The notes under the pieces were generated by a model that made no database searches, was not told the origin of the DNA, and was given only the letters and a program-made list of their open reading frames with translations. Below, piece by piece: positions 1 through 64,000 of a stretch of DNA of 64,000 nucleotides. The translations under genes were made by a program, and so were the position numbers. Numbering within the stretch: position 1 is the first letter of the stretch; each line of letters opens with the position of its first letter. Source of the stretch: Macrostomum lignano (Eukaryota). The stretch is from the NCBI GenBank assembly GCA_002269645.1, contig NIVC01002205.1, positions 62,001 to 126,000 on the forward strand. The letters are read 5' to 3'.

Positions 1-2069
1 TGAGGAAGCACTTTTTCCCAAATCCCGCGCTAGCACATGGGCTCTAAACTTACTTGCCTACTAACAGTGGGCAATGGGCATTTTTATCTTTTTCTGCAAA
101 TTGTCATAGAATCTATACTAGATATAATGTCTGGCCATACTAGTAGTCATAATAACATAGGCGTAGCTTTTTGGGTCGTAAATCATCGCTTCCGAAGTTG
201 GTCTGACAGCCACCTGCGCCTCACTCAGTGTTGAGACGGGCGCCAGATGGTCTGAGAGGATGCGGGCGGTAGCTTTTTTCTCATCATTTTGACAGGCCAT
301 CAAGAGTTATGAGGTCAGAGCCTATTGTTCGTGTTCACTCAAGCGTGTGACAGCTTTGACAGCTATGCGTTTTACCCCTAAAAGTACTTTGGGATTAGCG
401 ATTAGCGATTTCTCTTCATTATCTTCACTTTCTATTTAATAAGAGCTTTCTAATGTATATTTTTTCATTAATTTCTGTCAATCCTACGCGAAAAGTCATA
501 AATCATTTTGTTGCGATTTTGAGTGATTTATGGCCGCACCTGTCATCTTTTACGACCCTGTGGGAACTGATAGGATCTCTCGGTCACGTGATTCTGGGTA
601 GCAACAAGCTTAGCCAATCAGAAAATTCGGCGCTCATTTTAACAAAACGGCTCAGCCAATCAGAATCGACGTGTTCCGTTATAACAAACTGCGGTCCAGT
701 TGGCGGCTATTTAAACCGGAGTTTTTGGCCCGCTCGGACTAACTCTTGCTCGGGTCCAGCACGCAACTTCTGGTTCCCGGAGCGCGACCGTCGTTTCTTG
801 ATCCCCGGATTGCGACTTCCCCCCATCATCATCAAGGACGAGTCCCCCGGTCGTCAGCAGCGAACATCAAACGAAGATCATCACCTGCTAGCTATCAGCG
901 AAGATTGTGTCAGCATCATCCCGAGTCTACAGCTACAGAGCATCAAGCCGATTCGGTCACTGTGGATTACCTGGTCTCCGGCTGTTGAGTTTCTGATTGG
1001 TTGGGTGAGAGGCTACCTAGACTTGCTTGATTGGGTGATCCCCTATCTGTCCCCTGTTTCAGTAGCTGGATTAGGCGCACACTTTTGCTCATTTTGTTCA
1101 GTAGTGCTGTTACTGAGGCAGAAATCACTTAATAATACTGCTAGTAGTCTGAAACTCCAATTCAATCTGAGGTGTGAAGTGACTTAAGGAGAAGGCTAAA
1201 TCTGACAGTTATTTTTATCGGTTTTAGTTCTTTGTTCGCCGATGGCTCAGATGAGTAGCTAAGCTAGAAGGCGCCGGTCACAGTGGACCAATGGCAAGGC
1301 GGTTCTCAGTCGATCAATCTACCAAATCAGTGAGCAAAACTGCCAGAAGTGCAGAATCGGCGCCAGAGATGTACTTTGTGCACTCTAGGTTAGCCAAGCG
1401 GCTCGGGTAATGAATCATGCGGTCTCTGAAGTTCGAGTTAGTCTATCATCAGCGCTATGAGAGGCTAGTTGGCGCGTTGAAGGCCAAAAGTACATATCTT
1501 CGTATTTAGCAATGTAATAGTACATGTAGCTACCCCATAGACTCGCCACTGCAAGAATCCCCTGCACAAGTCCCCTCTGTACCTGCATGGCCAATGCGAT
1601 CTAGTCCCAGCAGTGTCCCTTATCATCGGCTATGACTTCGAGATTGACAGCAAAAAGACACTAGTTGGCAGGTAAGTGCAAAGCCCCTTCTAGTCGGAAG
1701 CCCGATTTCGAGAGTCCCGGTGTGGTGAGCCAGGACGCACGGGCTGGTGGCAGCGAGTTAGCTTAGTCTGCGGATGAGCTAATTTCTACCTTCAAAATTC
1801 TCCCTGCTTGTCTCTCGCTGTCCCTCTCTTAGCTATAGGACCTAGACTGCTCGCCACACGATCAAGCTACCATGGGGCTGACCATCTGACAGGAGTGGGG
1901 GGCCAGGACTCTAATTGATTTATTTCTGAGGCCTGAGGCCCGAAGGTTCCCTAACAAGGGACCCGAAGGTCGAAACCCATCATAATCAACAAAGAACAAT
2001 AATCTTACAATGAATTCGTCCAAGCAGCCACCGAATTTCACAAACCCGGATACACAGAAGCGGTTAGGT

Positions 2070-2180
2070 TTAGGGTTAGGGTTAGGGTTAGGGTTAGGGT
2101 TAGGGTTAGGGTTAGGGTTAGGGTTAGGGTTAGGGTTAGGGTTAGGGTTAGACTAAAACCCTAACCCTAACCCTAACCCT
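2070..2180. repeat. Interstitial telomeric repeat in head-to-head orientation: (TTAGGG)13 TTAG ACTAAAA (CCCTAA)3 CCCT
   Basis: Read directly: G-strand array 2070-2151, then a short linker, then C-strand array 2159-2180. Confidence 0.95.
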
Positions 2181-3374
2181 TTATATTATTTTGGCACCCT
2201 AGCATATAGCTTCTATAAAGCTTCATGAAATTTTTAATCAATCCTCGCCTATATTTCTATATTTTAATTCTTTTCAAATAAATATAGCTCTTTTATTTTT
2301 CCCGCTAATAATTTATAAAGAAAGATTAAAATCCCCTAAAAAATTCTACTTTCATTCCAACTGTCCTTGTCATTCCTTAATCCTTCCGAAAAAAAGGCGG
2401 CGCTTTTTTAATTTCCACGCACACTTTATTCGCTGAAAAAATTGAAAGCTTTTAAGCCGAAAAAATTTTTAATTTCTTTTTTAATTTGCCATTTTTCAGC
2501 TTTAATAATTATTTTACCTGCCACACGCTGTTGCAGCTACTTGTCTACCAAAGCGTTTGGTACGGATTTTACCACACGAATAATCTGTTAGCTTCGAAAA
2601 AAAGCAAAATAAAATTAAAAAATATTTTTTTACTCTCTACTGAAGCATTTCAGAGTCGTTCTCTTTTTTTCTAACCATTACATAAATGCTTCCCTCTTAG
2701 CTTTTCCTATTTTCTCCTCTAGTTTCAGCCTACGTTACAGCGTAGACGATTTTTTTGTCCCAACCAAACCCATCAACTTTTCAAGGCACCAATTTTTACT
2801 ATTTTGCGGCTCCTTCAATTCTCTAATCTACCTAACATCTCTAACAAGTACTGCCCTCTCTACCGAAAAAATATTTATTTTTTTCTCTTTTAAACCCTCA
2901 TTTTTTGCGCACTTACACTTCATTTACTTGCCATGCCTTGATTGCGCTACTTTTTGAAAATATTTCCAAAAATAGTGCAAATGCGTTTTACGCGTAAAAT
3001 CCTGCTTTACGCGTTAAAAATCGACTCTATAAATTCTTTCAAATTTTATAAACCTTCCTTCTTTTATCCGCTATTTCACAGCACCCTTTGCCTTTACTTC
3101 ATTTAACGAATGCGATCAACCAACAAAGCAGAGAGTGTCTGATTCGTCTGATTCCCAATGTGTGTGTGTTCAATTCATTTCGCATCTAAACTCGAAATTA
3201 CTAAATTTTCCTTTCAACTCTCGCTAAACTCTTCGCTAACCCTAACTTGTACCTCAATTCTTCCTTAAAAATTTTACTCTTTCACTTTGCAAAAACTTGT
3301 GCTGCTGCAAATTTAAATACAACCATATCCCCACCAACGATCAGCCAGCTTCCATTTTTTTACACTTTATCAGA

Positions 3375-3476
3375 TAGCCCGAATAGGGCTGCTAAAAATA
3401 CTGATCCACTATTGGATCAACGGTGTCTTACCATGCAATAAATTGAGTCTTCGCAGTAAGAGACCGTCTTTACGGC
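3375..3476 (-). ncRNA. Spliced-leader (SL) RNA gene, flatworm type
   Basis: The minus strand reads GCCGTAAAGACGGTCTCTTACTGCGAAGACTCAATTTATTGCATG|GTAAG. The 45-nt leader (3476-3432) ends in ATG, as flatworm SLs do, and is followed by a GTAAG donor. Other elements: 5' hairpin CCGT-AAAG-ACGG, hairpin TGATCCA-ATAG-TGGATCA, Sm-like site AGTATTTTTAG, terminal hairpin AGCCC-TATTC-GGGCT. From memory the leader matches the published Macrostomum lignano SL; I could not verify this by search. Confidence 0.9.
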
Positions 3477-3874
3477 GAAGAGCTATTCACACCAAAAACC
3501 CCTACAATTCTAATCATACGCCCCTGCCTACGCCCTAACCCCCAACAACACACTTACGCTACTGCTTTGCACTCATTAGCTAGGTTTTTTATGTCATAGG
3601 CATGCCATGACATGTCGAAATTAAAAATGGCTTTTGATGCTGTTATGCCAAAATGACATAAAATTTTTTTGCCATTATGCCATTGCCAAATTGCCAATGC
3701 TGAACCCCTAATTCTAAATTTTAATTTTGCTTTTAAATTTGCCAAACTGACAAGCTATTATCATTCCCATCTGAATCTAAAAGGAAACACTAGTATAGGC
3801 TCACAAAGTGCTATTTCACATTTTATGCCAATGGCATGTCAAAGTTGAAAATGGGATAACAATTTTGACGAAAA

Positions 3875-4445
3875 AACCCAGCTCATTAGCATACAACAGA
3901 AAAAGGGCCAGGAAGCCCACTGCTCCTTGAGGTAGGCCCTCCTGGAACCTTCTCTGTTTACTGCGTCCTCTCCATTTACGAGAGGACGTATTGCATCATC
4001 CTACTCCCACAGTCCCACTCTTGCCTGGCAACCAAAGCTGGTGAACCATTTAACCAGTTGCATTGGGGCTCTCTCCATCATCCTGCTGATCAGTTTTACC
4101 CTCCATACTCTCTCATAAGCCTTAGAGCAGTCGAGCGTTACAGCAATGGTCTTAAGTGTTTTTTCTCGCTTCCCACTCATCCTGAATGGACTGGACATGC
4201 CATATGACCTGCTCTTTGGTGCTGCGGCCTCTGAAAGCCCGCCTGCCAGCTCTTGATGTTTGTTGTTGTTAATGCCAAAGTTTCCTATTCAGAGCCTCTG
4301 AATAGGACTCGCCTTGAACCAGGTCCAGAACGCCAGCGCCCCTCGTTGGTCCAGAGTTCGGATAGATCCATGATAGCGTATCTGTTCCTGGTCCAGAAGG
4401 TGACCGCGCAGCTGCAGATGGCTCGGTAGTTTCTTCGTCTTCCCT
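3875..4445 (-). pseudogene. Degenerate non-LTR (LINE) reverse-transcriptase fragment
   Basis: Recognisable RT motifs occur in order, broken by frameshifts: NYRAIC (NYRPIS-like), RGRSTKEQ, LDCSKAYERVW (DLSKAFDRV-like), GLPQGAVG..LFLLYANEL (GVPQGSVLGP.LF.LY.ND-like). Confidence 0.75.
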
Positions 4446-4750
4446 GCAACATCTGCACCTTCCTGTGTCCTTGTTGATTGTTATGGTGGGGCGCGAGGAC
4501 TTGAGCTCCAGAGAGTGTTATCACCTCTCTTTTCATTTATGTTAGGCCTATCACCTTTGAATTGTCTACTTATTATACTTACTTCTTTTATGAAATAATT
4601 CAAATTCAAGAATGGATAATTTTGGTTGATTCTGCATGCACTCTACTTGCAATTAAAAAGCTCTGACTTGCAATCCATATTTGCAGCTTCTCCATCGCAT
4701 CAAGCCCAGGTTAAGCAATGCAGTGCCAGGGTCTGGACGAAAATGCCACC

Positions 4751-7700
4751 ATGTCAGAGCTACACAATCGTTTACTGAACTATTTGTCTAGTGGCCAGCG
4801 CTCAAAGCAGGAAATTCTTCATGCGGTCCAGCCCTGCACATCATTCAAGCTGACAGTGGCTCTGCAGCAGCCCGCCCAAGCAGATCTTCTTAGCTGCTTG
4901 AATGGAAAGTGTTTTCTGCGCAATTCCACCGATACTGACTTTCCTGCATACTCGAGTACCAATTCATCTGATTTGAAATTTTCATCATCTGAAGTATCGT
5001 CAATAGCTGCATTACCACCAGCAGAGTGTCCGGCCTCGTCAGCTGCATTTCCACCTGCAGATTGTCAGGCCTTATCAGCTGCATTACCACCTGCAGGGTG
5101 TCCGGCCTCATCAGCTGCATTACCACCTGCAGGGTGTCCGGCCTCATCAGCTGCATTACCACCTGCAGGGTGTCCGGCCTCATCAGCTGCATTACCACCT
5201 GCAGGGTGTCCGGCCTCATCAGCTGCATTACCACCGGCAGGGTGCCTGGCCTCATCAGCTGCATTACCACCGGCAGGGTGCCTGGCCTCATCAGTAGCTG
5301 CATCAGCTAACCCAGCCAGCACTGCACAACCCAGTGCTTTCAAGCGGCCATTGCCTCCGCACGAGCTGCTGAAGCTCGGAGGCGCCTGCTCTGACGCCAC
5401 TGCTTCCGTCTCTGCTTTGGGGCCCCCTGTGCCGCCTTCATCCATGGCGGTGCGAGGACGAGGCTGGGGCCGCGGCTTGCAGCGCCAATTCCCGCAGCAG
5501 CCGCAGCAAAGCCAGCAGCCGATGCAGCAAACTCAGCCACAGCCACCTGCTTCGCTGGCTGCACAGAATCTATCAGATGGCGATTCTGACTTGGAGTCAG
5601 ATTCCAATGCGTTATTTGAAGACAGCGATTCCGAACTCTCGGGTATTCATTTCATGCTTGTGTAGTTGTTATTAGCTCCCCTGCTCCGTGTTTATAATCA
5701 GAGCATAGTCTCACCCGCCCCTCCCACAGGCCTGCAGCGCTCCCTGCTCCGCGCCCTTTCGGACAGATGGCCGCAAGCTGTCAGCCGCCTGCAGCTGCAG
5801 AAGCAGGTTGGTGCAGCCAGCAAGTCGGAGGTGAACCGCTCGCTGTACGGTCTGCAGAAGGCGGGGCTGGTTACCAAGGCAACGGACAGCCCACCGCAGT
5901 GGCTGGCTGTCATTGCTATTGGGGACGCCAGCAGTGCATCAGATGCGGGACCGGAAGTTCAGGAAAAGAATGCCGTATCTCGCTTGCAGGTGCGTGACTG
6001 TTAAGCTTTACTGGGTTCTTTTTTATTGATATGAACAGTAGGCACACAAAGCAATTTTCCGCTCGTCAAACTATCTGGGGGGCAACGTTTTTGCTGCGCC
6101 AGAATGGCCCAACGCAGACACACGAAGCTCCAGAACACGGGGTAACTCTTTTTGGGGCACTTTCTCAAACAGGAAGCAAGTCGCCAGTCCTCTAGACCCG
6201 TCGAGATATTCAACGATTCTGCCAGAAATTCAGATTTTTAATGTGCTGATAAAAATTGGAGGCTTGACAAGACTGCACTGAGGGCGGGGCGCAGTGCTGA
6301 TTGGCGCACAGGGGCGTATTAAATATACTGATGCTATGGAAAAATCCGACCTGTTTAATTAGGTGAGGAACAATGTTTGCCCGTGTTCTGGAGTTTCGTG
6401 TGCCTGTGCTGCTCCGTTCCGGCGCTGCGAAAAAATTGTCAGGGGGATCCCCCTGCTGCTAATGCTGAATTTGACTTCTGTTCTGAATCCCTTTGACTTC
6501 AAGCTCACTCTGTGGCTCTCAAAAACTTATCCATCAACTATCGATTCCCCATCTACATGTATAATAACTATATTCGTATTGTTATACTCGTATATACACA
6601 CGAATGCACTGTACTGCTTCTGCAGGAATGGTGTCAGGCCCAGCGGGTGGTGCTGTCCATTGACTGCCTTAGCAGCCGGGGACCTCCTCACCAGCCCACC
6701 TTCAAGTTCGGCGTCAGCCTTGACGGTTCTCCGCTATGCTCAGCCGAGGCAGGCAGCGTCCGCGCTGCTAAACAGCTCGTCTGCGCCACCGCCTTGAAGC
6801 ATCTAGAGATGGAAGGCCGCTTGCAGCCCCCGATGAAGCCGCTGTCGCCTGTCCGGGCTCAGCCCGAGGCTGTCCATGAGCTTGCTGGGCTGGCTGACAA
6901 GCTAGACAGTCAAGGAGATGCTGTGAGTCTGCTTTCTGATGACAATTAATGTTCTCCCAGTCTCTGCATCATATCTGGTCTTCGCAAGCATGCAAAATAA
7001 ACCCTGAATGCTTGACACCTTTGTGCTTATCATACAGGCTTATCATAAGCTGGCTTGGATTGAATTCTTAGTAGAGAAACATTACTGTACTTATATCCAC
7101 AATTACTCCCAATTATAATAATTGTATCATGATTATTATTATGATTACTTTCCCAAAGATTTGCTAATTATTCGACGGTCGTGCATGTGCTGACTCAGCT
7201 GGCACTGAGTGGGCTGTCACGAGTGCCAGATTGCACTTTACTTTTGAGATTTCACCCGGGTTTTGGACCAAGGAGGCCACAGGTACTTTGATTTAGACGA
7301 TACAATCTGTGAACTTGCCGTTCATGATTACTCTATTGTACTTTGTACTTACGAGCCCATAGGCTGCTGAAATTATTACCAATTCTTATTAACACATTTA
7401 CTTCAAAGCCTGGTTTAAAATCTATCAACTGCTCGAATGCCCTACTGCGTAGCCCGCAGCAGCCGTGGACGCCCGCTGGCTGCAAGTTCTGTTGCGGAAC
7501 CCAATCTCAGCCCTGACCGAGTGGTGCCAGTCCCAGGGCCATCGCCTCGACAGTCCCAGCCTGGGCGCCACCGGACCGCCGCACCGGCCCCGCTTTGCCG
7601 CTGCAGTCGACATTGACGGCCGCCGCCTGTGGCAGGCGGAGGCTGCCACAAAGCGCGACGCCCGCCGTGACGCCTGCGACCGGGCGCTTCACCTGCTGGC

Positions 7701-9325
7701 CGCTGCCGGTCTTCTCAGCACCGCCTCTGCTGCCGCTGACCTGCCCGATGCCACCATCGGGGACAAGGTGGCAGCCCTGGTTCACCGCCGCTTTGAGACC
7801 GCCGTCTTGGCCTCAGGGGAGTCGCTGGCCGGTCGAAAGGTGCTTGCTGGCTTTGCCTTGCTGTGGCCGGATGGCCAGCTCAGCCTGCTTAGCCTCGGAG
7901 TCGGCAACCGCTGCGTGTCCGGCGATTGCCTGGCCATGTCCGGCCGCGTCCTGCACGACTGCCACGCTGAGATCGTCGCCAAGCGGGCTCTGTTGCGCTT
8001 CTTCATCCGACAGCTGGCGCTGCTGGCGGCTGGCCGAGCCACTGACGACGGAGATGAGGAAGGAGATGGGCCGCCTGCTTGCTGCTTCCAAGTGAGCAAA
8101 GCCTCTTGCACAGGATTGGCTGATAGTTCGTATAGATTATAATGGACCCTCAAAGTTAAATTGTTACAGTGTTACATTGAGTGCCATCGCTAGTCACGGT
8201 TTTATGCGACCTTCGGGAATTTTCTGTTAGCTTGTTCTGCATTCAGTGATTTCTACTCTGGCTGGTAGTCCCCCGTGGTCTCCAGAAACCTTGCGCCTGG
8301 CTCATTAAACAGCTGACCCATTTTTTCTCCATCTCAGGTATCCGATGACGGACGAACCCGCCTCCTCGATGGTTGCAGCCTCCACTTGTACATCAGCGCT
8401 GCGCCCTGCGGCGATGGCGCAGTTTACTGCCGCTCCAGCGACGCCCCAGCTCTGGACCCGCTGCCCGCTGAGTGGCACCGCCCCGATGAGATTCAGCGCT
8501 TCTCGCTTGCAGGCGGCCGCCTCCGCAGCAAGATGGAACGCGGTGAGGGCACCATTCCTGTTGATGATGCGTGCGAGGATGCTGACTTCAGGCAGGCCTG
8601 GGATGGCTTGGCTGCTGGCCAGCGGCTGCGCACGATGTCCTGCAGCGACAAGATCGCGCGCTGGTCCCTTCTGGGTCTGCAGGGCGCCCTGCTCAGCCAT
8701 GTGCTGCAGCCTGTGTACCTGACCTCCCTCACCTTGGGCACGCTGTATCATGCGAAGCACCTGGCTAGAGCTGTCTGCTGCCGCGCACACTGGGCTCTGG
8801 CTGCCGATTCAGCATCGCCAGTTCTGCCGGTTGGGTATCGGCTGACTCACCTTGATCTAAGTGAGTGATTTGTGTTGCTCTGGCTGCTTTTAGAGTTTGC
8901 TATTGGTACTCTTTTTCTTTGTCGTGGCGGGACTGGCAGGGTTTGTGCATGGTGCTTTATCTCCAGCCACCCGGCCCGCAGGTCAGCTGAGCAGAGGTGG
9001 TGTGGAGCGTGACACGGAGCGGACGAACTCGCACAGCTTGAATTGGTACCGGGGCAGCAGCCAGGTGGAGATCTGCGATGCTACCCGTGGCCGCCCGCTT
9101 GGCACTGGGAATCAGGACTTCAGCCGGTTGAGCAAGTTTGCTATCTTCCGCGCATTCGCCGACGCCTCCGGCAAGCCCGCCTGGCGGACCTCCGACCAGG
9201 CGAAGGCAGCTGCCGTGGACCACCAGACGGTCAAGCGGCTGCTGCTGGCGGCTCTCCAGAAGCGCGGTCTTGGCGCCTGGATCAGGAAACCAGCTGAGGT
9301 GGACGCTTTTGAACTTGACTCATGA
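4751..9325 (+). CDS. ADAR: ADAR1-like double-stranded RNA adenosine deaminase (Z-alpha + 2 dsRBD + deaminase), about 984 aa, 6 exons
   Basis: Phase-compatible GT-AG exons: 4751-5642, 5730-5989, 6626-6922, 7453-8091, 8338-8860, 8982-9325 (2955 nt). The start has Kozak context GCCACCATG; an alternative ATG lies at 4718 and an alternative last acceptor at 8967. Z-alpha: KSEVNRSLY...SPPQW. dsRBD1 is rebuilt across the splice (KNAVSRLQ|EWCQ); dsRBD2 starts RNPISALTEWCQ. Deaminase motifs: CHAE, PCGD, GEG, SCSDK, QGALLS, GAWIRKP. Confidence 0.93.
5003..5290 (+). repeat. In-frame coding minisatellite, 8 x 36 bp (SAALPPAGCPAS) in ADAR exon 1
   Basis: Unit TCAGCTGCATTACCACCTGCAGGGTGTCCGGCCTCA; 8 peptide units are visible in the ORF. 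Confidence 0.95.
6281..6368 (+). promoter_or_regulatory. Candidate internal promoter and short exon in ADAR intron 2
   Basis: GC box GGGCGGGGC at 6282, reverse CCAAT (CTGATTGGC) at 6297, TATA-like TATTAAATATA at 6317, then a donor-like AG|GTGAGG at 6362/6363. Motif evidence only. Confidence 0.35.
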
Positions 9326-9403
9326 TTGCCAGCTAAGTGACTGCTAAGTGATGTTCGTGTGGAGATCCCGCCCTGTTGAATTATTTATGAGCCGTAATTA
9401 CAT

Positions 9404-9561
9404 GGCTGCCCTGTAATCTGAGGTATTGCTGAGCCGTGTGGAGAGGCTGCCCTGCAATCTGAGGTATTGCTGAGCCGTGTGTGGAGAGGCTGCCCTGCAA
9501 TCTGATGTATTGCTGAGCCGTGTGTGGAGAGGCTGCCCTGCAATCTGAAGTATTGCTGAGC
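9404..9561 (+). repeat. 41-43 bp tandem repeat, about 4 copies, in the putative ADAR 3' UTR
   Basis: Unit GGCTGCCCTGCAATCTGAGGTATTGCTGAGCCGTGT(GT)GGAGA; ATTAAA follows at 9565-9570. Confidence 0.85.
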
Positions 9562-10822
9562 TGAATTAAAGTTGTGTTTAGTTTAGATAAGAGTCAGTGA
9601 GGCTCTGAGATATGCATGCCGGCTCCCTATCCGAGAGTAAATTTTTATTTTGTACAGAGGGAATTCTGATTTTGAACTTCAATATTGAACTTCTCAATAT
9701 TGAAAAATGGCCCGTACGTGTGGGTCTATGTGAATTTAGTAACCGAAATTTAGTAACCGTGAATTTAGTAACGCCTGAATTTAGTAACGCAACTCTGGTG
9801 CAGCTGAGAGAAATCCCATATGTATTATTATAATATAAAGTTTCATCATGCACCTATTATTTATATGGGAGATTTCAATATTACTGTATGCATAAATTTA
9901 AGAATTTTTAAGATTTTTTCGAATTGAAGACTGGGAGGCGAATCGCAACTGTAGATATTTTATTCCAACAATGTTAATATTACAAGTTGTACGTGCACAA
10001 GCACGCAAACCCGTAGACACATAGGTGTTACAATACGAAGCATGCAATTGCAATTAAATCCACGCAAGCTGGTCACAATGCTGGTACAAAGTAACAAATC
10101 AGCGTTACAATCGCAGCCATATCCCAGCCAATGAACCCATTGGTGCACTGACTGAGTGACACAGAAAAACAAATAAGGATTTGCATTATGCCGGTGTAGA
10201 TTATTATAAACTACTTAGTAAATTACTTCCCCCTGCTCATAAAAAAGGATTCGTTGCTTCTTATTCGTAAAAGACGTTATCTTTTCTCGGACAATGTCTG
10301 AAAAAAACTTCCTAAACTATCAAATAATGATCAGCCTCCTCTATCTGCCTCTGCACTCCCCTCTTTCAGCTTATTCGAGGGTAATTTTTTCTGTCTATGC
10401 TGCACTTCACCATCGTAAAATGGCTTTTACGAGTAAGATTTCTTACGACTTCGAATGTTGAAGTGCTCACTGAAAAACTAGAGTATCCCAATTTAGTGCC
10501 AAAATTACTTTTTCGTATACTTTAGGAGGCATAGCGCAACTGCAATTAAAGAGCCCACAGACAGCCATCTAAACCAGCGCGGAAATAGATTGCTTGACAC
10601 CCTGAATCCAATTAATTCGCGATATATGCAGTAACCAGTTACATAATGTATTTTGCTCACTACTCTAGATATTCCTCCCTCGTATATAATTATGCAATGG
10701 ACACTATCCTAAATTTAGAACTATAATTTAGTATATAGGATATAATTGTGATGGAAAGAACAAGTACTCGTACAGTCCAAAATGTTCAGTGCATCAAGTC
10801 ATATGCCGGCGTGCACAAATAG

Positions 10823-12256
10823 CTAAAATTGGAAGCAATGGGCAAGGGCACGTACTGCATTAAACGCAGTGCGTTCTCCGGCGATGAGTTGATTGATGAT
10901 AGTGCTGACGCGGGCATCGTGGAACAGTGTGTTTTGCTTCTTAGGTACAGAGCGCCCTTGTTCAGCATGGGCGATGGCAGTGGCTTGGAGAGCCTCCTCG
11001 CGGTGTAGAGCAGAAATCAGTTTCCAGATGGACGGGTGGGAGCAGTCCAGCTGGGCCTCAAAGCCGCGATGCCAGCCCTCGATGGCATTGTTGGTGCGCC
11101 CGAAGCCGGCTAGGATACGCGTGTGGATATTCCAAAAGCTGCGGGGATAGCGAGCATTCCGTCGCTCACCGCGGGGTCCAATGCGTCCAATGTAGGCGTC
11201 CTCATAGTAGTCGTACAGGCGCTGCAGTCGCTCATCGTAGCCCTGGCGCTGATTGTCGCTGAGTTGCTCGAAGGTCTCTGTAACGTTGGCTGGAGGTATG
11301 AGTGCCAGGACTGGGAGGCAGCGAGCTTCCGTTGCGAGCTCTTCCTCCTCGGCGTATGCGACTGCAAGTCCCTCCTGCTGGATGTGCCGCCAGACGCATT
11401 GGGCGTGGTGGAAAAAGCACCCATCGAGCTCTGCAGCCGGGAACTTATCGCGAAATGCCGAATGGAAAGCAGCTTCATTATTGCACATGATGCGTTCCGG
11501 GTTGAGATTAGGATTTATGTCCTTTAGCGCCTGCAAGAAGCGTTTGTAGGTGTGTGCAGTTTTGTTGTGCAGGAGTCCGTACACTGCAGTAAAAGTTGAG
11601 TTGTAGGCTGCTACATGAAGGGTGTAAATCTGAGCGAATAGTAGAGGAGCTGAATCAAAGGTGCCGTCTCCGTGCCAATTAACATGCTCCTCTAACGAAC
11701 TGAGCCCACGCTGTGTCCCGAGGATTAGAAATCGGTGTGAATCTTGAGCACCGCTGTCGTGGAGGATAAAGTTGGTTCCATCCGTAAGTGAGGCCAGCAG
11801 AGGTGGAACTTGAAGGTCAGCCAGATTGTGCGGCAGAGCAGGTAACCCTGCACCTCTTTTGGCTCTGCGAGCATTGTCCTTCAAGGTGCTTATGTTGGGT
11901 AGTTTCGCCTTAGCACAGTCAGAGAGATTAGCTTGAGCTAGCTCAGCCGAGACAATTCGATGGGGAGCGTCGTTGACGTGGGAGGTTTGCTGCTTTATGC
12001 GTTCTTTAAATTCCAGGATCTTGAGATGCTCTTGACCCTGGCTACGGCAGCATCGGTGCTGGCCAGTCAGTCGCTCCACCGTGTTATGTCTTAGCCACAG
12101 ACGGGCGTGACAGGGTGCGTTGAAACGCTCACAACGAAAGAATAAGCGGGTTGGATCATATTTACTAGTTTTATGATAAACATAGGCAAAGTTTAAATAG
12201 CCTATTTTGCGTCTGCCTCGCTCGCTAATAAGTTCCGTGATAGCTGCCATATGCAA
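10823..12256 (-). CDS. FLYWCH-type + MULE transposase, 477 aa; second catalytic Asp replaced by Asn
   Basis: N-terminal Y...FFRCERF..CHARL...H zinc finger. MULE motifs: WHGDGTF (D1), IMCNNE (normally ..DFE, D2), GCFFHHAQ, RTNNAIEGWH (E). Confidence 0.9.
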   Translation of the reverse strand: MHMAAITELISERGRRKIGYLNFAYVYHKTSKYDPTRLFFRCERFNAPCHARLWLRHNTVERLTGQHRCCRSQGQEHLKILEFKERIKQQTSHVNDAPHRIVSAELAQANLSDCAKAKLPNISTLKDNARRAKRGAGLPALPHNLADLQVPPLLASLTDGTNFILHDSGAQDSHRFLILGTQRGLSSLEEHVNWHGDGTFDSAPLLFAQIYTLHVAAYNSTFTAVYGLLHNKTAHTYKRFLQALKDINPNLNPERIMCNNEAAFHSAFRDKFPAAELDGCFFHHAQCVWRHIQQEGLAVAYAEEEELATEARCLPVLALIPPANVTETFEQLSDNQRQGYDERLQRLYDYYEDAYIGRIGPRGERRNARYPRSFWNIHTRILAGFGRTNNAIEGWHRGFEAQLDCSHPSIWKLISALHREEALQATAIAHAEQGRSVPKKQNTLFHDARVSTIINQLIAGERTAFNAVRALAHCFQF

Positions 12257-13190
12257 TTGTCTCGAGTTGCAGTCTGCTTGTATTACGTATTACAGATCGC
12301 TTTGAATAAAGACTTAAATCAAGACTTAAAAAGAGAATTTCGAGTTGATATTGTTTATGTACATAGTTTTTGGGGTGTGCAGTAGTGGCCGAGTGGCCCT
12401 AGTATGTACAGTCTCAATGTGCAGTCCCTCTTGTCTTTCCTCGCTTCCAAAGAATTCTATTGGTTCGTTGGGCTCTAGAGAACGAAAACAAATGGGGTGG
12501 GTATAGGCTAACTAAAGGGTTGGTGTGGGGAATCGGCCAACAAAACACGAAGCTGGGGTCTAAAGTATATTGTAGCCTTTATTTATTACTATAATTAATT
12601 ATATTGTGATTAGTATTTTATAAAGTACAGTATAATACTTTACTAATCCTTTCTATTACTACACATAGTAAGTTTATCAAATTTTTAAACTGCCCAGTTA
12701 TTCTTAACGAAATACGAAAACCAACTTGATACGAGTACATAGTCATGATGAAATAAGATAAAGTTTTCCTTAATAAGATCTATTTTCGTCCTAACTTGAA
12801 CATCTACTAACTCTAACAAACTTACAAACAGGTTTTCATAGTTTCCCACAGAATAAAAAGCAATGGAGAAATCAGGATGTCAAAAGCAACATTTAACATG
12901 GGCTCAACGTTGTTGCTATATAGAGTTTTATGTTTTATATTTAGGCACATTATATGTAGGCACAAAATATATTATGTATAAAACTAATGTATAATATATA
13001 GTGAAGTTGCAGAACAATAGAACTTTCCTTCACTTCATATTCACTTCCTTTCCTTCAGGAAGTACTATACTAATGTATTATACTATGTATTATACTATGT
13101 ATGTATACTATGTATAATACACTAGTATAGTACTAATGTATTAGTATTATACTAATACATAAGGAATATCTCCCAGCTGCACCATTTGTT

Positions 13191-13506
13191 GCGTTACTGA
13201 ATTCAAGCGTTACTAAATTCAGGCAGTACTAAATTCAAGCAGTACTAAATTCAGGCGGTACTAAATTCAGGCAGTACTAAATTCAAGCAGTACTAAATTC
13301 AGGCAGTACTAAATTCAGGCAGTACTAAATTCAGGCGGTACTAAATTCAGGCAGTACTAAATTCAGGCAGTACTAAATTCAGGCAGTACTAAATTCAGGC
13401 GGTACTAAATTCAGGCGGTACTAAATTCAGGCGGTACTAAATTCAGGCGGTACTAAATTCAGGCGGTACTAAATTCACGGTTACTAAATTTCGGTTACTA
13501 AATTCA
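13191..13506. repeat. Subterminal 16-bp array (AGGCRGTACTAAATTC), about 20 copies, in the right TIR of the MULE
   Basis: Read directly; the reverse complement occurs in only about 4 copies at 9731-9790. Confidence 0.95.
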
Positions 13507-14327
13507 AGGGCACCCGTACGTGTCCTCTATAATCGGCTGTCAATCACAGATTGTTTATCGCTTTGTTTGGTAACTTTGCCTATTTAGTAAATTCGCCACA
13601 TCCTGTTGCCAAAATTCTTCGAGTTGCATTTAATTTTTTGCTGCAGGCTGCCTGCCATCATGGGGAGGGCACAGTCTGGTTTATGCGCCTGCATGTCTCA
13701 TTTAACTGTAAAATCAAGAGTTCATATTTAGTCGGCATTCTTCATTTTGATTACTTAAAATTCCATAATAAACTACTTTAACACAATCGCTGCATTTGTC
13801 CTTTTAATATAGCGGTATCATTGTCATTATGTGCAGATTGCGTCACTTCCACAGGGAATATGGCTCTGGCAGCTGCTGAGACCTGTAATATTAGTATTAG
13901 TACTGATATTAGTTAATATAGTTAATATAGTTAATATTAATATTAATGTTTAGTGTTGTAGCACTGCGTGTTATTAGTGAGCTGCAGCACCTGCTGTTTT
14001 CTGTTCAATAAGAATTTAAGAATATGCTCATCCAAAATTAATTATAAAGGCCTGTATATTTGAGATTTGTGACAATCAGTAAACTACTTTAAGTAGAATC
14101 AAATTTTATAAAGAATTTAAGGCTCTGAGCTTTATTGTTTTAATTTTATTTTCAAAAGCATTGTGGATTATTCTTCAGTGCGCAAGTTCACAGGCAAATA
14201 TTCTTTACTGTTAGTAGCCGCGCAGTAGACTGGCAATAAAATTCGCTCGTAGAAACTGACGAGAATTGATTCGAAATCGCATGGAAAATATAGAAATATA
14301 AATGGGGCTTTGTGGCTGGCTGGCTGA

Positions 14328-14771
14328 TCAGCTGGTCCTCCTCAGTCTGTCCTTTGGCAGCTGGGCGAGCTGCTCCGCCCTGGTCTGATTCGCCACCCGC
14401 TGCTTTCGGAAGCGGCTCCGCTGTTCGTCCTGCCGGTCTTTGCTGAGCTGCAGCCGGGTGAACCGGTCCAGCTCCTCCTCATCCCGAGCTCGCTGCAGGA
14501 ATTCTTCCTGCTTGGGTGACAGCTCCGTGTTGGGGCAGGAGATGCTAACTGGCTGGTGGCCTGGCGGGGCCCTCTTCAGCCGCTGGCTCACTGAGGGGCA
14601 GCTGAGCCCGGACTCCAGTGTGGGAACCATCTGTGCCGACTGCCAGAACGTGTTGGCATATGCAACTGTCTCTGCGGAGCTGCCGTCAAAGCGGATGACG
14701 GTCTGCCGCTTCCCGTGGTGCCGCTCGCAGCAGCTGCTGGTGCAACTGCAGTCAGAGTCGCTGTTGCTCAT
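14328..14771 (-). CDS. HOATZ: HOATZ (C11orf88)-like cilia/flagella protein, 147 aa, intronless
   Basis: FDGSSAETVAYANTFWQSAQMVPTLESGL..SVSQRLKRAPP resembles the recalled HOATZ block FAGSS...A..FWISASMYPPSESQL...SSQRLPVARP, and EFLQRAR.EE resembles KYLQKAK.REE. The ORF track starts at 14843; 14771 is the next ATG. Confidence 0.75.
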   Translation of the reverse strand: MSNSDSDCSCTSSCCERHHGKRQTVIRFDGSSAETVAYANTFWQSAQMVPTLESGLSCPSVSQRLKRAPPGHQPVSISCPNTELSPKQEEFLQRARDEEELDRFTRLQLSKDRQDEQRSRFRKQRVANQTRAEQLAQLPKDRLRRTS

Positions 14772-14870
14772 GCTGGTGAGCTGCTTTGCATTTAGTTTTG
14801 TGCGGCTTGAGTTGCAAAATGCAGCGAGAATGCGCGCCTTCAAATTTCTGCCAAGAGAGCGCTGCTCTCA

Positions 14871-14885
14871 GTTGTCAGGGGTAAC
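14871..14885. promoter_or_regulatory. RFX X-box-like motif GTTGTCAGGGGTAAC, 100 bp upstream of the HOATZ-like ATG
   Basis: Near match to GTNRCC(N0-3)RGYAAC, upstream of a ciliary-type gene. Confidence 0.45.
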
Positions 14886-16308
14886 GGCAGGGCGGTAGGT
14901 AGGAGTGGCGGGTGGAAAGGGGCAGGAACGCGCGCTCATTCCTGCGTACCTGCTCACAATAGCCAGGTGTACACCTGGCGCATAGCGTACACTTGTGCGG
15001 CCGAGGCTTCATGCTATTTTTTCAGCCTTAAACTTCTAAACTTTTAGGGCACTTCTAGAAATTTCTCGTAAATTTTTTCCTTCGACGACAGCTTGCTTAT
15101 GCTGTTCGGATAACCAAAATACATTGATAGCTGATGCTTTTGATGCTTTACTAAGATTTTTTTAATACAAAAATACATCCACTAAATTGATTTGTTGCCG
15201 GCTTTTATTTTTTAATTACAAAGATACATGATGTACATCTAAGAACCTTGATTCAAATCATATTTTTTCTGTTCAGTATGAATGCAATGATCAACATATG
15301 AAGAAAGTAAAAAAGTTTGTATTATTTAGTACGACGCGTTTCGCACGCCTAGGTGCATCGTCAGGTATTAAGATTTGTTGAACGAACGAATGATAGCAAC
15401 AAATACATGGAATATTATACTTTATAGATCATTGCATTATTCGTCCAACTAACGAAACAAGCCGAAACGAAACTACCGAAATCTTTACACTTGCCAGGAA
15501 AAATAATTAAGCATGTAAATGTATATCAAGTAATTCATTTTTAATATCAATTATAGCAGTGTAGATCATGTGCCAATAATTATTACTTATATCTTATCTT
15601 AATCTTTAATCAAATTAGGTTCTTTTTAATCGAAATGTACATGTAGCTTCGCTTTACGTCCTGAGCATATTTTAAGCTTCTGATCTACACTTGCTTTTAA
15701 GTCTTGTTTCTTGTTTATGCTTTTCATAACTTTTTATGATTTTCGCATTAACATTCAGAAACTGCTCCAAAGAGCAATCATTATTCAATGCATATCTCCA
15801 TAAGCCACACCCGAAAATGGAGAATTTTATTCTCATATAGTCTGCAAAAAGCAGCATCACCCCATTTTTTCTTACTTGCTTCTACCCAGATTTTCTGCAC
15901 TCCGCCCTCACTCTGAGTGCGCGCTCATAATTCAAGCTCAAGCTCTTAATCTCATTCCTTTCTCCTTCAATTTGTTTTTTCGTGTGAGACTGGGCCACAA
16001 AATAACGTACATGCTACTTTCGTCCCAGCAAAGGCCAACCATCTCTGGCGTTGCCCTGGTTGCGCTCGACTGCTACGGCTTTACTTAACATCTATCTAAC
16101 CTTGCTATTTTCATTCGCCGGTTCTACGAGCTATATGTAGTGTGTATAATTTTTTTAATCGTAGTCTGGGCGCACCCGAACTGGTGGGCATATCAGCAAA
16201 GAGCTGAATACACCCATAAAGCTTCCAGACGGAATCAAGCACTAATTGATCTATTAATCTTTCAAATTAAAAATAGTCTGAGTCGGAGCTACATAGAGAT
16301 CGGGCAGC

Positions 16309-17427
16309 ATGATATCGGTAACAAGTCTGATGGAAAGCCTGGTGGCAGTGCGCACCAAGCGTTGCCAAAGCCTGCTACAGCTGTCGCAGAAGCAATGGTC
16401 CGCCTGTCTGCTGCAGTTTGAGCAGCTGCAACAGCAGCTCTGCTGGTCAGAGACTACTCACCGGGCGGATGTGCACCCGGTAATGCGCGAGTTCGGAATC
16501 TTCAGCGGGTACCGACACACTGGCAGAGGTTGGGGCTACTACCTACGCAGCGCCTTCCGCCTGCACAATGAGACTCTGAACTGGCTGAGCCACGCCCTGG
16601 GCAGTCTGCTGATCATCGGTCTCGGGGCCGTCCTCACACTAAGGCTTCCGGCCACAGCCGACCCGGTGGATGTCCGACTGGCCTGGCTGTTCTGCCTTAC
16701 CTCGGCACTGATGCACACCGTTTCCGCCCTTGCCCACCTGATGCACAACCACTCCGAGCTCTCTCACTGCCTGGTGTTTTTTGCCGACAACGCCGCTGTG
16801 GGACTCGCTAGTTACGTCATCAACTTGCTGGGCGTGGCCTTCTTCAGTTCGCACAGCTACTACAGCTTCATCGGGCCGGCCACAATGCCCACGCTTGTTT
16901 TCGGCACAATCTGCATGTCGTCCGGCTTCAGCCTTGCACTGGCGGCCTATAGGCGGCGCTACAACCCCGCCACCAGCCTGCTCATGTTTGGTCCCTCCAG
17001 CTGCTTTCTGTTCTTTGGCCTGGCGCCCGTTATCGAGAGAAGACTGCTGAGTCCTGACGAGCCCGAAATGCTGGGAATGACACACTATTACTTGTTTTTC
17101 CTGGCCATTCTGTGCTATGCCACCTGCTTTCCGGAGTGTCTCTGGCCAGGCCGGTTTGACCTGCTGCTCCACAGCCACCAGCTTTTCCACTGCCTGGCCA
17201 CGGCATCACACTGCATGCTCCTGAGCAGCGTGTTCAGTCTGATTTCCGATGATAGTCCGCACCTGTTCAGCAAGCGCTCTAGCGAGTGGGTCTCCATGGA
17301 AACCGCATGCAGGGGCCTCGGCGTGGCTTTTGTATTCAGCGTGTGCATTGTGGCTCTCCTGGCCAAGGCCTTCCGCTACGACACCAGCTTCTCATCCAGA
17401 GCCTCGACGTGCTGCAAGGCAAACTAA
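16309..17427 (+). CDS. PAQR-family 7-TM protein (membrane progestin receptor-like), 372 aa, intronless
   Basis: GYR...W.YY.RS.FRLHNETLNWLSH, SALAH, F.D and FPEC.WPGRFD...HSHQLFH motifs, plus 7 or more hydrophobic segments. Confidence 0.9.
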   Translation: MISVTSLMESLVAVRTKRCQSLLQLSQKQWSACLLQFEQLQQQLCWSETTHRADVHPVMREFGIFSGYRHTGRGWGYYLRSAFRLHNETLNWLSHALGSLLIIGLGAVLTLRLPATADPVDVRLAWLFCLTSALMHTVSALAHLMHNHSELSHCLVFFADNAAVGLASYVINLLGVAFFSSHSYYSFIGPATMPTLVFGTICMSSGFSLALAAYRRRYNPATSLLMFGPSSCFLFFGLAPVIERRLLSPDEPEMLGMTHYYLFFLAILCYATCFPECLWPGRFDLLLHSHQLFHCLATASHCMLLSSVFSLISDDSPHLFSKRSSEWVSMETACRGLGVAFVFSVCIVALLAKAFRYDTSFSSRASTCCKAN

Positions 17428-20400
17428 ATTTCTTATTTGAAATTTTGTCTAACTGCAAAAATTTGCTCCCCAGATCTATTAAAACAATTACAGCAGCTCA
17501 TAAGTTTTTACACGCAACATGGGCCTCTCTTATTTGCCCACCTCCCACTTCTTGCCTGTTCCACAGTTTGTAGACGCAAAGTATCTTGCATGAGGGCCCT
17601 GTTTTTGTTTTAAAAATAGCATTGAAATGTAGATGATTATTAATAAGCAAACTGGAACAGCCTCCAATCAAACATGTGCACTGAAAGTTTTTGAAGTTAT
17701 CCAAAATCGATTAGGAGACAATAACTTTACACGAGCGTAAATTAACGTACATCCTTTAACTTTCTTGTTTTTTCTACCTACACTCAGTATCAACAATGAC
17801 TTTTAGCACAAAGTCACTCTTTTAGATATTTATCTACGGGTTCTATTAAATACACGATATCATGATAAATACTGCTACCGGATTGTGTATACATCGACTC
17901 GTAATTTATTCAAATCTTCACTTTTTTCGCGCACATTTACTTTTAGGTTTCAATCTCAGATATATAAATTATTTTTTGGTCTAATTCTGTCCAGTACTCG
18001 TATTGTAATCGTAAACACGCAGATTAAAAAACTTTGGCAACAATTCGACGTCTGACTCGACGTATCCAACGTATCCGACGTCGATGGACGTCGCTGGCTA
18101 ATGAGTATTTTAAAATTACAGAGACGTATAACGACGTCAAGCATCAGCAGAACGTCAGTATAATGTAAAAGTATCCATTTGCCGGCGATATCGATAGACG
18201 TTGGAAACGTCGGATTGCTTTACGGGACTGTACATTCTGTTGCGTAATGTACTGTATGACCGCAGGACCGTGGGTTGGTGTGAGCAAGAAAATAAGCGTG
18301 AGGAAACTCCTCTCTGGCATGCGCCCTGCCTTTATTACAAATTACTGTGTGGTTGGCACGACCCATAGAAATGCATGATCTATGGTGCAACCACCGCCAG
18401 AACATGTATGCGAAATCAAATACAAGTACAATACAGTACGTTTAACTGCGTACTACGAGCATGTATGTGCTTCGTGCGTTGCGATCGATGTAGGCTACAG
18501 TTGATTCAGATGCCGCTGGCCTCAGATGAACATCCCCGCTATAACGCTTCTGTAAGCCTGATGGTTTGTCAAAGGCCCCGTCGCCCAACAAGAGACGAAA
18601 TAAATGTATTTGCAAAGCTAAAAGTTTATTCAAATAAAAATTCTATGCAGCTTTTACTTTAGGTCAAAAATTTTAAGTCCTGTTATTTTAATGTAATACT
18701 GGATAGGCCATCTGCATATCTTGTTATGTTTTGCCTGTCTTTTTTTCGGTGCAATGTTCACAAATTGTCCTCTAGCTGGTCGGCTCACTGCAGGGTGATG
18801 ATTTTTTGGATCTGCTTCCGATCCATGTGTCCATTAAGGGTCCATACCTCGGACCATCGCAAAGGTTAAGAATCCCTCTTCAGGTTGCACATTATTTGGA
18901 TGTCGCTCTAGACTGGATTCGGTCCAAGCCATGTTTCTGTTTCTCTATGCCTTCCCTTGCCTCTCGGGCTCCCCAGGCACTCGGAGGGGAGTGAGTCAGC
19001 CAACCACATAGCGCCTTCCTCTCCGTTGCTCCTCCTGGCTATTGCTACAAGACGGAGCGTGTGCGCCCTCCAGAGTCTCCCTTTATCAGTTGACTACAAA
19101 TGTCTCACGTTACTGCATGGAGCCGGGAGAAAACTTTTGTGGCTGCTTTAGGGGCCAACTATTTGCTGGCCCTGAATCACTGAAGCCAAGCAACCAACCA
19201 GAGATATCTGCCTGCTTTAAATTTAAGACTTTTCATAAAAGCATAGTAATGTTTTCTGTTAAAAATTCAGTTTTATTGAACTTTAATTCTGAGACCGAGT
19301 GGCCCTCAGTGTTCTACTTCTATTAACTGAGATAGCTCGTAGCTGCTCGAGCAAGTAATTACACCCCAGGTTGTTCGAGTCCGAAGTTTCCGTGGTAAAA
19401 AGATTGTTCCTTCATACAAGCCCGGCGCATATTTTTTGTATTTTTGTATTTAATTGCTTTATTTTATTTTATTTTACCACCTCTGAAATAAATTAAATAT
19501 CTCCATGAGTCCGTGCGGTTAGACCCTAAAATTCGTTGGAAAGGTAAGAGAATATTAAGCCATAGTATCAGTTCTGGGGGATCCAGCAATCTAGCCATTG
19601 CATTATTTGCTTCACCCTTCACTATTTCCGAGCTCTTTCAACTCGACCAACCGACCAACATGGCAAATGAACTGAGGCTCTGTAAAGGCTCAGCAAATCG
19701 AAACTTCGGCAAATCGGACCTCCAGTCCGGCGGTGCTAAATGTTGCGCAAGCCTCAGGCCTAAGTAATAGCAGGGTCCACAATAGCTCTCCACATGCACA
19801 ATCTTATCGCTTGAAGACAGGTAGACTGGGGAAGTGAGTCAGACAGACAAGGCCCCCCAACCAAGTTCGTCAAAGGAAGGCGGGATGTGCAATCGGGCCC
19901 CATATCCGTTGCGTAGCCCCAGCGCCCTTTTCTCGTCCAACCTCACGCAGCCAACAAATATCGATTTTTCAACTAGAGTTTCAGTTGCCGCATGCCTTCC
20001 AAGCCTCCTCTACCTCACCTTTCTCTCATATTTCTTACTCGGAACTGTGGAATCGATTTTCAAGCCAGCCACCCACCAATGACCGCGGTCTGGAAGGGGT
20101 CTACCGTGGCCTGTAAAATACTTGTAAGAAGCAGCAGATTCCCCACAAGGCCTCCACTCCAGGCTTGGCTTGCTTCTCTTCTGATCGGCACAGGTAGATG
20201 CAGTAAGTACGAGTATAACCACAGTGTACAATTAAAGCTCATGCCTGATGGGCCCAGGCGCTTCAAATTTCCACGTCCGATCACCGATGCTTCCGGTGCA
20301 CAGCGCTCATCACAGAGACGTGGTCAGTTGGAGCTCTGAACGCCGTCAGAGGAATTCAGCGACACGAGGAAACCCAGATTGGCAGCTGCAACAGCCGATT

Positions 20401-21885
20401 CGGTGGGGCCTTGACGCGTGCAGCAGCGAGCGGGCGGTGAGGCCTCAGCTGTGTACACGTGAAGCGCCCTCATCGAGCTGCACAGATCATCTGCAGTTTT
20501 ACAGGCATATTTCCCTGGTTAAGAGTTTTTAGCTAGCTGGATACAGATTAAGTTCAGTAACTCTTAAGCTTCTGGTGCTCGATAAACTGACGCATGCTCT
20601 ACTTAGCTCCAAAAATGCATTTAGTTTGTAACTGGATAAATAGAATAGTTCCAATAAAAACATTTGCATTTGCAGCATGATAGCTTCTGAATTAGATTCA
20701 ATTAGACAACTCTCTTCATTCAGCAAGTTGCCCAATCAACAGCGGTACGTTTTTGCTCTCATTTTTGGTCATGAACCATCGGTATCATCAATATACGCAC
20801 ATACCTAAGGTAGTTAAACCTCCTGGCTTTGTACCAATCCTACATGTACATGTGACATACAAAAAATACCTGGCACGCAGATCAAATGCACAACCTTTAT
20901 CCATGTAAACAGCCTAAAAGTGAGATGCATTTAAATTCTGACGCAACCAAAATGTACTTGAAAATCTGCGTTACCGCTGCGATTGAGGAATGATATTTAC
21001 TTGATCTAGGCTCAAGTCGCATACCAAGTCAGTAATAATTACATCCCCTATCGAAAAATGAATTTAATCAAAAGTTTGTTTTCGAAAAACTGCTTATATT
21101 CACGCTTTAAGAGAATATGTCAGTGTATAATGCAGAAGGGTAAATAATAGATGTTCAGCAACAAATTCCGCCACTACACACAAGAATACGAGCGTACAGG
21201 GAAGTGAACTCCAGAGTTCTCATATATTTTTTGCTTGCAGACATAAATACGCATTTAAGCAAAATTAGGACAGAAGATTGAGACGTGGAGAAGCAAAAGA
21301 ATTTTTTCAAAATGATAACATCGATAAATAGGAGCAGCTTAAATATATACGTGTGTGGCGGAGTACTTGTATTTGTGATTAGTGTTAATATTAAATAAAT
21401 ACTGTTGTACTAATAATTAATGAACTCGTGTATTATTTTAAACAAAACGAACTAATTTGAAATTTTCTTGTAGTTTGAACTCGAAAAACGAATTTTTAGA
21501 AATAAAAATAATTTACGGATAGTTAAAAAGTGTTATCAAATTAACAAAACATGATAATCAGTACTAGCGAACGTTATAATTTCACGGCTAGAATATTGCG
21601 CTATAGCAACGCCAACGGTAGTAAATTCGGCATTAGAAACCCACAGCCCAATTAGTCAGTTCTTTCTACTGGGATCTCTCTACTGAGCAAGTCATCGAGA
21701 TAAGTTCAGGTGCAGCGCCATTGGATGGTGTAGAAGAAGAAGGCCTCCAGAGCAAACACCGTGCCGGCCGTAAGCAGCCACACGCTGTAGCCGCCATAGC
21801 TGTAGTGCCGTGAGTAAAGCCCCAGCGATATCAGCAGCGAAGCGGCTGCGGGTGGGTGGGGGATGAAGCGATTGCTTAACTGCGT

Positions 21886-22161
21886 AGGCTGAGTGATGGA
21901 TAGAGGGCAGGCTGAGTGACGGATAGAGGGCAGGCTGACTGATGGGTAGAGGGCAGGCTGACTGATGGGTAGAGGGCAGGCTGACTGATGGGTAGAGGGC
22001 AGGCTGACTGATGGGTAGAGGGCAGGCTGACTGATGGGTAGAGGGCAGGCTGATTGATGGGTAGAGGGCAGGCTGACTGATGGGTAGAGGGCAGGCTGAC
22101 TGATGGGTAGAGGGCAGGCTGACTGATGGGTAGAGGGCAGGCTGACTGATGGGTAGAGGGC
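21886..22161. repeat. 23-bp G-rich minisatellite (TGACTGATGGGTAGAGGGCAGGC), left block
   Basis: Read directly; lies in intron 2 of the claudin-like gene. Confidence 0.95.
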
Positions 22162-22863
22162 GCTTGCACGGGCGTATTCAGCATGCCAGTGAAGTATGAG
22201 ACAGACCAGGCCTATGGGCTAAGGTCTGCGATGCTCCACGCCTGTCCCTATCTTCAGCAGGTAAAGGCTGGAGGGAGGTCTGCACCCTCTATTTGCCGCT
22301 GGCAGCCGCAGACCCCCCCTACGCTGTTTCGCAAGCCGACCCAGGGGTACCCGTCCCCGCGAGTGTTCAAGGCAGACCCTAGGGCTGCCGGACAGACTGG
22401 GTTCCGGCGCTGGGGACCCATCCAGTGGCTTTTGCCGAACTTGGGTATGCGGGTCTGGCTTGCCAGTCCGCAGGCCGTGGTACTGCTCAACGTACCCTCT
22501 AATGCCTAAGGTGTTTGACCGTGCCGATCGGCTGGAAGGCCGGGGAGTAGTCCGGTCGCAAGCGGTCCCCCTCCTGGTGTCGGGCCAGCTTTGAGGGTTC
22601 TTTTGGCCTACTGCCCGGTCAGGTGGAGCGGCCGGGTGGGTACCGCGCCCCTTCGAGGGTAGCCCACCAACCTTTATCATGGCCTTCGAGCCGACTATGG
22701 GTAAAAACCCTAGCTGGCAACACTGGGGGACCTCCCTGGGCGGCGCTAACCATTCGTCCATAGCGACGCGTCGGCCGTTCAGGGATTAGCGGAATGGGCG
22801 CTCGCGCCTTCCCGCTGTGTCCCCCGGGACAGCCCTGCAGCTAAGCAAGCGGCAAGTAAGCAA
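22162..22863 (+). mobile_element. About 700-bp GC-rich insertion splitting the minisatellite; possible non-autonomous non-LTR (RTE-like/SINE) element
   Basis: Unique sequence flanked on both sides by GATGGGTAGAGGGC. Its 3' end is a short AAGC/TAAG repeat tail. No convincing ORF. Confidence 0.45.
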
Positions 22864-24110
22864 GATGGGTAGAGGGCAGGCTGAGTGATGGATAGAGGAC
22901 AGGCTGAGTGATGGGTAGAGGGCAGGCTGAGTGATGGGTAGAGGGCATGCTGAGTGATGGGTAGAGGGTAGGCTGAGTGATGGGTAGAAGTCAGGCTGAC
23001 TGATGGATAGAGGGCAGGCTGAGTGATGGATAGAGGGCAGGCTGACTGATGGATAGAGGGCAGGCTGAGTGATGGATAGAGGGCAGGCTGAGTGATGGAT
23101 AGAGGGCAGGCTGAGTGATGGGTAGAGGGCAGGCTGAGTGATGGATAGAGGGCAGGCTGAGTGATGGATAGAGGGCAGGCTGAGTGATGGGTAGAGGGCA
23201 GGCTGAGTGATGGGTAGAGGGCAGGCTGAGTGATGGGTAGAGGGCAGGCTGACTGATGGGTAGAGGGCAGGCTGACTGATGGGTAGAGGGCAGGCTGACT
23301 GATGGGTAGAGGGCAGGCTGAGTGATGGATAGAGGGCAGGCTGAGTGATGGGTAGAGGGCAGGCTGAGTGATGGGTAGAGGGCAGGCTGAGTGATGGGTA
23401 GAGGGCAGGCTGACTGATTGTAGAGGGCAGGCTGACTGATGGGTAGAGGTCAGGCTGACTGATGGGTAGAGGTCAGGCAGACTGATGGGTAGAGGGCAGG
23501 CTGAGGAGGGCAGGCTGACTGATGGGTAGAGGGCAGGCTGAGGAGGGCAGGCTGACTGATGGGTAGAGGGCAGGCTGACTGATGGGTAGAGGGCAGGCTG
23601 AGGAGGGCAGGCTGACTGATGGGTAGAGGGCAGGCTGACTGATGGGTAGAGGGCAGGCTGAGGAGGGCAGGCTGACTGATGGGTAGAGGGCAGGCTGAGT
23701 GATGGGTAGAGGGCAGGCTGACTGATTGTAGAGGGCAGGCTGACTGATGGGTAGAGGTCAGGCTGACTGATGGGTAGAGGTCAGGCAGACTGATGGGTAG
23801 AGGGCAGGCTGAGGAGGGCAGGCTGACTGATGGGTAGAGGGCAGGCTGAGGAGGGCAGGCTGACTGATGGGTAGAGGGCAGGCTGACTGATGGGTAGAGG
23901 GCAGGCTGAGGAGGGCAGGCTGACTGATGGGTAGAGGGCAGGCTGAGGAGGGCAGGCTGACTGATGGGTAGAGGGCAGGCTGACTGATGGGTAGAGGGCA
24001 GGCTGAGGAGGGCAGGCTGACTGATGGGTAGAGGGCAGGCTGACTGATGGGTAGAGGGCAGGCTGAGGAGGGCAGGCTGACTGATGGGTAGAGGGCAGGC
24101 TGAGTGATGG
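22864..24110. repeat. 23-bp G-rich minisatellite, right block, with 14-bp truncated variant units distally
   Basis: Read directly; GAGGAGGGCAGGCT variants appear from about 23500. Confidence 0.95.
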
Positions 24111-24803
24111 AATGATTGACCGAGAGCAGTATGATATTGGCTAGAGGCCTAAATAGTTGGTTACTAGAGAATGAAAATGCATGAGGCACATGTTTTTGCA
24201 GGCTACTAACGAGAAAAGTGAGCAGTGACTAGAACAAATTTTGCAGGTCGGCCTCCAGCAAATTGCTCTCACCTGACAGCAGGCAGCAGATGAAGCACAG
24301 AAGGTGCATGGCCCGGCTCAACTTAAAGGTGTTGGACGCCACCATGAGGATCTCCATGAACAGGCTGAAGCCAAGCATGGCTACCCCAATTATAGCGAAG
24401 GCCTTGATTGTGTTGGCCCATGCTGAAATTGAGCATACACAGGCTATGGAGAATTTGTCTCTCATAACTACGATACGAGTATCACAAACACCTAAGCAAA
24501 CTACTATTTACTATTCGTTTTCAAGACCCTCCTCCATTCTTAAAAACAAGAAATACATGGCATAGTCCTGTCAAATCCAATACTCCTAATGAGTACTCCT
24601 GATGACTCCTAATGACAGTATAGGAGTGACATGTGGCAGTCACTCTGTGCCTAAGATGACAGTGACAGTGGCAGTGCCCTAAGACAGTTTTTTAAACATA
24701 AATTTTCTATTCAATCAGCTGCTAGGCTAGCAAAGGGCCGAGAAACTGTATAAATTGTGTCAGGGCCTCCTAAGAGCCCAAACTCACCCTCATTGGGGGG
24801 GCA

Positions 24804-27777
24804 CACGCCTATGCAGAAGCTGAAAAATGGGGAAAGAAAATTCCCCAAGAAACCAATGCCTCTCCCAGCCCCAAGGACCCATGCAGATTCCAAAAACAGT
24901 GTCAGACAAATCTAATCGCCTTGTCCAAAAATAATAGAATGGAAAATTGAAATTATGTGTTCTCAGCTGCATGTTCAGTATTAGATTCGTCAGTTGCGCC
25001 ATTGCAAGTACTGAAAACAATTGCGTAACAAGAGCAGGCATCAATTGCAAAGTTTAGAGCATAAATTTAAGGGCGTTATATAATGCTGTACATTATTAGA
25101 TAGAAATTTTGGCAGACAACTCAAATGTACATATTTATTGAGATCTATTGTGATTAAGGGATTGAGAAACAATGAACAGACTATGTACATTCATAAAGTA
25201 GAACATGCCTCTTATCACAAGTTTGCTAACACGCAGACTTCCTTTGAAAATAAAGTTGCAGTCAATTGAAACAATTACCCTCAGTACTCAAATCAGTTCT
25301 CTGGCCTCGCGATGCCAAACTTTCGACGCACACATGAAGAGAATCGTATCTGGTGCTGCATCCTCTGCTTCCGCAAAGCCGATCGCGTTATTTCAGCTGC
25401 TCAGGCAGAACTCATCGAGCAATTTATCCTGTCAGAATTCTGTCATGCCTACATCCGTAATACTCTGCCAGGAGGCATGTGCAGCTGCTGCATCAAGAAA
25501 TTGCAGTCACAGACGTCACCTGTACCGCAAGAACTGCCTGCTCGACTGCCATACCTTCAAATTGTTGCAGATTTGGAGGTTTTGCCACAACTCACACGTG
25601 AGCATCCGCACTGCTCCTGCTGTATCTGCCAGGTAGTTTCCAGCCCATCAAACAAGCGGGTGGCGGTCTGGCACCCATACATGTCTGACAGCAGCCGGGC
25701 CAACCATAAATTGCCCCAAGGACGACCTGCAGAAACAACTCGAAGCCAGGACAGAGACTCGGAGAAGCGCTGCACTAGGTGCCACTCACTTGTGGGCAAA
25801 GGCCTAAGGCACGAGTGCAGCGTCTCCAGCAAGTTGCAGTACCTGCGCACGCTCAGCCCTACATCAAAAGAGCACATCGCTCATGACGTGATGCGTGAAA
25901 AGCTAAGAGCAGCAGCAGCATCAGGACATGGATCAACGGCTTCTATTTCCAGCGCCACCGGTGGCCCACCAATGCAGCTGAGGCATGCAAGTGATTCAAA
26001 TGAGCAGAGAGCGCTGAGGACCGAGACACTAGTAACGTTAAAGACATCTCTCAATCTGAGTGACCGGCAGACAAACATGGCAGCCACAATTATCAGGCAG
26101 GCGGAGGGCAGTCGTAAGGCCGTGCAACCCGGACTGCGGGCAGCTCTGGCAGCCGCAGGCAGCATCGCGGAGAGTTTTTTTGAGATGCGGCAGCTCAAAT
26201 TCACTCAAAAGTCCTCAGGTGGCAGCTTTACTGATACCACAAGATGTTCCGTCATATGCCCCGATCTGCAGGGACTGCTGAGCTTCATTTGCTCAAAGCG
26301 AGGATTTAGTGAGTTCGATGTGAGATTGAAGCTGGGGATGGACGGAGGTGGTGGCTCGCTAAAAATCTGCCTTAGTGTCGCCCCAGTACTGCCTACCGAA
26401 CCACAGGCAGAGTCCACACCTAAGAAGCTGAGCAGGGAGTCGCGAATAAGCAACTTTGGCGTAAAAAAAACTGTTTATCATCGCGATTGCTGAGGATGTC
26501 CAGGAGAACTATGCAAATGTGCGAGCACTTCTAGATGAGCTAGACTTGACATCGATTAAGTTCACAGTCGCTTGCGACTTCAAGCTAGCCAACATCCTGT
26601 GTGGCCTTCAAAGTCATGCCGCAGCTCATCCTTGTCTCTACTGTGAGGGGCAGGCGCCGTGGCAAGTTGCCGGTTCCATAAGAACCCTTGGATCCATTCG
26701 TCGGATGGCCACGGCATTCGAGGCTGCTGGTAGCTAGCTGCCAGCGACTGGCAAGAAACTACGCAAGCTGTGTCAGACAGCCTCTTCTCCCTGGGGCTGA
26801 TTCTACGCCAATGCTGGACCTCGTGCCACCACCAGAGCTGCACATCATGCTTGGTGTGACCAACAAACTGCTCGATCAGCTGAACTCAGCTTGAGGCGAC
26901 GACAAGGCATACAAGTGGGCGCATTCAGCTGGAATCTGTCGCGAGCAGTACCACGGCGGGTGTCTGGAAGGCCCTGCGTGTGTCAGATTGCTGCTTAAAG
27001 CTCAAGAGCTCAAGAGCAACCTGCCATCAAGGCTCCAGGGCTATGCGTCTGCTCTCATGGCATTCGATGCTGTTCGCCAAGCATGCTTTGGGCAACAGCT
27101 GATGAGCGACTTTTGCCAGAAGATTGCCCAGCTGGAATCCTGCTGCGCTGAACTGAAGCTGGTGCCGACACCTAAGATGCACGCCCTTTTCCACCATGTT
27201 CCGGAGTTCTGCGAGCGATTCAACTCAGGCCTTGGGACCTTCAGTGAGCAGGCAGTCGAGTCTGCACACAGCGACTTTCGTTCGACGTGGCAGCGGTTTT
27301 GCAGGCCTCTGGGGCATTTGCAGTATGCAGAATGCCTGCTGCGCGCAGTTGTTAGCTACAATTCCAGCCATATTTGATGTCAAGCATTTTCATGCCTGCC
27401 AAGATTTCTAGGATTTAGCTTGTGTACTTAATATCCATGCGCACTTTATTCCATACGGACATTAGCAATAATAAGTGCATGGTTCTCATTTTATAATATT
27501 AATACTAATACATCTGCACGTTCCTTTAATGATTAAAAATATTATTAAAACTACGAACTTATATTAACATTAATATTATCGATGGGTTTCGCCTTAAATA
27601 TCTATCATCTTACATGTAATTTGCATATAATATAAAAATTCATATTACCATTTTTGACAAGGCGATTAGATTTGTCTGACACTGTTTTTGAAATCTGCAT
27701 AGGTCCTTGGGGCTGGGAAAAGCATTAGTTTCTTAGGGAATTTTCTTTCCCCATTTTTCAGCTTCTGCATAGGCGTG
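24804..27777 (+). mobile_element. Complete Chapaev (CMC superfamily) DNA transposon
   Basis: About 125-bp TIRs beginning CACGCCTATGCAGAAGCTGAAAAATGGGG, CAC...GTG termini, 4-bp TSD GGCA at 24800-24803 and 27778-27781. Confidence 0.9.
25312..27377 (+). pseudogene. Chapaev transposase with three lesions
   Basis: Chapa domain H-x7-C-x2-C...P-x3-C-x2-C-x3-L...C-x-C-x2-C, then MDGGGG, CDFKLANILCGLQSH, PPPELH, TPKMH and SEQAVES. Lesions: +1 A in the A8 run at 26463-26470, TAGC duplication at 26731-26738, in-frame TGA at 26892-26894. Confidence 0.85.
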
Positions 27778-30162
27778 GGCAGGTCAAAGAGCCCACCAGA
27801 CTTCCAGGCCCGGGTCGCACAGGAAGCGATGGAGCAGGCGATGCCGAAGCACAGCGTTATTATGGTGATCTGGTGAAAAGTTATCCTGGGAGCCGCCATG
27901 TCAGTCACAGATCCGAGTCTGACTTTTTTCTGCAAAGGGAAATTAACTTTTGGTCTAAATTATTAGATAAAGTTTAAGTTAAGTGCCGCGGTGTCAGTGC
28001 AAGCACACGGGCAGTAAAAATGCATCAAGTACAATGCGAATGCAGGAGAGGCCCACTCGGCTCCATGCGTACATTGTAGACAAGACAAGTTTGCAGTTCA
28101 GGTTGTAAATTTTTAAGCCGGGTGGCCCTACGGCCTACTGAAACACCTTATATATCTAACTACAAAAATTAAAACTGTCTGTGTCTGTGTGTCTTTCATG
28201 ATAGGGAGAAGTTCTATAAATGTTTATGTCTAACGTAGAGTACAATTTCGCTTATTTACACACTCGATCTGATCTGCGCATGGTAAAAAATTATCATGCG
28301 AGTATTAGCAATCGATTTTTATCACCCAAATTAGGTTCATTAATAATTTTTTTTCTTTTTATACGAGCTATAGGTTTTCTTTCATGCGTCTATAAATAGG
28401 CCGACTCAAACTACCGCCCGTGTTCCGACGACGAAAGATTGCTCAAATCAATTTAAAATGGGTCTGAACCAACTGTACGTTAAATATGAACCGGCCCTTA
28501 CAAGCAATTCGCTGTCACTGAGAATGGGAACCGAGTTTTGAAAACTTCTTGTTTGATTGGTCACAATTTATTTTAATTCGAATCTCTGCAATTAGATTTT
28601 TACTGAAGACAGATACGAGCGTATTGATTAAGTTAAGAAGGCTTTTAAAATGAGTTCAAAACGAATACCTAGGATAAATACCCCAGTAAATTCGATAGAC
28701 ATCTAAAAGATACATAGCAGCACAACTAAATAAATTTAGAAAAATGATCTCACAGTAATTGCTTGGTGGAATTCTGTCGCAGACTGAAGCACCTCTCTGA
28801 CTGAGGTTCCAAGGCTTTTCCACCGCTAGGCGCTATTGGGCAGGCCGATTGGGAAGCGCGGCCGATTATTCATATAGCATAGGAGTTGCACTGAGGCAAG
28901 GGGAGAAATTCTGCTTTGGGGTTGCAGTCTTCCCTGCTCCCTCTTCCCTGCTTCCCATGGCTTGCCAAGTTCAACGGGTGAGACAGCCAACAGTGAGTGG
29001 GCAGAGATAGAGAGCGCATATTTAACTGTACGCGAATAATGTACACTCTGTCTATCCCAGACCCAAGTGCTTTTTCTTTCCCGGCCGTCAAACCTGAATC
29101 CTGGAGAGACACGTTAATTCCATTTATACACTCACAATTCTTATTGCCGGGTTAAGCTGTCCAGCAAGAATCCAAAACACACAAAGCAAATAGTTGTACT
29201 GTTTGCAAAAAAAAGATTTGCCAAGGACTACTTAAACTAAACTAGTCCCTGAGAGGGGCTTTATCTACGAGCTATACAATAAGACCATTCAGCATCGATG
29301 TCTAGACTCTAGACAAAGCATGCTGGCTGGAAGTCAGCGGGTCCGCCTAAAATTTAGACAGACAAAGAAAATTAGAAATAGGAAGTACATTTTTTAAAGC
29401 TGAAGCGCAGAAGCTTTTAGCTTGGACCCTGGAAGGGAAAAAATCCGGTTTTTGTCTGCTACGCTGAGCAGATTGGCGTTTCTGGTCGAATTTAGTCCAG
29501 ATTTAAGCGGCATGGTAGAAAAGTGGAGCAAAATCTGTTTACTTTTCTGTCCTACCTTTGCATGTATCTGTCCCTCATAAACTTAGTATGCTCGTACATA
29601 CAAAGATAAACTCGTTGCCCACTTACGACTACGAAGGCGGTGCGATTAAATCTATAGGCCTTGTGAAAGTTTGGTCTTTTGAAGTTCAAACGTGAGATTT
29701 AAATGTTATGAAAGTTAGGTCTTGTGAAGTCTGAACCGCTTCATGGCGTTCTTGCACCCTGAAAAGGTGACCAGGTGGGAGGAGGCCGGGCTTGCGAAAC
29801 TGCATGAGTGAAAGCGGACGCCATGCGCAGGTCTAGCCGATCGAGCAGGTCCTCCAGCGCGTCCGTGTTGGTGTTCTCGCGTCCGATGGCAAAGAGCGAG
29901 GGCTCAGACCTCCCGGGACTGCGTTTAGGTCTCTACTAGCAATCTAGTGTCCCCCTTCGGGGCGCGCAATAAGCAAGGAGCAAAAATTATTGATGCAAAT
30001 CCATTATAAAGTACATTTTCTTAAGAACCGCCCAAGCATACGCCCAAATACAACAGCAAGCACCCCAAGCTTCCCCTAGATGGCACAATCCAAGATGGCA
30101 AGTACCCCCCTTCCCCAGAGTGAGCCTCTTGCCTCCCCGATATCAAGCATCTCCCGATCATC

Positions 30163-30375
30163 TAGTGCAATAATATTGTCTCATCAAGTGCAATAATATT
30201 GTCTCATCAAGTGCAATAATCTTTTACTCATCCAGTGAAATAAACCATTACACATCAAGTGCAGTAATCCTTGGCTTATCAAGTGCAGTAATCCTTAGCT
30301 TATCAATTGCAATAATACTTCGCTTATCGTGTGCAGTAATTCTTGGCTTATCAAGTGCAGTACCTTTGCTTATCG
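30163..30375. repeat. Degenerate about 23-bp tandem repeat (TCAAGTGCARTAAT core), about 9 copies
   Basis: Read directly. Confidence 0.8.
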
Positions 30376-31607
30376 AATTTCTGAGTACGCACAGAAAAGC
30401 CGGATGCAGCGAGCATTCAGACGCACCCGCAACAGGCGCGGGGACAGTGACACGCAGTGCATGCTCTGCCGAAATCGCGGTCCGATTAGTACGCCGCGAC
30501 GCCGCTGCGACCGCGGTCGTCTGCCGATGGGCACAGAAGGCTCTCCTGCATCCGGCTCTAAGTCCTCAGAATGAAGAGCTGGGTTTGCCTGCTACGATAG
30601 AGACATGAAGTGCTAATAAATCCAACTGTAGGTTGTGGGTCAGCTGGGCTAGAGTAGTGCAACAGCAGGGGCTTCAGTATCCGGCAGTTCGGAGTGCCAC
30701 TTGGTACAGCTGGAGCCCCCCCCCCCCGGCGCCACCCGGCGAATCCAAGGTTTGGGGCAGCAAAGACTGGAACCAACTGACGTCTCGCTGCGCCACGGAG
30801 TCGCCCTTTCCGGTTGAGCTCGCGCCTTCATTCAGTGCGGCGCTGTGCGTTGCTCTTCCCTTTGCGTGTCCCTGTTGTTGTGCTTGTTGATCTTGGCTGC
30901 CTCAGCCGAGGCGCGCGCGTCCGAGCCAACTAAGGTCATCCAAGAACTGGTGGTCCGACCGCGATACCAGGATCTAGGTGCACTATTCGCATATATGTGC
31001 AAATAGAATGGTTCTGCAAATATAATATAAAAGGATGGTCCGGAGTCAATGAGTTAACCTGCAACCCCACCAGCCGAGACAGGAAGACAAAGGCGGCGGG
31101 TTGGCAGCCAGAACAAAGCAGCGACGAGGAGAGGAAGGCAACTCCAACGTCGAAAGAAGAAAAAGAGGGGGAAGGAGTAGAACCAAAAGTTAGTCAATGA
31201 AAGCAGCAATCCGCTGGCCGATGGATGGGAAGTTGGAGCGTTTCAGAAGGAATACTAGCAGCTGGCGCTCCTTGAAATGGATGGTCTTGAACTTGCTGAT
31301 GGTCAGGCGAAGGCCTCCGGGGCAGGTAGACAGATCACCATGCTCAAAGCGGAACCAACGGTAGATAAAAGCAGCACGCCCAGACGAAGGACGCCTCACC
31401 AGGCGACCAACAGCGCAGCCTTGAAAGCCAAAAAAGGCTGCTGCAGAGCAGGCGAAGATGATGCGGCTGTAGCGGCTCTGCCCTGCGTGGCTGCCTGCTC
31501 AGAAAACGCCGGGCTCCGCGGCAGAAGAGAGCCAGTCGGGCTTGGTGGGGTTTGGTGTTGCCGCGAAGGCACTGTGGCTTGCACACGTTTGAGTAGGTAG
31601 GAGGAAT

Positions 31608-31840
31608 GAAATATCATAACTCCGAAAGTGTTAGCAACGCCCATCTTAAAACTGAAATATCATAACTCCGAAAACCAAAATAGTGTTGGACATTGCTTTC
31701 GGAGTTATGATATTTCGGGCTTGTGATTCTTCGGGTTTATGACTTGCGTTGCTAGCAATTTCGGAGTTATGATATTTCGGGTTTATGATATTTCGGGTTT
31801 ATGATGGAGTTGTGATTTTTCGGGTTTGTGATGCCCCCCC
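31608..31840. mobile_element. MITE-like remnant with inverted subterminal repeats GAAATATCATAACTCCGAAA / TTTCGGAGTTATGATATTTC
   Basis: Two forward and at least two reverse copies of the 20-mer; no clean TIR or TSD found. Confidence 0.45.
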
Positions 31841-32569
31841 TCCACCTGCTCACTATCCAGGGTCACAGATGGCGGGCATAAAATTTCTGGGTGCTGGGTA
31901 CAAGGTACAAGCAAGGATTTCCCTATAACTAGACTTTTCTATAACTATAACTAGGTTCTAGTTATAGAGAAATCCTTGGTACAAGCGACAGGCGGCACGG
32001 CGGAGCGGGTGGGGATGCAGGCCTGTGAAAGGTTGATGCGGGAAGCGGTAGAAATGTTGTGCGAGACCAAGGAAATCTAGATCTAGCAGCTGGAATACCA
32101 ACTCTTGAGTGGAGGCGCTCGGACCCGGACAGTAGTAGGCTGGCGCGATGATAAAGAAAAATGGGAGTCCGCGTGGGGACCGGGGGCAGGCACAGACCAA
32201 TAACAGACAACAGACCAGGCCTGCTAGTGCTTGTTCCCGCTAGCGGCTAGACTGAAGGGTATGAGCGAGCAAGTTAAGAAAATGGGGAAGAGAGGAGAGA
32301 GAATATGGGGCATTTAAAAAATTGTACATTTTTGATACTAAAAACATACGGGTACAAATGTACGTTGAATTCCAGTTAGTCATCGTAACTGCAGAGTCTA
32401 AGGGGTCTTTGTGCACACAAAGGACAGAGCTGAGGCAGTGAGGCACATGCTTTCATGATTTCAAGTTCCCTGCTTTTTCTTAGCTCTTAGTCTTTACTCT
32501 TACTAAGATAAAATACTTTTTCGAATGCCATACGGACACAACTGCCGGGCCATGTCAGATTTAGCCGAC

Positions 32570-33400
32570 TATTTAAATATCTTCTCGACTGCTGCGACTG
32601 CAGCGATGTCCAGTTACGAAAATTCCAATCAGACAGCATCGAAGGCGCGCTTCATCTGGATTCGGCAGCTCAGTTGCAGCAGCTATCCTTTATCTCTATG
32701 CGCCATGCCAGCTATCTGAGAGCGACAGGAAAATCAGAGCTGTTTCTCTGTTGAAGTATTCCAGTATTGCTGTCACCGACATCGAAGTGGTGCTGCAGAA
32801 TAAGAATATAGTTCGATGAAGAGGACCTGCGGCAACTGGCAGATCAAATTCACGGCGAGATGGTATTCGATTGCTTTCCGGACAAGTCACCTGGCCATCG
32901 TCTATTGCATCAGCTGCTTCTGCCCCCGTTCATTACTCCGGACAAAGAATAAGTGCGAGTTCTGTAAGAAATCCCTGTCTGCGACACTCCCGTTGCAGTC
33001 TTTCAGCAGGAGTTCTTTCTGAATGTTCAAAAGACATTCAGCAGGCGAAGGCCGCATTCGACTTCCTGGCTGCTATTGATGAGGACTTTCCTAGGCGCAA
33101 GAGCACATTTTTCAACTGCGTGTCTTGCTGGCTAGTTTTTTCGGAACTCTAAATCTAAAAGCACAGCGAGTCTGAAGGACAATTTCTTCTCGGCAACAAT
33201 TAACCAATGCGAGTTATTCTATCTTATGATCGACCTAGCGCATGAAGACAAGCCTGAAATTGCTTTCTACAGAAACACTGCACGAATGGGCTCGACATAG
33301 TGCAAGAAATCGTAAGGCGTGCTTCTGTGCTTTGCTTGAACTGCATGGCGAAGATGCTGGTGCGGGAGGTCACTGAGAAGGACTGAAGGAGTCGGCATCA
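32570..33400 (+). pseudogene. Degenerate P-element/THAP9-like transposase C-terminal relic
   Basis: Frameshifted motifs FQSDSIEGR.IWIRQLS (QD..E..FG..RQ.G-like) and YCIS.F..RSLL...KCEFCKKSL (Y.AGY......C..C-like). Confidence 0.5.
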
Positions 33401-35311
33401 TCTGTGTAACGAAACATCAAGAAGCTGACCGCGGCTTTAGTGCAAGTAGCGCCGAGAAGCTCTGCCCCAATGACATGAATTTCTGCATATCTGCTATTCA
33501 GATCGAACTGCACTTCGAACTGTTATGTGAATACAGCTACCGTTTCTAATTTTTTTCAAACGTTGCTTTATTTAACTGCTGTGTTTTAGGATTGATTTGG
33601 TTAAGTTGGAGACGCCTGAGTCTCACTCAATATACGACGTACGAGCGTAATTAGCAAGGCATGAACGATGTACATTGCTTAATAGCTGGCTAAAATTGAG
33701 AATCAAAATGTCAAAAGTCAATCAAGATGTCATAGACTGAACACTGATTGTGTGATCAATTAGACGTCAGAGTCAGAGCAAAACTAAACTATGCAAAGCT
33801 ATCAGTCATGTGAATGAAATCACGTTGCACTGTCACAACAATAACTTGTTAAATATTGCTTGAAGTCAGTAATTATTTCCGTATTGTACTGTTAAAATTC
33901 ACATTTTTTATTCTGAATGATGTCGAATTACGAGCTATCTCGTAGTTTAGGTATGCAGATTTATCCATCCTCTTTTTTATTGGCGAAATCGTAATGCCAT
34001 TGCCTCAATGATACACTTTGAATGCAATAATATGAATCTGTCTGCTTTTATTTTCTATTAAATACAAAAAAACAATATTTGTTTCGTTTCCATACTTGAA
34101 AATTCGATTTTGGTTTTTAGCGTGCATCTTAGTCAAAGATTTGTTCGAATGCAAAAGCATATGTGGCTATGTGGGGTTTTCCCCAGTCAGCCTACTAGCG
34201 TCCGGCGGGGCCAATAAGAGTTGGGACTCCAGGTTCTAGTTCTAGATCTCTATGGCGAGACAAACTCAGTAGCGCAGACACAGAGCTCTGGGGAGATCCT
34301 GGTGAGTGGAGATGGAGAAGATCTTTTTTGATTAGTTCGGAGTAAACACCTGGATTTTTACAATACTTTCGTTGCCCTCCCGTTGAGTTTGAGTGTCGAA
34401 TTTTTTCACTATTATTTGTCACTACAAAAGGGTTCAAATTGAGGGTAAAAATTGTAGCAAAGTAATTAAATCGTGAAGGAATGCATCGGAAGTCAACTGG
34501 TTAAACCATTAGATGGTGTTCAGCCTACTACTGAAGTATTTTTTTTACTTCTAGCACGCTCGAAAGCTGTCACACTACGAGCGTAATACTTGTACAATAA
34601 ATATTACGAGCTAGATTCCTTTTGTGCCCCAGTTTACCGGTAGGTACCCTCTAGTTACTTTATAGCCGAAATAATCCGAATAAAATTGCATCGAGCTTCG
34701 TGATTCGTTGGTTCGAATAAGCGTACAGTTAAAAGCGATGGATTGAATAGTTTCTACCCAGCCTGCCTTCATTCTCTTGCAGTCTTAACTGACCCAAATT
34801 CTGAACATCAGAGGCTGCAGCTCGCAGACTCGCAGTAGTTTCTGTTGCAACCGTGTTTGAGTGGGGCATAGGGTGGTCTGGGTAGAGAGAAAAAGGAAAG
34901 GCAGTCGAGGCAAAACGAACGCACTCTCATGGCTAGGCTGAAAAACGTTTCAGAGCTTGTCAGGCATGCAGTGGCTTTACGTGGACAGTGTCTGATAGCA
35001 TGTACATTCGTGGGCTTCGAAATGGGGTGGGGCTGGGGGTCGAAGTGAATCTCCGCTGCTTCGGTCTTCACCCTCATACCCCTTCACTCGCCGAGAGGCG
35101 TCAGGGTTGTACGTTGTACTGCCAATGACTGTCTGCCCCACACATCTCTTCCGCCGGCCCTCTTTTTAGTGCGCTCTGTGCGAAAGCATAAGAGGGGTGC
35201 TGAGGCACAGTACAGGGAAAGGCTACACAAAAGCGCTAAGCGAAGTTCCAGTAAGCCCAAAAAGCTGCATTAGATCCGTCCATAGCCATAGTTGGGCGCA
35301 GAAGTCAAAGA

Positions 35312-38300
35312 ATGCCCGACTATCTGTCCTGCGGGGCCTGCCACACCGAATTCGAAGTGATGGACTTCCACCGCTTCCTGGACCATAAGATCTCTAGCTG
35401 CCACATTCGGTACGATGGCTCGGGCCCATCAGAGTCGATGCTCGAATGCTCCAAATGCAACAGGCGCTGCCGCACACCCTGGTCTCTGCTGCAGCACCTG
35501 CAGTTTGATCATTGCATGTCGCTGGTGCGCACTTTGATGCTTCCAGCATCTCAGGCCGGCGTCTCCAGCGGTCATTCAGAGGCCAGCACGCAGACTAGCG
35601 GCTCCAGTTTGAAGCGACAGGTCTGCCCGTGCGATGACATTGATGAGCGGCTGACAGTTGACTGCTGCCTGGTTGACACAGGCGGTGGTTGTTGCCCAGT
35701 CGAAGGCTGCCCAGCTGGCAAGCCTCTCCAAACACCGCAGTGCTGTCTGGCAGTCCCGAAAAAGCGCCGCCTGTTGGCGCTTCGTCCGTGCGACAACGGT
35801 GATACAAGTGCCGGCTCTAGCACTGGTGTCGGCGACGGAGACGCCAGCCCGGAAACCGCCAGCGCCAGCGCACCTGCCTCGTCTACCAGAGATTCGCCAT
35901 CAGGGCAACCGCAGACGCCACAGACGCCGCAGCAGACACAGGTTGCCACGTCCTCTGCTCAAACGCCGCTGCCTCCTCCGCCGCTTTTGTGCTGCTCGGC
36001 AGTGAAGATTGAGTGCTGCCAGAAAGCAGCAACACCCGGCCCTCCTAGGTGAGTGGGTGAGAATAGGCATTGTTTTATGGGTCTGCACTCTTGCTGTACA
36101 AAATTATTTTTACGATACTTGCAACTTGCAAATTTTAGATGCAGTTGTTGAAATTCATAAGGTTTATCGACAACTTTCTATGAAATCAAATTTTGTATTG
36201 ATTGAAATGCACTTCACGTTAATGACCTCTGCTTAATGGCTGGTCATTAACTGAAAGTCCTGTTTTGACCATAGACAATTCAATCAATGCAGCTAATATG
36301 AAGCGGTAATTTAAGTTAATGGCCAAATTTCAATTGCCCACGCCATTGGCCATTGGCCATTGACCTTGGCCATTGCCTAGAAAACTCGCATGGTTTTCTT
36401 TCAGTAAAAGCACATCAAGAAAGTTCCAAGGAAACAGTATTTGCTGATGCTACGGTTTGCTTCAAAGTCAATTATTTTTCTGTGATCGTAGAACTTGTCT
36501 ATTGCTTGTCTAAAAATAGAACAATAATTAGGCAGCCAATACTAGGATTTGTACTTTTAGCAACGCGTTCCTGTAAACAGTTTGCCCAGTCTAGTCATTT
36601 CTTCGTTCATGGTCGCTGCCTCGCAGCCTCTTTTTTTACGCGTCCTGGCCTACATTTCTAGGCGCTCTGATTGACTGACTATCTATGCTTGACTTAAAAA
36701 AATGTTTTTGGATTTCTCCAATCCGTTTAAGTACAAGCCACTGGTTAAATCTACATGTAAAGTACCCCTTTCTGAATTAGCATAAGCGAAACCTATTAAG
36801 GGGCGAGGCTTTTAGGCAGTGGGAATTTTTCGTCTATTAGCTATCACCTGCTTATCCTTTTATGGGACGCCTTTTGAAGAGCGCACTATCATATGGGCAA
36901 GCCGGCAGGGTCGCAATGGATTTTAGGGTGGGGGGACAAAGCAAAGAATTCTACATGTACATGTAAATTATTTTCAGAACGGGTGTTATCAGCGCTCATT
37001 TAGCGCCGCAGGCACTCATTTTGGCGCCCCAGAGACTCATTTTGGCTCCACAGGCACTCATTTTAGCGCCGTAGGCACTCATTTTGGCGCCGTAGGCGCT
37101 ATATATTTGTCGCCCTGAAGCAAAATTATTGATATCCATAACGGGTCACAAGGTTCGGGGGGGGGGGGCGGAAGCATTGGCATGTCCCCCCCCCACAGCT
37201 TTTACTGGGGGGACATGCCCCCCCCCCCGGTGGCGACGCCCCTGGGTAAGCGGTTGGACAACTTGTATTGGAGCACACTCATTGGACATGTCACATGAGT
37301 GCACTGCCACGAGTGCACTGCCATGAGTGCAATGATATACATGTAAGCGCACTGCCATGAGCGCACTGCCATGAGCGCACTGACATGAGCGCACTGACAT
37401 GAGCGCACTGACATGAGTGCACTGACATGAGCGCACTGACATGAGTGCACTGCCACGAGTGCAGTGCCATGAGTGCAATGATATACATGTAAGCGCACTG
37501 CCATGAGCGCACTGCCATGAGCGCACTGCCATGAGCGCACTGCCATGAGCGCACTGACATGAGCGCACTGACATGAGTGCACTGACATGAGCGCACTGAC
37601 ATGAGTGCACTGCCACGAGTGCACTGCCATGAGTGCAATGATATACATGTAAGCGCACTGCCATGAGCGCACTGCCATGAGCGCACTGCCATGAGCGCAC
37701 TGCCATGAGCGCACTGCCATGAGCGCACTGACATGAGCGCACTGACATGAGCGCACTGACATGAGCGCACTGACATGAGCGCACTGACATGAACGCACTT
37801 TTACTACGAAGTGGCACAAAGAGACTTGGGGGTCGTACTAGCTCGTATAAAGCTGTCGTAGCGTAAGTTCGATCGTACGTCGGAACTTTTACACTGCGGA
37901 GATGGGAGCTAAGAACGATCTTATCTTACGATGGCTTTATAGAACGGGCCCAATCACTTCTAGCTACTGCTAGGCAACCCAGTAATCAAACGAATGTATT
38001 TATTACCTTGAGTCCTGTTTTGGAGAGCTCTTCCTTGCGTAGATCTCGGTTTCAATCAGTCTAGACGTCTAGATTTAGTTGTCCTGGTCCAGGTTCCTCT
38101 TTACTTCCAACGAAGTCGTTTCCGGCCGGTATCTGTCGTTCGGACCAATCAGAAGCTTCGAATTAACAATGGGATCCCTGCGCCGTACTGCGGTTTCAAT
38201 TAAGCCTTCTCCTTCTAGCAGTGCCTTAATGCACTCTAGGTATAGCTCCGGTAATCACTGATAGTCCTCTAAGATCTATCAGGGTTAGTCCTTTTGGAGA

Positions 38301-41300
38301 CTACAACCAATGGAGTCTCAATAGACTCAAGAGTCTCAATAGACTCAAGAGTCTCAATAGACTCAACTACAACAACAACAATGAGTCGACTCAAACACCA
38401 GGGCGCAAATGAGTAAGGCTTACTTACCGCAAGAACTCGACCGAGTCTCGATTGACTTAGTCTTCAGGAATTCCTCCTAAGGCTTCCTCTTCTCTTCGGA
38501 GCGTCTCCTTCTGTAGGTTCGGTTGTTGGCTCCGGGTCCGCTTCGGACCACTTGTATTTATAGGCAAACGGACCCCTCGCGAGGTCGTCCATCACCTTTT
38601 TTCGTAAATGTCAAAAGGTCACGCATTGGTGGCTGTCAAGCATGACAGGGTAGAAAGTTAAGCCACTAGTCTAGTGTAAGCGCGCATGATTGGTTACCGT
38701 AGCTGGGTTATTTTGGGCTCTCTTTGATTGGTTCATCCTGTGCAGGCCGAATGATGAATCGCAGATGGGGTTTAAACTGACAATTGTAGGTTAGGTCACG
38801 CATGACTGGTTGGTTGCAAAAAATAACATGTTTGACTTACTCTCTTGTGGTTCGTTGACTAAAATTACGCATGTGATTCAGTACTTATTTTTATACATGC
38901 TACTTACTATAGCACTAAATAAAGATTTATAAGTAGTATGTTAACAATTTGTATGACTTTTCTTGGGAGGTATAACACTATACACTACTTTCAGTTCATT
39001 AGTAAGTTAAACAGAAGCATTTTAATGTATCTTACAAAGACACGGCTCATTTATTGGATCTTACCCCCCCCCAGCTTAACCCTCCAACAGCGCCTTTCCA
39101 CACTACCCCCTCGCCCCATCCCAATTTTTATTGCCTTTCTCGGAAATCCAGCCTAAGCTGCCATGTACATTTCAGTGGACTGGCTAATGTACATTTTTGC
39201 TGAACCAAATAGCAAGCTGTTTACGCCTGCAAACTTGGGCTTCTAAACTTATAAAAGTCGTTTCAGCTGCCTTATTTTTATAAAATAGCTTATGTATTCT
39301 TCTTTGCTACTGAACTGAAAGTAGAAAGCTGTTTTACTAAGTATCTTTGCCTGAGTGGCCCATCTAGTTATTTTAGTATTTGTGAGGGAGGGACGGAGAG
39401 ACAGTGAAACAACTTAAAAACCAATGTTCAACCCCAACAACGTGTTTGAAGGGTGCACTGCAAAGCGCGGTGTCATAGCGCGCCTTTTATTTTGTGACAA
39501 GCTTGGCTTAAGAGCGCAGGCACAAACCTGTATGAGCGCGCAGAGGCCAGACACGAAATTTTACGAGCGTGCAATGATGAAGGCGCGAGTCGATTATATA
39601 TTTGTAGTAGCGCAGAAAATAAATTAGGATCGTACCGCCGTCTTCATAAAAGTCTCTACCCAATTAGCGATTGGGGACACGTCAGGGTAAAAAAATCTAG
39701 TACTTGAATGAATCTGCTTTGCACATGTATCTTTACACATGTATCTTTACACATGTATCTTTACACATCTATCTTTACACATAATTATCTTTACACATGT
39801 ATCCTTACACGTATCTTTACACATAAGTTTCTTTACACATGTATCCTTACACGTATCTTTACACATAAGTATCTTTACACATGTATCCTTACACGTATCT
39901 TTACACATAAGTATCTTTACACATGTATCCTTACACGTATCTTTACACATAAGTTTCTTTACACATGTATCCTTACACGTATCTTTACACATAAGTATCT
40001 TTACACATGTATCCTTACACGTATCTTTACACATAAGTATCTTTACACATGTATCCTTACACGTATCTTTACACATAAGTATCTTTACACATGTATCCTT
40101 ACACGTATCTTTACACATAAGTTTCTTTACACATGTATCCTTACACGTATCTTTACACATAAGTATCTTTACACATGTATCCTTACACATAAGTATCTTT
40201 ACACATGTATCCTTACACATAAGTATCTTTACACATGTATCCTTACACGTATCTTTACACATAAGTTTCTTTACACATGTATCCTTACACGTATCTTTAC
40301 ACATAAGTATCTTTACACATGTATCCTTACACGTATCTTTACACATAAGTATCTTTACACATGTATCCTTACACGTATCTTTACACATGTATCTTACATG
40401 TAGCGAGAATTCGCTTACTAATCCAATCATACAGAACGGTGCGAATTTCCTTTCATTGCACGAATAGTTCCATACGTTTATGCTTAAAGGCTAGTCTGTT
40501 TCAGAGGAGTTGCAAGAGTAATGGAGCCAATGGAGCCACAAATCTTAGAGGAAAATCTGATGGATACAGCAAGAGCTAAATTTGCCACTACGTAAGATTG
40601 CCTACATCTGACTTCTTCATCCCACAGGTCGGTGCAAAGCACGAGCAGCCAGACGGACTTCGTGGTCACATTGGACATCGACATGGATATGCTGCTGGGT
40701 GGCGGCGAGGGGCCCTCCCTGCTCAACGAGTCCAGTGAGGAAGCGCCACAGACACGAGCTGTAGCGACTGCGCCCTGCAAGGCCATCCAGACCCTCAGCC
40801 GAGTGGCCTATCCAGCGGGCGAGCCCGACCCGGCAGCTGCTGTCCACGCCGTCCCCGTACCGCCGCCGCCTCCGCCACCGACCAGCGACTCGGGTATCTA
40901 CTTTGCGTCGGACCCTTGTGTACAGTTTGGTGGTGGTGGCGATGGCAGCTTTTCTGCTGCCCTGGCCGATGGAATGGAGACAAGCGCCACTCACTTGGCG
41001 CCTCTGGATACCTCCTATTCCATGTTCTCCAAGTCACAGGTAAGCTTGCGTGGCTTCTTCTTGTTGTCGATTTCACCTTTTTTTCTTCTAATTGCCATTT
41101 TTGACGATACATGTGGAGTCCAACCTGGGCACGGGCAGACAGAGTCATATAAAACCTTCTAAAAACCATTCGTGACTCCTACCAGCCATGTCAGAAATTT
41201 ATAGCTTTGTTTTCTTTGACGCTCTGATTTAATGTAAATTAAAAATGTCTTCTTGTCTGCTTTCTTCCTAGAATTCATAACGGATTGCCTCAATAATTCT

Positions 41301-42154
41301 CCACAGGACCCACCTCAGTTGCTGGGTGAACAACAGCAGCAGTACATGTCCCAGGACCTGCTTACCAATTCAGCTGTTCCCAGCACCTCAGCGCATGTCA
41401 ACCACGTCTCCTTGCCGCTGGATTTGCCCATGCAGCAACCGGGGCAGTCGCACCAGCAGCTGCAGCTGCAGCACCAACCCGCTGCTCATCGGCCGCAGAA
41501 AAAGCCAAAGAAGGTTAAGGAATTGAAGTACAGGTGAGGTTATTGATATTGTATTAACACTTGTCGGGGTCTTTGATGACTATGAGTATCTGATCACTTA
41601 CGTAATCGGATCCTAATCATTTTAGTTAAGTTTTAAGCCGGAAATGCAGTCTTTTTTTAGGCCAAGTGGCCCTGTACACCGTACGACGGACTACATAAGT
41701 ATAAACGATACTTTAGTAGTCATGCACCGGACTCTAAATTTGTTTAAAAGCCACTGCTTGAAATGTATTCCTGATATCGCACTCAAACAAAATATTTTTT
41801 CAATCAAAAATACATTATCGCTGCAGATGCTCCCAGTGCTCAAAGATCTACCGCCAGAATATCCACCTGCGAAAACACGTGATGTCGCAACACAGCCTAT
41901 CAAAGCCACACAAGTGCCCCACTTGCGAGTACACTACAGTTGAGAAGAGCCACCTCACCGTGCACATCCGCAAGCACACTGGCGAGCGGCCTTACAAATG
42001 CCGAGATTGCGACTACTCGACCGCGCAGAATTGCACACTCAAGGCGCACTACCTTCGCAAGCACCCAGGCAGCATTGTCCACTGCGCCAGGTGCGGCATG
42101 GACTTCGTCACCGAGCACGAAAAGGACAAGCACGAGAGGGGCTGCGGCGAGTGA
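35312..42154 (+). CDS. BCL11/ZNF296-like zinc-finger transcription factor, about 567 aa, 4 exons
   Basis: Phase-compatible exons 35312-36048, 40628-41039, 41307-41533, 41827-42154 (1704 nt). N-terminal CCHC finger (LSCGACHTEF..MDFHRFLDHKISSC) and C2H2 finger (CSKC...PWSLLQHLQFDH), as in BCL11. C-terminal C2H2 cluster with a TGERPY linker. An upstream exon is not excluded. Confidence 0.8.
36906..37244. mobile_element. Older hAT-type MITE copy (CAGGG...GGCGACGCCCCTG) with internal 21-bp repeats
   Basis: Shares the TCATTTTGGCGCCGCAGGCAC unit (reverse complement) with the 42996-43425 element. The left TIR and TSD are degenerate. Confidence 0.55.
37286..37795. repeat. 14-bp minisatellite CATGAGYGCACTG(A/C) with higher-order structure
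   Basis: Read directly; interrupted three times by AATGATATACATGTAAG. Confidence 0.95.
39720..40400. repeat. AT-rich minisatellite, about 42-bp unit (TTTACACATGTATCCTTACACGTATCTTTACACATAAGTATC) made of 12-16 bp subunits
   Basis: Read directly; lies in intron 1 of the zinc-finger gene. Confidence 0.95.
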
Positions 42155-42995
42155 CCCTGCCATTTACTTCAATTTAATTGACTCTCTGTGACCTGAAATT
42201 CAAGCAGTAAGATGGATTGTCTCTTTTATTTAAAGTACATGTACATTTTGGGAAGACAAATGAAAATATTTAGCTCTTCGCTTTATGCCCTATAAGCCGA
42301 AATTTATCTGAGGAGTCAACACACTTCCAATCACAGGAAACACAACAGTATGAAGTAAGTTAGGCCACTGCTAAAGTAAGTCAGAAGGGGTTCTCAGCTC
42401 TACTGTACTGGGTTTCCCAAAAATGTCGAATTTTAATCCAATACAGTGCAAAACTGTCCGCTCCTGTTTCCTAGCAACTGTACATGCTGATAGTCAACAT
42501 TCATAAATTTTGTTTCCTGCAGTTTTTATTTAGATTGGTGCATCCGTTCATGATCAACAGCATTCAGAAATGGCTGAAATCGCCCACTGTAAGAATGGAT
42601 TAATGCCTCAGACAAGAGGCTTATTTCTTATTACGATTGATTAAACAAGTTGTAACAAGTTATCACGTTAAATTTTAACCAGCTATGAAGGACTGCATTC
42701 ATGCAATTCTGCAATCCGAAGTCGGCACTCTTCGTCAAATTTGCACACCATGCGTCACGAGGCAAAACTGCTGCTGCTGATGCTGCTACTGCTCTCTCAC
42801 TGCTCGCTGCCGCCCATGTCTGTGGCGTTAACCCATTCTTACAGTGGCGACTTCAGCAAGTTCCGAATGCTTTTGATCATGAACGGAAGCACCAATCGAA
42901 ATAAGAACTGCAGGAAACAAAACTTATGAATGTTGACTACTATAGCATTTCCCGGTCAATTTGGTCCTAGAATCACTCAATATCATCATGTGCAG

Positions 42996-43425
42996 CAGTG
43001 GCGTAGCCGGGGGCGGGGCGGGGGGGGGCCGCGGCCCCAAATCGCCTGGGGGGTGGGGTTGAGCGCGGCGGGTACCAAAAACCATGAAGCAATTTAGTGC
43101 CTGCGGCGCTAAAATAAGTGCCTGCGGCGCCAAAATGAGTGCCTGCGGCGCCAAGATGAGTGCCTGCGGCGCCAAAATGAGTGCCTGCGGCGCTAAAATA
43201 AGTGCCTGCGGCGCCAAAATGAGTGCCTGCGGCCCCAAAATAAGTGCCTGCGGCCCCAAAATAAGTGCCTGCGGCGCCAAGATGAGTGCCTGCGGCGCCA
43301 AAATGAGTGCCTGCGGCGCCAAAATGAGTGCCTGCGGCGCCAAAAGTGGCAATGGCATAAGGCATGCTATTGGCCAGCCAAGCCAACCCGGCCCCCCTCA
43401 ATTGAATTTCCTGGCTACGCCACTG
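42996..43425. mobile_element. hAT-type MITE carrying a 21-bp x about 12 internal array
   Basis: Perfect 13-bp TIRs CAGTGGCGTAGCC / GGCTACGCCACTG, 8-bp TSD ATGTGCAG (42988-42995 and 43426-43433), internal unit GTGCCTGCGGCGCCAAAATGA. Confidence 0.9.
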
Positions 43426-44291
43426 ATGTGCAGTTGCTAGGAAACAGTAGCATACAGTTTTGCACAGTATTGAATTAAAATTCATTTTTTGGGACACCCG
43501 GTATAGTCACTGATGCATAAATAGACACTTGGAAGCATTCAATTCAAATGACAATCTATGTTAACCTGTTGATGCAAGTTAATATATTGGCGCGCAAAAG
43601 TTTATTTTTTTGCTGCAGATTTTTCATATGCGTACAGTAAGTGCTATTCATGTAAATCCTCTCTAGCTAAAGAGTCCAGTATTTATTGATGGGGTGCATG
43701 CGCAATGTAGAACAGGGTCACATGGGAAAGATAGCTAGTAATTTGGCACCCAACTGTGTTCAAGGCTTTTTTGTTCAATCGACGCGTTCATTTTTTTTCT
43801 TCAAATTGTGAAATTCTCATCTTGCACTGCTTAATTTTTGTCTAATGTGGCTAAGTGTTGAGATGCCTTATGACCCCAGTGTTACAATACGATTGAATAC
43901 CATATAGTAGGTTTATTCTGTACGCATACGCTGTTGCTTGCCTAAAGATAAAGATACTACTATAATTGTGCTCCAGAATAGGTATCCACAGTTTTGCTAA
44001 TAAATAAATACTGTATTGGCATGCTACGCAGTACCTGAAAATTTCAAAGGCGTTGCGTTGCTTGCACGCTTAGCGCATGTAAATGTGATTCAAAACCATC
44101 TCGATTGATGACTGTGGTGGTTTGCAGCCTACATGTAAGCTTTGTCCAGTGAGAATTGCATGTACATATTATAATGGGCTGGCTATATAGGAACAAAAAG
44201 TTGGATTTTAAAAGATTCGAGCTATGCATAGATACATCTAGCAACAGAAAATTATCCACACCTGCGCTACAAGCTAACAAAGCAACAAGGT

Positions 44292-44996
44292 CACAAAGCT
44301 AAGAATGAGAGCTTACTCTCGTCGCTGAGCTAGCCACCCTCCAAAGGCCACAAAGCTAAGAGTGAGAGCTTAATCTTGTCGCTGAGCTAGCCACCCACCA
44401 AAGGCCACAAAGCTAAGAATGAGAGCTTACTCTCGTCGCTGAGCTAGCCACCCTCCAAAGGCCACAAAGCTAAGAGTGAGAGCTTAATCTTGTCGCTGAG
44501 CTAGCCACCCACCAAAGGCCACAAAGCTAAGAATGAGAGCTTACTCTCGTCGCTGAGCTAGCCACCCTCCAAAGGCCACAAAGCTAAGAGTGAGAGCTTA
44601 ATCTTGTCGCTGAGCTAGCCACCCACCAAAGGCCACAAAGCTAAGAATGAGAGCTTACTCTCGTCGCTGAGCTAGCCACCCTCCAAAGGCCACAAAGCTA
44701 AGAGTGAGAGCTTAATCTTGTCGCTGAGCTAGCCACCCACCAAAGGCCACAAAGCTAAGAGTGAGAGCTTAATCTTGTCGCTGAGCTAGCCACCCACCAA
44801 AGGCCACAAAGCTACGAGTAAGAGCTTAATCTTGTCGCTGAGCTAGCCACCCACCAAAGGCCACAAAGCTAAGAGTGAGAGCTTAATCTTGTCGCTGAGC
44901 TAGCCACCCACCAAAGGCCACAAAGCTACGAGTAAGAGCTTAATCTTGTCGCTGAGCTAGCCACCCACCAAAGGCCACAAAGCTAAGAGTGAGAGC
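44292..44996. repeat. 57-bp minisatellite, about 12 copies, with alternating A/B variants
   Basis: Variant A has AATGAGAGCTTACTCTC...CCCTCC and variant B has AGTGAGAGCTTAATCTT...CCCACC. They alternate for the first 8 units. Confidence 0.95.
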
Positions 44997-45336
44997 TGTC
45001 TGTTAGTGATATGGATGTTATCGATGATATGGATGAACGTACTCTCAAACGAGAGCCCTGACGAATTGACGGTTCAACGGAGCTCTGGCTAAGTTCTACC
45101 AGCGCTGCCCTTCAGTGAGACACTGAGGCCCTCGGGTCGAGGCCACGTTGTCAAATCCGCCAGTTTCTATCTAAACCGCGCTTGATAACGACGCCCTCAG
45201 ACAAGGTTATCGCGGACGTTACGTCACAAGACTGGTGCGGTTGGGCGAGGGAATAAAACACGGACCGGGGGAGACGATGCAGATCAAGCGCCTCAAAGCG
45301 CGAGTAGAGAGCAAAACGGCCGGGAGATTGGACAAG

Positions 45337-45606
45337 CTCTCCTCTCTCATCTCCTTTCATCTCTTCTCCTCTCCTCTTCTCTTTCCTCTCGTCTCTCCTC
45401 CCGTCTCATCTCTTCACCCCTTTCCTCTCCTCTCATCTCCCTTTTCCTCTCCATTCTCTTCTCCCTTCTCTCCTCTCTCCTCATTCATCTCCCTTCTCTC
45501 GATCCTCTCCTATTTCATCTCTCCTGTCGTCCACTCTCTTCTCCTTAATTCTTTCGCCTCTTTTCTCCTATGCTCGTATTTATTTTCTCTATTCCTTATC
45601 CTGTCT
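45337..45606. repeat. Polypyrimidine (CT-rich) low-complexity tract
   Basis: About 270 bp of almost purine-free plus strand. Confidence 0.9.
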
Positions 45607-45826
45607 CCCTCATATGGCCCGCAGTCATCAGGACTACTGGGCCCGCTTCGCTTAGGGGCCATGAGCGAAGCGGACCCAGAAGGGCAGTCATGAGCTAAGT
45701 TCTCAATTTGGCCCTTGAGGACTGAGGTAACAAGTTTGCCGACCCTGCACTAAAAGCACTAGGCTAAGGCACATTAGATAAAAACTGTAGTGGAATGGGA
45801 TGGAGAACAACATCAACTATTATATG

Positions 45827-46172
45827 CAATGGCGTAGGCTAGGGGGATATGGGGATGATATCCCCCCGTGGGCCTGGTCGGTGGGTGTAAGAAATTAGGA
45901 AAGCATAGTGCATGCTAGTGCAGCAAGTCAAAAACGATTTTCATTTACTAAAGCATTCAGTAGAAAGAAATTTTTTCTAATTTTTTACTAAATTGTGACA
46001 TTTTCATAGAATTGGAAACTTGACTGGCCGTTCATAGCTACCTAGCACCTCCGTATTTGATTTATGGCACTCAATTTTCCTGTGAACTGCCATTGGGCCA
46101 GCAAGTACAAATAGCAGCAGCTACTCATATCCTTGCATTCTCCCCCGTGAGAAATTCCTGCCTACGCCCCTG
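45827..46172. mobile_element. hAT-type MITE
   Basis: TIRs CAATGGCGTAGGC / GCCTACGCCCCTG, 8-bp TSD ATTATATG (45819-45826 and 46173-46180). Confidence 0.85.
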
Positions 46173-47318
46173 ATTATATGTCCACATACCCGATTGAGGG
46201 TGATTTTTAATTTCTAACATTTTTATTGTACCCTCGGAAAAACCTCAAAAAGATCCAGAAAAGCCAAAGCCCAAAACCGGCCAACACTTGTTTAAAATTC
46301 AAAGAAAAGGGCATTTGCAGGATCATGCTAAAAAGTGGTCCGACACCCTGGTCATAGACTAATTATACTTGTTATCTATTAAAAATGGAACTAATAGAAC
46401 TAAACTCATGGAAGCAAAAAACTCACATGTTGCTGGCTCGCTGCCTGTTCAATGAATCGATGCCATTTCGAAGGATGCGGTGGCAAAGGCCGATCCTGCT
46501 GAAGTGGTTGCTCTCAGCTCAAAATCTCAGCTCAAAAGGTGCTCCATGGAGAAAGCTAGTGTGGTTACAAAAAAAATTTTCTTGTGCTTGAAAGTAGAGT
46601 TCTATACGATGCATGGTAGCTTTTAGTTATTTTTATCAACAATTAGTGCTCTACTTCACGAAAGTTTTTTACAAAAACATAATAATACATGTTTTTCTAA
46701 TTATCTGCATCAAAATGTATCATTTTAAGCACTCATTCTAGGCATCAGCCAAAAAATACATTTCGTGAGACGCAAAAGTGGCTGTACCACCGGGAATGCT
46801 AGGCATACAGTTAAGCGTCTATAAAATCGTTCAAAAGTGCAGTTTACATGTATTTGAAAAATTTCTTAAATTAAATTTATAAAAGATTTCGTTTTTAATG
46901 TAATATAGCAAGTTGTAAACACAACAACAAATTTGTTAAGTTACAGACATCATAGTGTCGAAAATTGGGACATCGGTGAAGTGATTGAATTTGATTTTTT
47001 CATCGCCTAATATCGCCTTATACATGTACCACAAGATAAGATACAACACTGTTTAAAAACACAAGATAAAACACTTTTGCAACATAAATTTCAACCCAAA
47101 AAATTTTTATTCACAGATGAAAGTGTCCTATTATTTTCAATACGGCAGTAACAATAGTAAATGTTCGGAAAATTGTTAAAATTTTTGCTCCTCCCTGAAT
47201 TTGAGAACGATCCAGGTAATCTACTCTATATAGTCTCATGTTCTCCGCCTGTCTGATTGTCTCCTGTCTCATGTGCTTCACCCCTCACCTGTCAATATTT
47301 TCTGTCAAGTAAAGCACT

Positions 47319-47763
47319 CAGCCTGAATCTGTCACTCTCCCAACCCAGCCTGAATCTGTCACTCCCCCAACCCAGCCTGAATCTGTCACTCCCCCAACCC
47401 AGCCTGAATCTGTCACTCCCCCAACCCAGCCTGAATTTGTCACTCCCCTAACCCAGCCTGAATCTGTCACTCCCCTAACACAGCCTGAATCTGTCACTCC
47501 CCTAACACAGCCTCTCCCCTAACACAGCCTAAATATGTCACTCCCCTAACACAGCCTGAATCTGTCACTCCCCTAACACAGCCTGAATCTGTCACTCCCC
47601 TAACACAGCCTGAATCTGTCACTCCCCTAACACAGCCTGAATTTGTCACTCCCCTAACCCAGCCTGAATCTGTCACTCCCCTAACACAGCCTGAATCTGT
47701 CACTCCCCTAACACAGCCTGAATCTGTCACTCCCCTAACACAGCCTGAATCTGTCACACAGCC
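47319..47763. repeat. 27-bp minisatellite (CAGCCTGAATCTGTCACTCCCCTAACA) abutting the stop codon of the 47764-48732 gene
   Basis: Read directly; about 16 units. Confidence 0.95.
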
Positions 47764-48732
47764 TTAATTTGGCGTGGCCGCCTCCTTGCTGTCCATGATG
47801 CGGCTGCAGGAGGTGCTGTCCGGCAGTGGGTCGCGCTTCTGTCTCACAATGGCCAGAACCACCTTCACAATGAGGGCGGCAATCAGAGCAGCCGTCAGCT
47901 CCACCGTCAGATCTGAGGTGACGGAGCCGGCCGCATAGTTGCCGGCAACGGAGGTGGCTAAGGCCCAGATGAGGGTGAGGTAGGGCGCGATGAAGAAGCG
48001 CAGGAAGGGGTCCAGGAAGGAGAAGTCTGCGGTGATGTAGGCGCCAAGGAGGCCGCAGAACTGGCATAGGGCCAGCAGGGAGCTGGTAGCCGCCGTGTAG
48101 CCGGTGATGTTGACGATGGCGATGTCCAGATTGAGGAAGCTGGCGATGCAGGTCCAGCCGACGTAGAAGCCGCAGGAGTTCTGCAGCAGGCCGATGACCA
48201 GCCAGTAGTGCAGCCGTAGGCCCTGCTGCCGCAGCTCAATCTTGTGGACCGACAGCCGGTTGAAGGAGAAGATCAGGCAGGCCCACAGGGAGATGGCTAG
48301 CAGGAAGAGCATGATGGTCTGTGGGATGAGGTTGTACTTGTTGTACTCCACCTTGTCCGTGACAAATATCCAGGCGATGTTGAAGCCGCTGCTGATCATG
48401 TGGCAGATCAGGAAGCCCACAGGCAGGAGGCCGGGCACGCAGCACAGTGGCTCGCCGGCCGCGTTCTTGATGAACAGCAGGCTCCAGCAGTACGCCAGCA
48501 TCACAGCCTGGTACACGTAGATCACCGCCCAGATGGTGAAGGCCCAGCCAGGCGGGGTCAGGTTGCTCTTGGTGAGGTTGGCGCGCTGAGTCCACGGGGT
48601 GGCGCTGTTGATGGAGAACAGGCCCAGCCTGTAGCCAACCTCCGAGGTGCTGAAGTAGTTGAACAGCAGCGTGAGCAGCAGCATGATAGTGGTCAGAGCC
48701 ACCAGAGTGATTTGCACGGCTTGGTGGACCAT
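47764..48732 (-). CDS. TspO-like/DUF1774-type multi-pass membrane protein, paralogue A, 322 aa, intronless
   Basis: LTPPGWAFTIWAVIY and FYVGWTCIASFLN motifs, multiple TM segments, strong GC3 codon bias, TATAAAT about 70 bp upstream. The family name is from recalled motifs. Confidence 0.85.
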   Translation of the reverse strand: MVHQAVQITLVALTTIMLLLTLLFNYFSTSEVGYRLGLFSINSATPWTQRANLTKSNLTPPGWAFTIWAVIYVYQAVMLAYCWSLLFIKNAAGEPLCCVPGLLPVGFLICHMISSGFNIAWIFVTDKVEYNKYNLIPQTIMLFLLAISLWACLIFSFNRLSVHKIELRQQGLRLHYWLVIGLLQNSCGFYVGWTCIASFLNLDIAIVNITGYTAATSSLLALCQFCGLLGAYITADFSFLDPFLRFFIAPYLTLIWALATSVAGNYAAGSVTSDLTVELTAALIAALIVKVVLAIVRQKRDPLPDSTSCSRIMDSKEAATPN

Positions 48733-49344
48733 GTTTGCGTTGGGCTTGGCTCTGAAATTGGGTAGGTGAAAAACGACTGAGTCGAGAGGCGCCCTCCGTA
48801 TTTATACTCAACTGCACGGAGCGCGTGGCTCATTCTCTGGGAGTGGGGTGGGGCCTTGAGCAGTCCTCGGGGGCCTGATTATTTGAAACAACGATTCGCC
48901 TGGTCACACGGCCCGCGCAGCTAAAGGGGCAGGGAGTGCAGAGGGGGTGAGGCCTCGCAGCACGCATCCACAGAGTGCCCATCTAATGCAGGCTCTCGGC
49001 GAGAAAAGTGTAATTACAATTCAAATCTGGCCGTCCTCGCCATTCGTTCTCTGCTGGCGCTAAAAAAGGCCTTATTTTTGTTCTTTAGATTTCTTCGGCT
49101 TTCCTTGTTAGACGCAGCTCTCTAAGTGCAAGCGCATCTTTAAATTTATTTTCGCTTGCTGTCTAATAGCCAGAAACAATTCAGCTCTGCAGGTTTGAGA
49201 AGTGAACATAGTTAGCGTATTATAGAGTTCACTCTGTGCTCTAAAAGCAGCGCAAAATACCAAACATAAAATGCAGGTTTGACTGGCACCAACAACATTT
49301 GGAAGTAGCTAACTCTTTGTATGACCTTTATGTGTCATGCCATA

Positions 49345-49806
49345 ATCATGACAGGTCATTGATTTCCGCCTGTCATTCACCTGTCATCAATCAGCTTTTT
49401 GTCTCATTTACCTGTCATCAATCAGCTTTCTGTCTCATTTACCTGTCATCAATCAGCTTTCTGTCTCATTTACCTGTCATCAATCAGCTTTCTGTCTCAT
49501 TTACCTGTCATCAATCAGCTTTCTGTCTCATTCACCTGTCATCAACTAGCATTCTGTCTGTCATTCATCTGTCATCAACAAGCTTCTCGTCTTTCATTCA
49601 CCTGTCATCAACTAGCATTCTGCTTGTCATTCACCTGTCATCAACAAGCTTCTCGTCTTTAATTCACCTGTCATCAACTAGCATTCTGTCTGTCATTCAT
49701 CTGTCATCAACAAGCTTCTCGTCTTTCATTCACCTGTCATCAACAAGCTTTCTGTCTGTCATTCATCTGTTATCAACTATAGCTTTCTGTCTGTCATTCA
49801 CCTGTC
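49345..49806. repeat. 31-bp minisatellite (ACCTGTCATCAATCAGCTTTCTGTCTCATTT), diverging distally
   Basis: Read directly; lies between the two paralogues. Confidence 0.9.
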
Positions 49807-50151
49807 TTCAGGAGGAGAGAGGACACAAGAGGATGTGAACAGATGGGAGAGAGTAGGGAGAGATGAGATTTAAAAAAATAAATAACTTAAAAGTAGCACA
49901 GTCTGAAACATTTAATTTTGGACTTGCGTTCATAAATAAACTGTTAAATTATATATATATATATATTTCGCTTTTTAGGACAAAGCGGTGTTTGTAAGAC
50001 AAAGATTGCAATTGCAAGTGCAGTTAATATTAAAGACACGAGCTACACAGTGTGGATAGGTCTGTAGTCCATGGTTAGATAACCAAGAGAAAATTCGTGT
50101 TTATTTCAGTGATTTTTAACAAAGCCAGAGCCGGCTGCACTCGCAGCTGAT

Positions 50152-51117
50152 CTAAGAAGCCTTCTCAAAGCTCCCGTCATACGCGCCGCCGTGGCCACTG
50201 CCGGGCATCGGCAGGGGATTCCTCTTCTGCCTGATGACGGCCAGAACCGACTTGGCGATGATGACCAGCGCCAGGGCGACCGCCAGCTCCAGAGTGACTT
50301 TGGTCACAGCCGAGGCCGGGCTGTAGCTGGCGCCGACGCCTGTGGCCACGGCCCACAGCAGGGTCAGGTAGGGCCCGAAGAAGAAGCGCAGGTGGGGGTC
50401 CAGGATGGACAGGTCGGCGGTGACGTAGGCGGCCAGCAGAGCGAACAGCTGACAGAGGCACAGCAGCGAGCTGCTGGTGACTGGCCAGTCGGCCAGGTTG
50501 ATGATGGCGTTGTCGATGTTGATGAAGAGGGCGATCCACGCCCAGCCGGCGTAGAAGCCGCAGGCGTTCTGCTGCAGGCCGATGACCAGCCAGTAGTGCG
50601 GCAGCAGGCCCTCCTGCTGTAACCGGAGCCTTCCCAGCCACAGCTGGCGGATGGAGACGATCACTCCAACGCTGAGCGACACGGCCAGCGCGAGCATCAC
50701 GAAGATCAGGACGATAAGAAAGTATTTGCGGTCAGTTCTGTCGGCCAGCAGGACAAAGGCGGTGTTGAAGACGCTGCTGAGCAAGTGGCAGACCAGGTAG
50801 CCCACGGGCAGCAGGCCAGGCACGCAGCACAGCGGCTGGCCTCGGCTGGTGCTGCGGAACAGCAGGCTCCAGCAGTAAGCCAGCATGCACACCTGGTACA
50901 GGTAGATGAAGCCCCACACACCGAAGGCGTACTCGGGCGGGTTCAGGCCGCTCTGGGTCAGGTTGTTGCGGTTGTCCCACACGCTGCCGCTAGAGTTGGA
51001 GAAGATGCCCAGACTGCGGCCCAGCGAAGAGAAGCTCAGGAAGTTGAAGGCGAAGGTGACGAGCATGAGGGCTGTGGTCACCGTCATCAGGACGATGCGA
51101 GAGACCCGACTCGACAT
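50152..51117 (-). CDS. TspO-like/DUF1774-type multi-pass membrane protein, paralogue B, 321 aa, intronless
   Basis: Collinear with paralogue A (MLAYCWSLLF, PLCCVPGLLPVG, HYWLVIGL.QN.CGFY.GW, LDP.LRFF..PYLTL, RQKR.PLP). Confidence 0.85.
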   Translation of the reverse strand: MSSRVSRIVLMTVTTALMLVTFAFNFLSFSSLGRSLGIFSNSSGSVWDNRNNLTQSGLNPPEYAFGVWGFIYLYQVCMLAYCWSLLFRSTSRGQPLCCVPGLLPVGYLVCHLLSSVFNTAFVLLADRTDRKYFLIVLIFVMLALAVSLSVGVIVSIRQLWLGRLRLQQEGLLPHYWLVIGLQQNACGFYAGWAWIALFINIDNAIINLADWPVTSSSLLCLCQLFALLAAYVTADLSILDPHLRFFFGPYLTLLWAVATGVGASYSPASAVTKVTLELAVALALVIIAKSVLAVIRQKRNPLPMPGSGHGGAYDGSFEKAS

Positions 51118-51672
51118 GCTCCGGCTGTCCGTTCACAAGGCGAGCTGGAATGAAACCGAGACAAAATCTGAAAGACCGAATCACGTGAGACCAGCTAACA
51201 TATAAAGCCCCAGAAAGCACTGACAACCGAGTGACCTTGAAGAGAAGTTTCGCTCTCCGCAGCGGAGAAGTGTAGAGAAATGTGAGTACAATGGCTGAGC
51301 ACACTCTCTAACGCGCCAAGCAGCCTGCGCGTGGTTTAATTTGAGCAATGACTGCTCAAGAGTACTTCTCAGGCTATCTGAGGCAGCACTAAATAGAGTG
51401 CAGCTACATGTAAATTATACAGCCGACAAACTTCTAAGCGCGTTGTTCACGCTGAACTAAAATGTTCTACCGTATGAGGCGGGATTAACGAACGAACCGA
51501 TTAGCAGGAGTTAACGGTCGGCAGGAGTTCACGACAAACTGATAAGACTCGCTGCGACTAATGCGACCCGCAATCGTCAAGAAATGATATTGGTTAGGAC
51601 AAAACAGCTGACCGGACGAAGATTGCAAGCAATAAATAAGTAAACGAGGAGAAAAACTGTGGATTTAATTTA

Positions 51673-51710
51673 GCTCGAGCGCTTTCGGCGTGTTTGCCTT
51701 CTTCAGGAGC
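51673..51710 (-). ncRNA. Minimal type I hammerhead ribozyme (Penelope pLTR/retrozyme type)
   Basis: Minus strand GCTC-CTGAAGA-A-GGC-AAACAC-GCC-GAAA-GCGC-TC-GAGC: stem I GCUC/GAGC, intact CUGANGA and GAAA core, stem II GGC/GCC, palindromic stem III AGCGCU, UC cleavage site. Confidence 0.8.
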
Positions 51711-51955
51711 AAAATTAGTAAAGAGTCTAGAGTGTGGCGAGTGTATTTGTATATATAATAGTAAAAATACACTATAAACTGTCGTTCACCGGCCTAATTG
51801 TCACTACGTATCGCGCCAAATCTGCTGGGTTTTCAGATGTTTTGACGCAAAAAACGCAAATTATACTACTATCTGAAAATGAAGTAAGTAGTATACAAAA
51901 ACGCTATCCTAAGCGTGATATGGCAATATGTAGTCGTAATAACCATGTGCTCATA

Positions 51956-52112
51956 TTAATTCCATGTACATTAATCCCTATCTATCTCAAATTGTACATT
52001 AATTCCATGTACATTAATCCCTATCTATCTCAAATTGTACATTAATTCCATGTACATTAATCCCTATCTATCTCAAATTGTACATTAATTCCATGTACAT
52101 TAATCCCTATCC
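51956..52112. repeat. 43-bp tandem repeat in the left arm (3 full units + partial; 2 full + partial in the right arm)
   Basis: Unit ATTAATTCCATGTACATTAATCCCTATCTATCTCAAATTGTAC. Confidence 0.9.
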
Positions 52113-53229
52113 CAAATTGTCTATCCCCAATTCTACATGTACACTCACATTAATCTACAGTGTCATCCCCAGCGCGCGCACACCCAAGATTACAACTCGA
52201 AACCCTACTACATGTACAATATCATCCAAATGAGTCAACACCCAAGTTTTAAAAACCACGTTATATACATATTCCTATTTATATGTCAATTATTCAAAAC
52301 CTACATGTAGCTGATTACACTACTACCTTTAGTAGAGTTACAAATCAAGATTCTATTGAAAAAGACTGTATTCATATAGTTTCACATTGGAAAAGCGTAT
52401 ATTTTTTTCATTTCAATAATTGAAAAAGAGAGCAAAAACAGTAAGAGACAACAGCAAGTTGAGACTTAATTATAGCCTGTACTACCAAACCCTCCTGCAC
52501 CGCGAATTGAGTGGGTGTGGGAGGCCTCCTCATCGCCATTCCCTCTAGTATATCCTCACCCCTCGAAGCCCCTATACTGAATGTTGAATCACCCTTTAAC
52601 TCGGACCATAGTCAAATTCAACCCTGTTCGAAAACAGCCACCCCTCCGATGTTTACCAGACACAGCGCAGACCCCATAACAAATCGAGCTAAATTTTAAC
52701 ACTCGCCCCTGTTTTCTCTGTCCCCCCCTTCTAAATGCCAAGGAATTTCGACCCTCTCTCCATTTTCAGTGTACAGACAGACCTTTCCACAGCACAGACC
52801 CTATATTAAACTTCAAAACCCCTCTCTTCTCCGATTACGTCATCCATGCCGCCCCAGTTAGCAAGAAACCAACTTTTAATGCACACATCAACCCCGCGAG
52901 CAAATCCGAGTCCGCCAACCTCTACCTGCATTGACAAACCCCAGCTGCATTTGTAAATGTACACAGCCTATGTATGAATCAGTGTCTCCACCGCATGCAA
53001 TTCTGATTTACTTGATTCTAAACTTTGTAAATAGTATAAGTCACCCTTGCGTTTACTAGAAGTAGTGAAGTCCACATATTTAAATACGTGAGGCTATTCA
53101 ATTCTGCCTCTCCGCCTCCCCTACCTTCTCACTTCAAGCTTTCAGACTTGGTCTTTGAGACGGTCGGTTTAATCTGTTAGAAGCAGGAATTAATCATGCA
53201 CTGACCTCTCCATACAAAGTAAAGTTGGA

Positions 53230-54400
53230 ATTTCAGACAAGAAATTTGGTTATTTTGAAAGCTAAATGACTAGAAATGCACATTTTTTTCATTAAAATGC
53301 AGCTTTTCACAGTTTTTTTTACGATTTTAACCTTAAAATGCAGACTTTGTTGATCAAAATCAGTAGTTTCATCACTAGAAACCATACTTTCAACAGCTAA
53401 TTTGTCCAAATGTCGCTTTCAACTTGACCTTAGACTGCTTTTAAGCAGGAATGAACCCCACACAAACATCCACAAGCCAGCCCAAAATCATCCAAAGACA
53501 TGGCTATTGAAGCCTAAATTGCTAGAAATGCGCATTTTTTTCATAAGAAAATACAAATTTTCACAGTTTTTATGCATTTTTACGTTAAAATGCAGACTTT
53601 ATTGATCAAAATCAGTAGTTTCATCACTAGAAACCATACTTTCAGCAACTAATTTGTCCAAATATCGCTTTCAACTTGACCTTAGACAGCTTTTAAGCAG
53701 GAATAACCCCCACGAACATACACAAGCTAGCCCAAAATCATCCAAAGACGGCTGTTGAAGACTAAATTGCTAGAAATGAGCATTTTTTCATAAGAAAACA
53801 CAAATTTTCACAGTTTTTACGCATTTTTTACGTTAAAATGCAGACTTTATTGATCAAAATCAGTAATTCATCACTAAAAACCACAATTTTAACACAAAAT
53901 TATCACAAATGCTACTTCTGGAACTCTGAGACAGCTTTGAGCAGGAATTATAATCGCACACGGATTACCCGAGCCAGTCCAATATTCCACTGAAGCCAGG
54001 GTTTTTTAAAGCTGAATTGTTAGAATTGCTCATTCTTTCGTTTAATAAATGACAATTTTCACAGTTTTATTATTTTCTAACGTTAAAATGCGAAATGTAT
54101 TGGTCAAACTTAGTAGTTTCATCCCAAAAAGCCATAATTTCAACCGCTAATTTGTCCAAATGCTGATTTCAAAGTTGGCAAGAGACAGCTTTCGAGCAGG
54201 AATGAGTCACACACTGATCTCCATATGCACACCCCGGCCCAAGTTGGAATTCCACCCAAGACATTTTCATTGAAAGCTAAATTACTAGAAATTGCACATT
54301 TTCGTTTTAAAAAGGTCAATTTTCACAGTTTTTACTCTTTTTAACGTTAAAATGCTGACTTTATTGAACAAAATTAATCACTTCATCAGCAGAAACCATA
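53230..54400. repeat. Five diverged about 250-bp tandem modules inside the palindrome arm (mirrored at about 58725-59895)
   Basis: Anchor TTTTCACAGTTTT with its C at 53308, 53562, 53809, 54060 and 54324. Confidence 0.85.
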
Positions 54401-57400
54401 ATTTTTACAACTTAATGCTGTTTCATCATTCAAATGTATGTATTTGGTACGTGTAATACCCCTCAAGAAGTCAGGGAAGGGATTATTCTTGAATATAGGG
54501 TTAAAACGTAAAGTTTGCTATAAACCTAGCTATAATAATTTTAACATATACAGTCTGCGAAGCGGTCCGTTGATTTCGATTGACATTTAAACTGTCCCTC
54601 CCAGACCTCTCTCTCTCCTTCTGCACCCACCGAGAAAAGTGACTCATGCGGCAATCAGCTGGACAGGTTTTATTACTGAATTGGCAAAACAGCCAACACC
54701 CAATGGTCATATTAGACTCGTCTTCACAGCACAGACCCATGTAGAACAGAACCACTCGTCCCTGTCTCTCTGACCTTACCATTTCTAACTGTCAAGGAAT
54801 TCCGACCCTCCCTCTCCAATTTCAGTGTACAAACAGATATTTTCACAGCACAGACTCATATATTGAGCCTCCTCCAACCAAAACCCTATCTTGATTACGT
54901 CATCCACCTCCCCATAGGAGCAGTTAGCAAGAAACAAAATTTTTCGATGCACATATGAACACTGTGAACCATGCAAAATCGCACATCTACGGGTCGATTT
55001 TGATTGACAATTTAATACCTTTTGTTGATGCTGCTGTGTACAGTAGTCTTATTTCCGAAGCTCCTAGCAGTCATCTTTTAGATGTGGTGAATCAGTGTTG
55101 TTTTTGCCAACTTTACATCTTGATTCATCCTCCAAATTCTTCAACTCTGACCATATTCAATAATTTAACCCATGCAAGTAGATTTGCCAATTCGCCAAAT
55201 TAGCCAATACGAATGGGGCCAGAGGACCCACCCAAATCGAGCCCTTGTCTCTCTCAGGCCTCTCTCTCCTACACATACCCCAGAAAAGTGACTCATGAGG
55301 CAATCAGTTTAACAGGTTCAGTATACTGAATTGGCAAAACAGCAAACACCCAATGGTCAATGGACTCGTCTTCGCAGCACAGACCATTTTGAATAAAGCC
55401 AAAACACACATACACCCCTATTCTCTGACCAAACCTTTCCATTTCTAGTTGTCAACGAAATTCGACCGGCCTCTCTCTCAATCCCAATGTACATTTTGAC
55501 GAAGCAAGCAGATCTTTTCACAGCACGGACCCAGCCTCCCCCAACCAAAGCCCTATCTCTGATTACGTCATCTATACATCCCCATAGAAGCAGTTAGCAA
55601 GAAAAAAATTCGATGCGCATATATGAACAATGCGAACCAAGCAAATCCGCGCGTCTACCAAAGCCAACCCTACCCTGCGTGCTGTAATTGCATTTGTCAA
55701 TGTACACACCCTATGAATCAGTGTCTCCTTCTTTGGAACACACGAAGGCATTAGTCAGAAAGTTTGGATGCAATTAAAAACTCTCTCGATGCTTTGCGTA
55801 TAAACGAGTAATCGATTGAATCAATTGTACACTTGACACATTTAATTACGTGCTGCCATGCAACGGAAAGACAGGATAATGGGGTGGGTGGTCACGCAGC
55901 CTCATTCTCTCTTTCCTACTGATTTTTCATTATCTATCAATCTCAGCTCTTTCCGGGGCAACTCGCGCATTTGTGCATAGTTCCTCATCAGATTTACCAC
56001 ATGTTCATTTACATGTGATGTACATATGCAAGCGGCAGCCGATTTAAACCTGAGAAATGGTTGAAGCACTCCCCGACTATGACTAAATGCACGTACGTTC
56101 AGTCAAATACAGGAAAATTTGACACCCGTAGTATGAAGATGAAATCTTCACGAAAGCTTCACATGTTTATCTTTCTCTGTGGAAATGACGATAGTTTCTC
56201 AATAAAAATCTGTCATAGGCCCAATATAGCAGTTTAAATATTTTCACGAAAATGTCGCATTATTCAAAGAACTGATTTTTGCAAACTCTACTGTCAGTAG
56301 GAAGATGAGTTTTCATAGAGACATTTTGTAAAACATAGACTAAACTTTCAAATCATTCGTTTACACGACCAACTGTCTATATTAATGGTGGGGTTATTAT
56401 TACTTTACAGAAAAACGCATGTCCTGTGTTACGACACTGCCTAGCAACCGTATAATTTTTGCAGGTCAAGGAGCATTAATACATGAACTAACACTCCTAT
56501 TTTACATTCATTGAGAGGCGGCGGCAGCGGGCGGAGGCGGCAGTAGAGACAGGGACTGTGCTGCGCACAGTCACGGTCCGGCCACCCTCCGCCCGCTGCC
56601 GCCGCCTCTCAATGAATGTAAAATAGGAGTGTTAGTTCATGTATTAATGCTCCTTGACCTGCAAAAATTATACGGTTGCTAGGCAGTGTCGTAACACAGG
56701 ACATGCGTTTTTCTGTAAAGTAATAATAACCCCACCATTAATATAGACAGTTGGTCGTGTAAACGAATGATTTGAAAGTTTAGTCTATGTTTTACAAAAT
56801 GTCTCTATGAAAACTCATCTTCCTACTGACAGTAGAGTTTGCAAAAATCAGTTCTTTGAATAATGCGACATTTTCGTGAAAATATTTAAACTGCTATATT
56901 GGGCCTATGACAGATTTTTATTGAGAAACTATCGTCATTTCCACAGAGAAAGATAAACATGTGAAGCTTTCGTGAAGATTTCATCTTCATACTACGGGTG
57001 TCAAATTTTCCTGTATTTGACTGAACGTACGTGCATTTAGTCATAGTCGGGGGAGTGCTTCAACCATTTCTCAGGTTTAAATCGGCTGCCGCTTGCATAT
57101 GTACATCACATGTAAATGAACATGTGGTAAATCTGATGAGGAACTATGCACAAATGCGCGAGTTGCCCCGGAAAGAGCTGAGATTGATAGATAATGAAAA
57201 ATCAGTAGGAAAGAGAGAATGAGGCTGCGTGACCACCCACCCCATTATCCTGTCTTTCCGTTGCATGGCAGCACGTAATTAAATGTGTCAAGTGTACAAT
57301 TGATTCAATCGATTACTCGTTTATACGCAAAGCATCGAGAGAGTTTTTAATTGCATCCAAACTTTCTGACTAATGCCTTCGTGTGTTCCAAAGAAGGAGA

Positions 57401-60400
57401 CACTGATTCATAGGGTGTGTACATTGACAAATGCAATTACAGCACGCAGGGTAGGGTTGGCTTTGGTAGACGCGCGGATTTGCTTGGTTCGCATTGTTCA
57501 TATATGCGCATCGAATTTTTTTCTTGCTAACTGCTTCTATGGGGATGTATAGATGACGTAATCAGAGATAGGGCTTTGGTTGGGGGAGGCTGGGTCCGTG
57601 CTGTGAAAAGATCTGCTTGCTTCGTCAAAATGTACATTGGGATTGAGAGAGAGGCCGGTCGAATTTCGTTGACAACTAGAAATGGAAAGGTTTGGTCAGA
57701 GAATAGGGGTGTATGTGTGTTTTGGCTTTATTCAAAATGGTCTGTGCTGCGAAGACGAGTCCATTGACCATTGGGTGTTTGCTGTTTTGCCAATTCAGTA
57801 TACTGAACCTGTTAAACTGATTGCCTCATGAGTCACTTTTCTGGGGTATGTGTAGGAGAGAGAGGCCTGAGAGAGACAAGGGCTCGATTTGGGTGGGTCC
57901 TCTGGCCCCATTCGTATTGGCTAATTTGGCGAATTGGCAAATCTACTTGCATGGGTTAAATTATTGAATATGGTCAGAGTTGAAGAATTTGGAGGATGAA
58001 TCAAGATGTAAAGTTGGCAAAAACAACACTGATTCACCACATCTAAAAGATGACTGCTAGGAGCTTCGGAAATAAGACTACTGTACACAGCAGCATCAAC
58101 AAAAGGTATTAAATTGTCAATCAAAATCGACCCGTAGATGTGCGATTTTGCATGGTTCACAGTGTTCATATGTGCATCGAAAAATTTTGTTTCTTGCTAA
58201 CTGCTCCTATGGGGGAGGTGGATGACGTAATCAAGATAGGGTTTTGGTTGGAGGAGGCTCAATATATGAGTCTGTGCTGTGAAAATATCTGTTTGTACAC
58301 TGAAATTGGAGAGGGAGGGTCGGAATTCCTTGACAGTTAGAAATGGTAAGGTCAGAGAGACAGGGACGAGTGGTTCTGTTCTACATGGGTCTGTGCTGTG
58401 AAGACGAGTCTAATATGACCATTGGGTGTTGGCTGTTTTGCCAATTCAGTAATAAAACCTGTCCAGCTGATTGCCGCATGAGTCACTTTTCTCGGTGGGT
58501 GCAGAAGGAGAGAGAGAGGTCTGGGAGGGACAGTTTAAATGTCAATCGAAATCAACGGACCGCTTCGCAGACTGTATATGTTAAAATTATTATAGCTAGG
58601 TTTATAGCAAACTTTACGTTTTAACCCTATATTCAAGAATAATCCCTTCCCTGACTTCTTGAGGGGTATTACACGTACCAAATACATACATTTGAATGAT
58701 GAAACAGCATTAAGTTGTAAAAATTATGGTTTCTGCTGATGAAGTGATTAATTTTGTTCAATAAAGTCAGCATTTTAACGTTAAAAAGAGTAAAAACTGT
58801 GAAAATTGACCTTTTTAAAACGAAAATGTGCAATTTCTAGTAATTTAGCTTTCAATGAAAATGTCTTGGGTGGAATTCCAACTTGGGCCGGGGTGTGCAT
58901 ATGGAGATCAGTGTGTGACTCATTCCTGCTCGAAAGCTGTCTCTTGCCAACTTTGAAATCAGCATTTGGACAAATTAGCGGTTGAAATTATGGCTTTTTG
59001 GGATGAAACTACTAAGTTTGACCAATACATTTCGCATTTTAACGTTAGAAAATAATAAAACTGTGAAAATTGTCATTTATTAAACGAAAGAATGAGCAAT
59101 TCTAACAATTCAGCTTTAAAAAACCCTGGCTTCAGTGGAATATTGGACTGGCTCGGGTAATCCGTGTGCGATTATAATTCCTGCTCAAAGCTGTCTCAGA
59201 GTTCCAGAAGTAGCATTTGTGATAATTTTGTGTTAAAATTGTGGTTTTTAGTGATGAATTACTGATTTTGATCAATAAAGTCTGCATTTTAACGTAAAAA
59301 ATGCGTAAAAACTGTGAAAATTTGTGTTTTCTTATGAAAAAATGCTCATTTCTAGCAATTTAGTCTTCAACAGCCGTCTTTGGATGATTTTGGGCTAGCT
59401 TGTGTATGTTCGTGGGGGTTTATTCCTGCTTAAAAGCTGTCTAAGGTCAAGTTGAAAGCGATATTTGGACAAATTAGTTGCTGAAAGTATGGTTTCTAGT
59501 GATGAAACTACTGATTTTGATCAATAAAGTCTGCATTTTAACGTAAAAATGCATAAAAACTGTGAAAATTTGTATTTTCTTATGAAAAAAATGCGCATTT
59601 CTAGCAATTTAGGCTTCAATAGCCATGTCTTTGGATGATTTTGGGCTGGCTTGTGGATGTTTGTGTGGGGTTCATTCCTGCTTAAAAGCAGTCTAAGGTC
59701 AAGTTGAAAGCGACATTTGGACAAATTAGCTGTTGAAAGTATGGTTTCTAGTGATGAAACTACTGATTTTGATCAACAAAGTCTGCATTTTAAGGTTAAA
59801 ATCGTAAAAAAAAACTGTGAAAAGCTGCATTTTAATGAAAAAAATGTGCATTTCTAGTCATTTAGCTTTCAAAATAACCAAATTTCTTGTCTGAAATTCC
59901 AACTTTACTTTGTATGGAGAGGTCAGTGCATGATTAATTCCTGCTTCTAACAGATTAAACCGACCGTCTCAAAGACCAAGTCTGAAAGCTTGAAGTGAGA
60001 AGGTAGGGGAGGCGGAGAGGCAGAATTGAATAGCCTCACGTATTTAAATATGTGGACTTCACTACTTCTAGTAAACGCAAGGGTGACTTATACTATTTAC
60101 AAAGTTTAGAATCAAGTAAATCAGAATTGCATGCGGTGGAGACACTGATTCATACATAGGCTGTGTACATTTACAAATGCAGCTGGGGTTTGTCAATGCA
60201 GGTAGAGGTTGGCGGACTCGGATTTGCTCGCGGGGGTTGATGTGTGCATTAAAAGTTGGTTTCTTGCTAACTGGGGCGGCATGGATGACGTAATCGGAGA
60301 AGAGAGGGGTTTTGAAGTTTAATATAGGGTCTGTGCTGTGGAAAGGTCTGTCTGTACACTGAAAATGGAGAGAGGGTCGAAATTCCTTGGCATTTAGAAG

Positions 60401-63400
60401 GGGGGACAGAGAAAACAGGGGCGAGTGTTAAAATTTAGCTCGATTTGTTATGGGGTCTGCGCTGTGTCTGGTAAACATCGGAGGGGTGGCTGTTTTCGAA
60501 CAGGGTTGAATTTGACTATGGTCCGAGTTAAAGGGTGATTCAACATTCAGTATAGGGGCTTCGAGGGGTGAGGATATACTAGAGGGAATGGCGATGAGGA
60601 GGCCTCCCACACCCACTCAATTCGCGGTGCAGGAGGGTTTGGTAGTACAGGCTATAATTAAGTCTCAACTTGCTGTTGTCTCTTACTGTTTTTGCTCTCT
60701 TTTTCAATTATTGAAATGAAAAAAATATACGCTTTTCCAATGTGAAACTATATGAATACAGTCTTTTTCAATAGAATCTTGATTTGTAACTCTACTAAAG
60801 GTAGTAGTGTAATCAGCTACATGTAGGTTTTGAATAATTGACATATAAATAGGAATATGTATATAACGTGGTTTTTAAAACTTGGGTGTTGACTCATTTG
60901 GATGATATTGTACATGTAGTAGGGTTTCGAGTTGTAATCTTGGGGTGTGCGCGCGCTGGGGATGACACTGTAGATTAATGTGAGTGTACATGTAGAATTG
61001 GGGATAGACAATTTGGGATAGGGATTAATGTACATGGAATTAATGTACAATTTGAGATAGATAGGGATTAATGTACATGGAATTAATGTACAATTTGAGA
61101 TAGATAGGGATTAATGTACATGGAATTAATATGAGCACATGGTTATTACGACTACATATTGCCATATCACGCTTAGGATAGCGTTTTTGTATACTACTTA
61201 CTTCATTTTCAGATAGTAGTATAATTTGCGTTTTTTGCGTCAAAACATCTGAAAACCCAGCAGATTTGGCGCGATACGTAGTATTGTCTGCAACAACCAT
61301 CATTGTACAGTATGTGACTACAAATGCATAGCTAAAATTATTGGATAAATATGCCAATGCTAAGGCTAAGCCAATATATATATATAGTTCATATAATTTC
61401 CAAAAATAGTAATAAAAATTTCTAGGTATTGCTTTTAGAAAATGTTTCATTTTTACAATAACTGTATGATATTTTAACATTTGCAAGATCGATCCAGACT
61501 ATTTCGCTTCTTTGTATTTTTTTAGATAACTTTATATTAGCATCGATTTTGTTGTATTGTTTAAAAAAATATTATTTAACGTTAGTGCTGTTTGAGTCTC
61601 CCTAAACGCCCGCACCGCCCTGCAGCGTACACATTAAAACAAATTGGACTATAACTGAAGACATTTCAAAATACGTTTTCTGTTAAGATTCAAAAATTTT
61701 TATTAAATTTAGTTTTTTTACTTTGAAATATAAAATTCAGTGAATAATAAGTGATTTTAATAGTAATATTATTTAAAATAATATTAGGCAGTTTTTTGCA
61801 CCGTAACCGTGTGAATATTGCCGGTGTTATTTACTACACGGTAACTGAAAAAATACCTTCTAAATAGTTATCCTATCAGGGACTACTCAATATTTGTCCC
61901 TGTATCTTGTATTTTCATAATGAGTTTTAACTAACTAAAGTCGGTAGATGGAGTTTAGGCTTGATTTATATGTGTTTATAGCTTAGCGTTTTTTTATTAG
62001 CTCGTACTCGTATACTATTATTAATGCAAAGTACGAAGGGTGTTTCAAAAGAAACGAACGACAACGTTTATTTAAAGTAAACTAAAGTTATTTTTTTAAT
62101 TACTCTTACAACAAATAGTTTTCTCTGCAATCAAATACTGCATTAATAAAAAATGTTATAATGTGTAGCGGTTCGGGACACCGGTGTGCGAGGTGCGAGT
62201 GCGTGTTTTATGGAGATCCGTGCTGTTTTTTCTAAGAAGGTAAAAGTAAAAAGTGTATAAAAAGCATATCTAGGTCATTTCGATCAGAAGGAGGATTGGA
62301 AGTGCAACGTGCAACGGTTCGTGTCCGAAACAGTTTAGGGCGAAACGACCGTTTACCGATGATGTGATGGCAAACTCTGCATTTGTATCGTTTCAGTTTG
62401 CCTGCCTGTAATTTTACATATACTGATTTTGATATAGAAGAATTCACTGTCTATACTTTATAGGTATAGGCCCATGCCCTATGAAGGTTATGAAATTATC
62501 AACTTTCCCTTAGGCGGCCTACGCCTGGGTTTATGATTTTATGAAGAGGATACCAGATTACCAGTGCATGTTGCATCTATGTTTTAGGCTTAATAATATT
62601 ATTAATAATGCTTACCTGAGTCTAATTCCAGATAAAAAGAAGTTAGTTTTATTTGTTTTTATACATTTTAGAACTAGAAGTACAACTAGGCCAACATAGA
62701 ATCTTTTTTTCTAGAGTTAAAGATAAACAATTGTAACTATTTGTATACATTTTTGTCTGAATTAGAATAATTTCAACAAGCCTAAACTGCTAAACAAAAT
62801 GAATGATATTTTTTTATCTTTGGTTGAACAATCAATAGTCTTATGATTTCTCAAGATTTTCAAGACCTAAACTCTATACCTAAATGTAAACTTCTGAACT
62901 TGTGAAGATTCAAGAATATTGCCATGTTGACTAAGATGGAATTCTTGTACAAAAGTTGTTATGCGTTTGTGTGTGCTTGTCAAATTCATATGCACTTGCG
63001 CACTGAAAAAGAGCCTACTTGCGCGCTCTTAAAGGTGTGTGCGCTCCATCGTATGCACTTGCACAAGAAGCTGTTTGCCACAAAATCACAAATAGGATTT
63101 GACTTTTACATGCATTCAACATGGTTATATGCCATGTGGTATATGCACGGTTCCGGCCGAAGTTGTCATATTCGAGATCGTCATCTGCAGCTTACAAGAA
63201 AAACAACTAAATTATCTAAATCGTCATCATCTCAGTATTGGACAATGCTGCATTAACAAAATCGTCATATTGTGTTGCATTGGCTGCGCAAGGATCTTAG
63301 CTCATGGCGGCAGCGTGTTCTTGTTTGCCAACAAATTAAAAGATTTACATTTTATAACTTAAGGCTTATTCAAACTACCATTAAATGAGCCATCAAAATC

Positions 63401-63708
63401 AGTCAAATACAAAGGAATCAAACTAAACGAGCCTTTATAGGCCAGGGAAATAATCTCGATTATGCATGTACATTATGTACCCTGTACAATGTAACAGTGT
63501 ACATTTAGTTTTTTGGTCTCATGTACATGATGTATATGTATATATATATTGCATGAATAAGAGCAGAGATATATGTACATGCATGTGCTTACACTGAATA
63601 TTGAGCACTCCTGCAATGCTTTTACTGCAGCTTAACTTATAAACAGGGGCAATCTCTACTAGTGAGTTGATAAATCGTGAACTGATAAATAAACAATTAC
63701 TGAAGGCT

Positions 63709-63876
63709 ATGTATCCATGCATAGTTTGTCGCAAAGAAGTTCAACCGAAGCAACATGGCTTTCAGTGTGATGGTTGTCAATGCTGGCAACACAGAGTAGG
63801 GTGTTCGTCAGTCAGCCTAAATGAGTACCGCAGACTCTAGGGTACTGTCTTTCATTGGTCTTGCAGTCAGTGTGAG
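63709..63876 (+). pseudogene. PHD-finger relic with an in-frame stop, probably transposon-derived
   Basis: MYPCIVCRKEVQPKQHGFQCDGCQCWQHRVGCSSVSLNEYRRL*GTVFHWSCSQC gives a C4HC3 pattern, with TAG at 63838-63840. Confidence 0.65.
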
Positions 63877-64000
63877 TGCATGGAAGTTACAAAGTACATG
63901 TAACTGTGTGTGTTAAAAACTAGCATTGCTTGATTGCTTTTTTACTATGTATATGTATTTTTTGGACAGGCTCTATTGAACAGCCTGCTGCTCAACTTAA

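Follow-up and report, generated by a model that had tools for sequence, protein, structure and literature searches.

A probable dispersed copy of the known Macrostomum spliced-leader RNA gene upstream of an ADAR locus in Macrostomum lignano

A short segment of the minus strand, at positions 3368-3476 of the 64,000-nucleotide stretch of Macrostomum lignano DNA that was analysed (the window), is in all likelihood a copy of the Macrostomum spliced-leader (SL) RNA gene, one of the few that lie dispersed in the genome. Both the gene and its leader have already been published, and the locus is this known gene and no new kind. It should be annotated as an SL RNA gene, having been missed by ORF-based tracks and by Rfam, and it matters little beyond annotation.

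The elements of the gene are collected in Table 1. Its 3' end is approximate, lying within 3365-3375, and the length of 109 nt adopted here is that of the published M. lignano gene. Read along the minus strand, positions 3476-3432 spell GCCGTAAAGACGGTCTCTTACTGCGAAGACTCAATTTATTGCATG, after which come GTAAGACACCG and two hairpins, GATCCA/TGGATC and AGCCC/GGGCT, with the tract ATTTTTAG between them. The junction between exon and donor, ...UUGCAUG-GUAAGA at 3434-3426, is enclosed by the first stem-loop, in which the leader's 3' part is paired to the donor and the opening bases of the intron (GACGGU.../...ACCGUU). The Sm-like site is U-rich and aligns to the flatworm UUUGG motif, matching neither RAU(n)GR nor UVUUUGG exactly, while the AUAAA that follows the last hairpin may, judging from its sequence and position, be a signal for 3'-end formation or belong to the tail of the RNA. 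The original prediction had read from the letters a 45-nt leader ending in AUG, a GU donor, three hairpins and an Sm-like U tract on this strand, and sequence and fold place each of these elements at the coordinates of Table 1. Its description of the gene as apparently intact also stands, exon, donor, conserved stems and Sm-like site all being without defect.

Table 1. Elements of the Macrostomum SL RNA gene, in coordinates of the window
Feature	Position	RNA positions	Strand	Basis or remark
Whole SL RNA gene	3368..3476		-	5' end from the onset of conservation and the 45-nt M. cliftonense leader
Leader exon, 45 nt, AUG-terminated	3432..3476		-	Exact match to published Macrostomum SL; 100% identical in L001 and L002
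5' splice donor GUAAG	3427..3431		-	Base-paired within stem-loop 1; published M. lignano gene also GTAAG
Stem-loop 1	3419..3468	9-58	-	Encloses AUG-GUAAG; matched to helix 1 in the alignment with the cestode/trematode model
Stem-loop 2, GAUCCA-AUAG-UGGAUC	3403..3418	59-74	-	Fold; stem invariant in three homologues
Sm-like site AUUUUUAG	3392..3399	78-85	-	Single-stranded between stem-loops 2 and 3; invariant in three homologues
Stem-loop 3, AGCCC-UAUUC-GGGCU	3376..3390	87-101	-	Fold; stem invariant in three homologues
AUAAA, 5-6 nt past stem-loop 3	3366..3370		-	Kept in all three loci; candidate 3'-end signal or RNA tail

The predicted fold is considerably more stable than expected from composition, with a minimum free energy of -34.5 kcal/mol for the RNA of 109-112 nt, compared to -22.3 +/- 3.4 kcal/mol in dinucleotide shuffles (z = -3.5 to -3.7). 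In the minimum free energy and centroid folds of this RNA and of the two homologous RNAs described below (L001 and L002), the donor lies inside the first hairpin and the Sm-like site is single-stranded between the other hairpins; the same three hairpins are present in all three RNAs, with z-scores from -3.4 to -4.6.

The leader itself links the locus to published work. It matches the M. lignano leader at 44 of 44 nucleotides and that of M. cliftonense at 45 of 45, and the 35- and 44-nt versions published for M. lignano are both contained in 3432-3475. The sequence appears in Grudniewska et al. 2016 as the M. lignano trans-spliced leader (PMC5173321), and the same leader has been assembled from M. 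cliftonense, where it is 45 nt long and carries the leading G seen at window position 3476, and from M. hystrix, in a 43-nt version (Wiberg et al. 2023, PMC10468722, Table S3). The presence of the leader on mRNA 5' ends is here taken from the Macrostomum transcriptome literature, in which 21,754 of 71,499 M. lignano genes (~30%) carry it (Ustyantsev & Berezikov 2021, PMC8629364). The same work describes the M. lignano SL RNA gene as a 109-bp unit of which the deduplicated Mlig_3_7 assembly contains eight; the RNA folds into three hairpins, has a GTAAG donor and bears an Sm-like motif between the second hairpin and the third. The present locus and that gene are alike in leader, GTAAG donor, three-hairpin fold, position of the Sm-like motif and length, and no difference between them is demonstrable in a comparison made by described features and not base by base. 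An assignment of the leader to Schmidtea was considered and rejected, the full-text sequence search having given the Macrostomum leader.

Two independent homologous loci were found in public sequence collections through exact matches to a 23-mer that covers the junction of leader and donor; this 23-mer had no match (0) in viral contigs. The first, L001, is the JGI metagenome contig Ga0302322_100095745 (3,076 bp), and carries a neighbouring gene for a Na/K-ATPase beta subunit (PF00287); the leader was absent from Logan transcripts homologous to this neighbour. The second, L002, is JAGQZA010000190.1, a contig of 3,752 bp filed in a ‘Flavobacteriaceae bacterium’ metagenome-assembled genome (MAG), on which a U1 snRNA gene (1121-1283; Rfam U1, 151.7 bits) lies 306 bp upstream of a Macrostomum-type SL RNA gene (1589-1697) and on the same strand, a linkage between snRNA and SL genes that has no counterpart in the window. 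The ATPase subunit and the U1 gene indicate that both contigs are eukaryotic. L002 is a flatworm contaminant within a bacterial bin and exposes such contamination in a published bacterial MAG. On L001, directly upstream of the intact SL gene, positions 601-628 hold a 14-nt tandem duplication that takes in the transcription-start region together with the leader's first 8 nt (CGCCGTAAACTCTTT followed by GCCGTAAAG).

Comparison with these two loci delimits the transcribed unit and reveals which of its positions can change freely. In both, the exon is 100% identical, and RNA positions 1-105 are identical to the window at 92.5% in L001 and 95.2% in L002. The 200 nt on either side of the gene show only 48-54% identity, where random 200-mers of the window give 49.4 +/- 3.4%, and the flanks are thus at the random level. 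Conservation is confined to the RNA: it begins at a pyrimidine run just ahead of the G at 3476 and ends after AUAAA at 3370-3366, and identity falls to the random level past about +125. Within these limits the differences lie at RNA position 57 (window 3420), which belongs to the outermost, dispensable pair of stem 1; at positions 67-68 (3410-3409) in loop 2, which reads AUAG, AUUC and AUAA among the three homologues; at positions 75-76 (3402-3401) in a linker; and at positions 93-96 (3384-3381) in loop 3, where the length changes by 1 nt. Further differences are found past position 102. Variation placed in loops and linkers, together with identical folds, is what purifying selection on a functional structured RNA would be expected to produce. 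Compensatory changes were found in no stem among the three copies, and since the stems never vary, the structure rests on the restriction of variation to loops and on the cross-class model described below, and not on covariation within Macrostomum.

This model, R1, is a covariance model trained on 30 of 75 unique cestode and trematode SL RNAs (PMC12582326, File S1); the window was no part of the training set. Its structure is a hand-drawn arrangement of three helices, which replaced the RNAalifold structure of a MAFFT alignment that had given only 4 pairs. On the training sequences, 84% of the positions pair in the drawn structure, compared to 31-47% after sliding one of the strands, and every one of the five pairs of helix 2 shows both-side changes. 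The original prediction had proposed a covariance model as a check, and once R1 was built and run over the window with filters off (both strands of 64 kb, 128 kb in all), the SL locus ranked first, with a full-length match at 3378-3475(-) that scored 26.5 bits, for an E-value of about 6e-5 on a rough calibration. The homologous genes of L001 and L002 scored 27.3 and 27.8 bits. The next match in the window, at 46735-46818(-) with 12.8 bits (E = 0.15), was attributed to chance, as it has neither leader nor donor nor BLAST similarity to the gene. In the alignment of the SL locus to the three helices of the model, CCGU..ACGGU is placed against CCGUAAAGACGGU, UUGUAUG-GUGAGU against UUGCAUG-GUAAGA, and UUUGGCUGGCC against UUUAGCAGCCC. 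This element-by-element correspondence and the match itself indicate that the Macrostomum gene is a recognisable homologue of SL RNAs found in parasitic flatworms. A model derived from parasitic species that finds the gene of a free-living Macrostomum supports a single origin of flatworm SL RNA, and it offers a way to annotate such RNAs. Rfam, in turn, gave 0 matches at gathering score in the whole window and no SL family in 3100-3800 even at E <= 10; the gene was missed there because Rfam has no flatworm SL family.

The claim that the window holds a single copy was borne out by three routes. The 44-mer leader occurs once at up to 3 mismatches (0 occurrences are expected by chance, 0 of 100 shuffles having any match), blastn-short with the whole gene detected no degenerate copy in the window, and the covariance model gave no second credible match. 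The space surveyed is uneven, with 60.5 kb free on one side of the gene and only 3.4 kb on its left, so that a loose cluster or neighbouring copies are possible on that side. L001 and L002 also carry one SL copy each, and tandem organisation, taken as same-strand copies less than 5 kb apart, is seen neither there nor at the window locus. The accompanying statement that SL genes usually sit in tandem arrays proved correct as to their being common in flatworms, but the arrangement is not universal: Hymenolepis microstoma has five non-clustered SL RNA genes, and M. lignano has its eight copies. Tandem arrays, as found in Schistosoma, Fasciola, Echinococcus and many non-flatworms, are an organisational trait and no requirement of the RNA family. 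The eight copies of M. lignano, the single copies of L001 and L002 and the example of H. microstoma indicate that a solitary gene is normal here, and no mark of an orphon.

The immediate surroundings of the gene include features that may point to past rearrangement. Between the SL gene and ADAR, at ~3880-4250 (-) and thus 400-770 bp upstream of the former, lies a frameshifted reverse-transcriptase fragment that scores 27.3 bits against RVT_1, below the Pfam cut-off of 29.6, and ends before the catalytic YxDD region. On the other side, 1.2 kb downstream, positions 2062-2185 hold an interstitial telomere array in which (TTAGGG)15 stands head to head with three inverted units, (CCCTAA)3, and a degenerate telomere-like dimer is found at 3234-3245, ~120 nt downstream; no other telomere-like repeats occur in the 64 kb.

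Such a setting could suit a silent orphon or pseudogene, that is, a dispersed copy whose sequence was kept by recent duplication or gene conversion, untranscribed and without a working promoter. The copy is single and its flanks are unrelated to those of the homologues, the decayed reverse-transcriptase fragment lies upstream, the interstitial telomere repeats downstream suggest a rearranged neighbourhood, and no upstream motif is common to the window and either L001 or L002. This explanation is nevertheless judged distinctly unlikely. No damage is seen in the exon, the donor, the Sm-like site or either of the conserved stems, whereas the pseudogenes known from parasitic flatworms have lost the AUG or the GU (PMC12582326), both of which are kept in the window copy. 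Dispersed single copies are, moreover, normal in the genus, with eight in M. lignano and one per contig in L001 and L002. Finally, the stretch after the gene is A-rich, but it is so at all three loci, and therefore does not represent the poly(A) tail of a retroposition event.

The possibility that the locus instead represents a trans-spliced mRNA whose 5' end was captured, be it as a processed pseudogene or through cDNA contamination of the assembly, deserves mention in that the leader alone would be present in such a copy too, and that the same mis-assignment befell the first published ‘M. lignano SL RNA’ (PMC8629364). It is, however, extremely improbable, as what follows the leader is not coding sequence but GUAAG and then a conserved intron part that has Sm-like site and hairpins, aligns to the introns of cestode and trematode SL RNAs and is conserved at two other genomic loci. 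Chance resemblance can be given next to no weight in view of the exact 44/45-nt match, the covariance-model match and a conservation limited to an island of ~110 nt.

If the locus is an SL RNA gene of the known Macrostomum kind, as favoured here, its role would follow, by analogy to SL RNAs generally, from its transcription into a small snRNA-type RNA of ~105-110 nt, to whose AUUUUUAG site Sm proteins would bind and which would gain a trimethylguanosine cap. The resulting SL snRNP would enter the spliceosome and supply the 5' exon in trans: the branch point of an outron, or of an operon's intercistronic region, would attack the donor held in stem-loop 1, and the leader, with its terminal AUG, would be joined to pre-mRNAs with an outron and to downstream operon genes at their 3' splice sites, thus becoming the 5' end of the mRNA.

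The manner in which such genes might be transcribed was approached through their upstream regions. K-mers and gapped 10-16-mers revealed no motif common to the three SL loci beyond what shuffles give (p > 0.5), and the same held, against shuffled controls, for motifs common to the SL upstream regions and that of the U1 gene of L002. A scan for sigma-70 promoters was discounted, the host being eukaryotic. An element inside the gene, of the kind described for Ascaris, is one candidate for the promoter. One could propose on this basis that Macrostomum SL genes are dispersed single-copy loci without a shared upstream promoter element, their dispersal being perhaps tied to snRNA genes and telomere-like repeats, a proposal that is considered unlikely. 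Its contextual side lies in the presence of a TTAGGG array at most 1.3 kb from the SL gene both in the window and in L002, where degenerate repeats at 270-340 lie 1.3 kb upstream, and of the U1 gene 306 bp upstream in the latter; the association between telomere repeats and SL genes comes from a very small sample. Transcription of the SL gene of Ascaris is reported to depend on intragenic sequence, and were the proposal true, the same would apply in Macrostomum; an intragenic promoter could then help explain the invariance across species of the 45-nt leader and of the first 11 bases of the intron.

The neighbour from which the SL gene diverges is an ADAR gene on the plus strand, and its predicted distance of about 1.3 kb agrees with the 1,242 bp measured from the first SL nucleotide (3476) to the ADAR ATG. 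This ATG, at 4718, opens an in-frame first exon followed by a GT..AG intron of ~60 nt, and the gene then encodes a z-alpha domain (5666-6004), two dsRNA-binding domains (dsrm) and an A_deamin domain that extends to 9325. Homology searches returned ADAR1-type proteins, none above 42% identity, and exact look-ups of the first-exon ORF, as well as of the transposase ORF mentioned below, found no record. The linkage to ADAR is incidental, because L001 and L002 have other neighbours, namely the ATPase subunit and U1. Within the first exon, positions 5005-5294 (+) consist of eight tandem units of 36 nt, 94% matching, which encode a 12-residue repeat (ALPPAGCPASSA) upstream of z-alpha. A pyrimidine-rich TTTGCAG is located at 4677-4686 (+), 31 nt upstream of the ATG, and could, by its sequence, be a trans-splice acceptor; were it used as such, the leader's AUG and the ADAR ORF would be in different frames.

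Other features were observed elsewhere in the window. An uninterrupted ORF of 477 aa at 10823-12256 (-) combines a FLYWCH zinc finger with a MULE transposase domain (PF10551, 1.1e-10) and may represent an intact Mutator-like transposase. A near-perfect inverted repeat, with ~4.7 kb per arm and its centre at ~56538-56585, spans 51803-61282; its segments match with 100% complementarity, displaced by indels of only 1-2 nt, and it resembles the ‘missed adapter’ artefact of long-read assembly more than a palindrome of biological origin. The intergenic space is filled with many minisatellite arrays (periods of 14-57 nt), located at 13127-13541, 21748-24163, 37251-37832, 39665-40388, 43049-43384, 44173-45099, 47235-47854 and 49342-49810.

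Among known systems, the SL RNAs of cestodes and non-schistosome trematodes (Echinococcus, Fasciola, Opisthorchis; PMC12582326) resemble the Macrostomum gene in the 5' CCGU...ACGGU, in AUG-GU, and in a donor that lies in hairpin 1, with two hairpins ahead of the Sm-like site and one behind it. The criteria by which flatworm SL RNAs are recognised in that work are a leader that ends in AUG and is followed by GU, in agreement with the prediction that flatworm SL exons end in AUG, and an Sm-like variant, UVUUUGG, described in parasitic flatworms. The two groups differ in the leader, of 45 nt in Macrostomum but 31-36 nt in these cestodes and trematodes, in the Sm-like tract, AUUUUUAGC in the former and UVUUUGGC in the latter, and in organisation, as the genes of these cestodes and trematodes are often in tandem, with up to >100 copies, whereas the Macrostomum gene is present here as a single copy. 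The nematode SL1 and SL2 families (RF00198, RF00199) have no detectable similarity to the locus. The nematode RNAs nonetheless share its function and its general plan, in which the leader is short, the donor lies in stem 1 and hairpins flank the Sm site; the SL1 gene of C. elegans sits in the tandem repeat of the 5S rDNA, and the Macrostomum gene is, by contrast, solitary.

What the first reader, a model, noticed from the sequence alone, without database searches (positions are those of the whole stretch)
51803..61282. 9.5-kb non-coding, near-perfect palindrome inserted as a unit with a 6-bp target duplication
Seen: two about 4.7-kb arms. The offset between them is fully accounted for by five 1-nt homopolymer indels and one 43-bp repeat unit, and mirrored ORFs translate identically (I did not check every base). 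ATTGTC directly flanks both ends. The termini are ACTAC...GTAGT and no transposase, integrase or polymerase is visible. Established: 6-bp TSDs with long TIRs are typical of Polintons/Mavericks, but those normally end AG...CT. An alternative reading is CACTAC with a 5-bp ATTGT TSD and a missing terminal G (Transib-like). Inference: an unclassified giant foldback element, very young or homogenised by conversion, able to form a cruciform or a 4.7-kb dsRNA (ADAR or siRNA substrate).
Basis: partly seen in the sequence, partly recalled or inferred. Interest (0 to 1): 0.85.

Follow-up and report, generated by a model that had tools for sequence, protein, structure and literature searches.

The report
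Giant foldback-type insertion in a flatworm
A 9.5-kb non-coding, almost perfect DNA palindrome sits as one inserted block with a 6-bp target duplication upstream of a gene in the flatworm Macrostomum lignano; it looks like a young foldback-type transposon of undetermined superfamily, which is a curiosity, not a new kind of element.

Summary
The arms are 51803-56537 and 56586-61282. ATTGTC flanks both ends.

The window is Macrostomum lignano assembly Mlig_3_7, contig NIVC01002205.1. Two duplicated copies of the locus on other contigs (L002, L003) join the left and right flanks directly and carry a single TTTGTC. So the block is a unit insertion with a real 5-6 bp target duplication. Those flanks differ from the window by 3.6% substitutions, so the palindrome is much younger than the duplication, or its arms are kept identical.

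The block is non-coding. Its anatomy is that of foldback transposons: a 152-bp terminal domain with a repeated terminal motif, subterminal 43-bp repeats, a long internally repetitive inner domain, and a tiny middle (a 48-nt imperfect hairpin).

The 6-bp duplication fits neither the Mutator-type (8-10 bp) nor the P/Galileo-type (7 bp) foldbacks. The termini and the absence of genes do not fit Polintons.

I could not search the host genome for other copies or inspect raw reads, so family status and the assembly remain unproven. The cruciform, dsRNA and ADAR ideas are inference only.

The parts
51791..51796 (.). Six bases (GGCCTA) present at the left junction but absent from both empty homeologous sites. 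Either an older indel between homeologues or junctional filler.
51797..51802 (.). Left copy of the target-site duplication, ATTGTC
   Evidence: The empty sites carry one copy, TTTGTC.
51803..56537 (+). Left arm, 4,735 nt. C-rich on this strand (C 1130, G 715). Non-coding.
51803..51954 (+). Outer terminal domain, 152 nt. It starts with ACTAC, and that pentamer recurs three more times in both orientations.
   Evidence: 21 of 5000 shuffles reach this count
51955..52111 (+). Subterminal 43-bp tandem array, 3.7 copies, 100% matches
52700..52989 (+). First copy of a dispersed direct subrepeat of about 300-450 bp. The other copies lie at 54593-54990 and 55246-55728, and pairs are 74-86% alike.
53182..54412 (+). 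Old tandem array of units of about 250 bp, about 4.9 copies, 72-77% alike. The mirror array at 59242-59872 was called by Tandem Repeats Finder with period 252.
56538..56585 (.). Centre: a 48-nt imperfect hairpin. The apex stem is 56554-56561 / 56565-56572 and the loop is TGC (56562-56564). All mismatches of the whole palindrome are concentrated here.
56586..61282 (-). Right arm, the mirror image of the left arm. It lacks one 43-bp unit and has seven run-length differences.
61017..61130 (-). Subterminal 43-bp tandem array of the right arm, 2.7 copies
61283..61288 (.). Right copy of the target-site duplication, ATTGTC
50152..51117 (-). Neighbouring host gene, 321 aa, a predicted membrane protein with no Pfam family. 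Its start codon lies 685 bp from the insertion, so the block sits in its upstream region. Its paralogues were used to fetch the empty sites.

Best explanation
The block is a real, single insertion of a non-autonomous, foldback-type class II (terminal-inverted-repeat) element into the upstream region of a host gene in Macrostomum lignano.

Shown:
- The whole 9,480-bp block is absent from two duplicated copies of the locus.
- The target hexamer is present once in those copies and twice here.
- The block is non-coding.
- Its ends have the layered layout of foldback transposons: an outer domain with a repeated terminal motif, then subterminal tandem repeats, then a long internally repetitive inner domain, then a minute middle.

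Inferred:
- The block was integrated by a transposase or integrase supplied in trans that makes 6-bp staggered cuts.
- The perfect symmetry arose when one half of a longer progenitor was copied onto itself. A broken or nascent 3' end would fold back at the short imperfect inverted repeat that now forms the centre, and synthesis would then proceed back along the same arm. This would explain why every mismatch of the palindrome lies in the central 48 nt while the 4.7-kb arms are identical.
- It inserted, or was last homogenised, long after the genome duplication that produced the homeologous loci.
- If transcribed it would give a long hairpin RNA. Nothing here shows that it is transcribed.
For: Palindrome and its differences.

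Empty sites on contigs NIVC01000822.1 (L002) and NIVC01001250.1 (L003), with the flanks joined through a single TTTGTC.

The flanks differ from L003 by 87 substitutions in 2,400 aligned nt plus 33 gaps. The arms differ by 0 in 4,735 nt.

The two arms differ by a whole 43-bp unit, so they are two distinct stretches of DNA, not the two strands of one sequenced molecule.

Non-coding.

Foldback-like domain layout. It matches the published description of foldback elements: long TIRs with tandem repeats, a small non-coding middle, and mostly non-autonomous copies (PMC4079207; PMC3169594).

Central imperfect hairpin.

The same window holds other TIR elements whose inverted repeats are built from tandem subrepeats, including an apparently intact MULE. 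So this genome carries class II elements of that style.
Against: Only one copy was seen. None is in the rest of the window, L003, or the metagenome, viral, plasmid and phage collections. The host genome itself could not be searched, so repetition at other sites, the hallmark of a transposon, is untested.

Six extra bases (GGCCTA) and an A/T difference lie exactly at the left junction relative to the empty sites. A clean transposase-made junction does not predict this.

The 6-bp duplication matches no described foldback lineage. Tetris has 8-10 bp and Tm1 has 9 bp; Galileo has 7 bp (my own knowledge).

No partner element with these ends was found. The MULE in the window has different ends and a candidate 11-bp duplication.

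The structure rests on one PacBio CLR/Canu assembly, and no reads were inspected.
Confidence: 0.6

Rival explanations
1. One-off capture of a fold-back (hairpin-capped or snap-back) DNA fragment at a chromosome break by end joining, with no transposase involved. The 6-bp repeat would come from fill-in of a staggered break or from microhomology, and GGCCTA would be junctional filler.
For: Extra GGCCTA and the A/T difference at the left junction only. Only one copy was seen. The centre looks like the turn-around point of a fold-back synthesis event.
Against: The outer ends are exactly symmetric to the last base and are flanked by an exact 6-bp direct repeat of the target. Randomly broken fragments would not be expected to end symmetrically. 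The ends also carry a transposon-like layout, with the terminal pentamer repeated 4 times in 152 bp followed by subterminal 43-bp repeats. GGCCTA can equally be one of the many small indels that separate the homeologues: 33 gaps in 2.4 kb.
Confidence: 0.14
2. Assembly artefact. The true locus holds an element with long inverted repeats, but its interior was skipped or mirrored by a chimeric (missed-adapter or fold-back) long read, so the near spacer-less palindrome does not exist as such.
For: There is a single assembly from PacBio CLR reads with Canu 1.4, polished only with Pilon, in a genome the authors call hard to assemble and highly redundant. Perfect arm identity and run-length-only differences are what consensus-calling of multi-mapping repeats would also give. 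I did not compare the 48-nt centre with the SMRTbell adapter, because no tool held that sequence.
Against: A simple palindromic chimera would put the same flank, inverted, on both sides. Here the two flanks differ and are collinear with two empty homeologous sites. The arms differ by a whole 43-bp unit, which two strands of one molecule cannot. The centre is an imperfect continuation of the palindrome itself with a 3-nt loop. Even under this rival, the locus must carry an insertion whose two ends are inverted copies over kilobases.
Confidence: 0.12
3. A host hairpin-RNA (endo-siRNA) locus that arose by inverted duplication and is kept symmetric by arm-to-arm gene conversion. On this view it is not a mobile element.
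For: Perfect arms beside a diverged centre are also what long-term arm-to-arm conversion produces. The arms contain tandem subrepeats.
Against: The block is absent as a unit from the homeologous loci, and its boundaries carry a target duplication. No part of the arms resembles nearby sequence, so it did not arise by local duplication. There is no evidence of transcription, and no gene is called inside it in the deposited annotation.
Confidence: 0.04
4. Integrated replicative form of a hairpin-ended linear episome or virus-like DNA. The centre would be a replicated hairpin telomere and the arms the two strands of a 4.7-kb genome.
For: The arm length of 4.7 kb and the imperfectly paired central hairpin recall turn-around replicative intermediates. 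This resemblance comes from my own knowledge and was not tested.
Against: There is no coding capacity at all: the longest stop-free stretch is 96 codons, below the shuffle mean, and there are no Pfam hits. There is no match in the viral contig or phage collections. The arms are made of old, diverged host-like subrepeats.
Confidence: 0.02

Closest known systems
Foldback (FB)-type transposons of the Mutator superfamily: Drosophila FB, Tetris (D. virilis), Tm1 (Meloidogyne)
   Same: Long inverted repeats make up nearly the whole element. The inverted repeats are layered, with an outer domain, tandem subrepeats and an inner domain. The middle domain is small and non-coding, copies are mostly non-autonomous, and there is a flanking target duplication (PMC4079207; PMC3169594; window).
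   Different: The target duplication is 6 bp, not 8-10 bp. The arms are 4.7 kb and identical, whereas Tm1 inverted repeats average 93% identity. The middle is only 48 nt. No transposase-bearing relative is known, and the FB-style MULE in this same window has unrelated ends.
Galileo (P superfamily, Drosophila), a foldback-like element
   Same: [quoted passage not shown]
   Different: Galileo makes 7-bp duplications, and its inverted repeats reach about 1.2 kb (both figures from my own knowledge, not tested here). No THAP/P-type transposase is linked to this element.
Polinton/Maverick elements
   Same: 6-bp target duplication and terminal inverted repeats.
   Different: Termini are AC...GT instead of AG...CT. 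No polymerase, integrase or capsid genes are present: the block is non-coding. The inverted repeats are many times longer and make up the whole element.
De novo large palindromes formed at short inverted repeats (fold-back inversions in gene amplification; the Tetrahymena rDNA palindrome)
   Same: Giant perfect arms surround a short, imperfectly symmetric centre that contains a small inverted repeat. This is my proposed origin of the symmetry. The comparison rests on established knowledge, not on a test here.
   Different: Those palindromes form in place at chromosome breaks. This one sits as an insertion with a target duplication between flanks that are contiguous in the homeologues.

Membership tests
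Foldback-type TIR elements (structural class) | Inverted repeats that make up most of the element, with a small or absent middle domain | tested here: met
   Arms of 4,735 and 4,697 nt around a 48-nt centre
Foldback-type TIR elements (structural class) | Inverted repeats internally repetitive (tandem subrepeats) | tested here: met
   43-bp array at 51955-52111, array of about 250-bp units at 53182-54412, and dispersed subrepeats
Foldback-type TIR elements (structural class) | Flanking target-site duplication, verified against an empty site | tested here: met
   ATTGTC on both sides. Two empty homeologous sites carry a single TTTGTC. Six extra nt at the left junction are unexplained.
Foldback-type TIR elements (structural class) | Several copies at unrelated sites, each with its own duplication (a repeat family) | not testable with these tools
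   No tool holds the M. lignano genome for DNA search. There are no copies in the window, L003, or the metagenome, viral, plasmid and phage collections.
Mutator/MULE superfamily (most foldback elements) | Target duplication of 8-11 bp | tested here: not met
   The duplication is exactly 6 bp and cannot be extended in either direction. Tetris has 8-10 bp and Tm1 has 9 bp.
Mutator/MULE superfamily (most foldback elements) | Ends shared with a MULE-transposase-bearing element | tested here: not met
   The only MULE available (window, about 9722-13512) has unrelated ends. The rest of the genome was not searched.
Polinton/Maverick | 6-bp target duplication | tested here: met
Polinton/Maverick | 5'-AG...CT-3' termini | tested here: not met
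   Termini are ACTAC...GTAGT. The family feature is taken from established knowledge.
Polinton/Maverick | Protein-primed polymerase, retroviral-like integrase and capsid genes | tested here: not met
   Longest stop-free stretch is 96 codons, and the ten longest give no Pfam hits
Transib | 5-bp duplication with CAC... termini at both ends | tested here: not met
   Reading ATTGT as the duplication gives CACTAC at the left but ...GTAGT without the final G at the right. That is an asymmetry in an element with no other arm mismatch.
CACTA/EnSpm | CACTA termini with a 2-4 bp duplication | tested here: not met
   Same end asymmetry as for Transib, and the flanking direct repeat is 5-6 bp
Palindromic long-read chimera (assembly artefact) | The same flank, inverted, on both sides of the palindrome, or a palindrome at a contig end | tested here: not met
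   The flanks differ and are collinear with two empty sites. The block is internal to a 193-kb contig.
Palindromic long-read chimera (assembly artefact) | Library adapter sequence at the centre | not tested
   No tool-held copy of the SMRTbell adapter was found. The centre is a GC-rich imperfect extension of the palindrome.
Palindromic long-read chimera (assembly artefact) | No single read spans flank-arm-centre-arm-flank | not testable with these tools
   Raw reads (SRX1063031, named) are not available here

The most novel reading that the evidence does not exclude
The block is the first seen member of a recently active foldback family in a flatworm. It would be moved by an enzyme that makes 6-bp staggered cuts, either integrase-like as in Polintons or a still unnamed transposase. 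Its perfect 4.7-kb hairpin shape would have been created in a single fold-back copying event. That would add a new lineage to the independent origins of foldback architecture.
Probability: 0.25. Interest if true: 0.5.

Novelty: new member of a known kind. Interest (0 to 1): 0.35.

Why it matters
If it is real and part of a family, three things follow.
- It would be a very young class II insertion in M. lignano, a regeneration and transgenesis model whose genome is hard to assemble because of repeats.
- It would show that foldback architecture also arises on a 6-bp-duplication lineage.
- A nearly spacer-less 9.5-kb palindrome is expected to be unstable, so it would be a natural marker for presence/absence and stability across lines and homeologues.

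It lies 685 bp upstream of one copy of a triplicated host gene, so it could also be used to ask descriptively whether such an insertion changes that copy's expression. None of this opens a long-standing question.

Tried and rejected
- **Exact look-ups of ORFs inside the palindrome and across the right junction** in the public assembly index found nothing. No genes are called inside it.
- **Scans of the JGI metagenome and IMG/VR collections** with the terminal 23-mer found nothing. This was expected, because neither holds flatworm genomes.
- **Megablast of an arm against plasmids and phages** gave no match, so vector or contaminant is rejected.
The ten longest stop-free segments gave nothing.
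- **Mitochondrial-insert idea.** Flatworm mitochondrial codes lengthen the stop-free stretches only as expected from having fewer stop codons. By eye, the translations do not look like membrane proteins. I rejected the idea informally.
- **Source of the extra GGCCTA.** There is no informative template in the window.
- **Literature.** I found no description of foldback or palindromic elements in Macrostomum.
- **L002 was never copied to the script folder**, so quantitative flank divergence uses L003 only.
- **Protein-database search with arm ORFs: deliberately not run.** The host's own proteins appear there only from the NCBI annotation, and that annotation calls nothing inside the block. The chance of a hit did not justify the cost.
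- **SMRTbell adapter.** I could not obtain its letters from the paper library, so I did not compare it.


Full report
**1. What is there**

An inverted-repeat search of 50000-64000 tiles the region with 100% complementary segments from 51803 to 61282. A global alignment of the left half with the reverse complement of the right half shows no substitution in the arms (51803-56537 against 56586-61282). The only differences are one extra 43-bp unit on the left and seven single-base differences.

All seven are length differences of mononucleotide runs of 2-9 nt. In six of them the right arm is the longer.

The 43-bp unit belongs to a perfect subterminal array. It has 3.7 copies at 51955-52111 and 2.7 copies at 61017-61130.

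ATTGTC lies directly outside both ends, and the ends read ACTAC...GTAGT.

**2. Where the window comes from**

An exact look-up of the neighbouring 321-aa protein (50152-51117, minus strand) places the window on contig NIVC01002205.1 of GCA_002269645.1. Its closest relatives are named Macrostomum lignano proteins, and the accession prefix is that of assembly Mlig_3_7.

That assembly was made with Canu 1.4 from PacBio CLR reads of the inbred line DV1 and polished only with Pilon. Its authors report 180 Mb of duplicated blocks at least 95% identical, a consequence of the extra large chromosomes of that line.

Run-length errors in a repeat onto which short reads multi-map are therefore expected. 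I read the seven 1-nt differences as consensus errors, and the arms as identical apart from the 43-bp unit.

**3. The insertion test**

The protein has a 98% identical paralogue, P0001, on NIVC01000822.1, and a partial one, P0004, on NIVC01001250.1. I fetched both loci (L002, L003).

| Locus | Sequence at the site |
|---|---|
| L002 and L003 (empty) | ...CTGTCGTTCACC-TTTGTC-TGCAACAACCATCATTGTAC... |
| Window (filled) | ...CTGTCGTTCACC-GGCCTA-ATTGTC-[9,480 bp]-ATTGTC-TGCAACAACCATCATTGTAC... |

In both other loci the window's left and right flanks are directly joined.

BLAST of the window against L003 aligns 50084-51790 to L003 10803-9097, and 61284-62030 to L003 9095-8355. The two blocks abut in L003, and no arm sequence occurs anywhere in its 20.5 kb.

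So the block is absent as a unit from two copies of the locus, and the target hexamer is single there and double here. That is the classical proof of a target-site duplication. By chance a 6-bp flank match has probability 4^-6.

The duplication cannot be lengthened by shifting the boundaries.

Two details do not follow from a clean integration. Six extra bases (GGCCTA, 51791-51796) lie outside the left duplicate, and the first base of the hexamer is A here but T in the empty sites. L002 and L003 share their indels relative to the window, so they count as one lineage. Whether GGCCTA pre-dated the insertion cannot be decided.

**4. Age**

The flanks differ from L003 by 87 substitutions in 2,400 aligned nt (3.6%) and by 33 gaps. 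The arms differ by 0 in 4,735 nt.

Inside one arm, the tandem units of about 250 bp (53182-54412) are only 72-77% alike, and the three copies of a 300-450-bp subrepeat are 74-86% alike.

The arm sequence is therefore old. The mirror duplication is very recent relative to the homeologue split, or is kept identical by conversion.

**5. Content**

- The longest stop-free stretch in six frames of an arm is 96 codons. Shuffles of the same composition give 108 +/- 22.
- The ten longest segments have no Pfam match.
- There is no tRNA.
- Rfam gives only sub-threshold miRNA-precursor hits on the central hairpin, as any hairpin would.
- There is no match in the plasmid or phage collections.
- The deposited annotation calls no gene inside the block.

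The block is non-coding.

**6. Anatomy**

From the outside in, each arm has:

1. A 152-nt unique domain in which the terminal pentamer ACTAC occurs four times in both orientations. Only 21 of 5000 shuffles reach three further copies. The motif was chosen after seeing the data, so this is weak support.
2. The 43-bp array.
3. About 4.4 kb of inner domain with the old subrepeats.

The left arm's top strand is C-rich (1130 C against 715 G).

The 48-nt centre folds as an imperfect continuation of the palindrome. It has an 8-bp perfect stem at the apex and a TGC loop. All five irregularities of the whole structure lie in these 48 nt.

This layout is the published layout of foldback transposons: a flanking domain, tandem repeats, an inner domain, and a small non-coding middle (PMC4079207; PMC3169594).

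**7. How it most likely works**

*Shown:* unit insertion, target duplication, no coding capacity, foldback layout.

*Inferred:*
- It is a non-autonomous element integrated by an enzyme supplied in trans that cuts the target with a 6-bp stagger.
- Its symmetry came from one fold-back copying event. A 3' end would pair at the short imperfect inverted repeat now at the centre and be extended back along the same arm. This would leave a perfect palindrome around an imperfect core.
- The concentration of all mismatches in the core is what this predicts. Long-term arm-to-arm conversion would predict it too.
- Cruciform formation, hairpin RNA and editing are possible consequences, but none is evidenced.

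An ADAR-like gene lies in the same window. I treat that as coincidence.

**8. Comparison with known families**

- **As a structural class it is a foldback element.**
- **As a superfamily member it fails every test I could make.** Mutator-type foldbacks make 8-10 bp duplications, and Galileo makes 7 bp (my own knowledge). Polintons share the 6 bp, but they end AG...CT and carry genes. The Transib and CACTA readings need a left end, CACTAC, whose partner lacks its last base, in an element with no other arm mismatch.
- **The window's own MULE is not a partner.** It is a 477-aa ORF with FLYWCH and MULE domains, and its inverted repeats are built from 15-16-bp tandem units. Its ends are unrelated and it has a candidate 11-bp duplication.

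**9. Artefact question**

A missed-adapter or fold-back chimeric read would place the same flank, inverted, on both sides. Here the flanks differ and are collinear with two empty sites. The arms differ by a whole 43-bp unit, so they are two stretches of DNA and not two strands of one molecule.

The one artefact not excluded is that a chimeric read made the assembler skip a real interior between two very long inverted repeats. That would still leave a giant-TIR insertion. I could not inspect reads, and I could not obtain the adapter sequence from the tools.

**10. What could not be done**

No tool here can search the M. lignano genome by DNA. The central question, whether the same ends occur elsewhere with their own 6-bp duplications, remains open. 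Scans of the metagenome and viral collections were negative, as expected.

**11. Verdict**

The interpretation as a young foldback-type insertion is the best reading (about 0.6). Rivals are a one-off captured fold-back fragment (0.14) and an assembly problem in the interior (0.12).

This is a new member of a known structural kind. Its duplication length is unusual and its arms are exceptionally long and perfect. Interest is moderate to low (0.35).

Noticed in passing
window 9711-13523: An apparently intact Mutator-like element. It has a 477-aa ORF (10823-12256, minus strand) with FLYWCH and MULE transposase domains. Its inverted repeats are built from 15-16-bp tandem units, about 4 copies on the left and about 19 on the right. 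An 11-bp direct repeat, CCCGTACGTGT, at 9711-9721 and 13513-13523 is a candidate target duplication. This is the Tm1/FB style of element.
   Followed up: partly
window 4718-9325 (+): Exons of an ADAR-like gene, with double-stranded-RNA-binding and adenosine-deaminase (editase) domains. It also contains a 36-bp coding minisatellite at 5005-5294.
   Followed up: partly
window 2062-2151: Interstitial array of 15 GGTTAG units, a telomere-type repeat, inside the contig.
   Followed up: no
window 24801-27780: A 3-kb unit bounded by 130-nt inverted repeats (94% complementary). It encloses a 393-aa ORF (25312-26493) with no Pfam match, and may be another class II element.
   Followed up: partly
window 36995-37104 and 43091-43345: Arrays of a 21-bp unit in inverted orientation, 6 kb apart. 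They lie around exons of a BCL11A-like zinc-finger gene (35312-36052 and about 40152-42154). It is unclear whether they bound an element.
   Followed up: no
window 21886-24110: A G-rich 23-bp minisatellite of about 60 units in two blocks. It gives the window's GC and GC-skew peak. The window holds many other minisatellites, for example 39723-40402, 44287-44997, 47319-47757 and 49373-49810.
   Followed up: no
window 47764-48732 and 50152-51117 (-); L002, L003: A tandem pair of membrane-protein genes, 322 and 321 aa, about 51% identical, with no Pfam family. Relatives were found only in M. lignano. The locus is present in at least three copies in the assembly. In L003 the gene next to the insertion site is annotated as only 173 aa.
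   Followed up: partly
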